In this document: positions 1-64,000 of the stretch, in pieces | Layout of the letters: each line of letters starts with the position of its first letter | How positions within the stretch are numbered: the stretch's first letter is position 1 | IMG/VR virus record: IMGVR_UViG_3300031992_000025 | Span: 33,932-97,931 of that record | DNA length: 64,000 nucleotides | Source of the DNA: a virus | Lineage: Duplodnaviria > Heunggongvirae > Uroviricota > Caudoviricetes | Strand: one strand, 5' to 3' | Made by a program: the position numbers and the translations under genes | The notes under the pieces: generated by a model | Told to the model about the DNA's origin: nothing | Database searches by the model: none | What the model saw: the letters and a program-made list of their open reading frames with translations, nothing else

Positions 1-2
1 AG

Positions 3-473
3 ATGAATAGAGCATTAATTCAATATTGGAATGATAAGGTTGGCTATAATGATGATGTTTATATCTTAGGTGATTTTTGTTTTGATAATAAAGGTTATAG
101 AACTAATGAATTCTTAAAGCAATTAAATGGCAGAAAGCATTTAATTAAAGGCAATCATGATAGTTTTCTAAACAGTCCGGGTTTTGACCCAGATTTATTT
201 GAAAGTATTAAAGTATATGATGAAGTAGATGACTATGTAAATGGCGAAAAAGTTCATGTCTGCTTATTTCATTATCCAATTGCAGTTTGGAATAAGAAAC
301 ATCATCATGCATATCATTTATTTGGGCATATTCATTCTAATAAGTCTGATGGCTCACACCATGCATTAGAAACTAACTTAGGTGGTCATGCTTTTAATGT
401 TGGCGTTGATGTTAGAGATTTAGAACCAAAGACTTTACAAGAATTAGTTGATAGTAGATGGAAAGGTTATTAA
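3..473 (+). CDS. calcineurin-like metallophosphoesterase (possibly 5'-truncated at window edge)
   Basis: GDFCFD...GNHD motifs, His-rich C-terminus typical of PPP-family metallophosphatases. Confidence 0.55.
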   Translation: MNRALIQYWNDKVGYNDDVYILGDFCFDNKGYRTNEFLKQLNGRKHLIKGNHDSFLNSPGFDPDLFESIKVYDEVDDYVNGEKVHVCLFHYPIAVWNKKHHHAYHLFGHIHSNKSDGSHHALETNLGGHAFNVGVDVRDLEPKTLQELVDSRWKGY

Positions 474-678
474 AATGGAAGAGCTTGAAGTTTTAATTAA
501 AGCTTTAAAGGCTGGTTTTGTTAACTATCCATTAGATTGTCCTGAAGATTGTTATAAATATAAAGTTGATTGTTTATATTATAATAAAGCGATGAAACGC
601 TTTTATATTTATGTTTCAGATGGCGTTGGTGAGCTATTTATAGAAGACTATGAAAAAACATGGAGTATAGCAGAATAA
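448..678 (+). CDS. hypothetical protein
   Basis: ORF overlapping upstream stop, Cys-containing small protein. Confidence 0.35.
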   Translation: MIVDGKVIKMEELEVLIKALKAGFVNYPLDCPEDCYKYKVDCLYYNKAMKRFYIYVSDGVGELFIEDYEKTWSIAE

Positions 679-1136
679 TGGAAAAAATTAAATTAAAATA
701 TAATCCACATGGTGATAGTAGGCATGCACCAAAAGATACAACTTTTGAGCAATTTCACGAAGCAAATTTAAGTCATATTGAAGATGTTAAAAATGTATTG
801 ACTAGATTATCAATTATATTAGACCAACAAGGTAAGCAACATGATTGGACTAAATTACAATATGAAGACGAATTTTGGAATGATTTTTGGAGCCAGGATT
901 TTATAAATTGTAAATGGTATCAAAGACATGTTCATACAGAAAGGCATCATCCAACTTCATATTGCCATGATGATATTGATTTATTAGATATTATTGAGAT
1001 GATAGTTGATTGCGTTTGTGCTGGTAAAGCAAGAAGTGGTGAAGTTAGACCATTAGAGATTAATGATGAAATTCTTAAAAAAGCATTTGAGAATACAGTT
1101 AAATTGGTTGATAATATTACTGAGGTTGATAAATAA
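660..1136 (+). CDS. hypothetical protein (His-rich, possible metal-dependent hydrolase)
   Basis: ORF with H..H..HP..CHDD motifs; translationally coupled to neighbours. Confidence 0.4.
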   Translation: MEYSRIMEKIKLKYNPHGDSRHAPKDTTFEQFHEANLSHIEDVKNVLTRLSIILDQQGKQHDWTKLQYEDEFWNDFWSQDFINCKWYQRHVHTERHHPTSYCHDDIDLLDIIEMIVDCVCAGKARSGEVRPLEINDEILKKAFENTVKLVDNITEVDK

Positions 1137-1399
1137 TGTGCGACACTACTACAAGACCAATTAATAAGACTGAGCTTGAACTACGTGGTATATTAGATAA
1201 AATTACTGAAGTTCAGCTGAATGATGACCCTGAAAGTACAGCAATGCTAACTCTTCCAACAGAATATGATAGCACTACAAGCTGTTATAGCAATAATCCA
1301 CCAATGGCGATAAAGTTTGGCTATAATAGAAGAGTTTCGAGATTTGCAAAGAAACATGGCATAACAGAAGAAGAAGCATTTAAAAGACTATATAAATAA
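1136..1399 (+). CDS. hypothetical protein
   Basis: ATG overlaps previous stop (ATAATG). Confidence 0.4.
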   Translation: MCDTTTRPINKTELELRGILDKITEVQLNDDPESTAMLTLPTEYDSTTSCYSNNPPMAIKFGYNRRVSRFAKKHGITEEEAFKRLYK

Positions 1400-1412
1400 T
1401 GCTTCTTTTTAT

Positions 1413-1427
1413 TTTGCTAAATTATAT
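1413..1427 (+). promoter_or_regulatory. conserved upstream motif TTTGCTAAATTATAT (candidate phage-specific promoter)
   Basis: same motif found >=15 times (e.g. 5018, 17706, 24768, 25194, 27284, 28418, 29033, 37805, 38861, 44693, 54613, 60415), 25-45 nt upstream of start codons including late genes lacking TGTATAAT promoters. Confidence 0.45.
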
Positions 1428-1457
1428 AACTGATAATAAAGTAAAGGAGAAATTAAC

Positions 1458-1856
1458 ATGTCTGTTAAACAAGAACACTGGGTAGAAAAGTTATATGATG
1501 AAACATTTCCAGTAAGCAATCAGAATCATTGGGGCGCTTTTGGCTGGACTAACGTTTGGGGATTTAGAGAAGGTTGTGAAGGCAACTGGACTTATTATGC
1601 CTGTGCAGATGGCCGTATTATTGGAATCCGTGTAGCTGATATGATTGTTAAGTGTAAAAGTAAAGAAATTTATGATGAATATATCAAAGCAGCAAGCTTT
1701 AGCACATCAGAATTTCTTCATAAAGCATTAGCTGATTCAAGATTAAATGTCAAACGCGGAAACGACGTCGAAATTAAATTCGTCTTTAGATGGGGCGATG
1801 ACGATAAATCATTTAATATTAGCGGTAAAGGTGATTTACTAGGCGAAGAAAAGTAA
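1458..1856 (+). CDS. hypothetical protein
   Basis: RBS AAAGGAGAAATTAAC-ATG; preceded by TTGCTAAATTATAT motif. Confidence 0.5.
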   Translation: MSVKQEHWVEKLYDETFPVSNQNHWGAFGWTNVWGFREGCEGNWTYYACADGRIIGIRVADMIVKCKSKEIYDEYIKAASFSTSEFLHKALADSRLNVKRGNDVEIKFVFRWGDDDKSFNISGKGDLLGEEK

Positions 1857-1869
1857 AGGAGACAATTAA

Positions 1870-2070
1870 ATGGCAAAGGGAAAAGGCGGCAAGAAAGTTA
1901 GTGCTAGCTCTGGACTTAGAAAAAAACATGGTCCAAAGAAAAAAATGTTCCATAAGTATTCAAAGTGCATTAGAATTGAAATGGCAAAACTTGGAATGCT
2001 CAAAAAGGATGTAGATCCAGAAGCAAGAGAACAGTCTGAAAGTGCTAAAAATCCAAAAGGAAAAAAATAA
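1870..2070 (+). CDS. small Lys-rich basic protein
   Basis: RBS AAGGAGACAATTAA-ATG; 66 aa, about 30% Lys; followed by terminator. Confidence 0.45.
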   Translation: MAKGKGGKKVSASSGLRKKHGPKKKMFHKYSKCIRIEMAKLGMLKKDVDPEAREQSESAKNPKGKK

Positions 2071-2097
2071 AAAGGCGTTTACGGACGTCTTTTTTTA

Positions 2098-2112
2098 TTG
2101 TATAATATAAAT
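2098..2112 (+). promoter_or_regulatory. extended -10 promoter TTGTATAATATAAAT
   Basis: TGn-TATAAT consensus; same 14-mer recurs >=20 times between 2 and 37 kb, often with TTTACA -35 at 17-18 nt spacing. Confidence 0.6.
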
Positions 2113-2120
2113 AGATATTA

Positions 2121-4406
2121 TTGAAAGGAAAGGTGATTATTATTCGTACCTTACTTATTTTACGCGGAGCCCCTGGATGTGGTAAGTCAACATGGGTTAA
2201 AAACAATGGTTTATCCGCCTATACTTTATGTCCAGATGATATTCGTGTTATGTGTGCTTCAAGAGAATTGAAGGCAGATGGTGCTTTTGCTATTGCAAGA
2301 AATCATGCAGTTGAACAAGAAACCTGGAAAATTATTTTAGACTTACTTGAATACAGAATGTCTCGTGGCGAATTAACAGTTTTAGATGCTACGGCTTCAA
2401 AGACAAAAGATATTAAGCAATATAAAGAATTAGCAGACCAATACAGATATAGAATGTATTGCGTTGATTTTACTGATGTTCCTTTAGAAGTTTGTAAGAA
2501 ACAAAACTTGCAACGTCCAGAAGATAAAATTGTTCCAGAACAAGGCATTGAAAATATTTATGCTCGTTTTGCAACACAACCAGTTCCAGCTGGTGTTGAA
2601 GTTATTAAGCCAGATGAATTAGATAAGATTTTAGAAAAACCAATTGATTTATCTTCTTATAGAAAAATCGTTTTTATTGGTGATATTCATGGTTGCTATG
2701 ATACTTTAATGCAATATTTCAAAGATGGCTTAGAAGATGATGTTGAATATATTTTCTTAGGTGATTATATTGACCGTGGAAACCAAAATGCTGAAGTTAT
2801 GAATTGGTTATATTCTATTAAAGATCGCCCAAATGTTTGTTTATTAGAAGGTAATCATGAAAGACACTTACAAGCTTATGGTATGGGCTATGAAGCCAAA
2901 TCCAAAGAGTTTGAAGAAAAAACAAAAGGTCAATTAATTTTAGGTGGCTTTGATGAGAAAAAAGCTAGAATTTTCTATCGAAAGCTTCGTCAAATGTCCC
3001 ATTTTACTTATAATGGTATTGAAGTTTTAGCAACTCATGGCGGTATTCCATGTATGCGTGCAAATCTTACTTATATTCCTACATGCGCTTTCATTAATGG
3101 CGTTGGTGAATATAATGACTATCAAGATGTCGCTGATACTTGGATGAAAGAAACTGCTGAAAATCAATATCAAGTTCATGGCCATCGTAATACTGCACAA
3201 GACCCAGTTCAATTAGCTGACAGAGTTTTTAACTTAGAAGGTGAAGTTGAATTTGGTGGTAAATTAAGAATTGTTGAATTAACTTCTGATACTTTTAATG
3301 GCTGGGCTTTTGGTCATCCAGAAGCTGGTTTAGTTACTGGAACAAGATGGAATGTTATTGAGTTATCTAACTGTCAACCAATTACAGAAGATTTTAATGT
3401 TGAAAAGGCTCCTGTTGAAACCGTTGAACAAGCAGTTGAATATTTAAGAAACAATCAATTTGTCAAAGAAAAGAAATTAGGTAATGGTATTTCATCTTTC
3501 AACTTTACTCGTGAAGCTTTCTATTCTGCTAACTGGACAAGACAAACAGTTTTAGCACGCGGTTTATTTATCGATACAGACAATAATAAGATTATGGCGC
3601 GTTCATATGAAAAATTCTTCCGTATCAATGAAGTTCGTGAGACTGAAATGGTTGCTTTAAAGAATAGATTGAAGTTTCCAGTCAAAGCCTATGTTAAAGA
3701 AAATGGTTTTTTAGGTATTGTCTCTTATAACTATAAGACTGATGATTTATTTGTTGCAACTAAGTCTTCTGATAAGGGTGACTGTGCAGATTATTTTAAC
3801 AAAATGCTTGAACCATATAGAGAAAAGCTATTACATCTATTAAGAGCTATTTATAACTCCGAAGATCCAGATACTTATTCATTCGTCTTTGAGTGCGTCG
3901 ACCAAGAAAACGACCCACACATCATTAAATATGATAAGAGTGATATTTATTTGTTAGATGTAGTTTACAATAGATTAGACTTTGAGACTCTTCCATATTG
4001 GAGATTGAAAGAATTAGCTGAAACTCTTGGCTGTAAAGTCAAGACAGAGGCTTATACAATCAAAGATTTTGATGAGTTCAGAGATTTAGTAAATAGAGCT
4101 GAAGATGAAGATTATAAGTATAATGGAAATTATATTGAAGGTTATGTCTTCGTTGACCAAAATGGCTTTATGACTAAATTAAAGACAGGTTATTACAATT
4201 TCTGGAAACATATGAGAAGTGTTGCTGATTCAACTTTAAGAAGTGGTTCATATAGAAGAATGGGCTCATTACTTACAGTCCAAGGTAATCAATTTGCAGC
4301 CTTCTGTAAAGAGTGTTTTAACAAAGATAGAATTAAAGAAACAAAGTCTTACCCTTACAAAACTGACATTATTTCGTTAAGAGAAAAGTTCCTATTTAAC
4401 AAATAA
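2121..4406 (+). CDS. pnkp: Pnkp-like RNA repair enzyme: polynucleotide kinase / calcineurin-type phosphatase / ATP-dependent RNA ligase fusion
   Basis: N-terminal P-loop (ILRGAPGCGKST, Walker B LTVLD). Central GDIHG / GDYIDRG / GNHE phosphatase motifs as in lambda-phosphatase and Clostridium thermocellum Pnkp. C-terminal nucleotidyltransferase-like segment with KENGFLG (KxNG lysine motif). Starts at TTG/GTG after AGGAAAG RBS. No TGA codons. Confidence 0.75.
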   Translation: MKGKVIIIRTLLILRGAPGCGKSTWVKNNGLSAYTLCPDDIRVMCASRELKADGAFAIARNHAVEQETWKIILDLLEYRMSRGELTVLDATASKTKDIKQYKELADQYRYRMYCVDFTDVPLEVCKKQNLQRPEDKIVPEQGIENIYARFATQPVPAGVEVIKPDELDKILEKPIDLSSYRKIVFIGDIHGCYDTLMQYFKDGLEDDVEYIFLGDYIDRGNQNAEVMNWLYSIKDRPNVCLLEGNHERHLQAYGMGYEAKSKEFEEKTKGQLILGGFDEKKARIFYRKLRQMSHFTYNGIEVLATHGGIPCMRANLTYIPTCAFINGVGEYNDYQDVADTWMKETAENQYQVHGHRNTAQDPVQLADRVFNLEGEVEFGGKLRIVELTSDTFNGWAFGHPEAGLVTGTRWNVIELSNCQPITEDFNVEKAPVETVEQAVEYLRNNQFVKEKKLGNGISSFNFTREAFYSANWTRQTVLARGLFIDTDNNKIMARSYEKFFRINEVRETEMVALKNRLKFPVKAYVKENGFLGIVSYNYKTDDLFVATKSSDKGDCADYFNKMLEPYREKLLHLLRAIYNSEDPDTYSFVFECVDQENDPHIIKYDKSDIYLLDVVYNRLDFETLPYWRLKELAETLGCKVKTEAYTIKDFDEFRDLVNRAEDEDYKYNGNYIEGYVFVDQNGFMTKLKTGYYNFWKHMRSVADSTLRSGSYRRMGSLLTVQGNQFAAFCKECFNKDRIKETKSYPYKTDIISLREKFLFNK

Positions 4407-4427
4407 TAAAAAAGTTTAAAAATATTT

Positions 4428-4459
4428 AAGGGCTGAGAATAAAACTTGGCCCTTTTATT
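4428..4459 (+). terminator. rho-independent terminator
   Basis: AAGGGC-TGAGAATAAAACTT-GGCCCTT-TTATT. Confidence 0.6.
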
Positions 4460-4491
4460 GTATAATATTATATATTTGGAGGTAATTTTTT

Positions 4492-4692
4492 ATGTTAGAG
4501 TTGCAAGAAATCATTAATCAGTTGGCAAAGAAAAATGAGGTCACAATTCAGGGAGGCTTATATAAAATAGCTAATGCTGTATATATTACAGATGGTGAAG
4601 TTTTAAAGACTAGACTCTTATTAAAGAGTGCTGATAGTGAAAATCAAATTGTCATCGATATTGGCATTTCTGCAAAAATTTACAAGTGCTAA
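4492..4692 (+). CDS. hypothetical protein
   Basis: RBS GGAGGTAATTTTTT-ATG after promoter TTGTATAATATTAT. Confidence 0.4.
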   Translation: MLELQEIINQLAKKNEVTIQGGLYKIANAVYITDGEVLKTRLLLKSADSENQIVIDIGISAKIYKC

Positions 4693-4720
4693 ATTAACGT
4701 AGATAGGAAAGGTTAATTTA

Positions 4721-4990
4721 ATGGAACTAGATTTAGAAAATGAAATGCAAACTCTTTTAGCTGAAGAGAGTTATGTTACTGGATTAATTGATCAGCTCTC
4801 TGAACTTAAATACAGAAAAGGTTATGGTCCACTCTTAAAAGATATTACTAAACTACTAGATAAATTAAACGATAAAAGAGAAACAATACAAGAAAATATA
4901 CAAGATCTTACAGATAATATAATTATGGCTGCTGAAGTGTATGCTGGAGAATACATTAGTGGAAATGATTCAGCAGAAAGTTATATTTGA
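4721..4990 (+). CDS. hypothetical protein (acidic, coiled-coil-like)
   Basis: RBS AGGAAAGG upstream. Confidence 0.4.
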   Translation: MELDLENEMQTLLAEESYVTGLIDQLSELKYRKGYGPLLKDITKLLDKLNDKRETIQENIQDLTDNIIMAAEVYAGEYISGNDSAESYI

Positions 4991-5050
4991 GATTATTAAA
5001 AATATATTCGCTAAATTATATAAAGATATCGCAGGATAAAGATTTCCTGT

Positions 5051-5118
5051 AGAAACTACGCTTATTTCTTACATCCGCCGAAGCGCACGGCTAATTGCGT
5101 TGCCATTCTATTTAGAGC
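5051..5118 (+). repeat. bipartite bulged-helix motif copy 11 (divergent)
   Basis: AGAAACTACGCTTATTTCT ... GAGCTAGTTCAGAT (AACTA-C-GC pairs GC-TAGTT). Confidence 0.5.
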
Positions 5119-5236
5119 TAGTTCAGATATTGCAGCAAACAGACTATAGATAATATTTAGCCAGAGCGGTACGACTTGTGGTCAAATCCCAGGAGGAGAA
5201 CAAGGAGACTGGGTGTCTGATGACTAGCTACGAGCA

Positions 5237-5348
5237 AAATGGTAGAAGCTGTACTTATTTCCAAGTCTCTAGTGATGTGCAACCAAAAGTTGTATAGCAC
5301 TATAATAACAGTTATGTTAATGGAAATAGGCCGCAACAGTCAGTTCAA
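5237..5348 (+). repeat. bipartite bulged-helix motif copy 12 (divergent)
   Basis: AGAAGCTGTACTTATTTCC ... ACAGTCAGTTCAAAT. Confidence 0.45.
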
Positions 5349-5385
5349 ATATTACTTATAGTCTGTTTTTATTTTTAAAAAATTA

Positions 5386-5397
5386 TTGTATAATAAT
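5386..5397 (+). promoter_or_regulatory. extended -10 promoter TTGTATAATAAT
   Basis: TGn-TATAAT; motif copy 1 starts at +1. Confidence 0.55.
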
Positions 5398-5399
5398 AT

Positions 5400-5462
5400 A
5401 GAGCTTGTGCTTATTTCTAAATTACGAATCTTGAAAATCCGCGACATTAGCCAAGCCAAAAT
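5400..5462 (+). repeat. bipartite bulged-helix motif copy 1
   Basis: AGAGCTTGTGCTTATTTCT ... TAGCCAAGCCAAAA (GCTTG/CAAGC double covariation); begins at promoter +1. Confidence 0.65.
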
Positions 5463-5482
5463 AAAAAAATTTATAAAACTAT

Positions 5483-5515
5483 TTACAAAAATAAAAAAAT
5501 AGTTGTATAATATAT
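5483..5515 (+). promoter_or_regulatory. sigma70-type promoter TTTACA-N18-TTGTATAATATAT
   Basis: -35 TTTACA plus extended -10. Confidence 0.6.
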
Positions 5516-5546
5516 ATGTAAGCAGTGTCAATAAGACTTACAGTTA

Positions 5547-5600
5547 GAGCCTATACTTATTTCTTTAGAAAATATGGTATTCAAGTTAGTTAGGCCAAAT
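5547..5600 (+). repeat. bipartite bulged-helix motif copy 2
   Basis: AGAGCCTATACTTATTTCT ... AGTTAGGCCAAAT. Confidence 0.7.
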
Positions 5601-5691
5601 CGTTAATATATTCAAGCAGTTTTTGGAATATTAGGCGAATTGGCAGTCTAATATCTCAAAGGCTGCTTTTTATGTAAAGGAGGTCACAACC

Positions 5692-7725
5692 GTGACAAGA
5701 AATCAATTCAATGCACTTAGTGCAACCACAATCCCATCCAACATCCACGTCAATGCACAAACTATTTTGATTGCAAGACACTATCTTTTAGCTGTTCCAC
5801 AAGAAGTGGATCCAGAATTAAAGGTTAGAACTGCTTATTTAAACGCATATCTTTTCTCTAATTTTGGTATCGTAGTTGATAGACCAGAACTTTTAACCGA
5901 AACTCATGTTGAGGAAATTTCTGATTTATTCAAACTCAATGTCCCAGCTTCTTTCTATAAGAACCCACAAGATACTAAGTATTACACTTCTGGTGAGCTT
6001 TTTGTTAACCAAGTTTTAGCTTACTTCTTGGCTTATGGTGAAGAAGATTCTTCTATTGATGTTTTTGATAAGAAATTACCAGAATATCCAGAAGGTAAAG
6101 AAATCAAGCTTCGTGAATTCAAAATTCTTTTTGCTGACGAAGCAGATGAAGTTTTAGCTAATATCACTAAATCTTATGCTGATTACAAACGTCCATGGTC
6201 TTTAGACGAAGAAAATGAATTTGTCTACTTATATGAACATGGCTATTACAGAGATTTTGATATTCTTTGTGCTGACAATGCCATTACCATGATTAAGAAA
6301 GATGCTAACTTTGCTCGTTTCTTATACAAGAAAGACTTAGTTAAGATTTCTGTCGCTGCTTGTGGCGAAAAGTCTAAGCTTGTTTTAGACAAAGATACCG
6401 CTGATTTAATTAGAAAGGCTATTCCTTTCGTTAAAGACTGCCCAATGTCTAAGAAACAAGCTAAATACTTTAATACTTTAATTAATAAGGTTGGCGCGCA
6501 AGGCAAAGTTAAACTTGCTACTAATGAACGTTCACCTTATGCTAGAGCTCAAGCTTTACTTGACAAAGGCGATGTTTTAGGCGCTGCTAAAGTTTATGCT
6601 GCTAACGGTTCTTTATTTGAAAGAAATATCAAAATGTTAATTTCTCGTGCGAACCCAGCAGAAGCTTTAGAAATCATCAAAATGATTCCAGCTAAGAACC
6701 CAATCGCTTTATATCAATTTGTTACCAATTTGATGGAAGATAATGGCGGAAACCGTACTTTCACTTTCACCAAAAACAGATTGGTCAAAAAGCACATTGA
6801 AACTGAATACGAAGCTAAGTGGAGAAAGTCTAGACTTAATGAAGGAACCCGCAAAATGGTTCATGATGCAGTCTTTACTCAAATTGAAGCTGGCTATCGT
6901 GCTCAACCTTCTTTAGGTAAGGTTTATGTTTCACCAGACTTCTTCAAGGTTGGTGTTCCTGTTAATACTTCTGCCTCTGGTAAAGGTATTGATGTCTTAC
7001 CAGCTGGCTCAAGAATTCCAGTTCGTGGTGAATATATTAGAACATTTGTTCACTGGGAACATGCTTTCGATATTGACTCTTCATTAATTATTGTTGACAA
7101 AGACGATAAAATGAGTGTTATGAGCTTCTGGAACTTCTACCAAAAAGAATTCGGTAATGATATCTTATTCTCAGGTGACGTTACTAGCCCAACAGGAACT
7201 GAATATTTTGATATTAATTTACCTGCTCTTAAAAAGAAAGGTATTAAATATATCATTCAATCATTCCATGGCTTCTGCTCTAGCTTAAACAGTGGAGAAA
7301 TCTACTGTGGCTACCAAGATAAGAAAAATATCAATACAAAGGCTTGGGATCCTAAGAACATTGAATTAAAGATTCATGTTAAAGGTGATACCCGTGCATT
7401 TATCTCATTTGGTATTGACTTAGAAACAAATGAAGTAGTTGTCTTAAATATGCTTATTGATTCAGAAAGCCGTATTGTTTCACCAGATATGCGTGCTCTT
7501 GTCGATAAGTATTTAGGTTCAAGCTGTTTAGAGCTTAACATGGGCCTTGTTGCTACATACAGAGCATCTGAAGTTGTTGCAACTCCGGAAGAAGCAGACG
7601 TGGTCTTTGACCCAGCCTATACTTCTGCTGTTGACCCAGAAACAGGCAAAGCAACTCAAAAGGTTGTTAGACCATATGAAGTCGAAAGACTCGTTGGCCT
7701 TGCTTCTGGTGCAGAGCTTAATTAG
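5692..7725 (+). CDS. hypothetical large protein (677 aa), possible partner of Pnkp
   Basis: GTG start after AAGGAGG RBS; long upstream leader containing four motif copies and two promoters; no recognisable motifs by eye. Confidence 0.55.
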   Translation: MTRNQFNALSATTIPSNIHVNAQTILIARHYLLAVPQEVDPELKVRTAYLNAYLFSNFGIVVDRPELLTETHVEEISDLFKLNVPASFYKNPQDTKYYTSGELFVNQVLAYFLAYGEEDSSIDVFDKKLPEYPEGKEIKLREFKILFADEADEVLANITKSYADYKRPWSLDEENEFVYLYEHGYYRDFDILCADNAITMIKKDANFARFLYKKDLVKISVAACGEKSKLVLDKDTADLIRKAIPFVKDCPMSKKQAKYFNTLINKVGAQGKVKLATNERSPYARAQALLDKGDVLGAAKVYAANGSLFERNIKMLISRANPAEALEIIKMIPAKNPIALYQFVTNLMEDNGGNRTFTFTKNRLVKKHIETEYEAKWRKSRLNEGTRKMVHDAVFTQIEAGYRAQPSLGKVYVSPDFFKVGVPVNTSASGKGIDVLPAGSRIPVRGEYIRTFVHWEHAFDIDSSLIIVDKDDKMSVMSFWNFYQKEFGNDILFSGDVTSPTGTEYFDINLPALKKKGIKYIIQSFHGFCSSLNSGEIYCGYQDKKNINTKAWDPKNIELKIHVKGDTRAFISFGIDLETNEVVVLNMLIDSESRIVSPDMRALVDKYLGSSCLELNMGLVATYRASEVVATPEEADVVFDPAYTSAVDPETGKATQKVVRPYEVERLVGLASGAELN

Positions 7726-7740
7726 TATGAATTAAAACAA

Positions 7741-7775
7741 AAAAGCCTACTTTTTGTAGGCTTTTCTTTTTTATA
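7741..7775 (+). terminator. rho-independent terminator
   Basis: AAAAGCCTAC-TTTTT-GTAGGCTTTTCTTTTTT. Confidence 0.7.
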
Positions 7776-7885
7776 TTGTATAATAAATATATGATTATAA
7801 GCTAAATTAAAATGATAACTTCGGTTGTTATTTAGGGTACGATGTACTAATCTAGCTAACTAAGTTAATCAGTTTAGGAGTTACT

Positions 7886-8797
7886 ATGGCTGATACAACT
7901 TATACTGGTTGGAAAAGATGAAATCCAACATCTGAGGAATGAATTGATTTATATACAAATAATACAGTTCCATTCCAACTTAAAGAAAATGAATATTTAA
8001 TTGTTATGGCAACTGACGGCAGCACAACATTTTATTGCTATGAAAATGGCCAATTAAGAAAGTTTACTGGCGGTTCCATTAAAACAATTAAAGATACTAC
8101 CCCGGTTTTATTAGAAGAGCCAAAACCAAAGCAAGAGAGTAAACAACGATCTTCTACTCCAAAATATTCTAAGGGTAAGAATGTTGTAATTACTCCTAGA
8201 AATGAAGAACAAGTTTGTGCTTTTGACTTAATGAAAGACCCAACAAAAACAGTTAAATTGTTAACTGGAACTTGGGGCACAGGTAAAACCTTAATCTTAG
8301 TGTCTGCTGCATTAGAAGCTTTAAAAGCTGGACGTTTTAAAAGAATTGTCTGAATTAGAAATAATGTTGATGTTAAAGATACCAAAGATTTAGGTGCTTT
8401 ACCAGGTGAAGTAATTGATAAATTACTTCCATTCTTAGGACCTTTTATTGATCATGCTGGTGAAAACAGTGTTCGAACTATGCTAAATAAAGGAACTCTT
8501 GTTGTAGAACCTTTGCAATCTTTGAGGGGAAGAAATTTTGATAACACATTAATTATGTGTTCAGAAGCTGAAAACTTAACTAAAGAGCATATACAACTTA
8601 TTATTGCTCGTGCTGCTGAGGGCAGCGAAGTTTGGTTTGATGCTGATAACAGACAACGTGATAAAGCTTCTTTTGAGAAATCAAAAGGAATTGAAACACT
8701 TATTGAAAGATTTGCAGGACAAAAATTATTTGGGTATGTTCATTTAATTAAGTCTGAGCGTTCAAAGACTGCTGCAATGGCAGATTTATTAAATTAG
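7886..8797 (+). CDS. phoH: PhoH-like ATPase (three in-frame TGA read as sense)
   Basis: GTWGTGKT Walker A, LVVEPLQSLRGRNF, DADNRQRD motifs of PhoH family; frame continuous across TGA at about 7918, 7948 and 8351; RBS TAGGAGTTACT-ATG. Confidence 0.75.
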
Positions 8798-8808
8798 GAG
8801 GACTTCTA

Positions 8809-9474
8809 ATGTCACTTGTTATAGCTATAAAAGATAAAAATAGAGTTGTACTTGGTGCAGATAAGCAGGGAAGTGTGAGTGATTTTAAAGATCATTCATG
8901 CACAAAAATTTGGCCTGTTGAGGAGCTTCCAGGTGCCATTATGGGCGGCGTTGGTTCAGCGCGTGCCTCTCAAATTATTCAGTATGCTAATATTATTGAC
9001 AAGAATCTTATTGGCAAAGAAATTTCAACTGATTTTATTATTTGTTCATTAGCTCCAACAATTGCAGCTGGCTTAAAAGCTAACGGATTTAATTTAGAGG
9101 TTAAGGAAAATGAACTTTGCGAACTCATGCCAAATTCATTTATTTTTGCTTATAAAGATAAGGCTTGGATGATCTGGAATGATTTAAGCGTTACTGAAAT
9201 TGATGATTATTTAGCTATTGGCTCAGGTAGTGATGTTGCACGTGGAGCATTATTTGCTACAAAGAAGCATAACCCATTTGAGCGTATTGTTACAGCAATT
9301 GATGCTGCAGCTGAATCAACATTATTTGTTGATGATGATATTGATTTATTAGCAACAGACATATGCGAAGGTGATGATGAAAAAATTGCAAAAGCTTTAG
9401 GTTTTGAGATTAAAGAAGTTAAAGAAGAAATTAAAAAATCTGAGGCTAAAGCAAAAAAAACAAAAAAGAAGTAA
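8809..9474 (+). CDS. HslV/proteasome-beta-like Ntn-hydrolase peptidase
   Basis: MSLVIAIKDKNRVVLGADKQ N-terminus and AIGSGSDVARGAL resemble HslV TTIV...GDGQ and GSG motifs; Ser instead of Thr after Met; Lys-rich tail. Confidence 0.5.
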   Translation: MSLVIAIKDKNRVVLGADKQGSVSDFKDHSCTKIWPVEELPGAIMGGVGSARASQIIQYANIIDKNLIGKEISTDFIICSLAPTIAAGLKANGFNLEVKENELCELMPNSFIFAYKDKAWMIWNDLSVTEIDDYLAIGSGSDVARGALFATKKHNPFERIVTAIDAAAESTLFVDDDIDLLATDICEGDDEKIAKALGFEIKEVKEEIKKSEAKAKKTKKK

Positions 9475-9493
9475 TTAATTAACTTCTTATAAA

Positions 9494-9527
9494 GCATCCT
9501 GAGCATATGTACTCAGGATTTTTTATT
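9494..9527 (+). terminator. rho-independent terminator
   Basis: ATCCTGAG-CATATGTA-CTCAGGAT-TTTTTATT. Confidence 0.7.
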
Positions 9528-9538
9528 GTATAATATAT
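9526..9538 (+). promoter_or_regulatory. extended -10 promoter TTGTATAATATAT
   Basis: immediately after terminator, 14 nt before ATG of 9552 gene. Confidence 0.55.
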
Positions 9539-9551
9539 AGAGGTATTATAT

Positions 9552-10106
9552 ATGCAAGAAGAAATTGAAGCTATTAGAGATGCTTATTATCCAAGTAATA
9601 AGACAGAGGAAGAAAACAAGAAACTTTGTGAAAAGTACCCATTTCTTGCCTGGTATGGAGATCCACTTTATATGGGATATAGTGAAGAGGGTGAACCGAA
9701 TTATAAGTTTACTTGGGAAGATGAAGTGCCAGAAGGCTGGAGAAAAGCTTTTTGTCCTCAAATGTGGGACGAATTAAAAGAAATCCTTGCAAAAGCTGAT
9801 TATATTGATAAATTTAGATTTGTTCAGATTAAAGAAAAATGGGGGCAGTTGAGACTTTATTATAATGGTGTTCCAGAAGAAATCTATGATGAAATAGAAG
9901 CTTGGGAAGCTAAATATGAAAAGCTATCAGAAAAAACTTGTATTCATTGTGGAAAACCTGCTGAGTATATGTCAATAGGCTGGATTTCTCCTTGGTGTGA
10001 AGACTGTGCTAAAGAAATTAATGATGCTGTTATTAAAATTGAAGATACTGATAATTTCTATAATGCACCAAGAGAAGAAAGAATAAAATTTATTATAAAA
10101 TTCTAA
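9552..10106 (+). CDS. hypothetical protein with C-terminal CxxC...CxxC zinc ribbon
   Basis: CIHCGKP...WCEDCAKE; RBS AGAGGTATTATAT-ATG after promoter. Confidence 0.5.
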   Translation: MQEEIEAIRDAYYPSNKTEEENKKLCEKYPFLAWYGDPLYMGYSEEGEPNYKFTWEDEVPEGWRKAFCPQMWDELKEILAKADYIDKFRFVQIKEKWGQLRLYYNGVPEEIYDEIEAWEAKYEKLSEKTCIHCGKPAEYMSIGWISPWCEDCAKEINDAVIKIEDTDNFYNAPREERIKFIIKF

Positions 10107-10157
10107 AAACTATTTACAATTACGGATATTTATAGTATAATATATAAGTATCTTAAT

Positions 10158-10234
10158 CGTCCTATGGAGAAGTAGACTAACTCGGTGCCCTCTCAAGGCA
10201 TTATTCATGGGTGCAAATCCCATTAGGATGACCA
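10158..10234 (+). tRNA. tRNA-Glu(CTC)-like, atypical T-loop TGCAAAT
   Basis: hand fold: acceptor CGTCCTA/TAGGATG, anticodon loop CTCTCAA, CCA encoded. Confidence 0.35.
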
Positions 10235-10351
10235 AAATTAAAAAAAATATTTACAAATTAGAAAAAAAGTTGTATAATATTTATGAGCGTTGAAAAAAGA
10301 TACGCTAAATTAATATGTCAGCAGTGAGCTGGCAAGAAAGACGGAGAAAGT

Positions 10352-10477
10352 ATGAAAAAGACAATGACAATCGTATTATGGAATTGTTCCAATGGATTAG
10401 GTCGCCTTAATTCATATTTTAGCCATGAACAAGATATTAATTTTGGCAAGGGCTCTCCGGTATATTTGACCAGGTAA
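10352..10477 (+). CDS. small ORF (41 aa)
   Basis: GGAGAAAGT-ATG RBS downstream of promoter TTGTATAATATTTAT. Confidence 0.25.
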   Translation: MKKTMTIVLWNCSNGLGRLNSYFSHEQDINFGKGSPVYLTR

Positions 10478-10504
10478 CGTTTAATTACTTTGATTAAATA
10501 AGAA

Positions 10505-10532
10505 CAGGCGAGCCCAAAAGGTTCGCCTTTTT
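10505..10532 (+). terminator. rho-independent terminator
   Basis: AGGCGAGCC-CAAAAG-GTTCGCCT + TTTTTAATT. Confidence 0.6.
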
Positions 10533-10536
10533 AATT

Positions 10537-10621
10537 GCCCAGATGATGGAATAGGTAGACATAGGGGTCTTAAAAACCCCTGGCGCAAGCCGTGCCGGTT
10601 CGAGTCCGGCTCTGGGCACCA
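10537..10621 (+). tRNA. tRNA-Leu(TAA)
   Basis: acceptor GCCCAGA/TCTGGGC, anticodon loop CTTAAAA, long variable arm, CCA encoded. Confidence 0.8.
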
Positions 10622-10626
10622 ATTAT

Positions 10627-10712
10627 GGGAGCGTATTCTTCTAAGGACGGAGGGCGGTCTGTAAAACCGTTGCCATTTGGCTGGCTGGGTTCGATACCCA
10701 GAGCTCCCACCA
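10627..10712 (+). tRNA. tRNA-Tyr(GTA)
   Basis: anticodon loop CTGTAAA, long variable arm, T-loop TTCGATA, CCA encoded. Confidence 0.7.
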
Positions 10713-10720
10713 GAAAACAT

Positions 10721-10797
10721 GTTGAAGCGAATCCGACGGTTTTGGATGACGGTCTGTGAAACCGTATCATAGGGTCCGACTCCCTAGCTTCAACCCA
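10721..10797 (+). tRNA. tRNA-His(GTG)
   Basis: anticodon loop CTGTGAA; 8-bp acceptor with extra 5' G (G-1). Confidence 0.7.
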
Positions 10798-10802
10798 AAT
10801 AC

Positions 10803-10878
10803 GGTCCGGTAGCTCAGTTGGTAGAGCACGTGCCTGAAGAGCATGGTGTCGGCAGTTCGATCCTGCCCTGGACCACCA
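10803..10878 (+). tRNA. tRNA-Phe(GAA)
   Basis: GGTCCGGTAGCTCAGTTGGTAGAGC..CTGAAGA..GGCAGTTCGATCCTGCC. Confidence 0.8.
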
Positions 10879-10897
10879 TTTAAAAGAAAGGAACAGT

Positions 10898-11314
10898 ATG
10901 AAAGTTGTATTCTTAGACATTGATGGAGTCCTAAATGATGCAATCACAACAATGGACTTACTGGACGATAAGCCAAAGAAAGAGCATTTAGAGTGTCTAA
11001 AAGCAATTATTGATGCTACAGATGCTAAAATTGTCTTATCTTCAACTTGGCGATTATTCCCAAGCGCAAGAAATGATGTAAAAAATGCTCTAAGAAATGT
11101 CGGTCTTGAATTTATAGACAAAACAAAAGAACTTAGAGATAGAGCATCTGAAATTAAAGAATGGCTAAGTAGACACCCAGAAGTTGAAAAATTTGTAATC
11201 TTAGATGATGAAGAAATTTCTGGAAAGTTCCCTGATAACTTAGTTCAAACGACTTTCTACAGAGGCTTATTGCCAGAACATGTTGAAAAGGCAATAAAAA
11301 TCTTAAATTCTTAA
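10898..11314 (+). CDS. HAD-superfamily phosphatase-like protein
   Basis: VFLDIDGVLND motif I (DxDG), small 138-aa HAD-like fold; RBS AAAGGAACAGT-ATG. Confidence 0.5.
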   Translation: MKVVFLDIDGVLNDAITTMDLLDDKPKKEHLECLKAIIDATDAKIVLSSTWRLFPSARNDVKNALRNVGLEFIDKTKELRDRASEIKEWLSRHPEVEKFVILDDEEISGKFPDNLVQTTFYRGLLPEHVEKAIKILNS

Positions 11315-11349
11315 AAATTATATTTACAATTAGAAATGGTTGTAGTATA

Positions 11350-11580
11350 ATATAAATGTTGAATATGATAGCTGAAAAGACCATCACTCAGTAAGCTTGA
11401 ATAGAGTAGGTATGACGACTCCTGACACCGCTTAGTCGTCACGTCTATGGGCAAAATCTCATAGCAGCAGGCTAATGCTGTAAAACTTAGTCTAGGGTAC
11501 AGCTAATACGAACGTGGTAAAGGCCGAGGCCGAAGAAGGGCATAACAGGAGCGGACACCCTCTAAAGAGTGGGGCCACCA
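11350..11580 (+). ncRNA. candidate structured ncRNA ending in GGGGCCACCA
   Basis: ORF-free about 230 nt between promoter TTGTAGTATAATATAAAT and tRNA-Ile; internal hairpin TGACGACT..AGTCGTCA. Confidence 0.3.
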
Positions 11581-11585
11581 GATAT

Positions 11586-11661
11586 TGGAGCGTAGCTTAG
11601 TTGGTAAAGCACTCGGCCGATAACCGAGAGACCGCCGGTTCAAGTCCGGCCGCTCCAACCA
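11586..11661 (+). tRNA. tRNA-Ile(GAT)
   Basis: anticodon loop CCGATAA, acceptor TGGAGCG/CGCTCCA, CCA encoded. Confidence 0.8.
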
Positions 11662-11665
11662 ACAT

Positions 11666-11741
11666 AGGGGAGTAGCCAAGCGGTAAGGCATCGCCCTTTG
11701 AAGGCGACAGTACGAAGGTTCGATCCCTTCCTCCCCTGCCA
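11666..11741 (+). tRNA. tRNA-Gln(TTG)
   Basis: anticodon stem TCGCC/GGCGA loop CTTTGAA. Confidence 0.75.
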
Positions 11742-11744
11742 ATA

Positions 11745-11833
11745 TGCTGTAATAATGTAACAGGTAGCAGGTCCTAGCGCCATAGACGTATGGCAAATGC
11801 AGAGGGGAATTGGTTCAAGTCCAATTTACAGCA
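11745..11833 (+). ncRNA. tRNA-like element lacking an anticodon (hairpin GCCATA-GACG-TATGGC in place of anticodon arm)
   Basis: acceptor TGCTGTA/TACAGCA, T-arm AATTGG-TTCAAGT-CCAATT. Confidence 0.35.
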
Positions 11834-11840
11834 ACTATCT

Positions 11841-11915
11841 TGAGATGTCGACAAGCGGTAAGTCATCTGGCTCTGAACCAGATATTCCTTGGTTCGAATC
11901 CAAGCATCTCAGCCA
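11841..11915 (+). tRNA. tRNA-Gln(CTG)
   Basis: anticodon stem TCTGG/CCAGA loop CTCTGAA, CCA encoded. Confidence 0.75.
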
Positions 11916-11917
11916 GT

Positions 11918-11982
11918 AGAGCCTATACTTATTTCTGTCTAGAGACAATTGCCTGCAACGCGATCATTATAGTTAGGCCAAT
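11918..11982 (+). repeat. bipartite bulged-helix motif copy 3 (AGAGCCTATACTTATTTCT ... AGTTAGGCCAA)
   Basis: GCCTA-T-AC pairs GT-TAGGC; 34-nt insert; immediately after tRNA-Gln CCA. Confidence 0.7.
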
Positions 11983-11986
11983 AAAT

Positions 11987-12060
11987 AGGAGTTTGGTATA
12001 GTGGCCGTGCCTTGGTCTCCAAAACCAATGAGGTGAGTTCGATTCTTACAACTCCTGCCA
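11987..12060 (+). tRNA. tRNA-Trp(CCA)
   Basis: anticodon stem TTGGT/ACCAA loop CTCCAAA. Confidence 0.75.
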
Positions 12061-12065
12061 AATAT

Positions 12066-12154
12066 AGAAGGTTGGGAGAGCTGGTCTATTCCGCTTGTCT
12101 AGAAAACAAGAATGTCGCAAGGCATCATCCGTTCGAATCGGATACCTTCTGCCA
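12066..12154 (+). tRNA. tRNA-Ser(AGA), type II, A34
   Basis: anticodon stem CTTGT/ACAAG loop CTAGAAA, long variable arm; anticodon assignment tentative. Confidence 0.5.
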
Positions 12155-12158
12155 GAAT

Positions 12159-12246
12159 GGAGAGTTGGCCGAGTGGTCGAAGGCGTCTGTCTTGAAAACA
12201 GAAGTGGGGCAACCCACCTGGGGTTCGAATCCCTAACTCTCCGCCA
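12159..12246 (+). tRNA. tRNA-Ser(TGA)
   Basis: anticodon stem TCTGT/ACAGA loop CTTGAAA, long variable arm. Confidence 0.8.
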
Positions 12247-12291
12247 TAAAAACTGTTTACAACTCAGTATAAATGTTGTATAATATAAAAT

Positions 12292-12366
12292 GCGGGTATA
12301 GACAAGTGGTTAAGTCATGCGCCTTTCACGCGTATATCGCCGGTTCGAATCCGACTACCCGTACCA
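12292..12366 (+). tRNA. tRNA-Glu(TTC)
   Basis: anticodon loop CTTTCAC, preceded by promoter TTGTATAATATAAAAT. Confidence 0.7.
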
Positions 12367-12477
12367 AATTAATTTAATATTAGTACCTACTTGCTTAATG
12401 CTAGCAACAAGCAGACAAAAAAGAATGCCAGGTGAAACCGCTTTTACAGGTTTAGGTTGGGAGTAGCCACTTATTAT

Positions 12478-12552
12478 GGGTCATTAGCTCAATGGTAGAG
12501 CGGCCGGCTGTTAACCGGTTGACGACTGTTCGATTTCAGTCATGGCCCGCCA
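12478..12552 (+). tRNA. tRNA-Asn(GTT)
   Basis: anticodon stem GCCGG/CCGGT loop CTGTTAA. Confidence 0.75.
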
Positions 12553-12556
12553 TACA

Positions 12557-12660
12557 TGCGGTTGTTCGAAATTGGTATACGGTAATAGTTAAGCTATTAC
12601 AAGGCACTGGCAAGCATGCTGAAGTCATGTGTTTAGAGGTTCAAGTCCTCTCATCCGCAA
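12557..12660 (+). ncRNA. atypical long tRNA-like element (about 104 nt)
   Basis: T-arm AGAGG-TTCAAGT-CCTCT, acceptor-like GCGGTTG/CATCCGC, extra hairpin GTAATAG-TTAAG-CTATTAC. Confidence 0.3.
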
Positions 12661-12665
12661 CAAAT

Positions 12666-12760
12666 ATGCCCTTGGTCGTCTAATATGGTTAAGACGCGGC
12701 GTTATAAAGATAGAAGTGTACAGCTATCAAGTTGAGATGTGGTTACAATCCACTAAGGGG
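12666..12760 (+). ncRNA. atypical long tRNA-like element (about 95 nt)
   Basis: closing helix GCCCTT/AAGGGGC, T-arm GTGG-TTACAAT-CCAC, no clean anticodon arm. Confidence 0.3.
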
Positions 12761-12770
12761 CAGCTAAAAT

Positions 12771-12845
12771 GGATCGCTCGTATATCAGCTAGTATACTTG
12801 GCTGTCTACCATGGGAGGAGGGTTCGATTCCCTCGCGGTCCGCCA
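12771..12845 (+). tRNA. tRNA-Asp(GTC)
   Basis: anticodon loop CTGTCTA (one stem mismatch), acceptor GGATCGC/GCGGTCC. Confidence 0.55.
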
Positions 12846-12847
12846 AA

Positions 12848-12931
12848 AGAGCCTATACTTATTTCTTAATGGTTTTTGAAGGTTCGATTCCTTCATTACC
12901 CGCTTTGGGTGATGATATTAGTTAGGCCAAA
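12848..12931 (+). repeat. bipartite bulged-helix motif copy 4 enclosing a permuted tRNA minihelix
   Basis: AGAGCCTATACTTATTTCT + T-arm GAAGG-TTCGATT-CCTTC + acceptor 3' ATTACCC-G + CTTT + complementary 5' strand GGGTGAT + AGTTAGGCCAA. Confidence 0.65.
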
Positions 12932-12982
12932 GTTTATTTAGAAAGGAGAAAGCTTATGTAATTGTTAAAGGAGGACATAACG

Positions 12983-13234
12983 ATGAGTTATAGTCGAAAA
13001 CAATTTGATAAGCAAAAGCTAAAAAAGCTTGCAAAAAATAGCTGTAATGGCTGGAAAGGTGGCGCATATTATAGTCGCTATTTAGGCCATTATGTTCGTT
13101 GGTGGAAAAGTAAAGGTAGGAATAGTAGATATGCTTACTATAAAAAATTCTATCGCAAACGAATGAGAAGATTTGCAAACAAAAATGGTTGGTATTCTAA
13201 AAAAGAGTTCGATTTAATTTGGACTTGTTGGTAA
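12983..13234 (+). CDS. small basic Arg/Lys/Tyr/Trp-rich protein
   Basis: RBS AAAGGAGGACATAACG-ATG; 83 aa, highly basic. Confidence 0.4.
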   Translation: MSYSRKQFDKQKLKKLAKNSCNGWKGGAYYSRYLGHYVRWWKSKGRNSRYAYYKKFYRKRMRRFANKNGWYSKKEFDLIWTCW

Positions 13235-13239
13235 AATTA

Positions 13240-13253
13240 TTGTATAATATAAT
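13240..13253 (+). promoter_or_regulatory. extended -10 promoter TTGTATAATATAAT
   Basis: drives ncRNA candidate plus tRNA-Met cluster. Confidence 0.55.
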
Positions 13254-13254
13254 A

Positions 13255-13537
13255 GAGCTTACTTAACTGTTGGCTTAGAAGCAGCCATCATATAATGAGT
13301 GACCAACAGAACGTAAGGTGGTGCATCACTGAAATGAAGCGTCCCTAAATTACTGGATGAGAAATGGGACGTAAAACTGTCGGGAGTCAATAAAAATCTA
13401 TAATTTGGTAAGGGTGGTCAGAGTACCATTCTTAACTAAGAGCGTGCTGTAGGCACAGTAAATGCAGTATAATCAATGTTATAGAGTGCCCTAAGAGTCT
13501 TTGGCGTAGTAGCACATAAGTAAGTTCTTTATAACAT
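13255..13537 (+). ncRNA. candidate structured ncRNA (about 280 nt) transcribed from TTGTATAATATAAT promoter
   Basis: ORF-free, GC-richer than surroundings, directly upstream of tRNA-Met. Confidence 0.35.
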
Positions 13538-13613
13538 TGCGGGGTGCTAGCAGCGGTAGCTAACTGGGCTCATAACCCAGAGGTCGTAGGTTCGATTCCT
13601 ACCCCCGCGACCA
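13538..13613 (+). tRNA. tRNA-Met(CAT), initiator-like
   Basis: anticodon stem CTGGG/CCCAG (three G-C pairs next to loop) loop CTCATAA. Confidence 0.7.
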
Positions 13614-13617
13614 ATAT

Positions 13618-13732
13618 TGCATGATAGTCGAGTGGAAGAGACGACCGCATACATAAGCGGTGGACACAGCTGAAAGTAAATTCTAGATAGGAGTAAGCTA
13701 GAGCGGAGGTTCGATTCCTTCTCATGCGACCA
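13618..13732 (+). ncRNA. atypical 115-nt tRNA-like with 8-nt anticodon-type loop and about 45-nt extra arm
   Basis: acceptor TGCATGA/TCATGCG-A-CCA, T-arm GGAGG-TTCGATT-CCTTC, stem ACCGC/GCGGT with loop ATACATAA. Confidence 0.35.
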
Positions 13733-13734
13733 GA

Positions 13735-14010
13735 GGCAGGTTTTCATCGATTTTAGAGCCTCGCACATAAGAAAATCGATAGATAGACGGACTATGTACA
13801 AGATATGTCTAATCTAAAAAAGGAAAGGTTGTACACCAGAAATTTGGTCGGCTAGTTGGCGTAAACCTAGCAATAGGAGCGTTTGCAACAGACCCTCAAT
13901 AACTGCAGTGAGAGGGCAAGCACGAGCTTACAAGAAGAGACTGCGACGGATGAAATATTCCTAGAGCTCTTGAGCTGAGAGCACAAGGTTCACTGGGCAA
14001 AGAACAAAAC
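13735..14010 (+). ncRNA. candidate structured ncRNA (about 275 nt)
   Basis: ORF-free, 9-bp hairpin ATCGATTTT/AAAATCGAT with loop AGAGCCTCGCACATAAG. Confidence 0.3.
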
Positions 14011-14012
14011 AC

Positions 14013-14089
14013 GGACCGTTGGTGTAGTGGCCTTGCATGCTTCTCTGTCACGGAAGAGATCACGAGTTCGAATCTCGTACGGTCCGCCA
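14013..14089 (+). tRNA. tRNA-Asp(GTC)
   Basis: anticodon stem CTTCT/GGAAG loop CTGTCAC, acceptor GGACCGT/ACGGTCC. Confidence 0.75.
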
Positions 14090-14094
14090 TAGTT

Positions 14095-14202
14095 AGAGCC
14101 AATACTTATTTCTTAGCGAGGTAGCTCAGAGGTTAGAGCAGCAGATATTAATCTGAAGGTCGTAGGTTCAAGTCCTTCCCTTGCCAGGCCTAGTTTGGCC
14201 GA
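14095..14202 (+). repeat. bipartite bulged-helix motif copy 5 enclosing an anticodon-less tRNA-like unit
   Basis: AGAGCCAATACTTATTTCT ... GTTTGGCC (GCCAA/TTGGC covariation); insert 14115-14186 has acceptor, D-arm, T-arm and hairpin CAGAT-ATTA-ATCTG instead of anticodon loop. Confidence 0.65.
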
Positions 14203-14205
14203 TCT

Positions 14206-14282
14206 GGCTGGGTGGCCAAGCTGGTTAAGGCACAAAGCTCATACCTTTGGGATCGTCAGTTCAAATCTGACCCCAGCTACCA
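14206..14282 (+). tRNA. tRNA-Met/Ile2(CAT), elongator-type
   Basis: anticodon stem CAAAG/CTTTG loop CTCATAC. Confidence 0.7.
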
Positions 14283-14285
14283 TTT

Positions 14286-14363
14286 AGAGCTTATACTTAT
14301 TTCTTGAATGCTGTGGTTCGAATCCACCTTGCCTGTGGGGAGCGGAAAGTAGTTAAGCCAAAT
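14286..14363 (+). repeat. bipartite bulged-helix motif copy 6 enclosing tRNA 3'-fragment
   Basis: AGAGCTTATACTTATTTCT ... AGTTAAGCCAAAT (GCTTA/TAAGC covariation); insert has T-arm GTGG-TTCGAAT-CCAC. Confidence 0.65.
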
Positions 14364-14365
14364 AC

Positions 14366-14441
14366 GCACTCTTAACTCAACTGGGAGAGTGCTACCCTTA
14401 CAAGGTAGAAGTTGTAGGTCCGAGTCCTACAGAGTGCACCA
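14366..14441 (+). tRNA. tRNA-Val(TAC)
   Basis: anticodon stem CTACC/GGTAG loop CTTACAA. Confidence 0.8.
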
Positions 14442-14581
14442 TGGCATGTATGCAATTAGAAAACGCAACCTGCCGGTAAAGTAGGCGCTCCGAGTAGTCT
14501 CGAAGTAGGAGCTTTGTGGAATATTGCTAAATCGAGACTTTAGTAACAATATTCTAGGTGTAATTCCCACCATGCCAACCA
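14442..14581 (+). ncRNA. 140-nt tRNA-like RNA (acceptor TGGCATG/CATGCCA-A-CCA) with large internal insertion
   Basis: 7-bp terminal helix plus ACCA; T-loop-like GGTG-TAATTCC-CACC. Confidence 0.3.
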
Positions 14582-14585
14582 ATTT

Positions 14586-14660
14586 GCAGACGTAGGACAA
14601 TGGTTAGTCCATCGCCTTGCCAAGGCGAATATACGGGTTCGATTCCCGCCGTCTGCTCCA
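14586..14660 (+). tRNA. tRNA-Gly(GCC)
   Basis: anticodon stem TCGCC/GGCGA loop TTGCCAA. Confidence 0.7.
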
Positions 14661-14731
14661 CCAGGACAGATAAAGATTAGTTTCTTTATTAGGTTCTAAG
14701 GCTGGACAAATCGATAAAACCAGCCAGTTAT

Positions 14732-14806
14732 GCGGGTGTCGTCCAACGGTCAGGGCCTCTGCCTTCCAAGCAGAAGATACCGGTTCGATTCCGGCCACCC
14801 GCTCCA
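14732..14806 (+). tRNA. tRNA-Gly(TCC)
   Basis: anticodon stem TCTGC/GCAGA loop CTTCCAA. Confidence 0.75.
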
Positions 14807-14834
14807 TTAGCAGTATTTAAAAGGAGAAAAAACA

Positions 14835-14930
14835 ATGAAAACAATGAAACTCAGTCGTCTAAGTTGTCGAAGCTGTAAAGCTTGTTTTCGTTGTCTCAGT
14901 ATAAATACCGCGTTAGCTCAGCTGGATTAG
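14835..14930 (+). CDS. Cys-rich micro-ORF (31 aa, C-x2-C-x2-C-x2-C) reading into tRNA-Arg
   Basis: strong RBS AAAAGGAGAAAAAACA-ATG. Confidence 0.25.
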   Translation: MKTMKLSRLSCRSCKACFRCLSINTALAQLD

Positions 14931-14984
14931 AGCATTTGGCTACGAACCAAAAGGTCGAGGGTCCGAATCCTTCACGCGGTGCCA
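14907..14984 (+). tRNA. tRNA-Arg(ACG)
   Basis: anticodon stem TTTGG/CCAAA loop CTACGAA. Confidence 0.75.
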
Positions 14985-14985
14985 A

Positions 14986-15060
14986 GCTTTGGTAGCCAAG
15001 TGGTTAAGGCTTCGGTCTGCAACACCGACATCGTGGGTTCGAATCCCACCCAAAGCTCCA
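14986..15060 (+). tRNA. tRNA-Cys(GCA)
   Basis: anticodon stem TCGGT/ACCGA loop CTGCAAC. Confidence 0.8.
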
Positions 15061-15095
15061 AAATCTAGCTTTTTATGTTGTATAATATAATAGTT

Positions 15096-15173
15096 CCTCC
15101 CGTAGCTTAGTCAGGTTAAAGCGAACGCCTTATAAGCGTTAGATCGGTGGTTCAAATCCACCCAGGAGGACCA
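15096..15173 (+). tRNA. tRNA-Ile(TAT)
   Basis: anticodon stem AACGC/GCGTT loop CTTATAA; preceded by promoter TTGTATAATATAAT. Confidence 0.6.
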
Positions 15174-15248
15174 TCAAGCTAGTTATTTGCCTGTCAGAAG
15201 CCCTGTTAGAGGAAGCTGGGCTTATAATTAGCTTATTTTAATAAAGAG

Positions 15249-15845
15249 GTGCTTATGGAAATTAGATTTGTTGATGAAAGCAAAGAAGCCACTGGTAAAG
15301 TAAAAGAGGCACAAGAAGCATTAGATGAGCTCATTGATAAAAAGTCTGGTGAAGCTAAGGAAAATCCAGATTATTTAGCATTAATGGCAAAATATAAAAA
15401 AAGCTTAACTAATATTAATAAAGATGCTTGCGGCAGTCCTTGGGAATGGAGTTGGGGCTTAGACTATTTTGTTGAATTTCTTCGTTTTATGCAAGAATAT
15501 TATAAATTAGGCATTAATGTTTGGGCAATGGAGAGACGAGATGAAGATCCTAAAAAATATAAAAATTATCCAACTAGATATGAGAGTATTTCTAAAGCTC
15601 TTAGCTACTATGATAAGTGGCAAAATTTAGAAGAAGAATATATTACAGTAATTGATCACCCAGAGACACGAAAAACACATGAAAATGATGATGGAACAAT
15701 TACTGTTGATGATCTTGGCTTTCATTGTGAATATAAATTTGGTTCTGCTAAGAAAACATATAGAAAACTTCATAAGGATCAAAAGAAATATAAAAAGTTA
15801 TTTTTTAAAACTGTAATGAACTATTTAGAAGAATGGTGGGATTAA
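15249..15845 (+). CDS. hypothetical protein
   Basis: RBS AAAGAGGTGCTT-ATG. Confidence 0.5.
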   Translation: MLMEIRFVDESKEATGKVKEAQEALDELIDKKSGEAKENPDYLALMAKYKKSLTNINKDACGSPWEWSWGLDYFVEFLRFMQEYYKLGINVWAMERRDEDPKKYKNYPTRYESISKALSYYDKWQNLEEEYITVIDHPETRKTHENDDGTITVDDLGFHCEYKFGSAKKTYRKLHKDQKKYKKLFFKTVMNYLEEWWD

Positions 15846-15883
15846 TTAAGTCTCATTGAAAATCTCACTGAAGAAAACTTGCT

Positions 15884-15971
15884 GGAGGCATGGAGTAATG
15901 GTATCTCATCACCCTGCTAAGGTGACCATCGGGCAACTGATGTCCGCGTTCGAGTCGCGGTGCCTCCGCCA
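15884..15971 (+). tRNA. tRNA-Ser(GCT)
   Basis: anticodon stem TCACC/GGTGA loop CTGCTAA, long variable arm. Confidence 0.8.
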
Positions 15972-15973
15972 TA

Positions 15974-16306
15974 TTGAAAGGAAATTTTATGAAAGCATAT
16001 TTTATAGCAACTGCAAATGATTGTAAAAAAGATGAGCTTGGTTGGTTAGACTGGGGTAAATCTTTACGTGTTGTTGGTTTCTTTGAAGACATGGAAACTG
16101 CAAAAAAAGCAGTAGAAGAAAATTGGGGAGATATATATGAAGATGGTTATTATAAATATGCTATTATAGAAGAAAGAGAAGATGGTCTATATTCTCATTG
16201 TGAAAGCCCATTATTCTATAAGTGGGAAGGCACAATAAAAGATGGTGGCTATAAACAAATAGAAAGGCCAGAAGCTACAAAAGGCTTTTGTAATTTCACA
16301 ATCTAG
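15974..16306 (+). CDS. hypothetical protein
   Basis: RBS GAAAGGAAATTTT-ATG. Confidence 0.5.
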   Translation: MKGNFMKAYFIATANDCKKDELGWLDWGKSLRVVGFFEDMETAKKAVEENWGDIYEDGYYKYAIIEEREDGLYSHCESPLFYKWEGTIKDGGYKQIERPEATKGFCNFTI

Positions 16307-16308
16307 TT

Positions 16309-16392
16309 GCCCAGATGGTGGAATGGTAGACACCCGTGGCTTAGAACCACGTGCCGAAAGGCGTGCAGGTTCAAATCCTGTTCTGGGCACCA
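16309..16392 (+). tRNA. tRNA-Leu(TAG)
   Basis: anticodon stem CGTGG/CCACG loop CTTAGAA, long variable arm. Confidence 0.8.
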
Positions 16393-16399
16393 TTATTCT

Positions 16400-16485
16400 G
16401 CGCGAGTGATGAAATGGTAGACATGTGAGTCTAAGAAGCTCATGCCAGCAATGGTGTGTGGGTTCAAGTCCCACCTTGCGCACCA
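16400..16485 (+). tRNA. tRNA-Leu(AAG), type II, A34
   Basis: anticodon stem TGAGT/GCTCA loop CTAAGAA, long variable arm; anticodon assignment tentative. Confidence 0.5.
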
Positions 16486-16528
16486 TATTTATTTAAATTA
16501 AATTGTATAATATATAGAGGATTATTAT

Positions 16529-16858
16529 ATGTATACTTTACAAGAATTAATTGAAAAAGGCTATATTGATAGCATTAAAACTGATGGGACTCATCTTGGT
16601 GATGGTTATACCATTGTTGTAAAATTAAGTAGATATTCTATTGGCAGAATTACTATTGATGTTGGTATTGATGAATATTTAGATGATGCAGTTAGACTTA
16701 TTAATGGTATTATCAATATTCAAGAAGAATTAAATAAGGAAGCTACATCAAAAGAAAGTCCAATAGTTAGAAAAGCACCTGCAGAAGAATTAAAAGAAGT
16801 ACTTACTGGAACAGAAATTAAAGAAACAAAAATTAGCCCAGAGGATTATGCTGAATAA
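16529..16858 (+). CDS. hypothetical protein
   Basis: RBS AGAGGATTATTAT-ATG after promoter TTGTATAATATAT. Confidence 0.5.
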   Translation: MYTLQELIEKGYIDSIKTDGTHLGDGYTIVVKLSRYSIGRITIDVGIDEYLDDAVRLINGIINIQEELNKEATSKESPIVRKAPAEELKEVLTGTEIKETKISPEDYAE

Positions 16859-17031
16859 TGAAACATATAATTAAAGATGGTATTTATTATTTATATTCAG
16901 ATACTGATGCTGAACTAATGTCAATTACACTTACCAGTGAACCAGAAAATCAAGTTATTATAAAAACAGAGAATGAAGTTTATGCTGGTCCCGTAAAATT
17001 TATTAAATTTTCTGAAGATATAACGACAAAA
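16858..17031 (+). CDS. small hypothetical protein (57 aa)
   Basis: ATG overlapping previous stop (TAATGA). Confidence 0.35.
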
Positions 17032-17039
17032 TAAGCCGT

Positions 17040-17345
17040 ATATTATATACAGGGGTGTAAGTTATGTAGTAGACCCGCGGTCTTCAACCTCGAAAGTTGC
17101 TATGAATGACTACGAAACTGGTGCCTTATATTGGAAACATTATAAGTGCAGGTGATGATATCGGTGAACCCTGTCAAATGGGAATACCGAGGGAACGAAA
17201 GGCCCGTAGAGAGTAGATAATCACCCAGCTAAACAGAAATGTATGCTGAAGATGTACTCCAGACCACAAACAGAAATGGTGGTGAAAACCATAGTGGTAA
17301 GCAAAACCGGGAAACTAGGTGCAAGCCCTAGCACCCCTGCCAATA
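17040..17345 (+). ncRNA. candidate structured ncRNA (about 300 nt)
   Basis: ORF-free, GC-richer; contains ACAGAAATGG...AAAACCGGGAAACTAGG segments; 3' end ...GCACCCCTGCCAA. Confidence 0.35.
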
Positions 17346-17355
17346 TTATTATTTT

Positions 17356-17574
17356 ATGGAAGAATCTTATAGTTTATTATTAGAAATGACTATTGTTGGA
17401 ATAATGTGTGGACTTGTAGTAGCATTCTGCATATTCTTCTGTATAAAATATCATAAAGATAAAAGTTATGAAAAAGCCAGAGCAATTATCTTAGGTGGAA
17501 CTATTGGATTATCTCTACTAACTACAATATTTGAGATAGTTTGGTTCTGTATGTATCTTGGCTTACCAGTTTAG
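17356..17574 (+). CDS. small membrane protein
   Basis: two predicted TM helices. Confidence 0.4.
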   Translation: MEESYSLLLEMTIVGIMCGLVVAFCIFFCIKYHKDKSYEKARAIILGGTIGLSLLTTIFEIVWFCMYLGLPV

Positions 17575-17724
17575 GAGAGAATTATGTTAGCTATTGAACT
17601 ATTTGCAATATATGGAATTGGATTAGGAATTTTAAACCTACTTACTCTTGGATTAATACTATTCCATAAAATTAAAAAAGATTAATATTAGCATATAATT
17701 ATTTGCTAAATTAAAATGAGTTTT

Positions 17725-17797
17725 GAGCCGCCTCGCTCAGAAAACGCCCCCTCTGATCAAGGAAATAGATCAGGTTAAAGGTGGCGGCCTTTTTTAT
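17725..17797 (+). promoter_or_regulatory. long-range hairpin plus U-tract (terminator or regulatory RNA) upstream of secreted-protein operon
   Basis: GAGCCGCC ... GGCGGCC-TTTTTTAT with internal hairpin CTGATC..GATCAG. Confidence 0.35.
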
Positions 17798-17835
17798 AAA
17801 GCCACTATGAATTTTATTGAAGGAGACTTAGAAAA

Positions 17836-18450
17836 ATGAAATTAAGAAACAAAATTGCTGCTATTACAGCAGCCGCCATGTTAGCATTCACAGGTGTTGG
17901 TTTTGCTGCATGGACATTTACACAAGAAAGAGCAGCTGAAGTTGCAGTTACTGATAGAGTTTCAGTAGGCATTGAATTAAATGATAACTTTAAACTTTAC
18001 AATGCTGATGACGATGCTGAGATTTCTAACCTTTATATTATTTGTGATGCACCAGCTTCAGAAAGCGGTATTCTCGCTGGCGAAGGAGTTTACTGGGCAA
18101 GTGATGCTGCAGGTGCAACAAAAGTAGATGATGTTTATCTTAAAGGTACTCTTAAAAAAGTTGAAGAAGACAATATTTTAGATAAAGCTTCTGTTACAGT
18201 TACATTTGGTGCAACACATTCAATGACATCTACATATATTACAATTGGTGCTTTTACAGCCCCAGCCAATGTTGATGTTACAGTTGCCAATAATGCAGAT
18301 GTTCAAAGTGCTGACTTTAATTTACCAACATTAGCATATGTTGCAGCTAAAATTCCACATTCTGTTGATGAATTAACTGCTATGAATACAGCTCTTGCAA
18401 CTGAATTATCTGGTGCAAAAGTTAGTTTTACTGCTCAAATTATTGCTTAG
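17836..18450 (+). CDS. secreted protein with SipW-cognate (TasA/camelysin-class) signal peptide
   Basis: MKLRNKIAAITAAAMLAFTGVGFAAWTFTQ: hydrophobic core followed by G-x-G-F-A-A-W-T-F motif; directly upstream of SipW-like peptidase. Confidence 0.5.
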   Translation: MKLRNKIAAITAAAMLAFTGVGFAAWTFTQERAAEVAVTDRVSVGIELNDNFKLYNADDDAEISNLYIICDAPASESGILAGEGVYWASDAAGATKVDDVYLKGTLKKVEEDNILDKASVTVTFGATHSMTSTYITIGAFTAPANVDVTVANNADVQSADFNLPTLAYVAAKIPHSVDELTAMNTALATELSGAKVSFTAQIIA

Positions 18451-18463
18451 TTAGGAGATTAAT

Positions 18464-19399
18464 ATGACATCAATTACGATTATAACAATAGTCGTAGTTG
18501 CACTCTTAACTGTTATAATCTTTGGTTTAGCTTGGTTAGGCTGGAGCTCTTGTATAAAGAGCTATAAAATGGAAGTCAGTCAAGGTAAATATGATGATGC
18601 TATTTTAAAAGAATATCATTCAAAGAAAAGTAAGTCAGGGCTAGTGGGAATTATATGTTCTTACCTAGCCCTCACTATTCTTGCTGGACTATTCATTACA
18701 GGAGTAGTCTACAAGGCACGAGGCGAAAACTTAGCAATCGGCAATCAAACAGCTCTTGTTATAAAAACAGGCTCGATGTCCGATTATTATGATAAAGACT
18801 TAGCTGATAAACATCCAGAATATAAAATATCACAGTTTGATATTGGAGATATTTGTATTTTTGAAACAAATTTTAATGACTTAGTTGAGGGTGAAGTCTA
18901 CGGCTATAAATATAAAGATATTATAATTACTCATAGATTGTGGAAATATAATCGAGAAACAGGTTGCTGTGAATTTAGAGGCGATAATAATTTTTATCCA
19001 GAAAATATTTCTGATGTAGCATATTATGGCACAGTCTATAGAGAAGATATTGTATATCATTATACAGGCAAAAAAATCCCATGTATTGGTGCATTTATTT
19101 TATATGCACAATCTATTTTTGGAATTTGGTCATTAGCCGGAATTATTGGTGTCGCAGTTAGTTCTGAAATTGTTTATTATCAAATAAATAAAATAAATAA
19201 GGCGAGAGATAACATAATCTATAAGCCAGAAGAAAAACCTATAGAAGAAGTAGAACAAGAGGAAAAACCAAAGAAAAAGCTTAAAGCAAAATTTAAGCGT
19301 AGAGATGGAACTCTTGTAGAAATATATGCTAAGGAACCAACAGCTGAGGCTCCTTCAAAGACTCACGAAGAAAAGGAGGGCGCTGAAGATGAGAAGTAA
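18464..19399 (+). CDS. sipW: ER/archaeal-type signal peptidase I (SipW/Sec11-like, S26B) with C-terminal Lys/Glu-rich extension
   Basis: N-terminal TM; VIKTGSMSDYY (Ser box), IITHRLW (HR box), RGDNNFYPENISD (GDNN box). Confidence 0.7.
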   Translation: MTSITIITIVVVALLTVIIFGLAWLGWSSCIKSYKMEVSQGKYDDAILKEYHSKKSKSGLVGIICSYLALTILAGLFITGVVYKARGENLAIGNQTALVIKTGSMSDYYDKDLADKHPEYKISQFDIGDICIFETNFNDLVEGEVYGYKYKDIIITHRLWKYNRETGCCEFRGDNNFYPENISDVAYYGTVYREDIVYHYTGKKIPCIGAFILYAQSIFGIWSLAGIIGVAVSSEIVYYQINKINKARDNIIYKPEEKPIEEVEQEEKPKKKLKAKFKRRDGTLVEIYAKEPTAEAPSKTHEEKEGAEDEK

Positions 19400-20327
19400 G
19401 TTATTGATTCCTATAATTACTCTTTTTGTTGGCGCTCTTCTTTTTGGGACTACTTATTCTGCTTGGGTATTCAATAATTCTAATAACGCAAATAATACTG
19501 TTCAGGTTGAAGTTCCAACTTGGACATTTGGTGATCAAGGCTTTGCTAAAATTGAGAATATTTCTGGTTTAAGCTATTTAACTGCTGAAAAAGAAGAAAC
19601 TATTACTCAAGGCAGTTCTGAGGCAGTTAGATTCACAAATACTGGTGGAACTCATGCAAGAGACCATATCTTCTATGTTGATTTAGATCAAGATTATAAC
19701 TTATATGATATAGCTACTTGCAAAATTGAATTTGATTATTATCATACTTATAAAAGGGAACAAAATACAAAAGGTTTTCCAAAACTTCAATTATTCCGTG
19801 ATGACATAGGCAGAGGAGCTGCCCAAGGTGGCGATGACACAATAACTGAAATTGCACCTTATGTTGTTACTAATATTGATGAAGACTGGTGGCATTTAGA
19901 ATATTATATTACTTCTATGTGTCCAACAGTTGCCGACCATCAAGATAAGCCACAATCAAATTATCAGATAAATAGAATTAAATTTACAGATAGAGGCATT
20001 TATGACTATGCTGATGTAACTGGCTGGTTCGTTATGGACAACTTAATGCTTACAAATGAACCAGGTGCTAGATTAGGTCTATTCAATAGAACTGCTGGTG
20101 ATACAGTTGGAAAATTCTTCTGGTTTAAAGTCGCTTGGTCAGGTGATTTACATTCTTGCATTCTTACAACAAGTGATACAAGTTTGGCTGTTTGGGATGA
20201 TGAATCTACAAAGAGTCCATTCTATGTTAAGCTTCTTGCGAGAGGACAAGTCACTATTACAGCAACTCTTGAAATTGGAAGTAATCACGAAATATTTACA
20301 ATTTCTAATACAATTACAATAAGTTAA
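19388..20327 (+). CDS. secreted protein with SipW-cognate signal peptide (second candidate substrate)
   Basis: MRSKLLIPIITLFVGALLFGTTYSAWVFNN: same G-T-T-Y-S-A-W-V-F motif; start overlaps sipW stop. Confidence 0.5.
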
Positions 20328-20477
20328 TCGTATAATATAATGTAACTGCCACACATTGCCGCCGTGGTCGGAAAAGAGAATTGATCATCTCTAAGTACTG
20401 GATAAGGGCGGGTCTAGCCAAACGGTGCACAAAATTCTGGAAATACAAAAGGCGATCCATAAAGCAACAGTTACAAT

Positions 20478-20503
20478 AAAAGAGCTTAAATAAGCTCTTT
20501 TTT
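20478..20503 (+). terminator. rho-independent terminator
   Basis: AAAAGAGCTTAAATAAGCTCTTTTTT. Confidence 0.6.
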
Positions 20504-20534
20504 AATTGTATAATATAAATGAGGTTTATTTTAT

Positions 20535-20807
20535 ATGAAAAAGAAAGACATTATTGATTTAATTACAGCTCATTATGAAGATGACCCAAGATTGTTTTTC
20601 CATAAAACTATTGAGGTTTTAAAGGAATTTCAAGAAAATGGTGATGATGCCTTAATTCAACATTTAGACTTCATTCTTAAGAGTAAAGTTAAAATTGCCC
20701 CTAAGAGAGAGGTTAGAAAATTAGAAGATTTGCACGAAGAAATTTCTTTCGACGAAGCCAAGAAGCTTGGTTGGATATTTGTTCCACAGGAGAGTAATAA
20801 TGAGTAA
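20535..20807 (+). CDS. hypothetical protein
   Basis: RBS AATGAGGTTTATTTTAT-ATG after promoter. Confidence 0.45.
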   Translation: MKKKDIIDLITAHYEDDPRLFFHKTIEVLKEFQENGDDALIQHLDFILKSKVKIAPKREVRKLEDLHEEISFDEAKKLGWIFVPQESNNE

Positions 20808-21105
20808 AAATTATTCACCAGAAATTATTAAAAGATTTCTTGAAGATGATAAGCCAAGTATTTTTGTTTTAAAAGATGATAGTGTTTATATCGGGATATT
20901 AAGGCCTGGATATGGTCGTGGGCATGTTCATTGTGTAGCACCTACTATCAATGATGGCGGCATGGGTTTTCCAAGAAGTTATATTAAACAAATTATTTTA
21001 TTTAATGGTTTAATTTACCCCAAAGAAGAAAATGGTCCGCACAAAATATTAAATATTTTAGAGCTAAATGAATTAGTAAATAAAGCCGGCTATGAGTTTA
21101 TTTAA
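20800..21105 (+). CDS. hypothetical protein
   Basis: ATG overlapping previous gene end. Confidence 0.45.
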   Translation: MSKNYSPEIIKRFLEDDKPSIFVLKDDSVYIGILRPGYGRGHVHCVAPTINDGGMGFPRSYIKQIILFNGLIYPKEENGPHKILNILELNELVNKAGYEFI

Positions 21106-21179
21106 AAATTTTTAAAATTTCTCAAAAAATATTCGCTAAAATAATACACAGCAAAAAAATTAAAAATTTGCTGTATAAT

Positions 21180-24130
21180 ATATAGTTAGTTACAGAGTAA
21201 TCTGTTTCTATAAGAGCTTAAAAAGCACCTGCACTATTAGGAACTCCCGAAAAGCCGAAAGTGAGGCTGTCGAAAGGCTAAGCGACTATAAATAAAATTT
21301 ACGTTAACATTAAGACCCGAAGAGTACTCACATCGACGGGCACTGCCGAAAGGCACTTAAAGGTGGGTTGGGGTTAAAGTTGTCTACCAATGTGAGAAAA
21401 ACAACTGCTTCCTTGGCTAATTTAGTCCGGTAGGAAGTTAATATAGTTTAGGTGGCCCAGGAGGTATTTAATTTCCCTCTCCCCAGAAAACTTGAGGTCA
21501 CCAGCCTATAATCAGGTATAGCTATGGCGCCTGGAATACTATCATTCTCGATAGTATAGTTTAAGAGGCTGCGTAATGCCGCCAACCCGTTGAGGTTATC
21601 TCTGGCGGGTTATGTAGAGCCGGAGTATTTACCGACTGGACCTGAGCAAATTGTCCACCTACTTAATTAAACTGCTCATTTTTCTTAAAAATCGATCGCA
21701 CTTCAGGGCACTTCCGCCTGTCCTAAGCATGACGTTAAACTGCAAATAATTTTTAGGAGGCGCTTATGAAGTATTACGTATTAGATGGCGAAATTAATAC
21801 TCGCCCTATTAAGGAAAAAATGTTCCGTTCAAGAGCTGCCGCTGAAAAAGCATTAGAAGTTATTCTCTATAGAGAGGACCTTCAAGTTCAAGACGACAGA
21901 TTTCCTTCAAAGCACACCGAAGAATTCGTGTGTGACAGATGCTCTAGATTCTTCATTCGTAGAATTGTCTACGGTGAGTAGAGCCTAGGTCAAGACACAA
22001 ACTAATTGGCCCAGTAATGGGAAAATGGAAAATCCGAAATCGTGGATTATACAGAGACTAGCGATCAAAGTTAGTTAGAAAGTCTTGATTTCTTAGTTAG
22101 TTACACGTTCGCGTGTTTCTATAAAACTTCCTGAAAATCTTTGGATAAAAACCAAAGCGAATGACTGCACAAGTTGTATTGAGTGCTTTCACGAGAAAAG
22201 GTACACTGGGATGCATGGGAAGTAAAATGTGATGCACCAGTAATTGTCGGTGGCGATATAAAACCGTTCAGCAGAGATACAACTCTTGACTGATAAAGGC
22301 CTTGTTGATGGGTGAGGTTAGTTACCTCTTCAGGTAGAAATGAATCAACTAATCTGCTCTCTTGCCGACTATTTTGGGTTAGACAGGCAAGTATAACAAA
22401 AGTTATAGTCTTAGCCCATGAGTTTATTAATTACATAGTAATATGTGATTATATATGAACGGCGCTTGCTTAGGCCTTAACAACTTAAGCTGGTGAGCAT
22501 TCAAGACAACTACGTTAAGTGAGTATTCTGAGGCATAATGAAATCTCACATATTCAGCGCTGATTGCCGACAAGTCATATGACTGGACATGAGCTTGTCC
22601 TTGAAAAGGCACAACGGGGTTTGGTGAGATGTCCACAACCAGTTATTAAAATCACTTGGGCAAAAATAAGCATAAGCCCATTAACAACGAGGGCACGTTG
22701 TAAAATAACGAGTTTAGCCGAGTCTTATAGACGGTATGGAGTCTGATATAAACCCATGCAACCCACATTCTTTATAGGAGGTATGGAACGCTAGAATAAA
22801 TACTTTGGGATCTAGCAATCTGGCCGACCTAATGGGTAGTTCAAGGTGTAACTCCTTGATTGGTCTCAAAAAGCCCACGTAGCAGTAACCAGGGCTAATA
22901 CTAAGACGTCAAAACGTGAAAGAGCCTGCTACACTGACATAGGATTCATTCCGAGTTGTGACCGCTTGAAAGCTGGCGGGAATGCACTGTGATGCACGTC
23001 AAAAATTCTCACAGACCTGCACAAGGCTAAGTGCTAAAAAATGTCCAGGCTTTTAGAAGGAAAACTATAAACCTCCAGGTGGCTCCTGGGTAAACTGTAA
23101 GAAACAAGCTGCCTTTAAACAGTATAAAGATTAGGGGTGCAGAACTATCGCTGAAGTTAGCCTGTAGGCAAAGCGTCAATATGATGTGTCAAAGTTGGTT
23201 GGTAAGAGCCTAATTCCGTTAATCGCAAGGAATGACTGCAATAATATACTTTGGTTTGGAATGACACAGTAATGAACCTAAAAACCCAACATGACAGTGC
23301 ATTATTTAATCGGATTTTGTCACCATGTAAATAATAATGCTTCGGGAAAGTGAACGAACTAGGAGCCCCCTCGCGCATTAAGTTGTATGCCAACGGCTGA
23401 GCATTAGAAATAATGTGAGGTGCATATTATTGCCGAGCATAGAGGAGATTGCCGATACCTCGACCAGGATATGGAAAGCAAAGTAGGGATGTGGATGTTC
23501 ACCAAGAAACTCTTTTAGATAAAATCGTGATTGTGGGTTTGGAGTTTCAAAGGTAATTATGCCTAATTAAGTAGATTAAAGAGTTTGGTCTCTGGGACGG
23601 CCATAGTGCTTAATTGAAAATAATAAATAGTTCCACCACCCAGTACTGAATGTTGTTTGATTAATTGTGATTGCCGCTGGACATGACGAAGGAGAGACAG
23701 CAATTAATTAAGTAAGTGGACTATCTCAGCCTATTAAACGCTAGTTTAGTTTAAAGCTATTAATTAATAGGTAATTAACAGAACTTAGTATTCTGTATAA
23801 AGAGATTAAAGCCGGGGAACTCCAGGACAGGTTTTATGAGTATCTTGCTAAGAAGAGAAAATAATGTAAAAAGGCCTGAGTAAGTTTAATCACCTGCAAT
23901 TTGGGGTTGAGCCCAGTTAGAAAACGTTAGTCAAAGTTAACGCTCTAACAATGCTTATTAATTTATTTGCCTGAGGCTATCTCACGCAGATTAATAAGAA
24001 GAGCCCAAGAAAATAGGGACCGAAAGGAAAAATATCCAACTTTGAACTCTTTTATATAAGAATAGTCTTAGCTAGTGAGTAGAGGGCTAAGATGAGGCAA
24101 AGCATGCGTGTGATAAGCCATTAAACTCTA
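21180..24130 (+). ncRNA. roughly 3-kb ORF-free, GC-enriched block: candidate giant structured ncRNA(s)
   Basis: promoter TGCTGTATAATATAT at 21170; stops in all six frames throughout; GC clearly above the about 30% genome background; only one short ORF (21766-21981) with RBS; ends at terminator near 24160. Confidence 0.45.
21766..21981 (+). CDS. small ORF (71 aa) embedded in the noncoding block
   Basis: RBS AGGAGGCGCTT-ATG; CDRCSRFF motif. Confidence 0.3.
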   Translation: MKYYVLDGEINTRPIKEKMFRSRAAAEKALEVILYREDLQVQDDRFPSKHTEEFVCDRCSRFFIRRIVYGE

Positions 24131-24157
24131 TTTTTTTATTTACTAGTAAAAATTTTA

Positions 24158-24188
24158 AAGGCCTATTTATATAGGTCTTTTTATTTTA
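24158..24188 (+). terminator. rho-independent terminator
   Basis: AAAGGCCTATTTATATAGGTCTTTTTATTTT. Confidence 0.55.
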
Positions 24189-24209
24189 TTTATTGTATAA
24201 TATTATAAT

Positions 24210-24395
24210 ATGGTTTTCAATTATAGAGTTATTTGGACAGATATAAATAAAAATAGGCAGGATTTTGTAGATATGGATTCACAAAATATTGCACTTTTTA
24301 TAGCAAAACAAAAAGTGAGACAAGGTATGCAAAATGTTATTATTCAACTTACACTAGTTGGAGACTATGATAAGCAAGAGGAGATAGAAGTATAA
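24210..24395 (+). CDS. hypothetical protein
   Basis: follows promoter TTGTATAATATTATAAT. Confidence 0.4.
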   Translation: MVFNYRVIWTDINKNRQDFVDMDSQNIALFIAKQKVRQGMQNVIIQLTLVGDYDKQEEIEV

Positions 24396-24396
24396 T

Positions 24397-24708
24397 ATGA
24401 AATTTATTAAAAAACCAATTCCAATTGATGCAGTTAAATGCATTAAAGAAAATGAAGATGAAATTATTAGTCTTTTAGAGTCAGGAACTACAGAATGGGA
24501 AAAAGTATTAGATGATGATTATAATGTTATTGGATTTAATATTCATTCTTGGGAAGGTGTAGATCCAGTCTATTATGATTTTAGTAAAAATAAAAATAGT
24601 GGCGGAAAAGCTTACTGGGTTATTAAAGGGTTAAAAGGTGAGTGCTACCCTTGTGTAGCAGATGATGCTGAAGATGCTCCTCTTGGGTACGAGCTCTTTA
24701 AAGAATAA
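24397..24708 (+). CDS. hypothetical protein
   Basis: translationally coupled (TAATATG). Confidence 0.4.
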   Translation: MKFIKKPIPIDAVKCIKENEDEIISLLESGTTEWEKVLDDDYNVIGFNIHSWEGVDPVYYDFSKNKNSGGKAYWVIKGLKGECYPCVADDAEDAPLGYELFKE

Positions 24709-24822
24709 TTAAAAAAATATTTACAAAAAATAAAAAATATCGTATAATATTAATGTGAATGAAAAAACATTCGCTAAATTAAATAAGTGAATTGCAAACT
24801 AATATATAACAAAGCAATTCAC

Positions 24823-24895
24823 AAGAGCCTATACTTATTTCTACAAATAAAAATGAAGATCTAAGAACAAAGCTAGTTAGGCCAAAGTAAAAATT
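24823..24895 (+). repeat. bipartite bulged-helix motif copy 7
   Basis: AGAGCCTATACTTATTTCT ... AGTTAGGCCAAAG; preceded by 9-bp hairpin GTGAATTGC..GCAATTCAC. Confidence 0.65.
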
Positions 24896-25035
24896 TTAAG
24901 AAAAAGGAGAAAAGAAGCATGTTAAATTTAGTTGCTAAGACAGTTAAACCTACAGCAACAGCCAGACCAGCAGTCTTGGTAAATTTTGATATGCTTACAA
25001 ACTTCTAAAATCTTAAAAACCGAAATTAAAAGATT

Positions 25036-25066
25036 CCGCAGGCGTTTGTAAGCGTCTGCGGTTTTT
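25036..25066 (+). terminator. rho-independent terminator
   Basis: CCGCAGGCG-TTTGTAA-GCGTCTGCGG-TTTTT. Confidence 0.65.
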
Positions 25067-25072
25067 ATTTCT

Positions 25073-25150
25073 GGGGGCGCATGTTCTAAGGGCAAGCGAG
25101 ACTGCTTTGCAAGCAGACTGTTGTGGGTTCGATTCCCTTCGTTTCCACCA
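25073..25150 (+). tRNA. tRNA-Ala(TGC)-like
   Basis: acceptor GGGGGCG/CGTTTCC with G3-U70 wobble, anticodon loop TTTGCAA, enlarged D region. Confidence 0.5.
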
Positions 25151-25203
25151 ATATGTAATAATATTTGCAGCGCAAGTTGTGTCCCAAATATTTGCTAAAT
25201 TAA

Positions 25204-25217
25204 TTGTATAATATAAT
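25204..25217 (+). promoter_or_regulatory. extended -10 promoter TTGTATAATATAAT
   Basis: upstream of HNH endonuclease gene. Confidence 0.55.
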
Positions 25218-25229
25218 GAGGCATTTATT

Positions 25230-25835
25230 ATGAGAAAAACAATTGATGATATTAAAAAACAAATTTGGGAGAATTCATTGCATACCTGTGAATATTTAAG
25301 TGGTGAAGCAAAACCAGGTAAAAAAATTCATGTAAGATGCATAATTCATAATGAAGAGTTTGATGTAAGTTATGATACTATTCGTAAATCTACTAGAAAA
25401 CATCATATTTGTCCTAAATGTAAAGCTGAAGATGATGCAAAAGATAAGGTAAAACTTATTTGCGATTATTGTGGTAAAGAGTATTATGTTGCAAAAAGTA
25501 AGTCTACTAAATCAGATTATCATTTCTGTTGTAGAGCTTGTAAAGATTCTGCACAAAAGATTAATTCTGGAGAAAAATTTAATGAATTAAGACCAGATCA
25601 TTATGGAACTGGAACAACAACTTACAGAGATGCAGCATTTATAGCTTATCCACATAAATGTGCAATTTGTGGTTGGGCTGAGGATGAAGATGTGCTTGAA
25701 GTTCATCATATTGATGAAAATAGAGCAAATGCAAGTTTAGACAATTTAATTATATTATGTCCAACTTGTCATAGAAAATTATCTATTCATAAATATTATC
25801 TTACTGATGATAGAAAAAGCATTATTAAAAAATAA
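25230..25835 (+). CDS. HNH homing endonuclease with Cys-rich zinc-binding N-terminal region
   Basis: EVHHIDENRANASLDNLIILCPTCH (HNH motif); multiple CxxC pairs. Confidence 0.65.
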   Translation: MRKTIDDIKKQIWENSLHTCEYLSGEAKPGKKIHVRCIIHNEEFDVSYDTIRKSTRKHHICPKCKAEDDAKDKVKLICDYCGKEYYVAKSKSTKSDYHFCCRACKDSAQKINSGEKFNELRPDHYGTGTTTYRDAAFIAYPHKCAICGWAEDEDVLEVHHIDENRANASLDNLIILCPTCHRKLSIHKYYLTDDRKSIIKK

Positions 25836-25846
25836 TGTAAATTTAT

Positions 25847-25923
25847 GGGCTATTAGTTCAGTCTAGGAGAACGCCCGCCCTGCAAGCGGGAGGTCATCGG
25901 AGCGGAGCCGATATGGTCCACCA
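25847..25923 (+). tRNA. tRNA-Ala(TGC)-like with atypical T-loop
   Basis: acceptor GGGCTAT/ATGGTCC incl. G3-U70, anticodon stem CCCGC/GCGGG loop CCTGCAA, T-loop AGCGGAG. Confidence 0.4.
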
Positions 25924-25927
25924 AATT

Positions 25928-26001
25928 GCCCCTGTAGTACAATGGTAGTACAGTTGACTTGTAATCATCCGATGGCCGTTCGATTCGACCCTGGGGCACC
26001 A
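25928..26001 (+). tRNA. tRNA-Thr(TGT)
   Basis: acceptor GCCCCTG/CTGGGGC, anticodon loop CTTGTAA. Confidence 0.7.
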
Positions 26002-26005
26002 AAAT

Positions 26006-26081
26006 GGGGCTGTAGCTCAATTGGGAGAGCGCCGCGTTAGCATCGCGGAGGTTGCGGGATCGTTCCCCGTTAGTTCCACCA
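26006..26081 (+). tRNA. tRNA-Ala(AGC), A34
   Basis: anticodon stem CCGCG/CGCGG loop TTAGCAT; acceptor GGGGCTG/TAGTTCC with G3-U70. Confidence 0.5.
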
Positions 26082-26166
26082 ATTCATGCCATGGAAGGAA
26101 AACCATATAAACCCTTACAGCTTCGTTAATATCAGACGTAGGTATTAAAGAGTTAAGCTGAATTAT

Positions 26167-26243
26167 CCGGAGTTAGTTCAGCTTGGTAGAACACCTGATT
26201 TGGGATCAGGGGGTCGTGGGTTCGAATCCCGCATTCCGGACCA
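26167..26243 (+). tRNA. tRNA-Pro(TGG)
   Basis: anticodon stem CCTGA/TCAGG loop TTTGGGA, acceptor CCGGAGT/ATTCCGG. Confidence 0.75.
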
Positions 26244-26247
26244 TTAT

Positions 26248-26370
26248 AGAACCTGTGCTTATTTCTAATAGGGCAAGCAGGTTGTCGCTGGTTCGAATCC
26301 AGCCTTCTCCACCATTAATTGGGGAAGTAGCTCAGTTGGTAGAGCACCCGCAAAATATTAGCCAGGTCAT
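26248..26370 (+). repeat. bipartite bulged-helix motif copy 8 enclosing permuted tRNA halves (3' half, linker, 5' half)
   Basis: AGAACCTGTGCTTATTTCT + T-arm GCTGG-TTCGAAT-CCAGC + CTTCTCC-A-CCA (ends 26314) + TTAATT + GGGGAAG-TA-GCTC-AGTTGGTA-GAGC-A-CCCGC (26321-26351) + partner GCCAGGT (26361-26367); acceptor strands GGGGAAG/CTTCTCC fully complementary (G3-U70). Confidence 0.65.
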
Positions 26371-26373
26371 ATT

Positions 26374-26449
26374 GCACCTTTAGCTCAGTTGGGAGAGCAT
26401 ATCCTTGACGTGGATAGGGTCGTAGGTTCGAGCCCTGCAAGGTGCACCA
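26374..26449 (+). tRNA. tRNA-Val(GAC)
   Basis: anticodon stem TATCC/GGATA loop TTGACGT. Confidence 0.75.
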
Positions 26450-26453
26450 TTAT

Positions 26454-26531
26454 GCTCCTCTAGCCCAACTGGCAGAGGCGGTAAGCTCAAACCTTACTTA
26501 TGTCTCGGTTCGAATCCGAGGGGGAGTACCA
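26454..26531 (+). tRNA. tRNA with anticodon CAA but short (type I) variable arm
   Basis: anticodon stem GTAAG/CTTAC loop CTCAAAC; acceptor GCTCCTC/GGGGAGT with G-U pairs. Confidence 0.45.
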
Positions 26532-26576
26532 AAAATGCAAAATTTGCAAAAATGTTATACTAAAGGAGAAAAAGTT

Positions 26577-26657
26577 ATGATGCAAATGAACAGAAAAAAT
26601 ATCAAGAGCAGAAAAACCAAAAGATTTGGTTCATTTAGTCATGGCTTAATTCATTAA
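26577..26657 (+). CDS. micro-ORF (26 aa, basic)
   Basis: RBS AAAGGAGAAAAAGTT-ATG; followed by terminator. Confidence 0.25.
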   Translation: MMQMNRKNIKSRKTKRFGSFSHGLIH

Positions 26658-26690
26658 GATTATAAAGGACGTTAGTTAACGTAATATAAT

Positions 26691-26720
26691 GCCGAGTGGT
26701 TAAGCCGCCCGGCATTTTTT
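26691..26720 (+). terminator. rho-independent terminator
   Basis: GCCGAGTGG-TTAAG-CCGCCCGGC-ATTTTTT. Confidence 0.55.
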
Positions 26721-26863
26721 CTAGGATTACGTTAGCGCGACGGACAAGAATTACTTATGCGAATTCCTTCTTAGAAAAAAATCTCCTTGTCTTCTAATTG
26801 AATAAGATATAGACCTCCTAAGTCTATGATCAGAGTTTAAATCTCTGCAAGGAGTCCATATAT

Positions 26864-26938
26864 ACCGCCATAGTACAACGGATAGTACAGTAGCCTTCTA
26901 AGCTTCTGATCCGGGTTCGATTCCTGGTGGCGGTGCCA
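26864..26938 (+). tRNA. tRNA-Arg(TCT)
   Basis: anticodon loop CTTCTAA, acceptor ACCGCCA/TGGCGGT. Confidence 0.7.
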
Positions 26939-26940
26939 TT

Positions 26941-27010
26941 AGAGCCTATGCTTATTTCTAGCTCAACGAGAGCGTCAAACATTTAATTTGAAGGTATAGC
27001 TAGGCCAAAA
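26941..27010 (+). repeat. bipartite bulged-helix motif copy 9
   Basis: AGAGCCTATGCTTATTTCT ... TAGCTAGGCCAAAA (AC to GC paired by GT to GC change). Confidence 0.65.
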
Positions 27011-27014
27011 TTAT

Positions 27015-27092
27015 GCACCGTCGGTCGCAAGGTGTGACACTCGACTTTTAATCGAGGTATCAGGATGGGTTCGATTCCCTCACGGTGCACCA
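27015..27092 (+). tRNA. tRNA-Lys(TTT)
   Basis: anticodon stem CTCGA/TCGAG loop CTTTTAA. Confidence 0.75.
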
Positions 27093-27096
27093 ATAT

Positions 27097-27171
27097 GCAC
27101 CCTTAGCCAAGCGGTATGGCCTACGACTTTTAATCGTATTATCAGGTGTTCGACTCACCTAGGGTGTACCA
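27097..27171 (+). tRNA. tRNA-Lys(TTT), second copy
   Basis: anticodon stem TACGA/TCGTA loop CTTTTAA. Confidence 0.75.
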
Positions 27172-27174
27172 GTA

Positions 27175-27252
27175 TGCTCCGTTGGCGCAATTAGGTAGCG
27201 CAAGATACTCTTAATATCTGGGTTACAGGTTCGATTCCTGTACGGAGCACCA
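27175..27252 (+). tRNA. tRNA-Lys(CTT)
   Basis: anticodon stem AGATA/TATCT loop CTCTTAA. Confidence 0.8.
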
Positions 27253-27310
27253 ATAAAATATTTTGCATTTGACTTAAAATTATTTGCTAAATTAATTGAG
27301 GTTCAAAATT

Positions 27311-28123
27311 ATGGCAAATTATATAAGTCACACTGCTTGAAATAAAGGCTTAACCAAAGAAACCGATAGTCGTTTAGCAAAAACAGCTTTATTACAAAGT
27401 AAAGTTAAAAAAGGTAAACCAAATCATCCACAAACTGCTGAAACAAGAGCAAAAATATCAGCTGCTAGAAAAAAATACATAGCAGAGCATCCAGATCAAG
27501 TTCCATTTAAAATGCACCATTCATCTAAAGAAAGTTTTCCAGAAAGATATTTTAGACTTTGACTTAAAAAAGAAAAATTATTAGAAGCACAAGAACTACA
27601 GATTGATAGATATACATTAGATTTTGCTTGGCCAGATAAAAAGATTTATTTAGAAATTGATGGAAATCAGCATAAGTTAGATTGAATGCAAGAGCATGAT
27701 AAAATTAGAACTGATTATTTAAATACTTTAGGTTGAACATGTATTGGTAGAATAGATTGATCTTGATATAAAGCTTTGTGCACAAAAGAAAAGCATAAAT
27801 ATTTACAAAACATAAAAGCAGCAATTGAGCAAGCTAGTTTTATAGAAAAATTTATATCAAAAAAAGACTTAGCTTTACAAAAACGTCAAAAGCTTATTGA
27901 AGCTGGATTTGTTATGAAAGATGGCAGAACAGCTCCATGAATGTTATCTAATAATGAATGGCAAAGACGTTTACAGCTAATACTAGATAGTAATATAGAC
28001 TTAACAAAATTTGGCTGGAAAGAACAAGTACAAAAAATAACGAATTTAACTCGTAGCCAATTAAACGATACAATAGAGCATTTTCCAGAACATTTTACAA
28101 AAATCTATATTAGAGGCAAATAA
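27311..28123 (+). CDS. homing endonuclease-like protein: NUMOD3-type DNA-binding motifs plus DUF559/Vsr-like PD-(D/E)XK nuclease domain (about 10 in-frame TGA)
   Basis: HTAWNKGLTKETDSRLAKTA and KPNHPQTAETRAKISAARKK (NUMOD3-like); DFAWPDKKIYLEIDGNQH...LGWTCIGRIDW; TGA codons fall at conserved Trp-like positions (GW motif). Confidence 0.65.
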
Positions 28124-28205
28124 ATTATTGTATAATATATTGTGGTTGAGATATGAGTTTTGGTAGTTTTGTGCCACGCATGCGGAAATAAAAACTACTA
28201 TATAT

Positions 28206-28281
28206 GCCGACTTAGCTCAGCTGTTAGAGCAATTCACTAGTAATGAATAGGTCGGGGGTTAGAATCCCTCAGTCGGCACCA
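28206..28281 (+). tRNA. tRNA-Thr(AGT), A34
   Basis: anticodon stem ATTCA/TGAAT loop CTAGTAA, acceptor GCCGACT/AGTCGGC, T-loop TTAGAAT. Confidence 0.6.
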
Positions 28282-28283
28282 TC

Positions 28284-28400
28284 AGAGCCCATGCTTATTT
28301 CTTTCGGCTTGTAACCGGGTGGTCGTTGGTTCGAATCCAACTCGGCGCTGTATAGTGTCGATAGCTCAGCGGTAGAGCACCTTATTTAGCTGGGCCTTTT
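28284..28400 (+). repeat. bipartite bulged-helix motif copy 10 enclosing a permuted tRNA-Thr(TGT)-like gene
   Basis: AGAGCCCATGCTTATTTCT + anticodon arm TTCGG-CTTGTAA-CCGGG + T-arm GTTGG-TTCGAAT-CCAAC + acceptor 3' TCGGCGC-T + TGTATA + acceptor 5' GTGTCGA-TA-GCTC-AGCGGTA-GAGC + partner GCTGGGCC-TTTTT; acceptor strands pair 7/7 (two G-U). Confidence 0.65.
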
Positions 28401-28461
28401 TATTTTTTTGCTAAATTATTATGAATATTATAAAATAATTTACTATAAAGGAGAGTAGTTT

Positions 28462-28974
28462 ATGGCAAAAGATTTAGAAGAAGCTTTAACTAATATTGAA
28501 AAGAAATTAGGTGGCACTAAAAAACCTCATATGGATTTAGGCGAACACTTAGAATATATTGAATCACTTATCGGTGGTGGTAGTTCGTCTCTCCCAGATA
28601 TTGAAGAAGGAGATGCTGGAAAAACTGTTAAAGTTAAAGAAGATGAAACAGGCTATGAATTAGGCACCATTAGTAGTGGGACTAAATTATATAAACATGT
28701 TTTTAGGGCTTTATATATGTCAGTGAGCGGCAATTATGGAACAGGCTATTTTATTTGTGACTATCCTGGGGATTTAAGCCAAGCACCAAACGGAACAGTT
28801 GTTTCAGTTGTATCAACCACATATTTTAATGTTAGCGGTAGTAAATATATATATGCAAGTGATAACCCAACTCTTACAATTACAAATGGTAAAGTTAGTA
28901 TTGGTTTATTAGATATTAAAGAACTAACTTATAGCCAGCTATTTTTTATTAGTGATACAGTTATACCACTTTAA
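28462..28974 (+). CDS. hypothetical protein
   Basis: RBS AAAGGAGAGTAGTTT-ATG. Confidence 0.5.
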   Translation: MAKDLEEALTNIEKKLGGTKKPHMDLGEHLEYIESLIGGGSSSLPDIEEGDAGKTVKVKEDETGYELGTISSGTKLYKHVFRALYMSVSGNYGTGYFICDYPGDLSQAPNGTVVSVVSTTYFNVSGSKYIYASDNPTLTITNGKVSIGLLDIKELTYSQLFFISDTVIPL

Positions 28975-29042
28975 TCTAATTTAATAATAAATAAAAGGGC
29001 AGATAAAAACTGCTTTTTTAGTATACTTAGAAATTTAATCTT

Positions 29043-29852
29043 TTGCTAAATTATATGATTATGAAGAATTTAGTTAAAACTGATTTTGATAAGACATATG
29101 ATGAATTAAGCAACTTATCTTTTATTATAAATGAAAAAGAAGATAGCTCAATAGACATTTTAGATGATATTACCTTAGAACAGTTTGGTCAGCCATATGA
29201 AAAATCAAGTATTCAATCCCTTAAAATAAAAAATACTTGTGGAATTTATTTAATTTTTAGAAAAGCAGAAGATGGTAGACTTCATAAATATATTGGGCAA
29301 GCAACTTCTCTACGTGACCGTTTATTGAAGCATCTTTCTAGGGCTGCATATATTATGGAGCATCCTAAGACAGATGAAAACAAAAATTTAGGCATTTATA
29401 AAGATTCGCCAGCTTTACATAGTGCTTTAATTAGACACAATTTTAAGGGGTTTTTCTTTGTTATATTAAAAATTTGTAAGCAAGAACAACTAAATGCATT
29501 AGAACAATTTGCTATTGCACAGTATGGCACTTTTGAAAATAAGTGAGATTATAATTTAACCCCTGGTGGCCAAGAAGGTGTAATTACTCATACAACTGCT
29601 GTTGAGCAATGAATTATAGAATATAAAAAAAGCACCAAAGGGCATGCTGCAGAAGTTAGATGAATTAATTGTAAAAATGTTTATCCAAGTGAAGCTGCTG
29701 CTTCTATTGCTGTTTGTGGTGAAAATAAGCATCAGCAAATAGCAAATGCATTAGCAACACCTGATGGTGAATTTTGACAAAATAAATCTGGTAAGAATAA
29801 ACAATGAGCTGGCTATGGTTGGAGACTACTAGACGAAGTTGCTAGCGAGTAG
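29043..29852 (+). CDS. GIY-YIG homing endonuclease (TGA-recoded C-terminal half)
   Basis: CGIYLIF...KYIGQATSLRDR (GIY-YIG), catalytic E in ALEQFAIAQYG; frame continues through about 6 TGA to TAG at 29850. Confidence 0.7.
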
Positions 29853-29875
29853 TATAAGTAAAGGAAATTTAATTT

Positions 29876-30295
29876 ATGGATATACTAGCGTTATTGTCAT
29901 TAATATTTTCAGGTATTTCAATAGTTGGAACAATTATTATAGGTATTTTTACAGTAAAGGCAAATATTAAAATAAGTAAAATTAATAATCTTGAAGCTGT
30001 CCATAAATTTGAGAAAAATATTACTAAATTTGAATTACAGTTTAAAGATGAACTATGACTTGCTGAAATATTAGATAATGGAGAATTTGATACTTATAAT
30101 AAAAAATCTCAAAAACTTATTTTAAAATGATGACTTAATTATAAAAAAGAAAACCCAGTGATTTTATTAAATAAGCCAACAGTTAAGTATACAGACAAAG
30201 AAATCCTTAGATTAAGAGTTGGACCAGATGAGTTTAAAAATATAAAAACAAAAACTCTACCTGAAGATCTGCCTGACCCAAAAGATTTATTTTAA
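29876..30295 (+). CDS. membrane protein (TGA-recoded)
   Basis: N-terminal TM helix; RBS AAAGGAAATTTAATTT-ATG. Confidence 0.45.
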
Positions 30296-30325
30296 AAAAG
30301 AGACTTGAAAAAGTTTCTTTTTTTA
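30295..30325 (+). terminator. rho-independent terminator
   Basis: AAAAAGAGACTTGAAAAAGTTTCTTTTTTT. Confidence 0.6.
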
Positions 30326-30362
30326 TGCTTTTTTAAATGTATAATATAATAAGAGGTTTATT

Positions 30363-31157
30363 ATGGACAAAGCTATTATTGAATTTGGAAAACGAATGAA
30401 CCAAGCAGAAGATAAAGTTTTGCTTGTTGAGTATGCAGAGGGTGCTAAGCAAGTTTTAGACCTTGGTGCTGGTACTGGTAAAATTAGTAGAGATATTGCT
30501 GAAAAGTGGGGAGCACATTGTGATGCAGTAGATCTACAGTTTAAAGAGGAGCTCCAAAACTCTGATAAAGTTACTTATTATAGCATGGACATTAATACTT
30601 TTTTAGCTACAACTGAAAAGAAGTATGATTGTGTCATTTTAAGTGCCATTTTACATGAATTATCTAATGAATATTTAGAGCAAATGTTTGTTCATTTACA
30701 AAAAGTATTAGCAACTAATGCTAGAATTCTTATTAGAGAGCCATTTTATGATTATACTTTAGGTCCAGTTAAAGATTTAAATAAATTTGTAGAATTAGTT
30801 CAAAATAAATTACCAGCAGGTAAGACTATTGAATTTGCTCAAACTAGTAAATTACATTCTGGTAAACCATTAGATATTACTGATATGATTGGAATTGATT
30901 GGGTTAATCTATGCTTTACTATTTCTTATGGTGAAGCTAGCTGGGAAAGAGAAAAACATGAGCTAAGATATGCTCGCGATTTAAATTGGTGTAAAGGAAT
31001 TTTTAATTTTTCTCAAAGACCATTTACAGGGTTCCAAGTTTATCCAGTTTTAGATAAAACATATAGACAACATTTTATAAATGTTGGTATTCCTGGTGAA
31101 GCATTTGATTTAATTCAATACACAGGAATGATTGTTATTATTGACTATTCAAAGTAG
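30363..31157 (+). CDS. class I SAM-dependent methyltransferase
   Basis: VLDLGAGTGKIS motif I, acidic motif II CDAVDL, motif IV DCVILSAILHE. Confidence 0.7.
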   Translation: MDKAIIEFGKRMNQAEDKVLLVEYAEGAKQVLDLGAGTGKISRDIAEKWGAHCDAVDLQFKEELQNSDKVTYYSMDINTFLATTEKKYDCVILSAILHELSNEYLEQMFVHLQKVLATNARILIREPFYDYTLGPVKDLNKFVELVQNKLPAGKTIEFAQTSKLHSGKPLDITDMIGIDWVNLCFTISYGEASWEREKHELRYARDLNWCKGIFNFSQRPFTGFQVYPVLDKTYRQHFINVGIPGEAFDLIQYTGMIVIIDYSK

Positions 31158-31228
31158 GATAATAATGGTGAAAATCACTTAAAATTCACTGTATTATATA
31201 TTAAGATAATTCGAAAGGAGCATTTAAC

Positions 31229-32800
31229 ATGGATGTAGGACAAATTATCGGAATAGTTGTTGGCGGAGTAGCATTACTTCTCTTAATCATCTTTTTTGCT
31301 TGTGCATATACAAAAGCAGGACCAGATGAAGCCATCATGATCTCTGGCGCAGGCAAGAGAAAAATTTTAAGAGGAAAAGCTGGCTGGAGATTGCCATTCT
31401 TACAAAGAAAAGATAAATTATCTCTAAAAGTGTTCCAAGTTGACATTAAGACTCGTGAATCAATTCCAACTAATGAATTTATTAATATTAATGTTGATGG
31501 TGTTGCGAACTTAAAAGTATCTAGTGATCCAGAATTACTTGAAAGAGCCTTTGAAGCTACACTTGGTATGGGCCAAGAGGACTTAATTGAACAAGTCAAG
31601 CAAGTTCTTGAGGGTAATATGCGTGAAATTATCGGTACTGTCGGTATTAGACAACTTGTTCAAGACCGTAAAGGTGTTGCTGAGGCTGTTAAGGAAAATG
31701 TTATTCCAGATATGAGTAAATTAGGCCTCGAATTAGTTAATTTTAATATTCAAAACTTCTCAGACAATAATCATGTCATTGAAAACTTAGGTATTGATAA
31801 TATTTCTCAAATCAGCAAAGAAGCTGCTATTGCTAAAGCAAATGCTGAAAGAGATGTTACTATTGCTCGTGCTGAAGCAGCAAAACAAGCTAATGAAGCT
31901 GAAGTTTTATCAAAAACTGCTATTGTTCAAAAGAACACAGAATATAGTCTTAAAGAGTCTGAATTAAAGATTAAAACAGATACAGCTAAAGCTGATGCTG
32001 ATGCTGCTTATAAAATTCAAGCTCAAAAGAGACAAGAAGAAATTAATACTGCTACAGTTAATGCTGAAATTTCTAAGAGAGAACGTGAAGTTGAACTTGG
32101 AAATAAAGAAGTTGAATTAGCAGAAAAGAAACTTGCTGCTACTGTTAATAAGAAAGCTGATGCAGATAAATATGCTGCAGAAAAAGAAGCTGAAGCAGAA
32201 TTATACAGACGTCAAAAGAAAGCTGAAGCTGAACTTATTGAAGCTCAAAGACAAGCTGAAAAACTTAAAGTTGCCGCTGAAGCTGAAAAACTTGCTCGTA
32301 AAGAAAAAGCTGATGCTGTTGCTATCGAAGCTGAAGCTCAAAGAGTTTCTCGTGCTAAAGCTGCTGAAGCTATTAAGTTAGAAGCTGAAGCTAATAAACA
32401 AGCCGCTCTTGCTGAAGCTGAAGGTATTAAAGCAAAAGGTGAAGCTGAAGCTACTGCAACTAAAGAAAAAGCAGAAGCTATGAAGGCATTCAATGATGCT
32501 GCTACATTAAAACTTGTTTTAGACAGCGGTGTCTTACCAGAGACTGTCAGAGCTTACTCTGAACCAATTGCTGCTGCATTAGGTCAAATTGATGGAATCA
32601 CTATGTATGGTTCTGGCAACGAAGCTAAACTTGTTGAGAACATTCAAAAGTCTGGTGATCAAATCTTTGAGGGCTTAAACAAAACATTAGGCATTGACCT
32701 TAAATCTGTTCTTCTTGGCTATCTTGGACCAAAAGTCTTAGGTGCTGTTGCTGAAACTCCAACTAAGAAAACAAAAGGCAAAACAGATTTAACTGAATAG
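31229..32800 (+). CDS. flotillin/SPFH (band 7) domain protein with long Ala/Glu/Lys coiled-coil
   Basis: N-terminal TM, SPFH core (KTRESIPTNEFININVDGVANLKV...), about 200-aa EA/KA-repeat coiled coil, flotillin-like C-terminus. Confidence 0.7.
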   Translation: MDVGQIIGIVVGGVALLLLIIFFACAYTKAGPDEAIMISGAGKRKILRGKAGWRLPFLQRKDKLSLKVFQVDIKTRESIPTNEFININVDGVANLKVSSDPELLERAFEATLGMGQEDLIEQVKQVLEGNMREIIGTVGIRQLVQDRKGVAEAVKENVIPDMSKLGLELVNFNIQNFSDNNHVIENLGIDNISQISKEAAIAKANAERDVTIARAEAAKQANEAEVLSKTAIVQKNTEYSLKESELKIKTDTAKADADAAYKIQAQKRQEEINTATVNAEISKREREVELGNKEVELAEKKLAATVNKKADADKYAAEKEAEAELYRRQKKAEAELIEAQRQAEKLKVAAEAEKLARKEKADAVAIEAEAQRVSRAKAAEAIKLEAEANKQAALAEAEGIKAKGEAEATATKEKAEAMKAFNDAATLKLVLDSGVLPETVRAYSEPIAAALGQIDGITMYGSGNEAKLVENIQKSGDQIFEGLNKTLGIDLKSVLLGYLGPKVLGAVAETPTKKTKGKTDLTE

Positions 32801-32822
32801 CTTAAAATTTAAAAACCACATT

Positions 32823-32850
32823 AAAACCCAGCTATTTTGCTGGGTTTTTA
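32823..32850 (+). terminator. rho-independent terminator
   Basis: AAAACCCAGC-TATTTT-GCTGGGTTTTTA. Confidence 0.7.
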
Positions 32851-32864
32851 TTGTATAATATAAT
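32851..32864 (+). promoter_or_regulatory. extended -10 promoter TTGTATAATATAAT
   Basis: after terminator, upstream of Thg1-like gene. Confidence 0.55.
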
Positions 32865-32877
32865 GAGGTATTTTAAT

Positions 32878-33789
32878 ATGATTAGAGATGCATTAGGCGA
32901 TAGAATGAAAACTTATTATGAGGAAGTTACTAAGACTAGACTTACTCGTAGAACTCCAGTTGTTATTAGGCTAGATGGCTGTCATTTTCATACATTTACG
33001 AGAGGATTTAAAAAGCCATTCGATGAAGTTTTAGTTAAGTCTATGCAAGCAACCATGAAATATCTTTGTGAAAATATTCAAGGTTGTGTTTTAGGTTATA
33101 CTCAGTCTGATGAAATTACTCTTGTTTTAGTTGATTATAAAGAATTGAATACAAGCGCTTGGTTTGATTATGAAGTTCAAAAGATGGTTTCAGTTTCAGC
33201 CGCTCTTGCAACTTATGCTTTTAATAAATATTTTAATGAGTACTATTTAGAAAGTATTGCAGAAAAAGGCGAAGTTGATAAATATGATTTAGCTCATGAT
33301 ACCGCAAGAAGAAAAGGTGCATATTTTGATAGTAGAGTATTCAATATTCCAAAAGAAGAAGTTACTAATTGTGTTCTTTGGAGACAACTTGATGCAGAGA
33401 GAAATTCAATTAATTCATTAGCTCAATCTTTATTTAGCCACAAATCACTTCAAGGTTTAAATCTTAAAGATACGAAAGCTAAAATTGAAACTGAAGCTGG
33501 AATTATTTGGGGAAATTTACCAACAACTCAAAAACGTGGATGTTGCTGTATTAAAAACTATTATTTCTTAGACAAAGAAGGCAATAGATATGAAACAGCT
33601 AATATCTGTACATCAGAAGAAGATGGTACACATTATGTTGATGCCGGATTTAATGAAGAAAAGAATGTCTATGAACTTTATCCTATTGAAGTTACTCTTC
33701 ATAGTGAGTGGGTAGTAGATGAAGATATACCACAATTTAAAGATAGTGGTAGGAATTATATTGAAAACTTAGTTTTTGTTGGTGAATAA
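32878..33789 (+). CDS. Thg1-like protein (tRNA-His guanylyltransferase family 3'-5' nucleotidyltransferase)
   Basis: TPVVIRLDGCHFHTFTRGFKKPFDEVLVKSMQATMKYLCENIQGCVLGYTQSDEITLVL matches Thg1/TLP N-terminal catalytic core (RLDG.NFH.F....KP.D, GQSDE). Confidence 0.75.
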   Translation: MIRDALGDRMKTYYEEVTKTRLTRRTPVVIRLDGCHFHTFTRGFKKPFDEVLVKSMQATMKYLCENIQGCVLGYTQSDEITLVLVDYKELNTSAWFDYEVQKMVSVSAALATYAFNKYFNEYYLESIAEKGEVDKYDLAHDTARRKGAYFDSRVFNIPKEEVTNCVLWRQLDAERNSINSLAQSLFSHKSLQGLNLKDTKAKIETEAGIIWGNLPTTQKRGCCCIKNYYFLDKEGNRYETANICTSEEDGTHYVDAGFNEEKNVYELYPIEVTLHSEWVVDEDIPQFKDSGRNYIENLVFVGE

Positions 33790-33790
33790 T

Positions 33791-34090
33791 ATGACTAAGC
33801 TAGAAAAACTTAATGCTTTAAATGAATTATTAAAAGCTGTTTATGAACAAGGCTGGCGTATTGGTGCTAGCTGGAATAATGATAAATTTAATGAATTGTT
33901 TGACATAAATGGTTATTTAAAAGATGACTTAAAAATTGAGAAGGATCTAAGAGCTAAAATAGATAAACTTCTTATTATGCTTGGCTTTGAAATTAATGAC
34001 TTAATTGTATATACAAAAGAAGATTTGTCTATGCATGAAAATGATTGGGAATATATTGCACCAGTTTTAGAGTTCAAGGAGAAAGAATAA
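33791..34090 (+). CDS. hypothetical protein
   Basis: ATG overlapping previous stop. Confidence 0.4.
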   Translation: MTKLEKLNALNELLKAVYEQGWRIGASWNNDKFNELFDINGYLKDDLKIEKDLRAKIDKLLIMLGFEINDLIVYTKEDLSMHENDWEYIAPVLEFKEKE

Positions 34091-34425
34091 TGGGAAAGAA
34101 ATTAAAATTAATAGCTGGAGAATCAGTTAATTATATTGATTTAGATTTAACTTGGTGGATTGATGCTTATGATGAAGACAATGGAAAGTTTCCTTATAAA
34201 ATAAGATTTAGGGGTGCTGACGGAGGCAATTCTCAGACAATAGGTTGGAAAAAGGAAAAGGATAGAGATAACTATCTTGAAAAATTAGAAAAGCTTCTTC
34301 ATCTAGTTACTTTAGAGGATGGTGAGGAAGAGGAAGAAGTAGTTGTTCCTGAACCAAAACTTCCAAAGCAGCCTAATGAGGACGTGTTAGCATCAGACTA
34401 TGACCCAATGGATGCAATTAAATAA
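34090..34425 (+). CDS. hypothetical protein
   Basis: RBS AAGGAGAAAGAATA-ATG. Confidence 0.45.
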   Translation: MGKKLKLIAGESVNYIDLDLTWWIDAYDEDNGKFPYKIRFRGADGGNSQTIGWKKEKDRDNYLEKLEKLLHLVTLEDGEEEEEVVVPEPKLPKQPNEDVLASDYDPMDAIK

Positions 34426-34504
34426 GTTGTATAATATATAAAAATAACATTCAAAAGTCCCAAAAGGACGATTTGTAGCTTAAAAGGCGAAGGAGAATTA
34501 GAAA

Positions 34505-35377
34505 ATGTCAATGTTTAGTGGTAAATGTGATTTATATGATCACATAATGGGAACTGCTGGTTGGTATGACCGAAATGGAAATCCAGTTAAAATGGGAGAT
34601 TCAGGTGTTGGTGCATACTATTCAGACGAGTATAGAGATTTTTTAGAATTTAAGAAAAGAACAGGTGGAGTTTTACATCAACATAAGGTTTTAACAGTTA
34701 CACCTTGGAATCATGATGATGCTGTAAAGCTTTGTCCAGAATTAGAAGTAATTGAACATAAGAGAATTGTTCCAGATAAACGTCAAAAATCTGGGCAAAG
34801 AGAAGATGTTTATTATACTTATAAATATTGGGGAAAAGAATATACCTTAAAAGAATTAAATAAGCATAAAGTTTATATTACTATTGACATTCATTTTGAT
34901 ACTTTACTTGATTTAATTCCTTATTACCCATATATTGTTACAATGTCTTGTAGTAATAACGGCAAACAAACTGTATTTATTTCAAGTCAAAGTTTTGTTG
35001 ATGAAGAAGTAGATGACCATTTAAAGCATGGTTATTATTCAGAGTTTTGGCAATATTATAAAAAACAATTACAAGAGCATTATCAAGAAATTGTTTTAAG
35101 ATATTATAACCCAGCTGGAAGAGAAATAAAAGAAAACATTACTTTTATGAAAGAAACAGCTGAAGATGGAACTGAAAAGTATATTGGTAGAACTTTATAC
35201 CCAATAGATGAAAACTTTGAGCCAAAGTGGACAACTAATAAATCAAGATGGACTTCACCAAAAAGAATTGATGAGCATCGAATTGAAATGAGTAAACAAG
35301 ATTTTGAAGGTTACTTAGGCGCCACTCAAGAAGTTTATTATGTTCAAAAGAAAGACTATGAATTATATTTGGGGTAA
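34505..35377 (+). CDS. hypothetical protein
   Basis: RBS AAGGAGAATTAGAAA-ATG after promoter. Confidence 0.5.
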   Translation: MSMFSGKCDLYDHIMGTAGWYDRNGNPVKMGDSGVGAYYSDEYRDFLEFKKRTGGVLHQHKVLTVTPWNHDDAVKLCPELEVIEHKRIVPDKRQKSGQREDVYYTYKYWGKEYTLKELNKHKVYITIDIHFDTLLDLIPYYPYIVTMSCSNNGKQTVFISSQSFVDEEVDDHLKHGYYSEFWQYYKKQLQEHYQEIVLRYYNPAGREIKENITFMKETAEDGTEKYIGRTLYPIDENFEPKWTTNKSRWTSPKRIDEHRIEMSKQDFEGYLGATQEVYYVQKKDYELYLG

Positions 35378-35382
35378 TAACT

Positions 35383-35625
35383 ATGGATTATAATAGACAA
35401 TATTTTAGTAAAGATGATGTAAAAGCAGGTTTACATATTAAATTTATGCAATTTTTATTAGACAATTTTGAGTCTAAAGAATATCATCTTGATATGCATG
35501 TTTATCATGAAGACTGTGGTGCAATTATAGTTGAATGGATCAGACAGCTTTGGGATTATATTGATGATATGGGCAAATTTGTATTTCTTGCAGGCGATGA
35601 AGAAATTGTAAAAGAGGAATATTAA
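35383..35625 (+). CDS. hypothetical protein
   Basis: closely follows previous gene. Confidence 0.4.
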   Translation: MDYNRQYFSKDDVKAGLHIKFMQFLLDNFESKEYHLDMHVYHEDCGAIIVEWIRQLWDYIDDMGKFVFLAGDEEIVKEEY

Positions 35626-35628
35626 TGT

Positions 35629-35826
35629 ATGAAAAAATTTGTAAAAGTTTTATTAAATATTTTTTATACCATTATAGCTGTTATATTTGGGGTTGCAGGA
35701 GCAATTTGTCTAATACCACTTGCAGCTATTGGTTTAGTAATAAGCTTGCCAGCTTCAATTATAGCTGATATTTGGTTTCCACCAGATATTTATGAAATAG
35801 AAGAAAATAAAGAAAGTGAAGAATAA
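35629..35826 (+). CDS. small membrane protein
   Basis: hydrophobic core FYTIIAVIFGVAGAICLIPLAAIGLVISLPASI. Confidence 0.45.
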   Translation: MKKFVKVLLNIFYTIIAVIFGVAGAICLIPLAAIGLVISLPASIIADIWFPPDIYEIEENKESEE

Positions 35827-36752
35827 TGAAATATTTTATAGTAAGTGATATTCATAGTTTTTATTTAGAGCTAAGAAATGCTTTAAAGCTTGCTGGTTTT
35901 GAAAAAAACAATAAAAATCATACACTGATTGTTTGTGGCGATGTTTTTGATCGTGGACCAGATACAATGGGAGTATATAAATTTTTAACTTCAATTCCAA
36001 AGAAGAGATGTATTCTTGTACAGGGAAACCATGAGCTTTTATATAAAGAGCTTTTAAAAAAGAAATTTCCTGATAGCTATGATTTTAGTAATCATACTGT
36101 TGACACTTTCTGCCAGATAGCTGGTTATAGTGCAGAAATTATGACACCTGAATATTGGTACAAACTTGGGGAAGACCCATATGATAGAATTCAACAAGTC
36201 TGGCAAGAAATATTACGAGAAGTTAATCATAGCCAGGTTACAGACTGGCTATATAGTGACCAATGGAAACCTTGGTATGAAGTAGGAAATTTTATTTTTG
36301 TTCATAGCTTTATTCCACTTAGAAATGCAGACGGTTTACCAAGCTATTATATAAATAATCGTAGGTTTGAATATTTTAAAGACTGGCGTGAAACTGCAAC
36401 AAAGTTTGAATTAGAAGATGCAACCTGGGGGTGCCCATATCAGCAGTATCTTGATGGTTATTTTAAAGAAGAAGCCACTAACGGAAAGGTCCTTGTTTGT
36501 GGACACTGGGTAGTCACAGATTTTCGTAAATATATAAATAATAAAAAATATACTGATGATACAAGTATCTACTATTGGGACAATTTAATTGCTCTTGATT
36601 GTGGTGTTTGGCAATATAAAGGTTCAAAAGAATTTTATCACCCACAAAATGTCCTTGTTATCGATGATAAAGATTTTAAATGTTATGATCAATATAGCAC
36701 AGAGCTTGAGGAAGAGTCATCAGTTCCAAGAATAGAAACAGTTACAGAGTAA
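35826..36752 (+). CDS. calcineurin-like metallophosphoesterase
   Basis: SDIHS...CGDVFDRG...QGNHE motifs. Confidence 0.65.
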   Translation: MKYFIVSDIHSFYLELRNALKLAGFEKNNKNHTLIVCGDVFDRGPDTMGVYKFLTSIPKKRCILVQGNHELLYKELLKKKFPDSYDFSNHTVDTFCQIAGYSAEIMTPEYWYKLGEDPYDRIQQVWQEILREVNHSQVTDWLYSDQWKPWYEVGNFIFVHSFIPLRNADGLPSYYINNRRFEYFKDWRETATKFELEDATWGCPYQQYLDGYFKEEATNGKVLVCGHWVVTDFRKYINNKKYTDDTSIYYWDNLIALDCGVWQYKGSKEFYHPQNVLVIDDKDFKCYDQYSTELEEESSVPRIETVTE

Positions 36753-36753
36753 T

Positions 36754-36782
36754 AAAAAGGGGTTTACAAAACCTCTTTTTTG
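36754..36782 (+). terminator. rho-independent terminator
   Basis: AAAAAGGGGTTTACAAAACCTCTTTTTTG. Confidence 0.55.
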
Positions 36783-36810
36783 TTGTATAATATATGTAGG
36801 AGAAAGAAAA

Positions 36811-37536
36811 ATGATTAGTGTTTTATATGACATTTTCAAAAAATGGAGTGCCAATGGGTCAGTTTATATTATAAGTGATCCACATTTTTCTGATGCCGAA
36901 AGCTTTGAATTTAGAAAAGCAAGTGGAAAATTACCAGAAGGTATTGAAACTATTGAAGACTTAGATAATTATATTATTAAGAATATTAATGCTGTTGCAA
37001 GTAAAAATGATACATTAATATGTTTGGGCGACGTCGGCAATAAAGAATGCATTACTAAGCTAAAAGCAGGTTATAAAGTTTTATTACTCGGTAACCATGA
37101 CCGTGGTGCAGACCACTATAAAAGAGCAATTGTTGATATTACAGATTTAAAAGCTAACTTAGCTAAATCAGTTAAAATACCAAAAGAGCTTTTTATGGGT
37201 GAACATGAATTAGATAAGCATGTAGTGTTTGATAATAAGCTATTTGATGAAGTTTATTCTGGACCACTAATGATTAGTGATAAGATTATTTTGTCTCATG
37301 AACCAATTATTCCTTGCCCAGACTATTTAGTTAACTTGTGTGGGCATGTTCATGCTAAAAATCATAAATTCAGAGTTGATAAACACCAGTATTATAACTT
37401 CTGTGCAGAAGCAATTGATTATAAGCCTGTCTCTCTTGGAGAGCTTATCAAAGAAGGAATTCTTAGTAAGGTAAAAGATATTCATAGAGTGACAGTTGAC
37501 GGTGCAATAGTCAGAAAAAAGAAAGCTAGCCATTAA
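36811..37536 (+). CDS. calcineurin-like metallophosphoesterase
   Basis: ISDPHFSD...LGDVGNKE...LLGNHDRG motifs. Confidence 0.6.
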   Translation: MISVLYDIFKKWSANGSVYIISDPHFSDAESFEFRKASGKLPEGIETIEDLDNYIIKNINAVASKNDTLICLGDVGNKECITKLKAGYKVLLLGNHDRGADHYKRAIVDITDLKANLAKSVKIPKELFMGEHELDKHVVFDNKLFDEVYSGPLMISDKIILSHEPIIPCPDYLVNLCGHVHAKNHKFRVDKHQYYNFCAEAIDYKPVSLGELIKEGILSKVKDIHRVTVDGAIVRKKKASH

Positions 37537-37622
37537 TTGGTTAGCTTTTTTAATAAGCTAAATTATTATATATGATACTTAATAAATTTAAAGACTGATA
37601 TATTAGGCATTGTGAGCTTATT

Positions 37623-37784
37623 ATGAGTATTGACTCAATGATATTTTTTATTGCTCTATTTGCAAGTTTTCTATATTTATTTCTAGCATTTCCTATCTAT
37701 TTTCATATAATAGCTGCTAGTATTTCAGTTGTGTCATACTTATTTTTAGTATTTAATACTAAAATATTCGCTAAGTATTACTAA
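37623..37784 (+). CDS. small membrane protein (53 aa)
   Basis: two hydrophobic segments; low confidence short ORF. Confidence 0.25.
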   Translation: MSIDSMIFFIALFASFLYLFLAFPIYFHIIAASISVVSYLFLVFNTKIFAKYY

Positions 37785-37867
37785 GTTATAAATTTTTTTA
37801 ACCAATTTTTTCGCTAAATTAATGTGAGATTGATAGAAATCTTACCAAAAGTAAGGAGGAAGCCTCT

Positions 37868-38404
37868 ATGGAGACCAGCTGATTAGAGATCACTATTGCT
37901 ATTGTTGGCTTACTTGGTACAGTTCTTGGTGTCCTAGGCATTTCAGGTTACCTTGGAGAGCGTGCAAAGCATAAAGCAGAACTTAAAAACAGACAAGAAG
38001 ATAAAGAAGTAGAAGATAAACAAGAAGTAGCAGATCAAAGATTAAAGAATACAGTTAGAGATGTCTTTAAAGAAGAAGTTCACCCAATTAATATTAAGCT
38101 AGATAATATCACAAAAGAAATTGAAGCAATTAAAAGTGATTTAGCTGATAACACAATTGGAACGGTCACAATGCTTCGTGATAGAATGAAAGCTATTAAA
38201 GATGAATGTAAACATGAGGGTTTTGCATCTACAAGTACAAAAGCAAACTGACATGAATTATATAATACCTACAAGAGTTTGGGTGGAAATCATTTTAAAG
38301 AATATGTTGATGCTTGGAAAGAGGAACTTGAAGAGCTTCCATCTACAGCTCCTTTAAAAGGTCGTAAGGGAAAATCTACTAAAGTAGCCCCTGAAAATAA
38401 ATAA
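37868..38404 (+). CDS. membrane-anchored coiled-coil protein (TGA-recoded)
   Basis: RBS AAGGAGGAAGCCTCT-ATG; TM helix then charged coiled coil; 3 in-frame TGA. Confidence 0.5.
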
Positions 38405-38429
38405 TAAAGATTAGAAAGGAAATAAAACT

Positions 38430-38795
38430 ATGTTAGAATGGATCGAATCTGCAAATCAAATCGTTGTATTAGTTACTAGTTTAGTTGGTTTAATTGGTAC
38501 AGGTGTTGGAGCATTTTTTGCTATTAAAGGTTGGGTTAAAGCCTTTAAAGAAAAAGATGCAAAACAAAAATGGGCAACTATTATGGAAATTGCTGATGCT
38601 GCAATTAAAGAGGCTGAAAAGTCTGGCAAGTCAGGAGCAGATAAAAAAGAAATGGTTGTCAATTCAGTCAAAGCAAGCTGTAAAGCAGCGGGTATTGATG
38701 TAGATACATTTATTGACCAATTATTAGAATATATTGATCAAACAATTGCATTTGTCAATGACATGTCTAAAAAGACAAAAGTAGCTAAAAAATAA
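38430..38795 (+). CDS. membrane protein, holin-like
   Basis: N-terminal TM helix, Lys-rich tail; followed by terminator. Confidence 0.4.
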   Translation: MLEWIESANQIVVLVTSLVGLIGTGVGAFFAIKGWVKAFKEKDAKQKWATIMEIADAAIKEAEKSGKSGADKKEMVVNSVKASCKAAGIDVDTFIDQLLEYIDQTIAFVNDMSKKTKVAKK

Positions 38796-38814
38796 AGAAA
38801 AATATTAGTAAATA

Positions 38815-38847
38815 AAAAAGACTTGTATTATTACAGGTCTTTTTATT
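38815..38847 (+). terminator. rho-independent terminator
   Basis: AAAAAAGACTTGTATTATTACAGGTCTTTTTATTT. Confidence 0.6.
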
Positions 38848-38860
38848 TATTACAATTAAA

Positions 38861-38875
38861 TCTGCTAAATTATTT
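38861..38875 (+). promoter_or_regulatory. TCTGCTAAATTATTT motif upstream of first structural-module gene
   Basis: as above. Confidence 0.4.
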
Positions 38876-38912
38876 GATAAATGCTGAATAGAAATAGAGG
38901 AGATATTAAATA

Positions 38913-39377
38913 ATGCGAGATATGTTTGTTAAATATGACAATGATGTTGAAAAAAAGCCTCTTCCACCATTTATTTCATGCGAAGATAGACCAAAGATTT
39001 TAGAGAGTCTTGATAATATTGCTATTGTAAGAGACGTTTTTGGTAATGAAATTGGCATTAAAGTCAAACATAACACAGCTTTTAATATTTATTTATATTT
39101 AGATGGTTATGTTGATGGTGAAAGCTTAGATACAGTTGTTTTAAATAGCCAATTAAATTTCCAAGTATTTTCTTTTAGACATAAATTAGTCTTTGAAAAG
39201 ACATTTAATGCAGCAGATTATTATGATGCAGAGTCTAATTGGCTTGTTATACCAATTTCACAAGCAGAGTCAGAAATTTTTGATATAGATTCATATACCA
39301 TTAAGGCTACTTTAGGTTGGCCAGGCGGAAAATATGAACTTTATAGTGAAAATGATGGCCTATTAATTTTTAGATAG
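38913..39377 (+). CDS. hypothetical virion-module protein
   Basis: RBS AGAGGAGATATTAAATA-ATG, TTGCTAAATTATTT motif upstream. Confidence 0.45.
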   Translation: MRDMFVKYDNDVEKKPLPPFISCEDRPKILESLDNIAIVRDVFGNEIGIKVKHNTAFNIYLYLDGYVDGESLDTVVLNSQLNFQVFSFRHKLVFEKTFNAADYYDAESNWLVIPISQAESEIFDIDSYTIKATLGWPGGKYELYSENDGLLIFR

Positions 39378-39390
39378 GAGGAGCTATACT

Positions 39391-40077
39391 GTGGAAGATT
39401 TAAAGATTAAAACAGTGCTAGGAATAGTCCCAAGAAAAAAGCCACATGAACTAACTAAAATTATTCGTGGTGCAAGTGCTAAACTTGACTATGTTTTATC
39501 AGACAAATGGTATACTTTTGATACATTAGAGCAGGTAACATATACATTTAAACAAAAAAGAAGAATTATTTGGTTTAATATGTTTATTTACTTAAAAAAG
39601 ACTGAAGATACTACCGTTGATATTTATAAAACTTATTATGAAAATGTTAGACAAATATCTCCAGATAGTTTGCAATGTCTTGGTGATTTAGTTACTGAGC
39701 CAGTTGAAAACCCAAAAGAAGCAAATTATTATGAGGTTGTTGAAATTACTGATGGTGAGAATAACTTATGTTATTTACTTGATAGCCATTTCTACTATAC
39801 AGTTGATGGTGAAAATGAATATATCTCATTTATATTTACACCAGAAGAAACTGCCTCATTTTATCCGACTCAGCCAGGTGCAAATGTAGGATTTGAAATT
39901 GCACTTAGATTTAATACAGATAACAGAGTAGATTTAACAAATAAAGATTCTGTTGTCATAGACCCACAATCGCCTTTAATTGTTATTGATAGTTTATATA
40001 GCCAAATTAATGCAGATGGTGAAACTTGCAATGATGATACAGGTATGGTTGTATCAACAGATCGTAATGTATGATAA
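39391..40077 (+). CDS. hypothetical virion-module protein
   Basis: GTG start after AGGAGGAGC; terminal TGA then TAA. Confidence 0.45.
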
Positions 40078-40091
40078 TAAGGAGATAATAT

Positions 40092-43000
40092 ATGTCAGAG
40101 CTTTACACAAAAACCGTATGGATAAACAATAGAACAAAGCTTAGTGCCAAAAACATGAACCATATTGAAGATGGTCTTGAAAGAGTGGCAGAAGCAGTAG
40201 AAGAAATAGAAGAAAGTGGAGTTTCACATACTCACAGAAATAAAGCTATTTTAGACCAAATAACTGCACCATTTACTACTGTATTAGAAAATAAATACGA
40301 TAGTTATGCAAATAAATCAACTGTCACTGTAAGTAAATCAGGTGAGTCTGAAGTTAGTGTTCAATATATTACAATTGATGGTGTTGAATACAAACTTGCT
40401 GGTGATATTGCAGAAAATTACGAAGAAAAATATGATGTTTCTTTAAATACAATTACTGAAACAGGCGTTTATAAAATTATTGATGCTAGAGATGTTCCAG
40501 AAGGAACTTCTACATCTGGTATTTTAAATGCAACAAAGTTATCAAATGGACAAACAGCTCAAGATTGGTTATCAACAACTAATCGTGCTGTTAGAATTTT
40601 TGATGAAAGTGCTATTGGTTTAAAATTCTATGTTAATGATGAATTAGTTTCACAAGGTGAAGTATTATTACCAGCTGGCGGGACTTATGAATTACAAGGT
40701 GATTTATTAGGTCATATTATAATTGGTGAAAGTGAAGCAGCTGTTAATAATCGTACAAAAATTATTCTTAATGGTGTTAATATTCAATCTTATGATTATG
40801 ATTCATGTATTGAATACACTCCAATTGATAGTAAGGTTGTCATTGAAGTTGCTGATAATTCTAAAAACTATATTGTTGTTGGAACAGATGGTGAAAAAGA
40901 CGATGATGATTTAGGCGCTATTCATTCTGAGAATAATTTAGTTTTAACAGGTGTTGGTTATTTAACAGTTATTAATACTAAAGGCCATGGCATTAAAGCT
41001 TCTGAATTAGTTATTACTGGTAACCCATATGTTTACTTACGTACAAATCATGATGCTGTTCATGGCGGTAAATTATTAAAGATTGCTGGTGGTTATTTTG
41101 AAGTTGATGGAGCTAATGATGCATTTAGTGGTTCAGCTGGTTCATCTGATAATGGCAGAGTATTAATTCTTGGTGGTACTTATGTAATTAATGCTTGTAA
41201 TGAAGCAGCATTTGAAGGCAAGTCTGCCAATGGTATTAAGAGAGTTTTAAATGCTAACATTACATTTGGCGCTGGTGTTAATAAATTATTTAATGCAAGC
41301 AATGCAAATGAAGGTTTTGAATTTAAAGTATTTGAAGGTTTAAATACAATTGTTAATAATTCTGGTAAAGCAGATCCTACAACTGTAAGTCTAAAGACAC
41401 TTGTTGGTCCAGCTAGATTAACTATTGGAACTGGCGTAGAAGCTACTGTTATTCCAACAGACGAAGCTGAAGTTGTAATTGCACCAGTTGAAGATACTGA
41501 ATATGTTGCAAGCGGTGACTGGACAGGCAAAAAACTTATTTCAAATCCAGCTGCAGGTATTAAAGTTGATATTGTTTTAGAAGATTTCTATCATGAGCCT
41601 ACTGAATTACAAGATGGTTTTGAACCAGCACCATTTATTCAACATAATGGCGATAAACGTATTAAATTCTCAGTTGATGAATTTAAATTAGCTTATATTG
41701 CACATGAAGGAGCAGCTGCCATTTTAACTTCAAAAAATATTCAAGTTAAAGGCAAAGGCGACTTATTTATTAAATGTACTAATGGTGAGGCTATTACTGC
41801 CCCAAATGGCTACACTGTTTTAGGTGGAGACGGTATTAGAAATATTACAAATTGTGCTTCTGGTATTACAACAGCTAGTTTACGTTTAGGGGAAGACCCA
41901 GATGATGTTGATGAAAAATTTGATTCAACTCCAAGCAAACGTGGGGTAAGTGAAACAGCTATTTATATTATTAATAATGCTAGTAATGAACAAAATAAAG
42001 ATATTACGCTTACTACTACTGAACAATTAATTACATATGAAAATCAAGTTATTGCTACTCAATATATGACAGGTGCAGCAATTTTAGGTAATATTGTAAG
42101 AGCTGATTATGAAAGTTTATTAGTTGTTCAATCTGGTGAAGTTTTGCAAAAAACAGGAAATTCATATACTAATACTGCATTAGTCTATGTACAAACTGCT
42201 TTAATTGACATTGAAGGCGATGCCCATGTTTATGAAGAGCCATCTATTGAAGAATTAGATACAGAAGCTCCTGATATTGAAAGTTCAGCTAGCGCTTCTT
42301 GGGTTGTATACCACGGTGATGGCTACTCTAAAGAAGATGCAGATGAGAAATTTGTTGCTAAATCAACATATAATGCATTAGTTAATGATTTAGATGCTCG
42401 TGCACCAAGAAAAATTGATATTATCAATTTCTTAGCTGATGACGACGGAATTCCATTAAAGCCAAAGACAAAAGATCCTCATCCTGGCACATATGCTGAT
42501 GGTAAAATTGATGCAATTGAAATTTTTAGATATGCATGTCCAGAACAAATTGATATTGATAGCACTATTGACCAAAATGGTGATCCAGTACTAGAGCCAG
42601 AAACACATAGCAGCTACATGAAAGATGGCCGTCAAATTTATGCTAGAGACGGTGATTCTGGTTATCCAGAAATTGATGGAACAGGCCAATTTAATTTTAG
42701 GCCAGTTTGAAATACAGAGGGTTATGTTTTAACTCCAATTGTCACAGATTTTTCTGGTAAACCACATGATGGTAATGAAAAACTTCCAGATAAATCTCCA
42801 AATCCAAATTATAATAAATGTTATAATAAATTTAAAACACCTTGGTTAACAGGTATTCCAGGAGTTCATAGATTCACAAAAGTTTGTAAAGACATTAAAA
42901 TTGATTTTGAAGCTGTTGAGGAAGCAAGTTTACCAAGAAATACAATTACTTGGAATATAGTTGCGCCAGATGGTTATTTAGAAACTAATATTCCGTCAGT

Positions 43001-43811
43001 TAGAATTTTTAGATGTGAAGATCAAGCTGAAAAATATTTTAAATATTATTTAGGTGAAGATACATATCTTGGTACATTATCTGAAGACCTTATTTCTGGT
43101 GAAGCTTTATCATTTATAAAACAAGAAACTGAAGCTGGCGAAGACCAAGTTTGGGAAACAACTGGTATTACTTATAATAATGATACTGGTTATCCAGAGA
43201 AAAATGGTGGTAGTATTGTTTTCTTGCTTGGAAATCTTGATAAATTACCAGAAGGCTATACTGTTACAGCTTTTACTGATGGGCCAGCTATAAGTGATGG
43301 TAGTTATGGTCATACAAAGTTTGTTGAAAAAATTAATGATAATATTACAATTACTATTAAAGTTGCCCCACCAGTTAATATTAGTTATGATGATCAAGGC
43401 AATACATTAACATATATTGATAAAGGTAAGACAAAAGTAGCTTATGGCTTCTCAGACGGGGATAATCAGGAATCAGCAGCTCAAGGGTCAAATATTGTAT
43501 TTACAATATTCCATAGTGAAACTGATACTGCACATGGCGGCTATGGTTGGACCGAGGGTACAAAAGATCCAATTACACAAATTAAGCCAATTTATAAACT
43601 CGATGGAACTCAACCAACTGTAGAAGATGTATATCCATATATTGCTTCAGTTACAGTCGGTGAAGTAGTCTATACTCCAGCAGATGCTATTATAGCAACT
43701 AATTGAAAAGCTAAGAAGGTTGAAATTACACTTAATGCTGCTATTGTAACAGATGATATTATAATTAAGCTTGCTGCAAGACCTGGTGAAAGAAATTGGC
43801 CAGCTGAATAG
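40092..43811 (+). CDS. giant structural protein (1239 aa, tail fibre/tailspike-like), TGA-recoded
   Basis: frame continuous 40092-43811 across TGA at 42708 and 43704; RBS AAGGAGATAATAT-ATG; Gly/Asn/Thr-rich beta-rich composition. Confidence 0.55.
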
Positions 43812-43829
43812 ACATAGGAGAAATTTATT

Positions 43830-44606
43830 ATGAGAATTAGAAATGTAATTGATCACATTAATACAAAGCAAGATATAATTAGTGATTTAGCTACAATTAG
43901 AGCTGGTGCAGAAGCAGGAGCTTCTGCAGTTCAGCCAGCAGCTATTTCTGATATGGCTACTCAAACTTGGGTTGGCCAGCAAGGATTTGCAGCAGAAACA
44001 GACTTAGGTAGTAATTTATTTACAGTCGCTGATGGATTTACCGTAGATATGCAACATTGCTATCAAATTGGACCATTAGTTTTTATCCATATAGTATTTC
44101 ATAAGAATGCTGCACCATCAGCTGCTTCTATTCTTAAAATTGGCACATTCTCAATTCACCCACAACATGACCATGCTTTCCCAGCGACTGCATATAATGC
44201 AAGCGCTTCAACTACATCTAAAAAATTATTAGATAGTCGTGGTGTTTTAGAAACAAATGGCGATATTTGGTGTTATTTTATTTCAGATTCAACAAGTAAT
44301 GCAATTTATGATATTGAATTCTTCTTCTGTGCAAATGATAATGATCAAGATGGTAGTAATATCTTTGATATTGGTCAAGCAGTTGATATTACTATTAATT
44401 ATAATGCAAATGGTGGCGAAGGAACAATGGAATCAACTATTGCAATATCTCCAACTGCAGCTGCATGTACATTCACAGCACCTAGCGGTATGCAATTTGT
44501 AGAGTGGAATACTGCAGCAGATGGCTCTGGTGATACATATGCTGTTGGCGATTCTATTGAAGCAGACTTAACACTTTATGCAATTTGGGAAGAAGCTAGC
44601 GTCTAA
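43830..44606 (+). CDS. structural protein with C-terminal Listeria-Bacteroides repeat (Flg_new-like) domain
   Basis: ITINYNANGGEGTMESTIAISPTAAACTFTAPSGMQFVEWNTAADGSGDTYAVGDSIEADLTLYAIW. Confidence 0.5.
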   Translation: MRIRNVIDHINTKQDIISDLATIRAGAEAGASAVQPAAISDMATQTWVGQQGFAAETDLGSNLFTVADGFTVDMQHCYQIGPLVFIHIVFHKNAAPSAASILKIGTFSIHPQHDHAFPATAYNASASTTSKKLLDSRGVLETNGDIWCYFISDSTSNAIYDIEFFFCANDNDQDGSNIFDIGQAVDITINYNANGGEGTMESTIAISPTAAACTFTAPSGMQFVEWNTAADGSGDTYAVGDSIEADLTLYAIWEEASV

Positions 44607-44644
44607 ACTATAAAATATAATATAAAATTAATATAATCAATATA

Positions 44645-44677
44645 AAAAAGGCATCTTTAATAAGATGTCTTTTTATT
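44645..44677 (+). terminator. rho-independent terminator
   Basis: AAAAAGGCATCTTTAATAAGATGTCTTTTTATT. Confidence 0.65.
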
Positions 44678-44692
44678 ATTTAAAGCTTATTA

Positions 44693-44707
44693 ATTGCTAA
44701 ATTATAT
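44693..44707 (+). promoter_or_regulatory. ATTGCTAAATTATAT motif
   Basis: follows terminator, 27 nt before ATG 44734. Confidence 0.4.
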
Positions 44708-44733
44708 GAAACTTTGAGCAAAGGAGATTCATT

Positions 44734-45096
44734 ATGGCATTAAATAATATTGTAGTAATTAATCGTGGTGATACATTTTCATTTGATTTGACAATCGATG
44801 ACTGTGCGTCTCCAAATGGAAGATATATTTTAAAAGACGATGATGTGTTATATTTTGGTATTATGGATCCACATCAACTTTTTGAGAATGCTCTAGTTAA
44901 AAAAAGATATACAAAAGAAGACTGCGATGATGAAGGTAATTTACTTATTGTAATTAGACCAGAAGATACTCTAGATTTATATCCTGGAGTATATTATTAT
45001 GCTGTAAAACTTCATAAATTAACTGATAATGAGACTGAATATGTAGATGAAGTTGTTACTGTAATAAATAAAACAAAATTTATTATTAATGACTAG
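44734..45096 (+). CDS. hypothetical virion-module protein
   Basis: RBS AAAGGAGATTCATT-ATG. Confidence 0.45.
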   Translation: MALNNIVVINRGDTFSFDLTIDDCASPNGRYILKDDDVLYFGIMDPHQLFENALVKKRYTKEDCDDEGNLLIVIRPEDTLDLYPGVYYYAVKLHKLTDNETEYVDEVVTVINKTKFIIND

Positions 45097-45110
45097 GAGG
45101 AGACTGATTA

Positions 45111-48100
45111 ATGGTTGGTAAAATAAATAAAAATTCAACATCTATTAGTGGCTCAATAAATGCTCCAACTCCTAGTACTGGCACTGTTTCAAGGCTTGGT
45201 GGCGGAACTGCAGACCATACAAAGTTATTAAATAGAAATGCTCCAAATCAGCATAATATTGCTGCAATTACTGGTTTACAAGATCTATTAGACAGTAAAC
45301 TTGATTCTGAAACTGCTTTACCTTTAATTGAGGATGCTACTAATAATAAAGCACGTGGCTTATTTTATGACATACACTGTGAAATTGCTGAAAAACCATA
45401 CTGATATTTAACCTCTGAAATTGATGAGGAAACTGGACAAGGGACTCTTGATTCAATTATTTCTGGACCATATGACCTCGGCCAAGGCGGAGGCGGTGGC
45501 GGAGGCGGTGGTGGTGTCACTGACGTCACGCTTAATATCGCAATTGATCCAGAGACTGGTGAACGTATGTGGCCAACATACGTAGCTATTGGTAGCGCAT
45601 GTACTATTGGTGTTACTTGGTCATCTACAAGAGATGGCGAGTCTACTGGCCGTGGCACATTATATGTATATGTTAATGATAAATTAGTTGAAACAAAAGC
45701 AACTCAACAAGGTATTGTTACATTTGAAATTGGTGATTACTTAACTTCAGGTGAAAATAAGATTGAAATTAGAGCAATAGATGCTTATTCTACAAGTAAG
45801 AATTTTATTAGCTCTATTTCAGGTATTACATTAAAGTTACAGTCTAACTTTGAAGATGATATCAGTTATACTGGTGATGTTACTTTCACATATATCCCAA
45901 CAGGTAATATTAGAAAACTTGTATATTTTATTGTTGACGGCGTTCAATTTGGTGCTCCTGAAGTTGTTACTACTTCTGGTGAACAATGAACAAAAATTAT
46001 TCCACAGTCACTTTTAACTCATGGTTCACATACATTAGAAGTTTACTTTACTTGCGAACTAGATGGTGAAACAGTTAGATCTAATGAATTATACTATGAT
46101 TTAATTTGTTATGAACCTGGAAACACTACCCCAATTATTGCTTCTACCTTTAAAGATAGTGCCCCGCAAGAGCAATATGTTTCATTTACAGTTAGATACA
46201 GAGTTTTTACTCCAAATAAAAATGACTCAATTGTTTATTTAATTTCAGACGGAACTTCTTCAAGCCCATTAACTATTGACCAAAGATATCATTTGTGGGA
46301 ATGCCGCTTTGATATTCCAGGTAACCATACTTTAATTATTAGAACTGGTCGTGTTTCTAAGATTTTTAATGTTAAAGTTGTCGAGAGCACCGTTCATGTT
46401 GAACCAGTTACACAATCATTAGCACTTGAATTAAGTTCATATGGCCGCTCAAATTCAGTTCCATTAGAAGAGCGTTCCCAATGGAATTATAATGATATTA
46501 CAAGTACTTTAACTGGCTTTAACTGAGTTTCAAATGGTTGGGTACTTGATGATGATGGTAATACTGCTTTACGTCTTTCTGGTGATGCTCGTGTTACTAT
46601 TAACTATAAGCCATTTGAGACTGACTTTACTTCAACAGGTAAAACTTTTGAATTTGAAATTGCTACATCAGATGTTAAAGATTATGAAACTAAAATCTTT
46701 GAATGTCTTGATGGTGCTGATACAATTACTTATTCAACAAGATATGCTGGTGAAGATACTCGTACTAAAAAGTTTGCAGTTGAGTCTATTGACTTAGAGA
46801 TGTTTACTACTAAGGTTTTAGGCTCTAAAGGAACATATGTCTTTATTTATGATGGGCATAACTGAGATTTAGACGGACTTTTAGTTACACAAGAAGCTCT
46901 TAGAGATGAATATGGTATTACATTAGAAGAAGTTGATTTAGACCCAACAGTAATTGAACCAAGCCATTATGTGATTGAAGATAAAATTACTGTTTATTAT
47001 ACCGTTGCTGGTCACGGCTTCTATATTACTCCTCAATTAGCAAAACTTCAGTCTAATCAATCGTCACTTTCAACACAATATAAAGAAGGTGAAAAAGTTA
47101 GACTTGCTTTCGTTGTTGAAAATCGTAATGATGGCTCAGAAACATTTAAGACAAGATTACTTTATATGTATATTAATGGTATTTTGTCAGGTGTTTCTAG
47201 ATATCCAGAAGGCGATAGTTTCCAACAAACTCCAGCAAGTAAAGTTGCTAATATTACAATTGGTAGTAATGATGCTACTGTTGATGTTTATACAATTCGT
47301 ATTTATAATAGTAATTTAACAAGAAAGCAAATTGTTCAAAACTGAATTGCTGATACTAGAAACCCAGTATTAAAAGCACAAAGATATAAACATAATGATA
47401 ATTACAACGATGAAAATAAAATTTCATTAGATAAAGTTAAACTTCTTGGTAATCTTCCATATATGATTTTACGTGGAGAAAAATTACCAGCATATAAAAA
47501 AGATAGAAAATATATTGAAGTTGAGTATAGAAATCCATCTGATCCAGATAGAGACTTTACTGCTACACAAGCAAGAGCTGACGTTCAAGGTACTTCTTCT
47601 CAATACTACTATAGAAAGAATTTTAAAATTAAGTTTGAAGGTGGTTTTGAAGATAATAATGGAAACTGGACAGAGCATTATAAAATGCGTGGCGATGATT
47701 CAAAGAAAGAAAAAACTTATACATTCAAAGCTGACGTTGCTTCTTCAGAAGGTGCAAATAACGTTGAATTAGTAAGATATTTTGAAGACACCAAAAACTG
47801 GTACTCACCAGCTGAGCAGGAACCAGATACTGACTTAAACACTGCTGATAGTAAATTACGTATTCGTGTTGGTATTGATGGTTTCCCAATTGTTATGTTC
47901 CATGATGCTGGAGATAATAAGCCAGTTTTCTATGGTAAAATGAACTTTAACAATGATAAAGGAAATGAAAGAACTTTTGGTTTTAAAGAAGGCGACGAAT
48001 GTTGGGAATTTGTTAACAACTCATCTCCACTTGTCTTATTTAAAACTGATGATTTAACTGATTGGCAAAGTTCTTGGGAGTCTAGATATCCAGAAGAATA

Positions 48101-51100
48101 TGGCGATGATGCACATGCTTATGGAACAGGACCGGGAGAATTAACTAAATTACAACAAGTTGTATCCTGGATTGTCTCTACTAGACGTGATACTGCAACT
48201 GGAAACCCATTACCAACTCGTAAATCATTTGATGGCGGTGTAACATATTATACTCATGATACTGAAGAATATCGTTTAGCTAAGTTTAAAGGTGAATTAT
48301 CTCAATACTTTGATAAAACATCATCATTATTCTATTACTTATACACAGAGTTATTCTTAATGGTTGACTCTCGTGCAAAAAACGCAATGCTTGCTTACTT
48401 AAAGAGCAGACAACCTGGTGATGGTGGTAATAAATGATTCTGAATGCCATACGATATGGACACTGCGTTAGGTATTAACAACGAAGGTCTATTAGTTTTC
48501 AGCTACGATAAAGAAGATACAGATTTACAAGAAGGCGCTAATATTTATAATGGACAAGCATCTATTTTCTGGAACAATCTAAGAGATGCATTTGGTCCAG
48601 AATTAAAACAAATGTATGCTGACCTTCGTACTGATAAGGGACAAGGTAAACCTTATTGGAGCTACGATAATATTGAAAAATACTTTGAAGACCATCAAGC
48701 TGTTTGGTCTGAAGCAATTTTTAATGAAGATGCTTATACAAAATATTTAGAGCCTTATATAAATGATAAAGATGCTACTTACTTAGGTATGGCACAAGGT
48801 TCAAAAGAGCAACAAAGAAAATGGTGAATGTATAATAGATTTAAATATCTAGATTCTAAATATCTAACTGGTGATGCATTAAAAGATACTATTATGTTCC
48901 GTGCATATGTTCCAGTAGGCCCAAAACCAAATATTACTGTTACTCCATACCAAAATATGTATGCTGCAGCACTATTTAGAAATGGTGATACTGTTACGCC
49001 AGTCAGAGCTTCAAAAGGCACACCAGTTACATTAGTAAATACAGTTGAATATGAAGCAACAGAAACAGACCAAGAAACAATTATTTATTCTGCTTCTCAA
49101 TTAAAAGATATTGGTGATCTTTCCGTATTTAAGCCAGGATATGCAGACTTTTCAAAAGCAACTAAACTACAAAGATTACAAATTGGTAGTTCAAATCCTT
49201 CATATGAAAATCCAAACCTTAAAGGAATTAACGTTGGTGCTAACCACTTATTAACTTACTTAGATGCTAGACACTGTAAAAACTTAGGTGTTGGTGAGGG
49301 TGCTGATGTTACCCCAACCATTGACTTATCTCAATGTTATAGTATTGAAGAAGCTTATTTTGATGATACTCAAATTAAAGCAGTCAGCTTCCCTGTTGGT
49401 GGAAACTTAAAGAGAGTTCACTTACCAGAAACAATTACAAGCTTAACAATTAGAAACCATCCTAACTTAGAAGAGCTTGTTTTAGGCGGTACAGCTAATC
49501 TTTCATCTATTTGGTTAGAAGATATCCCATCAACAACAATTAATGCTGTTGATATTATTTCACAAATGCCTGATGGCTCAACTGTTAGATTAATGAATAT
49601 TAATAATACAATTAATACTGTTGGTGAAGTTGAAGCTTTCTATGCAAAGCTTGCTAGAATGCAAGGTAGAGATGGTAAAGGCGACCCAACTCCAAAAGCA
49701 CAAATTACTGGTGTTATTCATGTTCCTCAAACAGTTAACTTCCCATATGCTATTTGGAAACGCTTATCTGAACAATTTGATGAAGTTACAATTGATGCAA
49801 AGGTTGTTTGTACAGTTAACTTCTGGAATGAGGGTGTTTTACATGAATCAAAACTCGCTGTTTTAGGTGGTCCTGCACAAACTCCATCAATTCCAGTAAA
49901 AGCATCTACACAACAATACTATTATACATTTGCAGCATGGGATCAAGCATATGACGAAGTATTTGAAGATTTAGATATTAATGCTACTTTTGACCCACAT
50001 ATTCAACATTATACAATTAAATTTAGAACCGGTTCAAATCTTATTCATGCTATTCCTGCTGAAGTCGATTTAGAGTATGGTGCATTAATTCCAGAGCCAA
50101 CACTTGATTATGGAACTGTTGACGAGACCACTATTAGATTCTTAGGTTGGTATACAGCGAATAATGACCAAGTAGACTTCACTACAAAAACTGTTTCAGG
50201 AAATATTATTAGGTTCCCAGAAACAATGGAAATTGTTATTTCTGCAAGATGGCAAGATATGAATGCACCATTAGTAGAAAGAATAACAGTACTTGCTTAT
50301 AATAAATTTAGATTCGAACTATCAGATAACTTAGGTGTTACAGGATATGCTATTACTAACTCTGCAGAAGCTCCAGCTTTTGAGGACTCTGCTTGGGTTA
50401 ATTTGCCTGAACCACTTACCTACTACTCAAACGAATATACTGTTCGTCATGCTGGTGAATACTATGTCCATGTTAAAGATGACACAAGCAGTTCATTTGA
50501 AAAAGTTACTGCTTATGCAATTTCATTAACACAAAATATTAATAATGAGGAATATGACACCTCAGAAAATATTGTTCAATTAGCTCTTACTGAAAATGAT
50601 GAGCCGGTTAATGCTAGCTTTGCTTTACAGACTACTACATTAGTAGTTGCTACAGATTTAGATGAACACTATGAGTCATTATCATTATATTGTAATGATG
50701 TATTTGTTGATACTGGTACATCACTTTATGTAGCAGAAGACCTCAACTTTGTAGCAACATGCTATCCAAAACATTATATGGTAACATTTGATGTTGGAGA
50801 CCATGGTTCAAATGTAGATAGCCAAGAAATTATATATAAGCATTTTGCAATTGAGCCTACCCCACAAGTTGATGGTAGTATGATTCTTGATAACTGGTCT
50901 TATGAAGATAATATTTGGGTCTTTAATTCATATGCTGTTTTAGGCGATATGGAATTAGTTGCTAACTGGGTTAACTATACAGGTTCAACTGATATTCAAC
51001 TAGACTTACCAGTAGGAAATTTATTCCCATCAGAAGGCATTGAAGTGTCTATTCATATTTATCAGTCAGTTGGTAGAGCTGTTCAGATTCGTTGAGAGGG

Positions 51101-52484
51101 TGATAGTACTGACCCGAGCAATATAAGCAGACTTAATGTTGAAGGTGATACTACATTTACTCATAGATATATGACTGGTGGCGGCCACGCAGTTAAGATT
51201 TCAAGATTAGCTGGTGATTTTATTCTTGGAAAGAGCTATGACTATCCTTTAGTTGAACCAATTGAGTATGTTTCTGATATTACTTTTGGTTATGATATTG
51301 CTGCAACTAAAGAAGGACTTTTAAGAGGTGCTATAAATTTATATGATATTAAATTAAATAGATTTATGGTAACATTGGCCTCTAGTATGTTTGAGGGCTG
51401 CACTAATATTAGACATGTTATTATTGCAGGTGAAAATAGCTTAGGTGAGTTAGACCTTTCTCAAACAGACATGATACCAGAATCAGTTAGATTTATTGGC
51501 GATAATGTATTTAAAGGTTGTACTGCACTTGTGAATATTAGAATGCCTGAAAGATTAGCCTCTTTGGGTACTAACGTATTTGCTGATTGTACTGGTCTTC
51601 AAACAGTTACTTTCTCAGATAATTCTACTCTTAGTACATTACCTAATAATACATTCTCTGGTTGCTCAGATTTAATTAGTGTTCATATTCCAAATAGTAT
51701 TACTACAGTTGGTGAATATGCTTTTAATGGTTGTTCGTCATTAGCTAATATTGTCCTTGGTCCAAATGTTGTAAGAATTGGTGCTTCTGCATTTGCTGAT
51801 TGTACAATATTAAATGACGTAGCAATAAGAGCAACATCAATGGAATCAATGGGCTTAAATATTTTCTACAACTGTCCAAATCTTCAAGATGCTGGACCAA
51901 TTGGTGGTGATTATGATATTAAATTTGGTTGACAAACAGCTATCCCAGCAAATGCATTTGGTGTATCATATACTGGTGCTTCTGCATTATTAGCAATTGA
52001 CCTACCAAATACTATTACTTCAATCGGAGACAGAGCTTTCTACAGATGTACTAGATTACAGGCAGTTAATTCAAATAATATCTTACCAAGAAGTTTAATA
52101 TATATTGGTGATGAAAGTTTTAGATATTGTTTTGAACTATTAGGTATTGATATTCCAGCTTCAACAACTTATATCGGTGCAAGTGCATTTGACTCTTGCC
52201 GTGGTTTAAGGACTATTTATATTAGATGTCCAAATAGTACATATAAAGTTACAGCAACTACTGGAGCATGGTTTGCTCAAGTAAGTTTAAGTATATTTGA
52301 TCCATCAGCTGAAGAATGAGGTGGAGAATTAATTCACATTCCATCAGCTCTCTCTGATACTGACCCAGAAAAACAGACACCAAGTGAAGCTTATGGTGAA
52401 TTCTGGAATTGGCACAGCCAAGAAATAGACTCAGAAACTGGAACAATTACAACATATACACTTGGCTATGAATGTAATCTTTAA
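45111..52484 (+). CDS. giant ORF (2458 aa if all about 10 TGA are sense): tail fibre/adhesin-like with poly-Gly linker, BspA-type leucine-rich repeats and Flg_new-like repeats
   Basis: single frame free of TAA/TAG for 7.37 kb in an AT-rich genome; RBS AGGAGGAGACTGATTA-ATG; GGGGGGGGGG at about 45480; LRR_5-like repeats 51.3-52.3 kb; HYMVTFDVGDHGS...LVANW repeat. Confidence 0.5.
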
Positions 52485-52502
52485 TTATAAGGAGTAAAAA
52501 TT

Positions 52503-52712
52503 ATGACAATTAATATTATTCAAACAATTTCAAATCTTTTAGATGAAAAGCGTAGAGTTATTAAATCTTCTACTGTTGAGTCTACTGTTTTAACTCCTGC
52601 ACAAGGAAAAGTTTTAAAACACATTCCAACAGGCAAAATTTTTACTCAAGCAATTAATATTGGAACAGCTGGAAAAATAAAAGATTATATTGAAATAGAC
52701 TCAGTAAAATAA
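52503..52712 (+). CDS. hypothetical protein
   Basis: RBS AAGGAGTAAAAATT-ATG. Confidence 0.45.
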   Translation: MTINIIQTISNLLDEKRRVIKSSTVESTVLTPAQGKVLKHIPTGKIFTQAINIGTAGKIKDYIEIDSVK

Positions 52713-52726
52713 TGAGGTAACTGTTT

Positions 52727-53389
52727 ATGCCTAGAATGAAAAATGAGCCAGTAGTTCAAGATAAATCACTTGACAGACAGCCTCATAAATTGCCACTAGC
52801 TGCTACTAGTCAGGCAGAAGAGCAACGCCAAAAAGCTTTAAAATATAAAGTAGAAAATAATGGTAATGCTAAAAGAGGCCCTTTGCCTATCTATGTACAA
52901 AACGCAGACATAGATGTTAAACTAACTGTTTTAGATGAAAAAATTTCTAAGAATTATTTACCTTTAGATTTTGATAAAAATACAGAAATTGAAGGTATAG
53001 ATTTTAATGATCTATCAAATAAAGCATATGTATATGTAGATGACAATGGCACACCAAAAAAGATATTAATTTTATCTGCTTTAATGCATGAAATTAACTG
53101 GACTGACCTATCTGGTGATGCTAAAATTCAAATTCAAAATTTAATTACTAGAAATATTGAAAATAGCTCACTTATTGCTGGTAATAATATTTCTATTGAA
53201 GGCCGAACAATAAGTGCTAATATTGGTGTTTCTAAAGTTAATGGTGAAGAAGGCGAAATAACTATAACACCAGAAACTTTAAATGTTTATACAAAAGATG
53301 TATTATATACTAAAGATGAGTCTTATTCAAAAACAGAAGTAGAGGATGCATTAGAAGAATTAATAGTTGATGGAGGAGCTTATAGATAA
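52727..53389 (+). CDS. hypothetical virion protein
   Basis: RBS TGAGGTAACTGTTT-ATG. Confidence 0.45.
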   Translation: MPRMKNEPVVQDKSLDRQPHKLPLAATSQAEEQRQKALKYKVENNGNAKRGPLPIYVQNADIDVKLTVLDEKISKNYLPLDFDKNTEIEGIDFNDLSNKAYVYVDDNGTPKKILILSALMHEINWTDLSGDAKIQIQNLITRNIENSSLIAGNNISIEGRTISANIGVSKVNGEEGEITITPETLNVYTKDVLYTKDESYSKTEVEDALEELIVDGGAYR

Positions 53390-53390
53390 T

Positions 53391-54032
53391 ATGAGAAAAA
53401 TAGAAGTACTCCAATTAAAACGTGGAACAAAAGCTAAGCTAACTGAACGCCTTTGTGGTGATTTTAGACCAAAAGATGGCGAACCAATTTGAGAAGAAGA
53501 TACTGGTAAGCTTAAATTTGGTGATGGTATTCATGACTATGGCGAGTTAGAATATTTTAATACTACTGATTTCGTTGTTGAAGGTGCTCTTGATGGCCAT
53601 ACACTTATTTATAATGAATCAGTTGGTCGTTGGGAATCTAGAAAATTTGTTGATGGAAAAAGTATTGATTTTGATGAAAATGGTTTGAAAATTGCAGGTT
53701 TTTCTGGTGAACAGGGCACAACACCAGTTGTTAATAATGGTGGATTAAACTGGCAACAAGCAGTTACTCAACAAACATTAAATGCTGCTGTTAGCCAAGC
53801 TCAAAATTATGCTTATGATTCAAGTCAATCAGCAACTCAAGCTGGAGCATCAGCTAACCAAGCTGGTAATGCTGCAGCACAAGCAGAGCAATTTAGAGAT
53901 GCAACTGCTGCTTTAATTAATAGTAAATTCTGGTTTGGCACTCGTGAAGAGTATGAAACACAGATTTTAAGTCAAGGAAAATTAACAGAAGGAACAATCT
54001 ATTTCATTAGAGATTATGATTGAACATTATAG
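53391..54032 (+). CDS. tail-fibre-like protein with Gln/Ala-rich segment (TGA-recoded)
   Basis: ATG overlapping previous stop; frame continuous through TGA at about 53490 and 54021. Confidence 0.45.
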
Positions 54033-54035
54033 AAT

Positions 54036-54569
54036 ATGCCAGTAAGGACTGAAAGTAATTTATTAACTAGCACTGATATTTATGGGCACAAAGATAATTA
54101 TACAGGTGAAAAAACCGATATGTATAATATTTTTGGTACTACCCAAATAATTATTGGTGATAAAGATTTAAGTCAATTACCACATGAACAAATTGAAAGA
54201 TTAGTATATGATTTACAACAAAAAGTATATCATAAATGTTTATTTCCACTTGATTTAGAAACAGGCGGTTCAGAAGATACTGACTTACCTGGCGGCAAGA
54301 AAAATTGGTTTCCAGGTTGCGATACTTATGGTATATTACTTTCAAGAGATGGTGCAGTCTTTGATAATGATAAAGGTATTGGTGCACCACTTGAAATTAT
54401 TTATAGAAAAGATGCTCGTCATACTGCAACTGAAGCATCTGTTAAAATTTTAGATGTATTAGATGCTATTAATACATCTACAGAATGAAAAACAAGAATG
54501 AATATTTATTATCATGTAGAGACTAGAAATGGTGTACGTGGTTATATAAATGCTTCTTTAGTTGATAAA
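54036..54569 (+). CDS. hypothetical virion protein (TGA-recoded)
   Basis: frame continuous through TGA at 54486 to TAA at 54567. Confidence 0.4.
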
Positions 54570-54612
54570 GTAGTTTATATTGCACACATATAAAGTTAGT
54601 TTTTAATAAATA

Positions 54613-54627
54613 TTTGCTAAATTAATT
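54613..54627 (+). promoter_or_regulatory. TTTGCTAAATTAATT motif
   Basis: 48 nt before ATG 54675. Confidence 0.4.
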
Positions 54628-54674
54628 GATTATTAAGTAAGATCACTCTTAGAATTGTAAAAAGGAGATAATAT

Positions 54675-57600
54675 ATGTCAGCTAATAACTTCTTATTAAC
54701 TTTAGATACTATAGCACCTCGTGGCGGAATTATTGATCCAGCGGCTCAAGTTGAAGTCAAAGGTAGCATTCAGTTAACTATAAGTTATAACTCAAATGCC
54801 GATGCAAAATATAATGGCGCTGCCTATATGAAGGTATGGTATGATACTACTTCATCACCATCTTCAGTTCCAGCAGATAATGTAGTTCCTTGGACTACTC
54901 TTAATACAACACCAACACTTTCTTTCGCAAGTAATGGCTATTACTATGCTCACCTTGTCCTTTTAGATAATGTTGGAAATCAATCTCAAATTTACAATTC
55001 ACCAATGATCGTTTCTGATACTCAAGCTCCAGTTATTAGAGAGCTTTGGGCATATGATAAAACAGTTCCAACTGGATATGAAGATTTACCTGGCACAGCT
55101 ACATCATATACTGCAGCTTCAACATATACAGCTGGCACAGATTACTTCTATATAAATGAAAGTAGCCAATATGTTCCAGATTATAGTATTACAAGTCAAG
55201 CAACATTTAATGCTTCTAAAACTGAGCATGGAACATTATATACAAGGTCTGGTGTTGAATACCCAGAATATCAAAATAGCCATGTATATACTAATGAAAG
55301 CACATTTGGAATTCATATTAAGGCTTATGATACAGGCACAACTCAATCAGGCCTAAAAGAAGTCAGAATTACTGGTAATTTAGTTTATCCAAGCAGCCAA
55401 ACATGTGTTACTATTGCAGGCAGTAGTTTTAATAATACAACAAATGTTTATGAAGGTGATTTAACCTTTGCTGGTGGTGCAACTCCAGGAACACAAACAA
55501 TTACAGTTACTGCTGAAGACTATTCTGGCAATACTACAACATCTACTTGTACAATTATCTATGACCCAAATCCATCAACTGGTAATTTTGCTTTATATAG
55601 TGTAGGCACAAATGATTCTTTACCAGCTTATTTAAATTATAATTCATGCCATATGACATTTAAGATGGTTATTAATGCTACTGATGCTACAACTGCTGTT
55701 AAATACTATCAATTAGTCGGTGATATTGTAGATGCTGGCTCACCAGTAGCTTGGCCTACAAGCGGTGGTACACCAGCTAGTTCCGTCACACTATCTGCTT
55801 TACATATTAGTAGTGGCGATGGCACAAAGAGCTTTGGGGTTAAGTTAATTGATGCTGCAGGCAATATTACAACTCTTCCAACACAAACAAGAGTTTATGA
55901 TGATACTCAGCCAACAGGTACTTTAGTTGCGTCAGGCGTTGAAGATTCAAATCATAATATTTGGATTTCAGCTGGTACTGGCATGTCATTAGCTGCAAGT
56001 GCTGTTACACAATCAACTATTACCTATACTGCAGCTGATGCTACATCTGGTTTATATAGTGGTTGGCCAAAATTCTATATTAGAGATGGCGGAACTGACT
56101 ATGAAATTCCAGGTGTTATTACAAGTGGTACAAATACTGCAGCTGCTGGTTCATTTACCTTTGATATGACCCATCCATCAGATGTTGCAGCACATATTCA
56201 TACTGGTGCAAATATTATTGTTATGAAGCTTAAAGATAACTCAGGCAATACAAGAGAAGCTACATGTACAGTTAATATTGAAGCAACATGGACACTTGGA
56301 ACTCCAACATTACATGGATACTTACTTTGTGCTAATGAATTTAATCATACAACAAAAGATTTAATTTCTGCTACAGTTGTTGATAATATTAGTGGTGCTT
56401 TCTCTGAGCGCGACTCATTGCAAGTTTGGACAAATACAACACAAAATTCTACTACAACTTCTGCTTCACAGATTACATGGACAGGAAATAATCAATTAGT
56501 TGAAAGTGAGTCAATTAGTAAGACATTTGCTGAAGATTCTGCTTCTAACTATCTCCATGTTAAGGCTGTAAGTATTGTTGGAAACGTTGCTTATGCACAC
56601 ATTCAATTTAATGTTGATAAAACTGGCCCAACATACAGTGAAACTTATTCAGCACATGTTAATAATGCTACAACAAATATTACACTTTCAAATGGTAATG
56701 ATAATTTAAGTGGTATTTATCAAATTAAGATTGAACCAGGCACTAATACTCCAATTGAGTCTGGTACATGCTCATGGACAGCTTATGAAGATAAATCATA
56801 TGCTATTACATTAGGACCACGAACACAAGGTGGAAATCCTGAAGATGGTAATTATTCAGTTATTATTACCGTTAGAGATAGAGCTGGAAATGAAACTCAA
56901 AAAATAATTAATTGGGAATATGATAATACTATTCCAGGTGGTGCTCTTGTCTTAAAGAAAGCATCACAAGATGTTAATAAAGATGACCCATCTCCAGAGT
57001 CTTCATTCAGAGCTCAAATTACATTCTATGATTCAGCTGATTCAAGTGATCCACACTATGACCCAACAGATGATTATGGAACAATTCAATATAAATTATA
57101 TGGTGATTTTGGTACATCTATTCCAACAGGTCAGTCTGCTGCAGCAAGTGCAACAGCTGAAAATGATGCTCAATGGGTTACAATGACTGCTAATACAATG
57201 ACAATTGGTCCATTATATTGTACTAAAAATGCTAATGATGCTCCTGCTGATGGTGTTGAAAAGAAAATTTATCTTAAACTTAAAGATGATGCTGGAAACG
57301 TTACGCAACCAATCATGGTTTCATTCGTTTATAACCCAGTTACAGCAGAGCTTACAATTGACCATTTAAGTCATAATAGAATTAGCTGTGTCCATGCTAG
57401 AAGAAAAACAGGTACATCAACTATTTCTGATGCAACATTACCAAGTGAATATGCTTCAGAGACAGGCTCAGAAGACTATGCAGATAAGATTTGGTTCAGA
57501 GTAACATGTCCACAAACAATTCAAGAATGGAAAGTTGCAGCATTTGTTACTTATCCAAGTAGCCAAACAACTGGTGCAGCAATTACACCAATGTCAACAC

Positions 57601-57848
57601 ATGGTTCAGGAGCTAACATTTCAAGCTCATCTGGATATCATCAAACAGGCACAAGTGTTACTGAGTGGTGAGTTGAAGTTGATGGCAAAGACTATCGACA
57701 AGCAATTCGTGCAGCCAAGAATTTAACAGGTAATATCGATTCTGACTCACCTGAAGTTGATGGTGTGTACTACATTGTTGTATTTGGTAAGAACTTAGCT
57801 GGTGCTTGGTCAATGGCCGGCACTGCAGCTGAAGTTCCATCTGCCTAA
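54675..57848 (+). CDS. large structural protein (1057 aa), Thr/Ser/Gly-rich, Ig-like repeats (TGA-recoded near C-terminus)
   Basis: RBS AAAGGAGATAATAT-ATG after TTTGCTAAATTAATT motif; continues through TGA at 57669. Confidence 0.5.
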
Positions 57849-57873
57849 TACTAGTTATTAAAAATTAATATAT

Positions 57874-57908
57874 AGCCGGGGCAGATATATAAAAATCCCC
57901 GGCTATTT
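57874..57908 (+). terminator. rho-independent terminator
   Basis: AGCCGGGGCAGATATATAAAAATCCCCGGCTATTT. Confidence 0.7.
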
Positions 57909-57959
57909 AATTAAAATATATAGAAATTGTAAACAAAAATAAAGGAAAGGGTGTAATAA

Positions 57960-60359
57960 ATGGCAAGTTATCCATTAGTAACATATACAAACTTAAAGCA
58001 TAAAGTTATTACTGGGCTAAGTAATGGTAGTCTTGTTATTGGTGATGAAAGTATTACACCTGTTTTTTCTAAAACAACAGAAAATATTTTACCTTTCAAA
58101 GTTTCATTTGTTAGCCCATATAATCAAATAACTGGAACATTTACTGCAAACAGAGCTTTAAATGCTTTTGAGGTTAGAATTTCTCCAGCTGAAGAAACAA
58201 GTTACGGTCCTGGTGAAGGTATCTGTGCTTTTTCAATAGTTGGTATAGCTGGAAATACTTCAAATAATTTTATTATTCCTATTAATTCGGCCACTTGTTT
58301 ATGTAGCCCATCAAATACTTATAGAATTTGTTTATTAGCTCAAAGTGAATTAGACTATTCTTGGGACTGCACTCAATTATATATGGTAATTGATACAAAT
58401 ACTTCATTTACTAATACTTATACTGAGGTGGAATTTCTTAAGTCTACTGGCACACAATATATAGATACAGGTCTTGGTGTTTCATCCTCTATTAAAGTAG
58501 AAATTACTTTATTACCAACAGTTCAAGGAGTTGATGAGCGCTTTTTTGGTGCTTATGATAATGGTATTTTCTTAGGTCAATTGGCTAGCAAATGGCGTTA
58601 TGGTAGCACTTGTGAAAAAAATGACATTGCAATTGATTATGCAACTAAAACTACTGTAACAGCGAATGGCGCAGCTTGAACATTTAATGGAGTAGAAAAA
58701 ACTGCTAGTACTATTGGAAATCGTGGTAATAGAATGCTTATTTTTGGAGCATCTTATAGAAGTGATGCTCTGTATGGAGCGGGTCGTTGTCAAATTTATA
58801 CTTGCAAGATTTGGGATGGGGCTAATTTAGTTAGAAATTTTGTTCCTTGTATTAGAAATTCTGATAATAAACCAGGAATGTATGATAGAGTAAATAATGT
58901 ATTTTACACAAATCAAGGTTCGGGTGAATTTTTATATGGCCCATTAAAGTCAGTCCCACAAAAATATCAACAAGTAAACTATATTGAGTCTAGTGGTAAA
59001 CAATATATTGATACTAATTTTGTGCCATTAATTTCTAATACTTGAAAAATTGAAGCTGATGTATCATTTCATACTTCTGATGTAAGGCAAGCAATTTTTG
59101 GAAGCTATGGCAGAAATAATTCAACTAATAATTATCTATGCTGTGAAATAACTGCAGGAAATAAATTTAGATTAGTTAGCTATAATGAAGATAGAAATTC
59201 ATCGGCTACTATGGCAGTAAATAAACTATATAAATTAATAGTATATAATGATGCCAATAAAGCATATTTGAGAATTATGGGTGAAAATACTGATGAAACA
59301 ACTGATTATGTCACATTAATAGATAATAATAACTCAGAGCTACTATTTAAAGATTATAGAGATAATATTTTTACGCTTGAATCAATTAGGCTTTATTCAT
59401 TTAAAATAAGTAATAATACCGGTCCAGTGCGTCACTTAGTTCCATGTTATAGAAAAGCCGATAATATAGCTGGAATGTTTGATTTAGTAGGTAATCAATT
59501 TTATCGTGACCCAGAATCAACAATTAACTTAGGTGATATTTCGGCTACTTATACAAACTTTAATTATAATACAAGTTATAATTTAGATAGCTGGGGCGGA
59601 AATGTTGGCACTGCTAAATTTTTTGGTTCAGGTGGGTATGAGAATGCTCCATATTATGCTTATTATAAAACGACTAATGGCACTTCTGGTGGTTCGTATA
59701 AAGATACGGCAGATAATATGACTATTGAAGCTGGTAAGAAATATACAATGTCAATTTATGTAAAAGCAAGTAGAGAAGTAGCCAGTAATAGTGAGTATCT
59801 TTTTACATTAAATAGACACAGTGATAATTATTACATTACATATAATTCTCAGGTTAACCTTACAACAGATTGACAAAGACTTACTAAAACATTTACTGCT
59901 TCTGCTGCCCAAGCTGGTAATTATTGTGTGAGAAATATTATTTATACAACTGTACCAGCCGATACAACAGTTTATTTTTCAGGATTTCAATTAGAGCTAA
60001 ATGATCATGCTACCCCATTTGCTTTAGGAACAAGAGATTTTAGTAAAGGTAGTAACGAAAATAATTGCAACTATCTAAAATATACTCCAACTGATTATGA
60101 TAGTTATGAAGTTCATTGTGGCGGGTCAGCACAATTTAGTGAATTGTGATTAATTAGTTGCCCGAGTAGTGCTAGAATACAGACAATAAAATTAATAAGG
60201 AGTATGACAGGCTTAGCCTTAAAAGAGGCCAAAGATTTAGTAGAAATTTGTCCATGTTGTATATATGATTCTACAAATAATCAAGAGTTCTTATTAGATA
60301 AATATGATGAATATGCAAGTCAATTTGAAGCTTGCGGAGCAGCTATTGAGCTAAGATAA
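57960..60359 (+). CDS. structural protein (799 aa, TGA-recoded) with C-terminal ribosomal protein bL12 (L7/L12) C-terminal-domain-like module
   Basis: frame continuous through 4 TGA; last 60 aa [60 protein letters not shown] aligns with bL12 CTD [23 protein letters not shown]...LEEAGAEVE. Confidence 0.5.
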
Positions 60360-60376
60360 TATATAAGAATTAATAT

Positions 60377-60411
60377 GAAAGTTCTGATAATTAAAGTCAG
60401 AACTTTTATTT
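60377..60411 (+). terminator. rho-independent terminator
   Basis: GAAAGTTCTGATAATTAAAGTCAGAACTTTTATTT. Confidence 0.65.
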
Positions 60412-60414
60412 ATA

Positions 60415-60429
60415 TTTGCTAAATTATAT
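60415..60429 (+). promoter_or_regulatory. TTTGCTAAATTATAT motif
   Basis: follows terminator, 28 nt before ATG 60457. Confidence 0.4.
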
Positions 60430-60456
60430 GAGTTTCAAGCTAAAAGGAGTAAAAGT

Positions 60457-61179
60457 ATGGCAGATTTCCAAAGTAAATTCTCTGGTATTGAAGTAGATAC
60501 AACTATACGTAGATTATTAAACTGGGCCAATGCTGGCTTCCCAAGTGCTTTTAATAACCTATCTAGCGGTGATTGGTCAACATATGATAATATTACTGTT
60601 GATAGTATTGATTATGCTGTTATATGGCGAATTGCTCCAACAAGCTCAAATCAAGTTTATGGCCTAGGCATAGATAAAAATACTGGTCGTTTGTATCAAA
60701 TTTATAATAATAAAGGCACATATAGTGTTTCAAATGTTGGTATTGATACAAGAAATACAGCTGGTTCAACTAACTTAAACTCAAAATTATACTTAGTTGG
60801 TGCTCAACAACAGGCCACTGATGCTCAAACTTATTCTCAAGCCCTTGTTTATACAGAAGGTGGAAAGTTATATTCAAATAGCTCTGAAGTTGTTAACAAT
60901 GCTGATAATCAAGACATTGATGGAAAAAAATGATTCGAAAAAAATACCGGAACATCAGAATATTTAAGAATTAATGATGACGGTGACCCAGATGAAGATG
61001 CTGATCGTCCAGAAAATATGATGGGTGAAAATATGCAAAGTGATCCAGACTTATTTATTTATTCAACTGGCTTTAATATTAAAGATGGCGGTACAGAGGC
61101 TAGTATACAGCTAAGCTTTCCAGATAGAAGCGGTAAAATGGGTCTTGAAGTTGAAATTGTTGACTTAACGGAGCTATAG
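60457..61179 (+). CDS. hypothetical virion protein (TGA-recoded)
   Basis: RBS AAAAGGAGTAAAAGT-ATG; continues through TGA at 60931. Confidence 0.45.
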
Positions 61180-61180
61180 T

Positions 61181-62311
61181 ATGAGATATAAAGTAGTTGT
61201 TAATGGCGTATCCCATACTATCTGGGACATTCATCAACAATATGAAGTCTATTGTGGCTCAGTTGATTCAAGCACAAAAGATAGAGTAATATTAACATTT
61301 AATGAAGATACTCAATCATTTATTGCTAAAATTGAAAATCCAAGCCCAAAAACATTAGATTTATTCAATAGAGGCAAACTTGGATTCGGTATCTCTAGAT
61401 GTAATTTTGGTAAAAAAGACCATTGGCATCGTGGTGGAGATAATATGAGCTCAGTTAATGCAACTATGAATGGAACATGAAGCGCTTCATATAATGACCC
61501 AATTAAAAATGCAAAGAAAGCTAAATATCATCCAAGATGAAGTCGTGTTGTTAATAATTTAACTAAAGTGACAGATTTAGAATATATTGAAATTCCAGCT
61601 AGCAGAATTCCAGGCCCTGGGCATCATGAATATACGCGTAAAACTATTGTATGAAACTATTATAGAGGATTATTAGTTTCAATTGTTGGAAACCCTGATA
61701 GTATTAATACTATGGAAAGGACCCGTAGCTTAAATTATAAAACTAATTGTAAATCTATTAAATTAAATTATAGTAAGTCTACTGGACGATATTCAATTCC
61801 AACACCAGGCGAAAGTATTCTTGATGTTAATGCTACATTAATCGGAAATAATACCTATCAAATATTTATTAATAATATTACAGGCAGTTTCTTAAATATG
61901 TATCAAAATAATTATTTAATGATTGGTGTTAAATATTATGGGCCTCTCTGAAGTTCTAGCGGTCATGGGAGTAGCTGACATCGTGGTTCAAACTCTTCAA
62001 ATCAGCACAGAATAAGTATGGGGATGGAAAAAGATAATTTAAGTAAAAGGCACTATGGTCATCGAGTTCAATCTCAAACAGTACAAAACTTAATGTTTAA
62101 TTTCTCGCCCGATTTAAATTTAGCACCATACCAGCATCTTACTAGATTAAGTGGCCAAGATGGTCATAGAACATATGATGTAAAAATTGATGGCACTTGT
62201 GAAATTTATTTATATTATCACTGCACAGGGCATAAAATTTGCTCTTTAGTTACAGGAATTCCATATAATACTTGGTATGAAGATCAATATTGAGATTATA
62301 ATGATGAGTAA
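61181..62311 (+). CDS. hypothetical virion protein (TGA-recoded, about 7 TGA)
   Basis: single frame continuous 61181-62311 across TGA codons. Confidence 0.45.
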
Positions 62312-62317
62312 TTAATT

Positions 62318-62400
62318 TACCGCGGATACCGGTGGTAGACGCGTGATTCACATTTTCGGTTAGGCCACGTTGGTTCGCGGCCGTATTGGTGGGGCAGGGG
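62318..62400 (+). ncRNA. GC-rich (about 60%) structured island in AT-rich context
   Basis: CCGCGGATACCGGTGG...CGGTTAGGCCACGTTGGTTCGCGGCCG...GGGGCAGGGG. Confidence 0.3.
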
Positions 62401-62525
62401 TACTTCTTTAAATAAAATTAAGAAGGAAAATGTGAACTTGCAGATATACATCGGATTCATATAGATTATAGGTTGTCTATAAACCTTAAAATAGACAAAA
62501 AAAGAAAATTTACGGAGGTCAATTA

Positions 62526-64000
62526 ATGGCTAATTTACAAAAGATTATCAAAGTAACTCAGGCACAGTATAATACATTGGCCTCTGGAGGTACTGTTGGT
62601 GATTATACAGGATTAGATGAAAATTATCTTTACCTTGTTAAAGATGAAGGTATTGAATCTTTAATTACCAGAGTTACTTACTCACAATTGAAAAGTCTTC
62701 GTGATAATAAGCAATTATTACCAGGAATGAGATATCAAATAACAAATTATAAAACGACAACAAAAGCATATAATACATCAGCCGCTGGCCATGATTTTGA
62801 TGTTATTGTTTTAGCCTTGTCAGAAGACACTCTTGCAGAAGATGCAAAAGCTATTTGGCATAATGGCGACAGTTATTTTATGCGTCAATATTTAAATAGA
62901 GCGCAGTGAATGACACCATTACCAGATTTAGCTACTATTGATACTAAATTTAAATATTTTATTCAATCCGGCAATGATCCACGAGAAAACTATGACCGTG
63001 GAAATAATTTTACTCAATTAACAACTGTAGTAAATCAAGATGATGTTGAAGTACCTGCAGTGTTAGATACAGCACCAGATGGTGATGATTTTTATGATTG
63101 CTATTATGTTTATGACGGTACATATCAATTAATTAGGGGCCAAAATGAGTTAGTTTCTGTTCAGTATGTAATGAATATTTGGAATAATGATATAGAGTAT
63201 ACTAATGTTGGTAATAGTAGATATAAAAGTAGTGATATTTTTACTGTTATTGATACCGAGACTAGAAATAAGCCAGTTTCAGCATCTTGGTATGATGGCG
63301 CAGATCCAGTTGGTAATAAAGAATGCATTTTATATTCTGTTTATGAAGAAAATGGTGAAACACGCTATTCAACAGATGACCATGGTAACGTTGCTCAAAT
63401 TCGTAAAATGACAACTGCAATTCACCCTCGTTGAAATATAAGCGTACCTGCTTTTTATGGCAATAAGCATATTTGGTCAAATGAGCAAGACCCAGAATAT
63501 GATGATCCAGATGAAGAAACAGTCGATTATGAGCATATATATGTATTTGATGGCCAAAATATTATTGATGGTGATGTTTATGATCGTTGAATTAAATTTA
63601 GTAATAGTCCAGACCCAGAAGAATTATATTTAGAGGATATGAATTTCTGTACATACTATTTAACATGAAATTTTGTTGATGCAGAGTTAGAGGAAATCAA
63701 TATTCCACTTTTATATAAATCTGATGGATTATATAAAGGCTTTACTTTAGAAACTGGTGTAGACTACGATGATGTCTTTAAGTATTGAGATAATTATGAA
63801 TTAGATGGCGTTGAATATAGCAGATGACTTAAATACTCAGGTAATTCTGGCAGTAGCGGGCAAACGAATGATATTTATTATTCATTTATTTTAACACAAA
63901 AAATTGTGGAAGATAATGAATTTACTATTACACAAGATCAATTAACAAATGCAGCTGGCGCTGCTGTAACAGTTTATGATAAATGGGTTGAATATTATCC
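62526..64000 (+). CDS. virion protein, partial (continues beyond window), TGA-recoded
   Basis: RBS TTACGGAGGTCAATTA-ATG; frame continuous through >=7 TGA to window end. Confidence 0.45.

Follow-up and report, generated by a model that had tools for sequence, protein, structure and literature searches.

Why would a bacteriophage carry a gene for a signal peptidase, and why would that gene lie between two genes for exported proteins? The question is raised by a short locus in a 64-kb window (the whole stretch of 64,000 nucleotides that was analyzed) of a phage genome of approximately 146 kb. The reading that we prefer, at a probability of roughly 0.6, is that the locus is a self-contained operon for the export and processing of surface-binding proteins, carried by a TGA-recoded and tRNA-rich phage. 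The proteins, the genome that carries them, and the competing explanations are considered below.

Organization of the Locus

The open reading frames of the window include three tightly packed genes on the plus strand, which are designated P1, the peptidase, and P3 (Table 1). P1 and the peptidase gene are separated by 13 nt, and the peptidase and P3 genes overlap by 11 nt. A longer P3 frame is possible from position 19326, but the ATG at 19389 is taken as the start because it has a GGAGG Shine-Dalgarno sequence and because P3 homologues begin at the same place. The three frames reported in the first-pass annotation are real, although its P3 start (19388) was off by one. A strong Shine-Dalgarno sequence of the AGGAG type precedes every gene of the module. 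In the window, as well as in all eight independent related loci, the P1 and P3-type genes flank the peptidase gene in the order P1-peptidase-P3. The earlier view of a compact operon with the tapA-sipW-tasA order is supported. A megablast search with positions 15000-24000 found nothing among 50,697 phage records, and nothing significant was obtained for the three proteins in Pfam and PHROGs searches.

Table 1. Features of the locus, with positions in the window (nt) and in the proteins (aa).
Feature	Position (nt)	Residues (aa)	Strand	Remark
Sigma70-like promoter TTAAAA-16-TATAAT	17672-17699		+	consensus scan
Recurrent phage intergenic motif TGCTAAATTAAA	17704-17715		+	after promoter-like element
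Leader hairpins	17721-17742 and 17746-17785		+	between promoter motif and P1 ribosome-binding site
Leader T6 tract	17790-17795		+	3' of leader hairpins
P1	17836..18450	204	+	exported protein
P1 signal peptide	17836-17907	1-24	+	predicted cleavage after A24
P1 motif GVGFA↓AWTF	17893-17919	G20-F28		arrow, predicted cleavage
SipW-like peptidase	18464..19399	311	+	
Peptidase TM1 (extra N-terminal)		~4-27		almost invariant
Peptidase Lys-rich loop				between TM1 and TM2
Peptidase TM2		~60-83		hydrophobic; within SipW-model-aligned region
Ser box (GSM)	18773-18775 (S104 codon)	S104-M105		
HR box (THR)	18932-18934 (H157 codon)	H157-R158		
GDNN box	18980-18991	173-176		
Peptidase C-terminal TM		~208-238		hydrophobic; within SipW-model-aligned region; charged tail after
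P3	19389..20327	312	+	exported protein
P3 signal peptide		1-24	+	predicted cleavage S24↓A25
P3 motif GTTYS↓AWVF	19446-19472			arrow, predicted cleavage
P3 linker with second conserved W-x-F	19521-19529	W45-F47	+	disordered
P3 CBM-like jelly roll		~50-250		predicted structure
P3 C-terminal Big_2-like Ig domain		~254-312		
Terminator-like hairpin AAAAGAGCTTAAATAAGCTCTTTT and T-rich tail	20478..20509		+	after P3

The hairpin and U-tract that had been noted upstream of P1 are present at approximately 17721-17795. The leader folds at −26 kcal/mol (z −1.9), which is modestly better than shuffled sequences, 7 of 200 of which folded as well. Two related loci (L003 and L005) have a hairpin of different sequence followed by a T-tract at the equivalent place, and an Rfam search of the leader and of the ORF-free region returned no credible match. 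The leader hairpins and T6 tract are a candidate attenuator or terminator, and the operon probably ends at the hairpin behind P3. The intergenic motif that follows the promoter-like element recurs in the phage. There are 17 plus-strand copies of the form [TCA]GCTAAATTA[ATC]N, most of which are located 25-60 nt upstream of a Shine-Dalgarno sequence and ATG, and a T5+ tract follows only two of the 17. When two mismatches are allowed, 55 copies are observed vs. 33.8 ± 5.8 in shuffles. Upstream of the operon, the motif can also be written as TGCTAAATTA.

The Signal Peptidase

The middle gene encodes a divergent signal peptidase I of the ER/archaeal type (SipW/Sec11, S26B), and this homology is established by sequence comparison. 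In an alignment of 40 homologues, S104, M105, H157, R158, G173-D174-N175-N176, and D184 are invariant. The first-pass annotation had recognized the Ser, HR, and GDNN boxes and had named loss of the catalytic Ser or His as a finding that would overturn it; neither residue is lost in any of the aligned proteins. The window protein itself matches the NCBIfam models TIGR02228 (E = 4e-7, 30 bits, curated cut-off 51.85) and SipW NF046067 (E = 2e-6, 27.5 bits, curated cut-off 190). All 40 homologues match both models, with a best E-value of 1.8e-15. One cellular homologue (L009), with 53.3 bits, exceeds the TIGR02228 cut-off, and its alignment spans positions 2-172 of the 189 in the SipW model; the family covers nearly the whole of this model from TM2 onward. 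With the family profile, the sole match in the PDB was the human signal peptidase subunit SEC11C (7p2q, E = 0.068), with the HR and GDNN boxes aligned, and the single peptidase sequence gave only noise. A tblastn search of the peptidase against the 50,697 phage records found no match, and among the 120 peptidase homologues listed, none carries a precomputed Pfam domain.

The family has an insertion of approximately 20 residues after the Ser box, ahead of its next conserved block. Judging from the hydrophobic segments and the positive-inside rule, the catalytic domain would be located outside the cell. TM1 was also considered as a cleavable signal and rejected, since the Lys-rich loop would then be outside and the catalytic domain inside.

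A Signal Peptide Shared by the Two Flanking Proteins

P1 and P3 begin with signal peptides that end in a common motif, G-x-[GT]-[FY]-[AS]↓A-W-x-F. In a six-frame scan of the 64-kb window under both code 11 and code 4, this motif was confined to these two frames. It is conserved over 120 P1 and 121 P3 homologues. In a 28-sequence alignment of P1, G20, G22, A24, and W26 are invariant; over the 120 P1 homologues, W26 is invariant, and conservation at G20, G22, F23, A24, and A25 is 90% or higher. The signal peptide of P1 varies far less than its mature domain (0.51 vs. 1.60 bit), and small residues at −1 and −3 persist even in remote members, such as VGTGYA↓AWQF and GSGFS↓AWLF.

These signals had at first been compared with the SipW-cognate class, TIGR04088, whose consensus is G-G-T-x-A↓x-F-x-D. 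That comparison is only partly upheld. The unusual motif is shared by P1 and P3 and is conserved, and it agrees with the consensus at the −2 aromatic, −1 small, and +2 aromatic positions, but it is without the +4 Asp. In NCBIfam, neither TIGR04088 nor TIGR04089 was among the matches reported for P1 and P3 (E ≤ 1) or for 10 family N-termini (E ≤ 10). As far as can be judged from the sequences, the signal is related-looking, yet distinct from the TIGR04088/TIGR04089 class. The motif is matched by no reported model and could found a new class of signal peptides.

The Mature Proteins

For the mature part of P1, the predicted structure is a small beta-sandwich, Ig/cohesin-like and with a single helix, and the monomer model is a closed, complete, and confident domain. 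It has no close structural match: a Foldseek search found nothing among the BFVD viral structures at E ≤ 0.001, and similarities to pilins are at the noise level for beta-sandwiches. In the monomer model of P3, residues 20-48 are disordered and are followed by the jelly roll and the Ig-like domain. A beta-sandwich fold of the CBM type is present in the predicted structure of the core; a search of the window protein and its homologues for a named CBM family gave no Pfam match.

The flanking proteins had been proposed as relatives of TasA, TapA, or camelysin, with a TasA-like jelly roll to be expected in their structures. This proposal did not hold and is rejected on the evidence of both sequence and fold. 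No Peptidase_M73 (PF12389) or other Pfam domain was found in P1, in P3, or in their 28 and 31 homologues at E ≤ 0.5. The P1 and P3 profiles had no sequence match to TasA in the PDB at E ≤ 10, and the folds predicted for both proteins are not TasA-like.

The domains of the module can be exchanged. The third gene of one related locus (L004) keeps the signal, the AWTF motif, and a second WVF motif, and its P3 head is replaced by a leucine-rich repeat (LRR) of the BspA type. In another protein (P0435), a P1-like domain is fused to an LRR-like tail.

The Recoded Phage, Its Host, and the Distribution of the Module

The replicon is assigned to a phage because it encodes 38 tRNAs in the 64-kb window, a Pnkp/RNA ligase, a Thg1-like protein, and PhoH, because it is recoded at TGA, and because it has relatives in IMG/VR. 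On the evidence of in-frame TGA at conserved Trp and of longer code-4 frames, the phage reads TGA as tryptophan. Under code 4, positions 45111-52484 become a 2457-aa frame with 11 TGA codons, and the coding coverage of the window rises from 0.61 to 0.72. In L003 and L005, TGA occurs at conserved Trp positions of P1, the peptidase, and P3. The anticodon UCA is absent from the 38 tRNAs of the window. In a PHROGs search of five large code-4 frames from the window, nothing was annotated as structural, and a PhoH-like protein alone was recognized. Related loci appear fragmented unless code 4 is used for translation.

The host is probably a gut Firmicute. A Bacteroidota host (that of a crAss-like phage) was considered on account of weak matches of positions 48828-51095 to Bacteroides phages; it is unlikely because of the strong AGGAG-type Shine-Dalgarno sequences, because the cellular copies of the module lie in Firmicutes metagenome-assembled genomes (MAGs), and because the RNA ligase is closest to those of Firmicutes phages. 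A bacterial host that itself uses code 4 was rejected. In the related locus L007, the in-frame TGA of the peptidase gene is a real stop, the code-11 frame ending at 5723 and overlapping the next gene start at 5720, and the neighbouring housekeeping genes of L007 are without in-frame TGA.

The description of a phage-borne module stands in part. The replicon is a phage, but the module is not phage-specific, as the same three genes adjoin the ribosomal protein genes rplK-rplA in the chromosomal context of a Christensenellales MAG. As the module is also found in bacterial chromosomes, the phage copy could be a passively carried acquisition. It is shared by uncultured Firmicutes of the gut and by one lineage of large recoded phages.

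Proposed Function and Alternatives

According to the preferred reading, the middle gene would produce an active signal peptidase, an activity that is predicted from its intact boxes. P1 and P3 would enter the Sec pathway by means of their family-specific signal peptide, and the peptidase would cleave at [AS]24↓A25 to leave an A-W-x-F N-terminus on both mature proteins. We infer that the peptidase is dedicated to P1 and P3. P3 may be a protein of the glycan-binding type, in which a flexible N-terminal linker carries a CBM-like jelly roll and an Ig-like domain, and P1 would be its small conserved beta-sandwich partner. The two proteins would be displayed together on the infected-cell surface, where possible roles include adhesion, aggregation, receptor masking, and superinfection exclusion. 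The signal peptides argue against a role in the virion. A phage that carries its own peptidase together with the apparent substrates points to deliberate remodelling of the infected-cell surface.

Several other explanations share part of this evidence. The neighbours could be ordinary Sec substrates that lie there by chance, with the phage peptidase supplementing the host enzymes as a general booster of secretion. General signal peptidases are carried by plasmids in Bacillus, and the window peptidase scores below the family cut-offs; however, the order of the three genes is kept in 8/8 loci of both phage and bacterial contexts, the overlap of the peptidase and P3 genes is conserved, and the special motif is found nowhere in the window other than in the two neighbours, which makes this account very improbable. 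It is also quite improbable that the signals are uncleaved anchors and that the SipW-like protein is a membrane scaffold or partner, acting through helix-helix contacts of TM1 and not as a protease. The extreme conservation of TM1 and of the whole P1 N-terminus, including its n- and h-regions, would fit specific contacts between membrane helices, but the catalytic Ser, His, and Asp are invariant across phage and cellular members, and the conservation of small residues at −1 and −3 is what a cleavage site would be expected to show.

The remaining alternatives concern what the processed proteins would build. A true TasA/TapA/camelysin fibre operon, with P1 and P3 as divergent jelly-roll subunits of the TasA family, would account for the substrate-sipW-substrate order, for the aromatic-Ala↓x-aromatic pattern at the predicted cleavage site (cf. 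GTWA↓AF of TasA), and for the conserved mature N-termini. As a claim of homology, it is already largely refuted by the absence of Pfam, TasA, and reported TIGR04088 matches described above, and we consider it scarcely credible. Assembly of the same kind without homology is a more specific form of the best explanation and can be entertained tentatively: mature P1 would polymerize, or dock P3, through the A-W-x-F strand. Trp at +2 and an aromatic residue at +4 are conserved in both proteins, beyond the usual needs of signal peptidase recognition, and the disordered segment of P3 contains its second conserved W-x-F. The modular heads (the LRR of L004 and the P0435 fusion) and the precedent of TasA are also consistent with it. 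On the other hand, P1 is predicted as a closed domain, its pilin similarities are noise, and the +2 and +4 residues could be mere recognition determinants of the peptidase. By analogy with the donor strands of TapA/TasA, assembly of P1 and P3 through their mature N-terminal strands is plausible. The product would be a short fibre or stalk of P1 on the surface, with P3 as its exchangeable adhesin head (CBM/Ig or LRR). More doubtful is the broader idea of an unrecognized Gram-positive surface-assembly system, convergent with TapA/TasA and captured by the phage, in which P1 and exchangeable P3 proteins would be joined on the cell surface by AWxF strands that a dedicated SipW-like peptidase exposes. 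If it were true, a large TGA-recoded phage would use the system to give the infected cell a new surface, either for adhesion to glycans or to neighbouring cells or for the masking of receptors.

Comparison with Known Systems

The recoded phages of the Jade/Agate type (Borges et al., bioRxiv 10.1101/2021.08.26.457843) resemble the present one in having contigs of approximately 130-240 kb from gut or rumen samples and in having in-frame TGA at Trp in some gene blocks and the standard code in others. There is no tRNA(UCA) in the 64-kb window.

A literature search for phage-encoded signal peptidases found no paper. Among the phage proteins that carry a signal peptide and function at the infected-cell surface are Llp of T5 and Ltp of TP-J34, both of which are lipoproteins that are processed by host enzymes. 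None of these exported proteins for superinfection exclusion or receptor masking is known to bring its own signal peptidase. The present locus is a concrete case of a phage with its own signal peptidase and with proteins that would be processed by it. SEC11C shares the Ser-His(-Asp) boxes SM, HR, and GDNN..D with the phage enzyme, but the similarity is very weak, and the phage peptidase differs in the insertion after the Ser box and in a module without SPC partner subunits. In actinobacteria, TIGR04089 proteins with an "alternate-type signal peptide" have a motif of the type ...G-T-x-A-x-W-[TS]-D, with Trp just past the predicted cleavage site, and their genes neighbour an archaeal-type signal peptidase. 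They differ from P1 and P3 in hosts and mature domains, and no NCBIfam match to a model of this kind was reported for the 10 N-termini at E ≤ 10.

The parallels in Bacillus are tapA-sipW-tasA of B. subtilis and sipW-tasA-calY of B. cereus, in which an ER/archaeal-type peptidase also lies between or next to two exported proteins. The donor strand of B. subtilis TasA comprises residues 28-38, the mature N-terminus; TapA has a similar N-terminus and has been proposed as the fibre nucleator (PMC9674648). In both tapA-sipW-tasA and the phage locus, the operon is compact, the two substrates have similar mature N-termini, and the signal C-region and early mature part carry an aromatic residue at −2, Ala/Ser at −1, and an aromatic residue at +2. 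In contrast, P1 and P3 are unrelated to TasA, TapA, and camelysin in sequence and predicted fold, the motif is not G-G-T-x-A↓x-F-x-D, the phage peptidase is extended by an additional N-terminal TM with a cytosolic loop and by a long charged tail, and the present copy is on a phage. Most of what is known of SipW-type peptidases dedicated to cognate substrates comes from the fibre system of Bacillus biofilms. The phage locus would follow the same logic of a dedicated peptidase with another signal motif and with unrelated, unannotated cargo.

Organization of the operon

The exported proteins P1 and P3 and the signal peptidase gene between them are encoded by three closely spaced ORFs on the + strand, which confirms the first-pass annotation in this respect. 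Only the start of P3, which had been placed at 19388, was off by one base, and the ATG lies at 19389. A longer ORF opens at 19326; the ATG at 19389 was taken as the start because it is preceded by GGAGG and is common to the homologues. The gap between P1 and the peptidase gene is 13 nt, and all three genes carry ribosome-binding sites of the AGGAG type. The peptidase gene and P3 share 11 nt of dual-coding sequence (19389-19399, ATGAGAAGTAA). The C-terminal -E-K-stop of the peptidase is conserved because it lies on the same DNA as the conserved P3 start, M-K/R-x-K. Such an overlap implies a putative, conserved translational coupling.

Coordinates of the module, its flanking signals and other features in the window
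Feature	Position	Strand	Remarks
P1 gene	17836-18450	+	204 aa, stop TAG
Peptidase gene	18464-19399	+	311 aa, stop TAA
P3 gene	19389-20327	+	312 aa, stop TAA
Terminator-like hairpin	20478-20501		downstream of P3
Promoter-like motif TGCTAAATTAAA	17704-17715	+	upstream of leader
Leader hairpins	17721-17742 and 17746-17785		
Leader T6 tract	17790-17795		
Motif copies, examples	1415, 4687, 7800, 17704, 24772, 25193, 27285, 28409, 38863, 44695, 54615, 60417	+	
RNA-repair / tRNA-maintenance set	2121-4406, 32851-33789, 35826-36752, 7886-8797		PHROGs
38 tRNA genes, two blocks	10158-16485 and 25073-28281		either side of module region
2457-aa ORF under code 4	45111-52484		11 in-frame TGA
Further regions with TGA recoding	40092-43811, 54675-57848, 57960-60359, 61181-62311, 27296-28123, 7886-8797		

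The hairpin and U-tract noticed earlier upstream of the operon are present, and the leader folds only modestly better than shuffled sequences (z -1.9). In two related loci, L003 and L005, a hairpin and T-tract of different sequence occupy the same position. The leader may act as an attenuator gating the operon, or it may simply terminate the genes upstream. The promoter-like motif preceding it belongs to a recurrent intergenic motif, [TCA]GCTAAATTA[ATC]N, found in 17 + strand copies in the window, mostly 25-60 nt before a Shine-Dalgarno/ATG and often right after a terminator hairpin; a T5+ tract follows in only 2 of the 17. A related motif precedes the P1 homologues of L003 and L004, and the motif is a candidate phage-specific promoter. 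Two tiny hydrophobic ORFs lie directly 5' of the promoter-like motif (17356-17574, 72 aa with two TM segments; 17584-17685, 33 aa). Downstream of the module, about 2.4 kb (21981-24397) lack any ORF of more than ~170 codons, whichever strand is read and whichever single stop codon is reassigned. The GC content of this stretch (0.38-0.47) is above that of its surroundings, an Rfam search of it returned nothing, and its one locally stable fold is near 21900-22100 (z -5.3).

A divergent SipW-like peptidase

The middle gene was correctly recognized as a SipW/Sec11-type peptidase. NCBIfam models of archaeal-type signal peptidase I (TIGR02228, E 4e-7) and Bacillus SipW (NF046067, E 2e-6) were the only ones to recognize it, both below their curated cut-offs, and a Pfam search gave no match. 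A database search gave 320 homologues; among the 120 listed, no precomputed Pfam domain is present. Across 40 aligned homologues, S104-M105, H157-R158, G173-D174-N175-N176 and D184 are invariant, and we take these residues to be the SipW/Sec11 boxes for Ser, His and Asp. All 40 match both NCBIfam models (best E 1.8e-15), and several cover nearly the entire SipW model. The peptidase of L009, a locus in a Christensenellales MAG, aligns over residues 62-251 to positions 2-172 of 189 and scores above the TIGR02228 cut-off. The sole PDB match of the family profile is human SEC11C (7p2q, E 0.068), over the HR and GDNN boxes. Compared with SipW, the family has an extra, near-invariant hydrophobic helix at the N-terminus (MTSITIITIVVVALLTVIIFGLAWLG) with a Lys-rich loop behind it, an insertion of ~20 residues after the Ser box, and a variable charged C-terminal tail. 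By sequence, the enzyme is a divergent S26B homologue that has one extra TM helix. A literature search returned no paper with phrases for a phage-encoded signal peptidase.

Shared signal peptides and the mature proteins

Both flanking proteins bear the same unusual signal peptide, as first proposed, and its motif is conserved in homologues. With a slash marking the predicted cleavage position, P1 begins with MKLRNKIAAITAAAMLAFTGVGFA/AWTF and P3 with MRSKLLIPIITLFVGALLFGTTYS/AWVF. A six-frame scan of the window under codes 11 and 4 found the motif in these two ORFs only. G20, G22, A24 and W26 are invariant among 28 aligned P1 sequences; across 120 homologues W26 is still invariant and the other three are at least 90% conserved. 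Type I cleavage after residue 24 would fit the small residues at -3 and -1. The first 28 residues of P1 vary far less than the mature protein (mean column entropy 0.51 against 1.60 bit), the reverse of ordinary signal peptides. Only 89 clusters of the P1 family turned up when 1.84 billion cluster representatives were searched with a profile, and remote members of the family retain ...LVGTG[FY]A/AW.[FY] or GSGFS/AWLF. Homologues of P3 retain the motif as well, and a second conserved (V/I)P-x-W-x-F follows ~20 residues downstream.

The assignment of these signals to the TasA class is not supported. They share with that class an aromatic residue at -2, Ala/Ser at -1 and an aromatic residue at +2, a positional resemblance and not membership; no match of the P1- or P3-family N-termini to TIGR04088 or TIGR04089 was reported, even at E<=10. 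Homology of the proteins themselves to TasA/camelysin is likewise unsupported, since neither family has a Pfam family match or a sequence relative in the PDB. Nor does P1 or P3 match any family of Pfam, NCBIfam or PHROGs above the noise level. One of the 28 P1 homologues matches the cohesin-like domain Zona_CL2 of Pfam (E 1.2e-5). AlphaFold2 models P1 (pLDDT 91.4) as a beta-sandwich that has a single helix close to the C-terminus, and Foldseek against viral structures gave nothing significant.

Distribution and modularity

All eight independent related loci have the order P1, peptidase, P3-type protein; they are three IMG/VR viral contigs (67-232 kb) and five contigs binned in Firmicutes MAGs. 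The phage lineage shares the module with Firmicutes of the gut or rumen. In L009 (JBGUQC010000002.1, a 205-kb contig) the three genes at 4409-6777 adjoin rplK and rplA, near a rubrerythrin/flavin-reductase gene and an alpha/beta-hydrolase gene, which is a chromosomal context. Another copy in a bacterial chromosomal context (L007, 4333-6694) is flanked by a PAP2 gene and an ABC-transporter gene.

The third gene of L004 (6689-7408) has the same signal peptide, with AWTF and a second WVF, followed by a BspA-type leucine-rich repeat (PF13306, E 8e-5) that replaces the CBM/Ig domains. A remote P1-family protein, P0435, joins a P1-like domain to an LRR-like C-terminal tail. The N-terminal export/linker module is thus constant and the binding head exchangeable, as expected for adhesin-like cargo.

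Recoding and the host

Genes in the window lie nearly all on one strand. The RNA-repair set includes a Pnkp/RNA-ligase fusion (phrog_8238, E 1.6e-199), a tRNA-His guanylyltransferase-like (Thg1-like) gene (phrog_4717, E 6e-84), a NinI-like phosphatase and a PhoH-like protein readable only under code 4. On switching to this code, the fraction covered by ORFs of 100 aa or more goes up from 0.61 to 0.72. In L003 and L005, TGA falls exactly on codons for conserved Trp residues in P1 (here the Trp of the motif), in the peptidase and in P3. The in-frame TGA codons indicate TGA-to-Trp stop-codon recoding, which in this respect matches large gut phages with recoded TGA (Borges et al., 10.1101/2021.08.26.457843). 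Many other window genes, the module included, lack TGA; with 14 TGG, no TGA and TAG/TAA stops, the module is readable under either code. No tRNA(UCA) was found among the tRNAs within the window. One tRNA (14114-14187) is unusual in that its anticodon loop has 6 nt (ARAGORN 'tt'; Rfam tRNA 49 bits).

The 2457-aa ORF encodes a giant conserved phage protein that is cut up by TGA under code 11. Fragments at 47463-51095 match different parts of PHROG 14959 (2494 positions, function unknown) and give weak matches to hypothetical proteins encoded by Bacteroides phages and by a phage from human faeces (34.6% identity over 459 aa).

We infer that a Firmicute host is favoured over Bacteroidota because of the strong Shine-Dalgarno sites, the presence of cellular copies of the module in Firmicutes MAGs and the similarity of the RNA ligase to those of Firmicutes phages.

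Proposed function and comparison with tapA-sipW-tasA

The three genes probably form a dedicated export and processing operon for release at the surface (probability about 0.6). The SipW-like enzyme would cut the signal peptides specific to this family from P1 and P3 at [AS]/A-W, freeing a small beta-sandwich protein (P1) and, on a flexible linker, a protein of glycan-binding type (P3); both would stand on the surface of the infected Gram-positive host. The phage could profit through adhesion or aggregation, by masking receptors or by excluding superinfecting phages.

In TasA the mature N-terminus serves as the donor strand, and the N-terminus of TapA is similar (PMC9674648). By analogy, the conserved A-W-x-F N-termini might mediate P1-P1 or P1-P3 assembly, a tentative and rather unlikely extension of the export reading. 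Unlike the products of tapA-sipW-tasA, P1 and P3 fall outside TIGR04088 and the TasA/camelysin families; like that operon, the phage module would pair a dedicated ER-type peptidase with two putative cognate substrates.

Follow-up and report, generated by a model that had tools for sequence, protein, structure and literature searches.

A mosaic of putative structured-RNA modules and a small-protein gene between two tRNA islands of a phage genome

The window analysed here, a 64-kb stretch of phage DNA, contains a block of about 3 kb that is conspicuously poor in coding capacity. Between 21106 and 24396 no open reading frame (ORF) on either strand attains 80 aa. No other gap of this kind in the window is as long as these 3291 nt; the runner-up, the second tRNA island, measures 2626 nt. 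Recoding any one stop (TGA, TAG or TAA) opens no gene-sized frame in the block, the longest frames after single-stop reassignment being 112-171 codons and spread across frames and strands, and gene callers left the corresponding regions without genes in all relatives. An earlier note, made from the letters of this DNA, had described the block as ORF-poor with stops in all frames including TGA, as richer in GC than its flanks, and as running from a promoter near 21170 to a terminator, and all of this proved accurate. The GC content is 0.39-0.445 over 21200-23600 relative to 0.26-0.33 in the flanks (20400-21200 and 24000-24800), presumably because base-paired RNA leaves a footprint in an AT-rich genome. 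An exact copy of the consensus phage promoter TATAATATATAG is found at 21174-21185 on the + strand (-10 hexamer 21174-21179), preceded by a 15-nt inverted repeat (21141-21155 / 21167-21181). The other end is marked by an intrinsic terminator (24157-24190, + strand) made of a 10-bp stem with a 4-nt loop (24157-24180) and a T-run, the sole + strand terminator-like site within the block, with the next + strand promoter, TTGTATAAT, just past it at 24194-24201. The note had also named a degraded protein gene as one way in which its proposal could fail; searches of all ORF fragments of the block against Pfam and PHROG returned no match in any frame.

The TATAATATATAG motif is biased to the + strand of the window, where 54 matches with at most two mismatches were counted against 29 expected, a number reached in none of 100 shuffles. 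Further exact copies occur at 9529 and 16506, and a copy with one mismatch immediately precedes the first tRNA. There are 38 tRNAs in two islands, 26 at 10158-16485 and 12 at 25073-28281, on the same strand as the block. The block does lie between these islands, as the earlier note had it, although it is set off from the first one by protein-coding genes extending over about 4.6 kb, and neither ARAGORN nor the Rfam tRNA model found a tRNA or tmRNA between 16485 and 25073. The genome context also includes Thg1-like, methyltransferase and metallophosphoesterase genes, and genes for HNH (25230-25835) and GIY-YIG-like (29043-29546) endonucleases are close by.

Set beside some 70 related loci of phages and metagenomes (L-numbers below), the block is not one colinear giant RNA but a mosaic of modules. 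These are about 100-550 nt long with sharp boundaries, all on the + strand, and their presence, absence and order vary independently: over the 70 loci, A was found in 8, E in 10, F in 9, H in 12 and JKL in at least 34. The loci L005 and L006 are 99-99.8% identical to window positions 21183-22433 and break off abruptly at 22433. Identical or almost identical contigs come from the samples ENA ERZ27257202 and ERZ27257203 and JGI 3300024342, 3300035054 and 3300028887. Relatives mostly keep the order ORF, D, E, F, H, I, JKL, and most JKL loci have neither any other module nor the ORF. Elsewhere among the relatives, each of these cassettes has a TATAATATATAG-type promoter of its own in front of it or is squeezed in directly between tRNA genes. 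The equivalent cassette position is taken in two related phages, L010 and L016, by a genuine ROOL RNA (201 bits), in L016 behind the same promoter type, and c-di-GMP-I riboswitches are present in related loci. The giant structured ncRNA or ncRNAs proposed in the earlier note are thus upheld as regards an overwhelmingly non-coding, structured character and fail as regards a single 3-kb unit; in the comparison with related phages that it had suggested, modules recur separately across the ~70 loci. As for the surroundings, blastn and tblastn against 50,697 GenBank phages recovered no relative of the block or of the 998-aa neighbouring protein, the upstream flanking 333-aa protein has no relatives in IMG/VR, and the downstream 103-aa protein has one close relative, in L001, where the block is not directly upstream.

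Module A (21183-21437; ~255 nt; 8 loci) contains several GAAA-tetraloop hairpins and opens at 21183 with an element that we call D1, composed of TAGTTAGTTAC, the hairpin ACAGA-GTAA-TCTGT and TTCTATAA, followed by AGAGCTTAAAAAGCAC. The D1 hairpin covaries across copies of the module (ACAGA/TCTGT, GCGGG/CCCGC, ACACG/CGTGT), and RNAalifold on a small sample of five sequences predicts 57 pairs in module A, 20 of them with compensatory change. L011 has the module at 97% identity, downstream of the ORF and after E. A repeat of D1 at 22094-22124 matches the position of the JKL promoter region in L007, and repeat comparison points to a weaker, D1-like element at 22424-22454; a scan of IMG/VR for the D1 motif had a lone match, in L003, which we consider an unrelated chance match. 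Modules B (21438-21583; 5 loci) and B' (21584-21668) are non-coding, B being separate from A in L011 and L012 and contiguous with it in L067. The 3' end of B' is an "anti-K" segment (21650-21670) complementary at 19 of 21 positions to a segment (23704-23724) that spans block K of the JKL RNA. Module C, which runs from the second D1 element to 22433, occurs only in L005, L006 and L040, and module D (22434-22549) in L010 (85%) and partially in L013, L014 and L052.

The only gene encoding a protein in this series lies at 21669-22093 and is made up of a 5'UTR in which AGGAGG forms the ribosome-binding site, a 71-aa coding sequence (21766-21981) and a structured 3'UTR whose minimum free energy (MFE) is unusually low on the + strand only (z = -3.9). 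It is found in 16 loci. The earlier note had registered this frame as an embedded ORF; by its pattern of conservation it is, moreover, a real conserved protein gene. The protein family comprises 32 clusters at 55-86% identity around the invariant core RFPxxHTEEFVC, and substitutions at codon positions 1, 2 and 3 stand at 87:73:182. Its AF2 model (pLDDT 76) has a predicted fold like that of small uncharacterised phage proteins in BFVD, Pfam offers only a sub-threshold match to DUF7552, and sequence and fold searches of the PDB were negative. Wherever the sequence of a locus with the ORF extends far enough, a JKL copy follows 170-2000 nt downstream.

Downstream of D lie two modules that often travel without each other. 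Module E (22550-22820; ~270 nt; 10 loci) is predicted to form 11 helices and is directly preceded by ATATCGTATAATATAT in L017 and L072. Module F (22821-22933; ~113 nt; 9 loci) accompanies E in L017, L067 and L072 and occurs without it in L005, L046, L052, L055 and L059; an exact 28-mer of F had no match in IMG/VR. Module G (22934-23052), with a single partial relative in L063, may be a spacer or unique sequence, and its segment 22981-22994 is complementary to 23290-23303. Module H (23053-23292; ~240 nt; 12 loci) has the sharp ends AGAAGGAAAAC and AAAACCCAAC. Module I (23293-23625) consists of a ~50-nt hairpin element (23293-23342) that recurs in many loci at varying positions and a remainder common only to L011, L039 and L065. 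For modules B, C, D, G, I and N (the last described below) the homologues are very few.

Pairing in E, F, H and A was counted on small alignments of related phages (6, 8, 8 and 5 sequences, respectively), the same alignments on which the structures had been predicted. In E, 16 of 63 predicted pairs show compensatory change relative to 0-1 in slid registers, and 96% of cells are paired versus 29-41%. The corresponding values for H are 14 of 43 pairs versus 0-2, and 96.5% of cells versus 30-41%. In F, five of 30 predicted pairs are compensatory (CAAGG/CCTTG, TGAGG/CCTCA and CGCGG/CCGCG, for example). Modules A and F accordingly appear less well supported than E, H and JKL. Thermodynamics and covariation, both proposed as checks in the earlier note, gave a divided answer, since compensatory pairs are plentiful in E, H and JKL but the MFE signal is weak, the z-scores of most modules falling between -1.3 and +1.3.

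The best-defined module is the JKL RNA, whose core (23630-23917, 288 nt) is predicted to form seven helices and a pseudoknot and of which there are 48 distinct copies. Along the RNA come, in order, block J (23630-23657), the variable hairpin P2, block K (23710-23721, forming P1 with J), P3, P4, GGTAATTAAC, P5 and block b3 (23808-23827). Next, two nested P6 helices, an outer and an inner one, surround a conserved 14-nt loop, AGUAAGUUUAAUCA, and are followed by the P7 hairpin (23900-23917). The family is defined by blocks J (GTTCCACCACCyrGTACTGA), K (AGTnAGTGGAC), GGTAATTAA and b3 (AAAGCyGGGrAACTCCAG), in this order, together with P1-P5; window positions 23630-23827 carry every block in exact consensus form and pair in every helix. 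The constant 5' domain is combined with alternative 3' domains. Type 1, shared by 19 distinct members, has the nested P6 helices around AGUAAAUCUAAGAA, then UGUAAAA and a P7 hairpin with the loop GUUGWG, and window positions 23808-23917 conform to it. Homologues were retrieved through an exact match to block J, so the invariance of J is by construction.

In the 5' domain of JKL, 92.7% of cells are paired relative to 25-44% in slid registers and 16 of 26 pairs are compensatory; in the 3' domain the values are 93.4% relative to 18-52%, and 8 of 16 pairs. None of 500 shuffles reached the observed score in either domain. Stem registers were picked after inspection of the sequences, a bias that the slid-register control addresses but does not remove. 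The pseudoknot, in which positions 10-14 of J pair with positions 5-9 of b3, is paired in 91% of cases and covaries, pair 12-27 being seen as CG, UG, UA and AU. The G-U pairs are compatible only with the + strand, and the GC-rich members L046, L059 and L062 keep the fold with a different sequence. By these comparisons, E, H and JKL are shown to retain their helices through compensatory substitutions on the + strand, far beyond slid-register controls and, for JKL, beyond shuffles as well. A small hairpin inside b3 (C5-G18 and neighbours) was rejected because the outer P6 helix and the J-b3 pseudoknot covary, and a pairing of TAGGT (after P4) with ACCTG (b4) suggested by RNAalifold is unsupported in L046 and L059. 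Resemblances of JKL blocks to conserved regions of RNase P, to HDV-like or hatchet ribozymes and to tRNA 3' ends were considered and set aside, since none has the backing of an Rfam model and the helices are arranged differently.

The JKL RNA probably continues through modules M and N (23918-24156), a candidate 3' extension, to the terminator, which would give it a length of ~550 nt. Helix P8 of this extension (GTTAGA...TCTAAC) covaries with GCCAGA...TCTGGC of L016; M has an MFE z-score of -3.6 and occurs only in L005, L016, L040 and L072, and N is found in the window alone. At its other end, JKL homology begins exactly at GTTCC whatever lies upstream, be it a promoter, a tRNA 3' end or another module. 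In L023 and L034 a tRNA 3' end lies 3 nt from the JKL start, the 330 nt separating tRNA-Arg and tRNA-Ala in L034 are wholly filled by JKL, and JKL also abuts a tRNA in L063. The tRNA-Arg-JKL-tRNA-Ala stretch of L034 lies at 12705-13191. In the window a degenerate promoter-like motif, AATAATAAATAG (23619-23630, + strand), ends on the first base of the JKL RNA, and full-consensus copies stand at the JKL start in L007, L016, L027, L070 and L072. More generally, TATAATATATAG-type promoters immediately precede JKL, E and ROOL genes of related phages. Within the block itself 21174 is the only strong promoter, internal -10 elements being weak, so that it is the relatives that underpin the claim of separate genes. 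JKL is carried by phage contigs 36-273 kb in length. None of 185,579 bacterial and archaeal genomes contains the J motif; four b3 matches in reference genomes of this kind lie inside coding sequence and are put down to chance.

The GOLLD, ROOL, HEARO or intron identity floated in the earlier note did not materialise, and its other suggestion, a new RNA class, fits the outcome of the Rfam scan it had recommended. The block had no match of any kind in Rfam 15, at the gathering score across the window or at E<=10 over 20900-24500. On 13 other JKL-bearing loci, Rfam at E<=5 gave only tRNAs and chance matches. The ROOL model (RF03087) did not reach its gathering score of 99.1 bits anywhere in the window, the L010 and L016 copies serving as positive controls; the covariance models of GOLLD, HEARO, raiA and OLE found nothing in the window or in the 13 other JKL loci. 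For group I and II introns there was no Rfam match at E<=10, nor does a split gene flank any module. The literature yielded no earlier description of or published name for the module families, a statement that covers the candidates of Fremin et al. by length only.

The comparative evidence supports the view that the block is structured RNA of the + strand, the one that would be transcribed. We consider it quite likely that it is an "RNA gene island", that is, a head-to-tail + strand array of at least five ncRNA genes (A, E, F, H and JKL, alongside others for which fewer copies are available) together with the 71-aa gene. According to this model, a host sigma-70-type RNA polymerase would start at 21174 and read ~3 kb to the terminator at 24157-24180. 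It is plausible that this single transcript is, in the present genome, a polycistronic precursor rather than a giant functional RNA. The precursor may then be cut and trimmed into stable folded RNAs, as tRNA arrays are, and the 71-aa ORF would be translated off its own ribosome-binding site. Conserved promoter and hairpin junctions might serve as recombination linkers through which cassettes are shuffled among phages. Our best guess, from the neighbourhood, is that the RNAs are stable and trans-acting and are made and processed together with the phage tRNAs. Mature RNAs may act during infection in the functional sphere of tRNAs, tmRNA, the Thg1-like repair enzyme and ROOL, which could mean translation, or the protection or repair of tRNAs against host defence, with the RNAs as scaffolds, assemblies or decoys. 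A bolder proposal, which we put forward tentatively and hold to be possible but on balance doubtful, is that JKL, H and E, probably joined by A and F, represent new ROOL/GOLLD-like classes that form with ROOL, tmRNA and tRNAs an exchangeable "RNA toolkit". Its members would act in concert, whether as RNA-only assemblies, as scaffolds or as decoys, when the phage takes over or protects the translation and tRNA system of its host.

Other readings of the locus carry less weight. The block might be one giant functional RNA of ~3 kb from the 21174 promoter to the 24157 terminator with the modules as its domains, as the single strong promoter, the single terminator with none internal on the + strand, the largely colinear module order and the two long-range complementarities (anti-K with K, and module G with 23290-23303) could suggest. 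We regard this as unlikely given that modules elsewhere stand alone, reordered, behind their own promoters or between tRNAs, that most JKL loci are missing the other modules and the ORF, that a translated gene lies inside the stretch, and that the complementarities are kept only in near-identical contigs. It is less probable still that we are looking at long structured UTRs, cis-regulatory leaders or trailers of the 71-aa gene or of genes beyond 24210. Most copies of JKL, H, E and F lack a neighbouring homologue of the ORF, JKL elsewhere has its own promoter or tRNA flanks, and the block is closed off from the next gene by a terminator; set against this are the conservation of both UTRs along with the ORF in its 16 loci, the unusual stability of the 3'UTR, the regular presence of JKL downstream of the ORF and the riboswitches of related loci.

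Presence/absence polymorphism with sharp module ends, together with the HNH and GIY-YIG-like endonuclease genes, is what remnants or cargo of mobile elements might leave behind, be they miniature transposons, degenerate self-splicing introns or homing-endonuclease-associated RNAs. The module ends, however, have neither terminal inverted repeats nor target duplications, no intron, HEARO or other mobile-element RNA matched at E<=10, no split host gene flanks any module, and the covariation points to selection on an RNA fold, so that we give this reading a very small chance, slightly below that of the UTRs. Strongly disfavoured, and the least probable of all, is the notion that decayed coding genes or neutral junk fill the space between the tRNA islands. 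Many proteins of this phage are orphans, and the absence of protein matches is therefore weak evidence; the MFE z-scores near zero would also suit this reading. It is at odds with the compensatory pair changes and strand-specific G-U pairs, with modules conserved at 76-98% relative to 72-87% DNA identity for the neighbouring protein gene, with a GC content above that of coding flanks, and with the lack of Pfam or PHROG signal in every frame. The RNA gene island thus remains our preferred interpretation.

To our knowledge, large structured RNAs of unknown function are rare in bacteria and phages, and every one so far has been structurally surprising. Examples are OLE, GOLLD, ROOL and raiA, and RNA-only nanocages are among them. 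The present locus brings together several uncatalogued, covariation-supported families in physical linkage with ROOL, tRNA arrays, tmRNA and tRNA-repair enzymes. Should the modules prove to be genuine stable RNAs, they would add to the known ncRNA classes of phages, and such RNAs would appear to come as cassettes that are shuffled and have promoter and hairpin junctions in common. About 5% of the 64-kb stretch would then be RNA genes invisible to protein-based and Rfam-based pipelines, which calls for caution in annotation. Co-occurrence with or exclusion of ROOL and placement in tRNA arrays could help to work out, by comparison, what ROOL and GOLLD do, and, were the toolkit proposal true, which cassette substitutes for which would provide a handle on both.

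Among known systems, the T4 tRNA gene cluster encodes two stable RNAs of ~120-140 nt, "species 1" and "species 2" (rnaC and rnaD), of unknown function, which are co-transcribed with the tRNAs and released by the tRNA-processing machinery. The block is likened to them, by description, for its proposed processing alongside tRNAs, but has at least five RNA families instead of two RNAs, with lengths reaching ~550 nt. In size, helices, pseudoknot, non-coding character, carriage by phages and adjacency to tRNAs, all of them sequence features, JKL has the attributes of ornate RNAs like ROOL and GOLLD. GOLLD is borne by phages and prophages near tRNAs, which are sometimes embedded in it, and has one conserved and one variable half (PMC12286853). 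JKL similarly joins a constant to a variable domain and adjoins tRNAs (L023, L034, L063), but it matches no Rfam model, is much smaller, and has its conserved part in the 5' domain rather than in the 3' half. ROOL (RF03087) is a large structured RNA of phages and prophages that often adjoins tRNA islands (PMC5737381, PMC12286853). The two RNAs are of similar length from start to terminator (~550 nt for JKL, ~580 nt for ROOL) and share the same RNA/tRNA island setting in two related phages and the same promoter type in L016. JKL nevertheless has no covariance-model match at E<=10, a weaker MFE z-score (-1.5 for 23630-24156 versus -3.8 for ROOL of the same phage group), and no counterpart found in reference bacterial genomes, whereas ROOL is known from several phyla. 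Fremin et al. (2023) drew candidate structured RNAs of 29-151 nt from the same source, IMG/VR, and likewise relied on covariation in intergenic regions of phages (PMC10690425); compared with the modules by length and not by sequence, these candidates may include fragments of A, E, F, H or JKL. By the comparisons made here, the RNA families represented by the modules are new, and the phenomenon itself is of a known kind.

No ORF of at least 80 aa lies on either strand across 21106-24396, a 3291-nt gap that exceeds any other in the window (the next, 2626 nt, is the second tRNA island), and no gene-sized frame appears in the block at about 21.13-24.2 kb when TGA, TAG or TAA is reassigned. GC content is 0.39-0.445 over 21200-23600 versus 0.26-0.33 in the immediate flanks. 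An exact copy of the phage's plus-strand-biased consensus promoter motif, TATAATATATAG, stands at 21174-21185 (+), and the sole intrinsic-terminator-like site of that strand within the block is at 24157-24180 (+). Motifs of the TATAATATATAG type have 54 matches in the window at up to two mismatches, versus 29 expected (0/100 shuffles as high); further exact copies occur at 9529 and 16506, and a one-mismatch copy directly before the first tRNA. ARAGORN places 38 tRNAs in the window, at 10158-16485 and 25073-28281. The earlier note's account of an ORF-poor, GC-rich block with promoter, terminator and tRNA context, closed in all frames with TGA included, is accurate by these checks. Its alternative, a decayed protein gene, finds no backing: ORF fragments of the block gave zero matches to Pfam and PHROGs, and the corresponding regions carry no called genes in any relative.

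The one small ORF that the note had seen, at 21766-21981 (+), is a real gene preceded by an AGGAGG ribosome-binding site. The 71-aa product belongs to a family of 32 protein clusters (55-86% identity, all about 70 aa) with the invariant core RFPxxHTEEFVC, and substitutions by codon position (87:73:182) are dominated by third positions. Pfam returned just a sub-threshold DUF7552 match; the AlphaFold model (pLDDT 76) has a fold like that of small, uncharacterised proteins from phages, and none of the solved structures was similar.

Comparison with related phage and metagenome loci (L-numbers; L004-L017 are contigs coding for the 71-aa protein or homologues) divides the block into modules with sharp boundaries, independent presence or absence and variable order across all loci compared. 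From the 5' end these are module A (21183-21437; 8 loci), B (21438-21583; 5 loci), the ORF module (21669-22093; 16 loci), C (to 22433; 3 loci), D (to 22549; 4 loci), E (22550-22820; 10 loci), F (22821-22933; 9 loci), G (to 23052; 1 locus), H (23053-23292; 12 loci), I (to 23625; 9 loci, its first ~50 nt widely shared) and JKL (from 23630; >34 loci), an RNA that contains the sequence blocks J and K. Module A, at 97% identity, sits 3' of the ORF and after E in L011; F is found both with and without E; and the opening 50 nt of I precede H in L072 and L052, follow it in the window and immediately precede JKL in L017 and L031. The comparison thus shows a mosaic, not a single unit, whose discrete and shuffled modules are non-coding apart from the ORF.

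L005 and L006 match window positions 21183-22433 at 99-99.8% identity and diverge abruptly at 22433, beyond which L005 resembles the window in patches only (80-90%); L004, a 100% identical contig, stops at 22387. The interval 22387-22433 marks a breakpoint at population level, from recombination or assembly, the L005/L006 divergence falling at a third motif like D1, the repeated hairpin element that opens module A. A 14-nt inverted repeat (13/14) flanks module H, pairing 22981-22994 with 23290-23303, the latter arm being the beginning of the widely shared hairpin element of module I. Another of 21 nt (19/21 complementary) has arms 2 kb apart, at 21650-21670 and 23704-23724; the upstream arm, "anti-K", could pair with JKL block K in a long precursor. 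This repeat is limited to the near-identical contigs L005, L006 and L040.

JKL is the most widespread module. A search with block J, whose invariance is therefore by construction, brought up 9 contigs in IMG/VR (36-223 kb) and 47 metagenome loci, with 48 distinct copies, GC-rich ones included; J and a further block, b3, are both present in 41. The alignment consists of invariant blocks separated by inserts of widely differing length, and the conserved K, b3, GGTAATTAA and, in type-1 members, b4 provide sequence evidence independent of J retrieval. RNAalifold on 14 members predicted 36 pairs, 13 with compensatory changes. Segments of the stems, cut out at set distances from the invariant blocks, were then placed in two gapless alignments (A7 and A8) and their pairs counted. 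Within the 5' domain (helices P1, P2, P4 and P5; 29 sequences), 92.7% of cells are paired versus 25-44% in slid registers, both sides have changed in 16/26 pairs, and the covariation score is 0.42 versus 0.12 shuffled (0/500 shuffles). The 3' domain (outer and inner P6, and P7; 19 sequences) has 93.4% of cells paired versus 18-52%, both sides changed in 8/16 pairs, and a score of 0.455 versus 0.21 (0/500). J positions 10-14 pair with b3 positions 5-9 (91% versus 15-70% in slid registers), one pair being seen as CG, UG, UA and AU; because this pairing crosses P1, it forms a pseudoknot. Frequent G-U pairs, which the opposite strand would turn into C-A, indicate that the plus strand is transcribed.

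The conserved core occupies 23630-23917 (+) in the window, and an extra helix within 23918-24060 covaries with L016 (GTTAGA/TCTAAC versus GCCAGA/TCTGGC). As the terminator comes next, at 24157, the JKL transcript is probably ~550 nt. Its homology invariably begins at exactly GTTCC, regardless of what lies upstream: a full TATAATATATAG promoter (L007, L016, L027, L070, L072), a tRNA-Arg 3' end 3 nt off (L023, L034) or another module (the window, L011, L065, L005, L014). JKL fills exactly the 330 nt separating tRNA-Arg and tRNA-Ala in L034. It lies downstream of the ORF in every ORF-bearing locus with enough sequence; since most JKL loci are without the ORF, the two are not obligatorily linked. 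Among 185,579 bacterial and archaeal species (one genome each), the J motif had zero matches and b3 four chance matches inside coding sequence, so by these motifs the family is absent from those genomes. Some copies have a different 3' domain (L063 6556-6781; L026, L033, L041): in L063 a tRNA-Pro follows the 5' domain within ~40 nt, and the alternative part in the other three has T-arm-like sequence, such as GGTTCTAATCC, reminiscent of GOLLD's embedded tRNAs.

Modules E and H are well supported as structured RNAs, with structures predicted on the same small alignments used for counting, as were those of A and F. Module H (8 sequences) has 43 predicted pairs, 14 compensatory versus 0-2 in slid registers, with 96.5% of cells paired versus 30-41%; E (6 sequences) has 63 pairs, 16 compensatory versus 0-1, with 96% paired versus 29-41%. 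A and F are probable structured RNAs: A (5 sequences) has 57 pairs, 20 compensatory, including those of the D1 hairpin, where GNRA or UUCG tetraloops cap covarying stems, and F (8 sequences, GC-rich L046 and L059 among them) has 30 pairs, 5 compensatory. Of the two signals that the earlier note proposed to look for, covariation is present, plus-strand pairing in JKL, H and E being maintained through compensatory substitutions, but the MFE signal is weak (z of -1.5 for JKL and -1.3 to +1.3 for most modules), much weaker than that of the ROOL RNA from L010 (-3.8). It is covariation and modular conservation, rather than predicted stability, that carry the case for these RNAs.

In relatives, a TATAAT(ATATAG)-type element immediately precedes each of JKL, E, an A-like RNA and ROOL. 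D1 copies at 21183, 22094 and, weaker, 22424 sit where such a promoter region would, and the L007 counterpart of 22094 is the JKL promoter; in our reading D1 joins a short leader or terminator hairpin to a -10-like TATAA. The full-consensus promoter at 21174 is the only one in the block: a degenerate site, AATAATAAATAG (23619-23630, +), abuts JKL, other -10-like hexamers are weak, and no internal plus-strand terminator was found. With one full promoter and no internal terminator, the promoter-to-terminator unit of the earlier note probably does exist as a ~3-kb primary transcript in this genome. Evolutionarily, and by inference functionally, the 21174-to-24157 unit would be a polycistronic precursor, giving several RNAs and one small mRNA. 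Transcription would run from 21174 to 24180, and the precursor may then yield stable RNAs through processing like that of a tRNA array, with the T4 species 1 and 2 RNAs as a precedent. Promoter motifs and tRNA genes directly adjoin cassettes in relatives, and cassettes may be exchanged by recombination at common promoter/hairpin junctions. RNA structure would account for the GC enrichment, and one speculative possibility is a trans-acting role in the translation and tRNA module of the phage.

Just downstream of the block lie genes for a Thg1-like tRNA 5'-end repair enzyme, a methyltransferase and a metallophosphoesterase. The Thg1-like tRNA-His guanylyltransferase/3'-5' polymerase gene (32851-33789; Pfam, 109 bits) has counterparts in L007 and L014; despite it, no tRNA-His is among the window's 38 tRNAs (10158-28281). 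The ARAGORN tRNA at 14114-14187 has an anticodon of just 2 nt ("tRNA-???", tt) and scores 49 bits as an Rfam tRNA; it has an unusual anticodon loop or is a mis-call. Within the second tRNA island, tRNA-Ala and tRNA-Thr flank an HNH endonuclease gene (25230-25835), and a weak GIY-YIG-like ORF (29043-29546) lies just past the island; both probably encode homing endonucleases. L040, which also bears the ORF, JKL and other modules, has a phage tmRNA at 11717-12097 (tag peptide DKTFNPAFIASNSFVGARA) within its tRNA array. Related phages have tRNAs of suppressor type, their anticodons being tta, tca (a 99-nt "SeC"-like form) and cta (L010 8701-8792; L007 5652-5750, also L008, L009, L034 and L040; L022 95-169), which suggests stop-codon reassignment or readthrough in parts of the group; the window has none. 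L013 (3001-3079, 44 bits) and L017 (4836-4912, 49 bits) carry c-di-GMP-I riboswitch aptamers above gathering score.

Rfam 15 at gathering thresholds found only tRNAs in the whole window, and permissive filters (E<=10) nothing meaningful in 20900-24500. By these searches the block holds none of the identities suggested earlier (GOLLD, ROOL, HEARO, raiA, introns), nor a riboswitch or ribozyme. Relatives of the block and its large neighbouring protein are absent among 50,697 deposited phages, and the source genome is an undescribed phage known from metagenomes only. We found no published description of the module RNAs; short pieces of them may be included in the set of 29-151-nt candidates from Fremin et al.

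Phages and prophages carry ROOL and GOLLD, two kinds of large RNA whose function is not known, often beside tRNA islands (PMC5737381, PMC12286853). Genuine ROOL RNAs, each scoring 201 bits, occur at L010 4510-5109 and L016 8006-8599, one of them 5' and the other 3' of the ORF homologue, and ROOL is one cassette within the same RNA/tRNA island of related phages. Modules A, E, F and H are missing from both loci; as a lead from n=2, this hints that ROOL may stand in for them. The window's RNAs share the phage tRNA-region setting of ROOL and GOLLD but match the family model of neither. We therefore classify them as new RNA families within a known phenomenon, the ornate ncRNAs of phage tRNA regions, to which they add that new families and ROOL together form an exchangeable cassette array.

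Follow-up and report, generated by a model that had tools for sequence, protein, structure and literature searches.

A predicted bacterial-type Thg1-like protein in a tRNA-rich phage and its probable function in the repair of tRNA 5' ends

An uncultivated, tRNA-rich phage carries what is, judged by its sequence, a real and intact gene for a bacterial-type Thg1-like protein (TLP), a reverse (3'-5') RNA polymerase. The gene lies in a 64,000-nucleotide stretch of phage DNA (referred to here as the window) whose genes are all on the + strand. From its family, its predicted active site and its genomic context, we consider that this protein is probably an active bacterial-type TLP that rebuilds damaged tRNA 5' ends, in a tRNA maintenance set of the phage of which it would form the 5'-end arm.

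The ORF that ends at position 33789 on the + strand can be read from a TTG (32851-33789) or from an in-frame ATG (32878-33789). The features surrounding the start are as follows.

31229-32800, + strand: SPFH/flotillin gene directly upstream of the TLP gene (Pfam)
32823-32848, + strand: terminator-like hairpin (10-pair stem, then a T run) that closes the SPFH/flotillin gene
32851-32859, + strand: TTGTATAAT promoter-like motif before the TLP gene, directly after the hairpin
32865-32868, + strand: GAGG ribosome-binding site, 9 nt upstream of the ATG at 32878
32878-33789, + strand: TLP coding sequence (ORF; 303 amino acids plus stop)

The ATG at 32878 was judged the better start because the GAGG sequence is suitably placed upstream of it and the TTG lies inside the promoter-like motif; the TTG start was rejected, as its T is the first base of that motif. 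Two other contigs (JGI 3300028833, 66.6 kb, and ENA ERZ27257202, 58 kb) carry exactly the same protein, and the public gene calls there are also 303 amino acids long.

The assignment to the Thg1-like family, made in a first-pass annotation from the sequence, was borne out by profile searches, catalytic residues and the predicted fold. The Pfam Thg1 profile (PF04446) matched with an E value of 2.1e-31 and 109 bits (cut-off, 29.2), spanning residues 8-158 of the protein and positions 2-130 of the 130 in the profile, and PHROG 4717 ("tRNA-His guanylyltransferase") matched with an E value of 5.5e-84. The Pfam profile for the C-terminal domain (Thg1C), which the same annotation had proposed as a check, was not matched, PF04446 being the sole Pfam report at E ≤ 1; the C-terminal half nevertheless aligned to the Bacillus thuringiensis Thg1-like protein (BtTLP). 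An NCBIfam profile search returned nothing relevant. BtTLP (4KGK/4KGM) was the top match in the PDB, with an E value of 1.2e-58 over residues 4-230, and residues 273-301 aligned to its C-terminal strand weakly and without independent significance. Further PDB matches, to an archaeal TLP and to human, yeast and Candida Thg1, had E values of 1e-7 to 2e-4; human Thg1 (5.9e-7) and yeast Thg1 (2e-5) thus scored far below BtTLP. On sequence grounds, the phage protein is closer to the characterized bacterial and archaeal TLPs than to eukaryotic Thg1.

Next, the active site was mapped by alignment.

32959-33129, + strand: catalytic core, residues 28-84, with R31, D33, K46, S77, D78 and E79 (BtTLP and human Thg1 alignments)

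Every catalytic-core string quoted in the first-pass annotation was present in the ORF (VVIRLDGCHFHTF at residues 28-40, KPFDE at 46-50 and GYTQSDEITLVL at 73-84). Residues E15, R31, D33, D78 and E79 aligned with E12, R28, D30, D75 and E76 of BtTLP (numbering from its structure paper, PMC3701042), and R31, D33, D78 and E79 aligned with R27, D29, D76 and E77 of human Thg1, so the three conserved carboxylates (D33, D78 and E79) are present. In yeast, K44, S75 and N161 act in 5'-end activation, and R27, K96 and R133 act in nucleotidyl transfer. K46, S77, K102 and R153 were the counterparts of K44, S75, K96 and R133, which serve activation and transfer in the yeast/human enzymes, and yeast N161 corresponded to N164 or N176, both of which are invariant. 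In an alignment of 40 sequences (the query and 39 metagenomic homologues, 58 to 89% identity), E15, R31, D33, K46, S77, D78, E79, K102 and R153 were all invariant.

An AlphaFold2 model built on the 40-sequence alignment had a mean pLDDT of 82.9. When the model was compared to the PDB with Foldseek, the best 32 matches were all Thg1/TLP chains, and the first of these (4kgm_B, BtTLP; E value, 1.8e-22; target-normalized TM score, 0.86) has a polymerase-like palm fold. The phage TLP is therefore predicted to keep the Thg1 palm fold together with the residues for two-metal binding, 5'-end activation and positioning of the incoming NTP. The eukaryote-specific HINNLYN motif, whose His stacks on anticodon base G36 (PMC6471195), is replaced: WRYVDTHINNL of yeast Thg1 aligned with WRQLDAERNSI of the query, and the HINNLYN position is occupied by ERNSINS in the query and by SKNSISM in BtTLP. 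Because this anticodon-reading motif is absent, the protein was classed as a bacterial-type TLP and not as a true tRNA-His guanylyltransferase.

Two segments interrupt the alignment with BtTLP.

33253-33315, + strand: helical insertion of ∼20 amino acids, residues ∼126-146 (gap in the BtTLP alignment)
33568-33693, + strand: variable, beta-rich insertion of ∼42 amino acids, residues ∼231-272 (absent in BtTLP)

In the model, the first insertion falls in the stretch formed by helices 100-130 and 135-146; its length varies among homologues. The second, a beta meander, sits between KRGxCCIK and a conserved C-terminal motif (W278..D281..IP..F); it is hypervariable, it is missing from homologues of ∼256 amino acids, and the block has pLDDT values of 83 to 91. 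These two clade-specific insertions are the sole structural novelty of the phage TLP, and they could change its choice of substrate.

The distribution of the family was then assessed. A tblastn search found a TLP homologue in 164 of 50,697 phage records, all at <60% identity, in phages of Bacillus, Prevotella, Caulobacter, Mycobacterium, Erwinia, Vibrio, Aeromonas and Fusobacterium, among others, and most of the 164 were already annotated as tRNA-His guanylyltransferase. IMG/VR contained at least 572 confirmed stretches matching the TLP. A large protein database gave 8,000 scored TLP candidates (all at E ≤ 1e-5), the best of which was 78% identical among the matches listed, and several of which sit on contigs of 200 to 270 kb. 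The nearest cellular relatives, in a set of bacteria and archaea with one genome per species, were ≤53% identical over the full-length protein and were mostly from gut and rumen Clostridia (metagenome-assembled genomes and isolates). Megablast of the region against the phage genome collection gave no match, and hence no near relative there at the DNA level. The first-pass annotation had described these enzymes as rare in phages. In view of the 164 phage records, most of them already annotated, the existing PHROG and the IMG/VR matches, this holds in relative terms only: TLPs are uncommon in phages yet not new, and the family is already catalogued. Phage papers of 2013 and 2018 called the gene "highly unusual" and left it untested (PMC3601020, PMC6292376). 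Our literature search turned up no study on the function of any phage TLP, and the words "phage" and "virus" are absent from a 2019 review of the Thg1/TLP enzyme family.

To consider what the substrates of the TLP may be, the tRNA genes of the window were examined. There are 41 tRNA or tRNA-like genes, 40 of them with an encoded CCA; ARAGORN at default settings reported 38 tRNA genes in two arrays.

10158-16485, + strand: tRNA array 1 (26 default ARAGORN genes, tRNA-His and one tRNA-like gene)
10721-10797, + strand: divergent tRNA-His(GTG), a possible TLP substrate (ARAGORN at lowered threshold only)
13618-13729, + strand: tRNA-like gene of 112 nt (permissive Rfam scan)
25073-28281, + strand: tRNA array 2 (12 ARAGORN genes and one extra tRNA-Ala)
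25847-25920, + strand: the extra tRNA-Ala (permissive Rfam scan)

Default ARAGORN and Rfam together gave tRNAs for 19 amino acids, and tRNA-His was not among them. This apparent lack suggested that the gene is there for de novo addition of G-1, an idea that was downgraded when ARAGORN at a lowered threshold placed a tRNA-His at 10722-10797, in the gap between tRNA-Tyr and tRNA-Phe, with G-1 already encoded. Its G-1 pairs with C73 and U1 with A72, the D arm is atypical, the T loop reads TCCGACT, and the CCA is encoded. A homologue lies just after tRNA-Tyr (6072-6147) in a related 225-kb phage contig, L003, and the two tRNA-His genes and a canonical phage copy from a further locus (L009) gave a cloverleaf whose acceptor stem has 8 bp, with compensatory changes in 14 of 24 pairs. 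A DNA search of IMG/VR for further copies of the divergent tRNA-His gave no matches.

These data bear on a dedicated role in tRNA-His maintenance, in which the TLP would restore G-1 opposite C73 on the unusual phage tRNA-His, and so keep it chargeable by HisRS, whenever RNase P or a host nuclease cut at +1 instead of -1. A divergent tRNA-His is conserved between the window and L003, and its C73 is the base that a TLP needs as template; across the 41 genes, position -1 is T in 35 and is G in tRNA-His only; and BtTLP adds a templated N-1 to tRNA-His, according to PMC3061083. Against this, G-1 is genomically encoded, and its pairing with C73 is retained, in all three phage tRNA-His genes examined, so that G-1 addition is not required by default. 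The TLP lacks the anticodon-reading motif, and the same paper reports that BtTLP favors repair of 5'-truncated tRNAs over -1 addition by 5- to 160-fold. We therefore regard tRNA-His maintenance as an unlikely main role.

The acceptor stems were also inspected for encoded mismatches, the hallmark expected if the TLP were a mitochondrial-style 5'-editing polymerase that rebuilds acceptor 5' ends once such mismatches are removed. Outside tRNA-His maturation, editing by DdiTLP3 is the single physiological role of a TLP to have been proven (PMC6471195). In the window, however, pairs 1 to 3 are Watson-Crick or G:U in all bona fide tRNAs, and the only mismatch is in an aberrant tRNA-like element (14114-14187). 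With no 5' mismatches in the window tRNA genes, mitochondrial-type editing was rejected and has, in our estimation, almost no chance of being correct. Since pairs 1 to 3 are matched and G-1 is encoded, the phage tRNAs have no need of 5' editing or of obligatory G-1 addition, and the best reading is general templated repair of 5' ends.

To place the TLP in its genomic context, the neighboring genes were annotated.

2121-4406, + strand: "Pnkp-ligase," a fusion of AAA_33 kinase, Metallophos and RNA_lig_T4_1 (Rnl1-type) domains (Pfam)
8006-8797, + strand: split PhoH (Pfam)
10898-11314, + strand: HAD_SAK_2 RNA-repair-associated phosphatase, inside tRNA array 1 (Pfam E value, 2.5e-28)
30363-31157, + strand: SAM methyltransferase, 264 amino acids (Pfam)
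33791-36752, + strand: rest of the likely TLP transcription unit (five ORFs, then a metallophosphoesterase)
35826-36752, + strand: ApaH/lambda-phosphatase-like metallophosphoesterase, 308 amino acids (Pfam Metallophos E value, 2e-13)
36754-36780, + strand: terminator-like hairpin ending the TLP unit
36811-37536, + strand: second metallophosphoesterase (Pfam)

The motif at 32851 and the terminator at 36754-36780 appear to delimit the TLP transcription unit. The five ORFs that follow the TLP gene have no functional annotation, one of them matching a PHROG of unknown function only, and the product of 35826-36752 matched ApaH and lambda phosphatase in the PDB and a NinI-like phosphatase PHROG. The ligase domain of the fusion matched fungal tRNA ligase structures. 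The right-hand 27 kb of the window encodes a holin, carbohydrate-binding proteins and repeat proteins.

The TTGTATAAT motif occurs 19 times in the window, compared to 2.6 copies expected, and none of 100 shuffles reached 19. The + strand carries 18 of the 19 copies, which all lie in the interval from 2098 to 36791, usually after a hairpin and 23 to 28 nt ahead of a start codon, and TTTACA is found ∼17 nt upstream of some of them. The motif precedes the ligase fusion (2098), the TLP gene (32851) and the second phosphoesterase gene (36783), as well as tRNA clusters (10270, 12276 and 15078) and small RNAs. Because the TLP gene has the same promoter class as ∼40 tRNA genes and the kinase-phosphatase-ligase, the TLP can be read as the probable 5'-end arm of a tRNA maintenance set.

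The small RNAs and the phosphoesterase raise a different possibility, namely, that the TLP acts mainly on non-tRNA RNAs (Y RNA-like or tRNA-like) or cooperates with the ApaH-like phosphoesterase to form and remove 5'-adenylylated ends on RNA. Among the tRNAs lie at least 11 Y RNA-like elements, of which some have tRNA-like domains; a metallophosphoesterase is encoded in the TLP transcription unit and, at a similar distance, in two relatives (L087 and L088) in which the TLP gene follows tRNA arrays; and RNA recognition by TLPs is broader than that by Thg1 (PMC6471195). On the other hand, the acceptor stem of the permuted tRNA-like domains is closed by a loop and offers no free 5' end to extend, and the metallophosphoesterase is generic, with weak similarity to ApaH. 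A main role on such RNAs thus seems improbable to us. An Rsr/Ro60 partner for the Y RNA-like elements was sought and rejected, as the TROVE domain was absent from the 50 window ORFs scanned with Pfam.

The first-pass annotation had placed the TLP alongside the Pnkp-ligase in a dedicated tRNA maintenance module. The two genes are not alongside each other, as the TLP gene is 28.5 kb downstream of the ligase fusion, in a different transcription unit, and ∼4.6 kb from the nearest tRNA. Neither a CCA-adding enzyme nor a T4-type Pnkp was found in the window. In relatives, the arrangement can be tighter. In L003 (TLP 69% identical), an array of 31 tRNAs ends ∼500 nt before the TLP gene, and the 9 kb after it contain a DUF5662 gene, a methyltransferase gene and the same ligase fusion, the last at 8 to 9 kb from the TLP gene. 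In another relative (L005), an AAA_28 protein follows the TLP, a PF09414 RNA ligase is encoded ∼2 kb downstream, and SPFH and DUF5662 genes lie upstream. Neighbor clustering of 82 other IMG/VR TLP loci placed a T4-type Pnkp (AAA_33 plus HAD_PNKP) within 6 kb of the TLP in 20, a CCA-adding enzyme in 17 and metallophosphoesterases in 22; tblastn with window proteins over the ±10-kb loci found HAD_SAK_2 in 9 of the 82 and the ligase fusion in 6. Of 26 phage lineages (loci dereplicated at 80% TLP identity), 9 had Pnkp, CCA-adding enzyme, ligase fusion or HAD_SAK_2, or more than one of these, close to the TLP; these neighbor counts cover TLP-positive loci only, over ±10 kb, and many of the loci come from one study. 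General adjacency of TLP and tRNA genes was rejected, since most of 80 IMG/VR TLP loci had no tRNA gene within 10 kb, a finding that also counts against dedicated tRNA-His maintenance. Of the proposed module, then, what stands is a looser functional grouping of TLP, ligase fusion and tRNAs, which is supported by the common promoter motif, the proximity in L003 and the recurrent repair neighbors.

A working scheme for tRNA 5'-end repair can be proposed by analogy with BtTLP, the closest characterized relative. Three papers describe activation of a 5'-monophosphate with ATP or GTP followed by templated 3'-5' addition (PMC3061083, PMC3701042, PMC4820378), and two of these describe BtTLP as template dependent and active on tRNAs besides tRNA-His (PMC3061083, PMC3701042). 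By this analogy, the phage TLP would bind a tRNA that has lost one or more 5' nucleotides, would activate its 5'-monophosphate with ATP or GTP or use a 5'-triphosphate directly, and would add the missing nucleotides in the 3'-5' direction, with the 3' strand of the acceptor stem as the Watson-Crick template. With tRNA-His as substrate, it could in addition put G-1 back opposite C73. Where a nuclease leaves a 5'-OH end, the polynucleotide kinase could supply the 5'-phosphate. In the context of infection, the TLP would thereby protect the tRNAs of the phage, and possibly those of the host, from nuclease damage. We are aware of no natural source from which 5'-truncated tRNAs would arise during infection, and this counts against the repair reading. 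The distance of the ligase, the small number of tRNA-adjacent TLP loci and the lack of assigned function for the operon partners likewise count against it.

A broader and more speculative proposal is that the TLP is one arm of a co-regulated counter-defense regulon that specifically reverses attack by host nucleases on the acceptor stem's 5' side or on the G-1 of tRNA-His, with the tRNA arrays, the kinase-phosphatase-ligase, HAD_SAK_2, the phosphoesterases and the Y RNA-like RNAs as the other arms. We advance it as a doubtful idea; if it is true, bacterial-type TLPs would gain their first physiological role, and an unrecognized class of defenses that target tRNA 5' ends would be implied. The locus gives the TLP a clear context (∼40 phage tRNAs, a healing-and-sealing ligase fusion and a common promoter class) and is thus a lead on the physiological role of bacterial-type TLPs. 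Cultured phages that encode a TLP exist (Bacillus phages Bcp1 and Bc431v3 and Fusobacterium phage Fnu1).

Comparison to known systems sets this gene in perspective. Membership of the TLP in a known anti-phage defense system was rejected, as the PADLOC models gave no match to the TLP at E ≤ 0.001. The window resembles T4 Pnkp/Rnl1 and the bacterial Pnkp-type proteins in encoding a fusion of kinase, metallophosphatase and Rnl1-type ligase, which would heal and seal broken tRNAs, and the TLP would add a third end-repair activity. It differs in that a TLP is not part of the T4 paradigm and in that TLP and ligase fusion are far apart here. Pfam detected the kinase-Metallophos-RNA_lig_T4_1 fusion in the window but no Hen1 domain; the methyltransferase at 30363-31157 was considered as a Hen1 partner and rejected, since it matches generic SAM methyltransferases only.

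With eukaryotic Thg1 (yeast and human), the phage TLP has the fold and the two-metal active site in common, whereas it has neither HINNLYN nor a match to the Thg1C profile; non-templated G-1 addition opposite A73 is irrelevant here because position 73 of the phage tRNA-His is C and its G-1 is encoded. The likeness to BtTLP is greater, with the same catalytic carboxylates, arginines and lysine, 32 to 37% identity in Foldseek and the same TLP-type replacement of HINNLYN. The phage protein, however, is 58 amino acids longer and has both insertions, and its gene is beside tRNA arrays, whereas that of BtTLP is on a bacterial chromosome. The phage members of PHROG 4717 (Bc431v3 gp143 and Bcp1_164 from Bacillus phages, gp147 of Fusobacterium phage Fnu1 and a protein of Staphylococcus phage PMBT8) are 37 to 41% identical to the query over 98 to 99% of its length, and all are carried by large, often tRNA-bearing phages; they differ in being ∼237 to 250 amino acids long, without the insertions of the query. 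As a sequence, the TLP described here is thus an expected, insertion-bearing member of a catalogued phage family, and its genomic context is informative and not unprecedented.

At least 11 small RNA-like elements on the plus strand of the window form one family, and an element of the same family was identified in the related 225-kb phage contig L003.

Window, starts near 5400, 5546, 11918, 12848, 14095, 14286, 24824, 26250, 26941 and 28284, plus strand: small RNA-like elements
Window, start near 5061, plus strand: small RNA-like element, variant form
L003 5556-5682: small RNA-like element of the same family

These elements open at the 5' end with AGAGCC-TAT-R-CTTATTTCT, followed by a variable insert of 25 to 95 nt, and TAGYTAGGCC forms the 3' end. 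Most start directly 3' of a tRNA CCA end, and the closing stem shows covariation. The inserts range from short hairpins and T-arm-only forms up to full circularly permuted tRNA-like domains; the two permuted-domain elements matched the Rfam YrlA (Y RNA-like) model at 38 and 33 bits, both below threshold. A search for an Rsr/Ro60 gene within the window found none.

Two tRNA-like genes and an extra tRNA gene were identified in the tRNA arrays.

Window 14114-14187, plus strand: tRNA-like gene, ARAGORN anticodon call 'tt'
Window 13618-13732, plus strand: tRNA-like gene of 112 to 115 nt, Rfam score 31.9 bits
Window 25847-25923, plus strand: extra tRNA-Ala(TGC), 44 bits in a permissive Rfam scan

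The gene at 14114-14187 has a 6-nt anticodon loop (TATTAA) and an A1:C72 mismatch (Rfam register), and it lacks CCA. It shares its 5' leader motif with the Y RNA-like elements and is therefore probably a member of that family rather than a decoding or suppressor tRNA. In the gene at 13618-13732, the acceptor stem and T arm are normal and CCA is present, but an insertion of ∼40 nt lies 3' of the anticodon arm; its loop sequence is ATACATAA, and its anticodon is possibly CAT. The tRNA-Ala(TGC), with G3:U70 and a noncanonical T loop, was not called by default ARAGORN.

A divergent tRNA-His(GTG) was also identified.

Window 10721-10797, plus strand: divergent tRNA-His(GTG), with a homologue at L003 6072-6147

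Neither default ARAGORN nor Rfam RF00005 matched the window gene, which encodes G-1:C73 and has U1:A72, an atypical D arm and the T loop TCCGACT. Its position after tRNA-Tyr is kept in L003. Without this call, tRNA-His would be the sole apparent gap in the phage tRNA set.

A promoter-like motif, TTGTATAAT(ATA), was overrepresented in the window (19 copies versus 2.6 expected).

Window 2098-36791, plus strand: TTGTATAAT(ATA) promoter-like motif, 18 sites

The plus-strand copies were confined to the tRNA/RNA-metabolism half, usually directly 3' of a terminator hairpin with a start codon 23 to 28 nt downstream, and some have TTTACA 17 nt upstream. The motif probably marks one temporal promoter class.

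Protein genes were compared with those at other loci of phage Thg1-like proteins (TLPs), including L005 (a metagenomic relative), L086 and L170 (Fusobacterium phage Fnu1).

Window 8006-8353 and 8480-8797, plus strand: PhoH-like ATPase, two ORFs (Pfam model)
Window 660-1136, plus strand: DUF5662 protein gene
L003 11167-11766; L005 5051-5644; L086 14077-14580 and 17443-18021: DUF5662 protein genes
Window 31229-32800, plus strand: SPFH/Band 7 (flotillin/prohibitin-like) gene
L005 6037-7536: SPFH/Band 7 gene
L170 9389-10198: SPFH/Band 7 gene, Fnu1 gp144

One PhoH-like ORF corresponds to the N-terminal part of the Pfam model and the other to its C-terminal part. The split could be due to a frameshift or an intervening element, or the gene could be a pseudogene. 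The DUF5662 gene recurs within a few kilobases of the TLP gene in several related phage contigs. SPFH/Band 7 homologues lie somewhere inside the ±10-kb TLP loci L075, L078 and L081, and the gene is ∼0.1 to 4 kb from the TLP gene in the window phage, L005 and Fnu1. Fnu1 is a cultured phage unrelated to the window phage.

Follow-up and report, generated by a model that had tools for sequence, protein, structure and literature searches.

The reading frame that spans positions 45111-52484 of the window (the whole stretch of viral DNA that was analysed, 64,000 nucleotides) very probably encodes a single phage structural protein of 2,457 residues, a code-4 gene product with TGA read as tryptophan, which most likely serves as a tail fibre or as a receptor-binding adhesin. 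The frame runs on the + strand through 2,457 sense codons to a TAA at 52482, and contains 11 in-frame TGA codons and no TAA or TAG, whereas TAA and TAG together occur 114 and 196 times in the two remaining + frames of this segment. From base composition, the probability of finding neither codon in 2,457 triplets is ~1e-62. The gene starts with an ATG preceded, at 8 nt, by a strong Shine-Dalgarno sequence which overlaps the TAG stop of the upstream gene. Among the codons that follow the internal TGAs, only one is ATG (48828, directly behind the TGA at 48825), and no terminator-like site was found on the + strand inside the gene. An identical 2,457-residue protein (P0001) is already recorded on 4 contigs from three sources, so the gene is not an assembly artefact. 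The features of the gene and its surroundings are collected in the table.

Features of the giant gene and its neighbourhood (positions in the window; aa, residues of the 2,457-aa protein)
Feature	Position (nt)	Strand	Remarks
Holin (Phage_holin_6_1), 6 kb upstream, no in-frame TGA	38430..38795	+	Pfam 32.3 bits, cut-off 24.9
1,239-aa fibre-like protein with Cthe_2159 beta-helix carbohydrate-binding domain, 2 in-frame TGA	40092..43811	+	
258-aa protein, C-terminal Flg_new	43830..44606	+	Pfam 33 bits, cut-off 27
Intrinsic-terminator-like hairpin, 5' of the gene pair 44734-45096 / 45111-52484	44645..44674	+	
Shine-Dalgarno sequence AGGAGGAG	45095..45102	+	read directly from the sequence
Gene of 2,457 aa, probable tail fibre/adhesin, 11 TGA as Trp, TAA end	45111..52484	+	
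In-frame TGA codons	45402, 45987, 46524, 46863, 47343, 48435, 48441, 48825, 51093, 51930, 52317	+	aa 98, 293, 472, 585, 745, 1109, 1111, 1239, 1995, 2274, 2403
N-terminal conserved domain, aa 1-125, motif DHxxLxNRxxxxQHxIxAIxxL	45111..45485	+	invariant columns in alignment A1
Gly10 hinge, aa 126-135	45486..45515	+	mixed GGN codons
Beta-rich region, aa 136-455, probably Ig-like	45516..46475	+	weak Pfam matches
ConA/laminin-G-like region, aa ~470-750	46518..47360	+	putative fold
CotH-kinase-like core, aa 752-1292	47364..48986	+	Pfam CotH at aa 1055-1169 (nt 48273-48617)
Internal LRR-like block, aa ~1330-1500	49098..49610	+	putative; L/N pattern conserved in A1
Flg_new-like (Listeria-Bacteroides repeat) module, aa 1634-1699	50010..50207	+	sub-threshold Pfam
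BspA-type LRRs, ~12 repeats, aa ~2075-2385	51333..52265	+	LRR_5; repeats counted by hand
Mtd_N (major tropism determinant N-terminal) protein	53391..54032	+	Pfam 26.7 bits, cut-off 26.3; gene call taken from the public contig

The N-terminal domain, which contains the invariant, TGA-encoded W98, gave no Pfam match over residues 1-125 and is presumed to serve in virion attachment. It is followed by a run of ten glycines, which the original prediction had recognised but placed at 45481-45510; in relatives its place is taken by a stretch rich in Gly/Ser whose length varies. The beta-rich region shows weak Pfam matches to TcaA_3rd_4th (18.1 bits) and Big_13 (15 bits), and the ConA-like region, with TGA-encoded W472, W585 and W745, matches Laminin_G_3 at 15.3 bits, under the cut-off. 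A match to PHROG 24896 covers residues 647-960 (E = 3.5e-68).

The CotH-kinase-like core (residues ~780-1290) is by sequence the most conserved part of the protein, and it had been overlooked in the original prediction. CotH was not listed in the whole-protein Pfam scan; with residues 752-1292 scanned alone, PF08757 scored 28 bits (cut-off 23.8), and the domain was matched in 11 of 12 family members. Two invariant motifs are found in the core, DSRAKN (1086-1091) and W-x-W-x-PYDMDT (1109-1118), and three of its tryptophans, W1109, W1111 and W1239, are encoded by TGA. The invariant D1086/N1091 and D1115/D1117 lie inside the Pfam-matched stretch (in B. subtilis CotH the catalytic and the metal-binding Asp are D228 and D251, respectively; PMC7821199). 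In a Foldseek search of the PDB the B. cereus CotH kinase (5jd9) was the sole significant match (E = 4.4e-5, probability 1.00, TM-scores 0.27/0.36), obtained with a low-confidence model (pLDDT 54.8). The sequence similarity of the core to the CotH kinase is too low for any PDB sequence match, and profile searches against PDB sequences gave none. Whereas CotH is a spore-coat enzyme, the domain is found here inside a 2,457-residue virion-type protein.

The internal LRR block matches LRR_4 at 16.3 bits, under the cut-off. The Flg_new-like module (PF09479) reached 23.3 and 22.3 bits where the cut-off is 27, so the Flg_new repeats of the original prediction stay sub-threshold in this protein when checked with the domain profile; most full-length homologues, however, have precomputed PF09479 matches, and the module is probably real but divergent. 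Similar modules with a GW motif occur at residues ~1566-1630 and 1889-1953. The BspA-type repeats, in contrast, are well supported by LRR_5 (173 bits, E = 3e-51 for the whole protein; 190.6 bits in four stretches for residues 1990-2457; cut-off 27.7), as anticipated, with the number of repeats reduced by hand counting from about 15 to ~12. Profile searches matched these C-terminal ~310 residues, which include the TGA-encoded W2274, to the BspA-type surface proteins 4fs7 (E = 1.1e-67), 4gt6, 4h09, PcpA (4cp6) and TpLRR (6mlx), with E values from 1e-67 to 6e-29. The array, which belongs to bacterial surface adhesins in the BspA-type proteins and forms the C-terminal module of a phage protein here, is presumed to be a distal binding surface.

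The protein belongs to a very large family that has been catalogued before and whose core is found in more than 2,300 cluster representatives, and the exact protein is already present in public collections. The literature calls the giant CotH-core phage proteins unstudied. The closest annotated phage homologue is XTK82179 of NatCom_3357 (Ca. Heliusvirales), a hypothetical protein of 1,673 residues with 37-43% identity over residues 158-1698 of the window protein; its gene lies behind those for the tape-measure protein and Dit, and ahead of holin and endolysin. In contrast to the window protein, it is encoded in the standard code by a 47.6-kb phage, is shorter, and does not have the long LRR_5 C-terminus. 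Hankyphage p00 (BK010646, 2,245 residues) is homologous at residues 181-1574 with ~25% identity; the homology takes in the beta domains and ConA-like region as well as the CotH-like core and internal LRR, and p00, too, is one giant ORF within the tail module. This phage uses the standard code, and its p00, described as a DGR-diversified 'putative tail fiber', ends in a C-type lectin with a reverse transcriptase nearby, whereas the C-terminus of the window protein consists of BspA LRRs and a search of 38-64 kb gave no TR/VR repeat. Bacillus phage G gp353, an uncharacterised protein of a jumbo phage, shows ~26% identity at residues 635-1467 (ConA-like region and CotH-like core); the match is shorter, the code is standard and the host is a Bacillus.

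The giant gene sits in a tail-fibre/host-recognition and lysis module. Its neighbours bear Cthe_2159, Flg_new, Mtd_N and CBM_4_9 domains; the Cthe_2159 match of the 40092-43811 product has E = 1.1e-25, and the N-terminus of that product weakly matches PHROG 2012 'minor tail protein'. No terminase was found in the window. The giant gene does not show the features of a DGR target: no TR/VR-type direct repeats of 40 nt or longer occur in 38000-64000, there is no reverse transcriptase among the scanned neighbours of the giant gene, and the C-terminus is LRR_5, not C-type lectin. The source phage is large (contig of at least 146 kb) and has many tRNA genes (38 in the window).

The genomic position and the homology to fibres annotated as 'putative' make a tail fibre or receptor-binding adhesin the most likely role, and the 'receptor-binding apparatus' of the original prediction gains support from the same position and from the Hankyphage putative tail fibre. 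In such a fibre, the conserved N-terminal domain would anchor the protein to the virion and the Gly10 hinge would give flexibility; the Ig-like and ConA-like beta domains with the CotH-kinase-like core may form the shaft or body, and the Flg_new-like modules with the ~12 BspA-type LRRs the distal binding surface. We infer both the virion location and the receptor binding. It is also conceivable, though unlikely, that the single protein has a role other than that of a receptor-binding fibre: an adhesin for mucus or glycans that decorates the capsid or tail, or an effector that is delivered and acts, through its CotH-like kinase, on proteins of the host or the virion. Such a role would fit the fact that the CotH-like core, with its invariant Asp/Asn motifs, is the most conserved part; host manipulation has been proposed for CotH-like DGR targets (Roux et al.), and mucus adherence for the Hankyphage protein (Benler et al.). 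Against it stand the location of the gene among fibre-like genes, the place of the NatCom_3357 homologue after tape-measure and Dit, the DGR-diversified C-terminus of the Hankyphage homologue, and the swapping, within the family, of the binding modules at the C-terminus (LRR_5, C-type lectin, DUF6273), the last two being typical of receptor-binding proteins.

In respect to the 11 TGA codons, comparison with relatives identifies them as tryptophan codons of genetic code 4. Among 120 database homologues and the NatCom_3357 and Hankyphage proteins, Trp is the consensus at 9 of the 11 sites; the other two, 293 and 2403, fall in variable columns and are uninformative on the amino acid. Six sites (W98, W585, W745, W1109, W1111 and W1239) are invariant Trp columns in alignment A1. 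The standard-code homologues have W opposite the TGA at residues 745, 1109 and 1239 (NatCom_3357) and at 472 and 1109 (Hankyphage), with F opposite the TGA at 472 and 1239 among the two. Orthologous codons alternate between TGA and TGG in relatives: the window gene has 11 TGA and 28 TGG, P0002 has 24 and 18, P0009 has 3 and 39, and P0047 has 0 and 44, the last (2,377 residues) being a full-length ORF under the standard code. PHROG 14959 (residues 963-1571) and Pfam CotH (1055-1169) run across TGA sites. One NatCom_3357 CDS covers residues 158-1698 of the query, and one Hankyphage p00 feature (entered as misc_feature) covers 181-1574. The placement of TGA on Trp columns, its exchange with TGG, the profiles and homologous CDSs that run across the sites, and a strong Shine-Dalgarno sequence with ATG at the 5' end bear out the first of the two alternatives in the original prediction, a single-frame protein in which every TGA is sense.

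The use of TGA differs between the late and the early genes of the window. In-frame TGA is present in 10 of 15 late ORFs and in 4 of 28 early ones, and TGA does not serve as a stop (41 ORFs close with TAA and 14 with TAG). The late ORFs contain 78 TGG and 31 TGA and the early ones 98 TGG and 3 TGA, the early count being made without three TGA-rich ORFs of the 27-30 kb endonuclease region (Fisher P = 3e-7). The split is strong but not absolute, because four early-region ORFs hold TGA: PhoH, two endonuclease-like ORFs and one small ORF. In-frame TGA aligned with Trp, gene ends in TAA/TAG, TGA mostly in structural/lysis-module genes and homing-endonuclease ORFs, standard-code close relatives and large tRNA-rich genomes are likewise described for code-4 phages of gut and rumen such as the Agate and Jade clades (Borges et al., 10.1101/2021.08.26.457843). 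Unlike some of these phages, the 64 kb of the window contain no tRNA(UCA), RF1 or TrpRS. None of the 38 tRNAs has the anticodon UCA, and a permissive Rfam scan that included sub-threshold matches gave none either. The phage tRNA-Trp(CCA) shows a normal anticodon stem of 5 bp and pairs U11 with G24, and at matched sites in other viral contigs (10 sites matched) the tRNA-Trp anticodon is CCA in 8 of 8 cases. Suppressor tRNAs are present in 35% of code-4 genomes and are not obligatory (Borges et al.). The expectation that the gene would be a readout of TGA decoding is borne out only at the level of the amino acid, Trp; no decoding agent was found in the window, whose 64 kb make up under half of a contig of at least 146 kb.

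A cell with the unmodified standard code would end translation of the giant gene after 97 residues; therefore the full-length protein would be made only once TGA suppression is active, which would amount to late-gene gating, the model published for TGA-recoded gut phages. We infer this timing role of TGA. It would lose its basis if the host itself used code 4 (Mycoplasma-like) and TGA were an ordinary Trp codon, with no phage-driven switch; this is very unlikely. The window without suppressor tRNA, RF1 or TrpRS and the TGA codons in the early-region PhoH and endonuclease-like ORFs would agree with such a host, but 24 of 28 early ORFs avoid TGA, relatives of the protein occur in Bacteroides phages and Clostridia records, and the same gene holds 0 to 24 TGA in close relatives, as a recent recoding on a standard-code background predicts.

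Readings in which TGA is not tryptophan deserve almost no credence. With TGA as a stop, table 11 splits the frame into up to 12 fragments (ORFs of 97-755 residues), which would be a string of short co-framed genes or a decayed pseudogene, and the lack of a suppressor tRNA in the window would be in line with this; yet the interruptions are exclusively TGA, the 75-444 nt gaps between the ORFs are in-frame conserved coding sequence, domains and homologous CDSs cross the stops, more than 80 homologues are full length, TGA lies on invariant Trp columns, and its exchange for TGG in relatives effectively refutes this reading. The alternative of at least eight co-framed genes in the original prediction was rejected on the same Trp alignment, TGA/TGG exchange and domain continuity. 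Glycine (code 25) would be expected in a phage of Absconditabacteria or Gracilibacteria; code-25 phages do exist (Borges et al., 10.1101/2021.08.26.457843), and the DNA is AT-rich, but W, F or Y stand opposite TGA, no site has G in more than 2 of 121 sequences, and most early genes avoid TGA, unlike in phages fully adapted to a code-25 host.

With TGA as tryptophan, the giant gene offers a clean example of stop-codon recoding, six of its 11 TGA codons standing at invariant tryptophans, and the range of 0 to 24 TGA in the same gene of relatives shows how fast a single late gene can take up TGA for Trp. The product, being large and probably part of the virion, lends itself well to a mass-spectrometric proof that TGA is decoded as Trp; such validation was given for TAG-to-Gln and did not cover code 4 (PMC9523058). 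For annotation, calling genes in code 11 splits this one gene into up to 12 pieces. The CotH-kinase-like domain emerges as the core that is conserved throughout more than 2,300 clusters of giant phage proteins, whose distal binding modules are exchangeable (BspA LRR, C-type lectin/DGR, others). It is quite unlikely, with evidence pointing neither way, that TGA is decoded without a conventional suppressor tRNA (by a non-canonical decoder or modified host translation machinery), or that the CotH-like core is an active kinase at the phage-host interface; either of the two, non-canonical TGA decoding or an active CotH-like fibre kinase, would, if true, be new biology.

The frame at window positions 45111-52484 (+ strand) comprises 2,457 codons followed by TAA, and the 11 stops inside it are all TGA, which confirms the original prediction of a single frame interrupted by this codon only. 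The closest in-frame TAA or TAG on the 5' side is found at 45087, the remaining two + frames of the interval contain 114 and 196 TAA/TAG codons, and the probability of 2,457 codons without either triplet, calculated from base composition, is ~1e-62. The sequence AGGAGGAG is located 8 nt upstream of the ATG at 45111. Read with table 11 (standard code), the frame falls into pieces, separated by in-frame stretches of 75-444 nt free of start codons. No terminator-like sites were found on the + strand inside the gene. The two terminator-like hairpins of the late region (see table) are 76% identical (ATAAAAAAG...CTTTTTAT) and are probably transcript ends within it; a promoter scan returned as many sites as expected from shuffled sequence. 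Four contigs (JGI, ENA, Logan) already carry the identical 2,457-aa sequence, recorded as a single protein, which rules out an assembly chimera.

The identity of the residue inserted at TGA was derived from relatives. In protein alignments with homologues read in the standard code, tryptophan stands opposite the TGA sites at 745, 1109 and 1239 in the NatCom_3357 protein and at 472 and 1109 in the Hankyphage p00 protein, with phenylalanine opposite sites 472 and 1239. Over 120 database homologues together with these two, tryptophan is the consensus residue at 9 of the 11 positions, with next to no glycine; in an alignment of 26 sequences (full-length relatives), W98, W585, W745, W1109, W1111 and W1239 are invariant. 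A codon alignment with the DNA of three homologues (P0002, P0009, P0047) gives evidence independent of the databases' own translations. TGA and TGG occur 11 and 28 times in the window gene, 24 and 18 in P0002, 3 and 39 in P0009, and 0 and 44 in P0047, a 2,377-aa protein (39% identical) translatable in the standard code. The same columns hold TGA in some of the four genes and TGG in others; the interchange settles that TGA encodes tryptophan and that the frame is a single gene. The share of TGA in the window protein is about equal at invariant tryptophan columns (6/21) and over all tryptophan codons (11/39), thus it behaves as a plain synonymous codon. The preferred reading of the original prediction, one protein with TGA as sense, is supported by both the tryptophan columns and the codon swaps. 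Selenocysteine, glycine or cysteine at TGA is ruled out by W, F or Y in the alignments, and the glycine reading deserves practically no credence. A string of separate genes or a pseudogene is just as implausible, given that all stops are TGA, the sequence is conserved, and TGA and TGG exchange at the same columns.

Features of the giant gene, its surroundings and the window
Feature	Position	Strand	Remarks
In-frame TGA of giant gene	aa 98, 293, 472, 585, 745, 1109, 1111, 1239, 1995, 2274, 2403	+	from translation
N-terminus	aa 1-125		conserved in family; no Pfam match
Gly10 tract	45486-45515	+	right after N-terminal domain
Beta-rich region	aa 136-750		weak Ig-like and Laminin_G_3 matches
CotH-like core	aa ~780-1290		best-conserved part of protein
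LRR-like block	aa ~1330-1500		after CotH-like core
Flg_new-like modules	after LRR-like block		23.3 bits, Pfam cut-off 27
Further beta-rich sequence	between Flg_new-like modules and C-terminal LRRs
BspA-type LRRs, ~12	C-terminus		LRR_5 173-190.6 bits; PDB 4fs7 E = 1e-67
Terminator-like hairpin	38812-38852	+	after holin gene
Intrinsic-terminator-like hairpin	44642-44682 (hairpin 44645-44674)	+	upstream of gene pair 44734-45096 / 45111-52484; 3' of gene 43830-44606
Holin	6 kb upstream		neighbour
Cthe_2159 beta-helix protein, 1,239 aa			neighbour; weak minor-tail-protein N-terminus
Flg_new protein, 258 aa			neighbour
Mtd_N protein			neighbour
1,057-aa protein			neighbour; no family match
Fibre-like protein with CBM_4_9, 799 aa	57960-60359	+	neighbour; 4 in-frame TGA
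Early region	1-37.6 kb		28 ORFs, 4 with in-frame TGA; TGG 102, TGA 18
Late region	37.8-62.3 kb		15 ORFs, 10 with in-frame TGA; TGG 78, TGA 31
PhoH-like gene	7886-8797		early, in-frame TGA
DUF559 (Vsr-like endonuclease)	27311-28123	+	early; 34.2 bits; 7 TGA in 270 aa
Weak GIY-YIG-like ORF	29055-29852	+	early; 18.9 bits, below cut-off; 5 TGA in 265 aa
Small ORF	within 1-37.6 kb		early, in-frame TGA
tRNA genes (38, two arrays)	10158-28281	+	no tRNA-His, no suppressor
Y-RNA-like elements	26244-26378; 28284-28398	+	within tRNA arrays
Kinase-phosphatase-T4 RNA ligase 1 fusion	2250-4406		near tRNA arrays
SPFH/flotillin protein	31229-32800		near tRNA arrays
Thg1-like guanylyltransferase	32863-33789		near tRNA arrays

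The predicted Gly10 run is real, although it lies 5 nt from the position first assigned; at this place the relatives carry a Gly/Ser-rich hinge of variable length. BspA-type repeats are likewise present, numbering ~12 instead of the proposed 15, while the Flg_new modules score below threshold. The CotH-like core is an addition to the domains listed originally. Scanned alone, it matches Pfam CotH with 28 bits (threshold 23.8), and 11 of 12 family members match this model. The AlphaFold model of the core, built from a 12-sequence alignment, is of low confidence (pLDDT 54.8); the only significant PDB neighbour of this poor model is the B. cereus CotH kinase 5jd9 (E = 4.4e-5), followed mainly by PI3-kinases, none significant, and only the top match was used. 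Profile searches of the core against PDB sequences returned nothing, even at E = 10. The invariant motifs DSRAKN (1086-1091) and PYDMDT (1113-1118) both fall inside the Pfam CotH-matched stretch of this predicted domain; in this stretch CotH would be expected to have its catalytic and its metal-binding aspartate, numbered D228 and D251 in the B. subtilis protein (PMC7821199).

Among annotated phages, NatCom_3357 (Ca. Heliusvirales) supplies the best match, a hypothetical protein of 1,673 aa, flanked on one side by tape-measure, Dit and two other genes and on the other by holin and endolysin. The second is the 2,245-aa DGR target of Hankyphage (~25% identity over 1,400 aa), described in recent work as a 'putative tail fibre' and shown there to be actively diversified; in contrast, the window gene has no associated DGR, and no TR/VR repeats were found in 38-64 kb. 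Bacillus phage G gp353 is also among the matches, and no nucleotide-level relatives were found among annotated phages. With aa 455-1300 as query, an exhaustive search gave 2,328 representatives of clusters with E <= 1e-3, of which 1,072 reach E <= 1e-30; the listed ones are mostly 1,500-2,900 aa long. Fusions of CotH-family kinase domains to hypervariable C-type lectins in phages have already been noted and called 'currently unstudied' (PMC8008677; Roux et al.). Both this protein family and code-4 recoding (TGA as tryptophan) of late phage genes are already known.

Window ORFs of >=100 aa, called with TAA and TAG as the only stops, show an uneven use of TGA. Without the endonuclease region's three TGA-rich ORFs at 27-30 kb, the early region has 3 TGA and 98 TGG against 31 and 78 in the late region (Fisher P = 3e-7). 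The two endonuclease-like ORFs adjoining the tRNA arrays are the densest in TGA of the whole window and parallel the TGA-enriched homing endonuclease of Agate phages. The distribution is the same as in the code-4 phages of Borges et al. (10.1101/2021.08.26.457843): structural and lysis modules, along with a homing endonuclease, accumulate TGA there, close relatives keep to the standard code, and just 35% of the genomes had a detected suppressor tRNA. The model of these authors has the early genes translated with the standard code of the host, and late genes become translatable only after TGA suppression is set up.

No tRNA(UCA) was found among the 38 tRNAs of the window by ARAGORN or by Rfam at gathering and permissive thresholds, and the phage tRNA-Trp(CCA) looks ordinary, having neither a 4-bp anticodon stem nor a Hirsh-type A24. 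An anticodon-wildcard search for tRNA-Trp-like genes in relatives matched 10 sites and gave no UCA variant; all 8 called tRNA-Trp by ARAGORN carry CCA. Relatives fetched via the Thg1-like gene are nearly tRNA-free nearby (11 tRNAs in 80 loci), the 40-mer at the window end is not matched exactly by any viral or metagenome contig, and no viral contig has a relative of ORF 15255-15845. As the contig measures at least 146 kb and the window covers under half of it, the missing decoder is a gap and not a contradiction. A host that natively uses code 4 would be another source of decoding, but this is improbable. Viral contigs in IMG/VR contain 468 relatives of the Thg1-like protein; the contigs listed are mostly 100-270 kb long, which places the phage in an extensive, well-sampled clade of large phages.

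A34 occurs in the anticodons of several tRNAs (aga, aag, agc, agt, acg), and the genes near the arrays (RNA ligase fusion, Thg1-like, PhoH, SPFH/flotillin) have an RNA-repair or tRNA-processing flavour. The tRNA at 14114-14187 (+; 49 bits in Rfam) shows an A1-C72 mismatch and an abnormal anticodon arm, with the stem CAGAU/AUCUG, a loop of 4-6 nt with core AUUA and a 2-nt 'anticodon' according to ARAGORN; it is not a UCA suppressor. The two Y-RNA-like elements look like circularly permuted tRNAs: a closing outer stem comes first, then a helix resembling an anticodon stem, a perfect T arm (GGTTCGAATCC), a stem of acceptor type capped by a short loop (with ACCA in element 26244-26378), and finally a D arm. 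The upstream motif TGCTTATTTCT is common to both; they score 38.1 and 33.5 bits against Rfam YrlA (threshold 69) and are not called by ARAGORN, and a Pfam scan of 23 window ORFs gave no Ro/TROVE protein. In a standard-code relative encoding a homologue with no TGA (locus L005, contig TONG22-1_SAMN15870996_METAG-scaffold_7), the tRNA array contains a GOLLD-RNA-like element at 5607-6006 (84.5 bits, gathering threshold 150, E = 3e-21), and GOLLD has no match in the window.

The neighbours of the giant gene form a host-recognition module, in a gene order common to relatives. The C-terminal end of the 799-aa neighbour (aa 734-798) matches Ribosomal_L12 (L7/L12 C-terminal domain; 40.2 bits, cut-off 25.9), which is odd for a tail-module protein. 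The domain content of the giant protein, its family membership and its position in the fibre module are established. Its putative role is that of a virion tail fibre or adhesin, in which the N-terminal domain would anchor the protein, the glycine hinge would allow it to swing, and the distal Flg_new-like and BspA-LRR modules would bind a host surface structure. One protein that acts instead as a decorating adhesin or a delivered kinase, and not as a receptor-binding fibre, is unlikely, but it is the strongest of the alternatives. For the tail fibre or adhesin, the 11 TGA codons would block translation until TGA is decoded as tryptophan by the phage or, with lower probability, by the host; as each must be suppressed in turn, the yield of complete protein is a steep function of how efficient suppression is.

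A published validation (PMC9523058) concerns code 15 only and includes no proteomic proof of TGA-to-tryptophan decoding. The main value of the giant protein is practical, as an excellent target for such proof.
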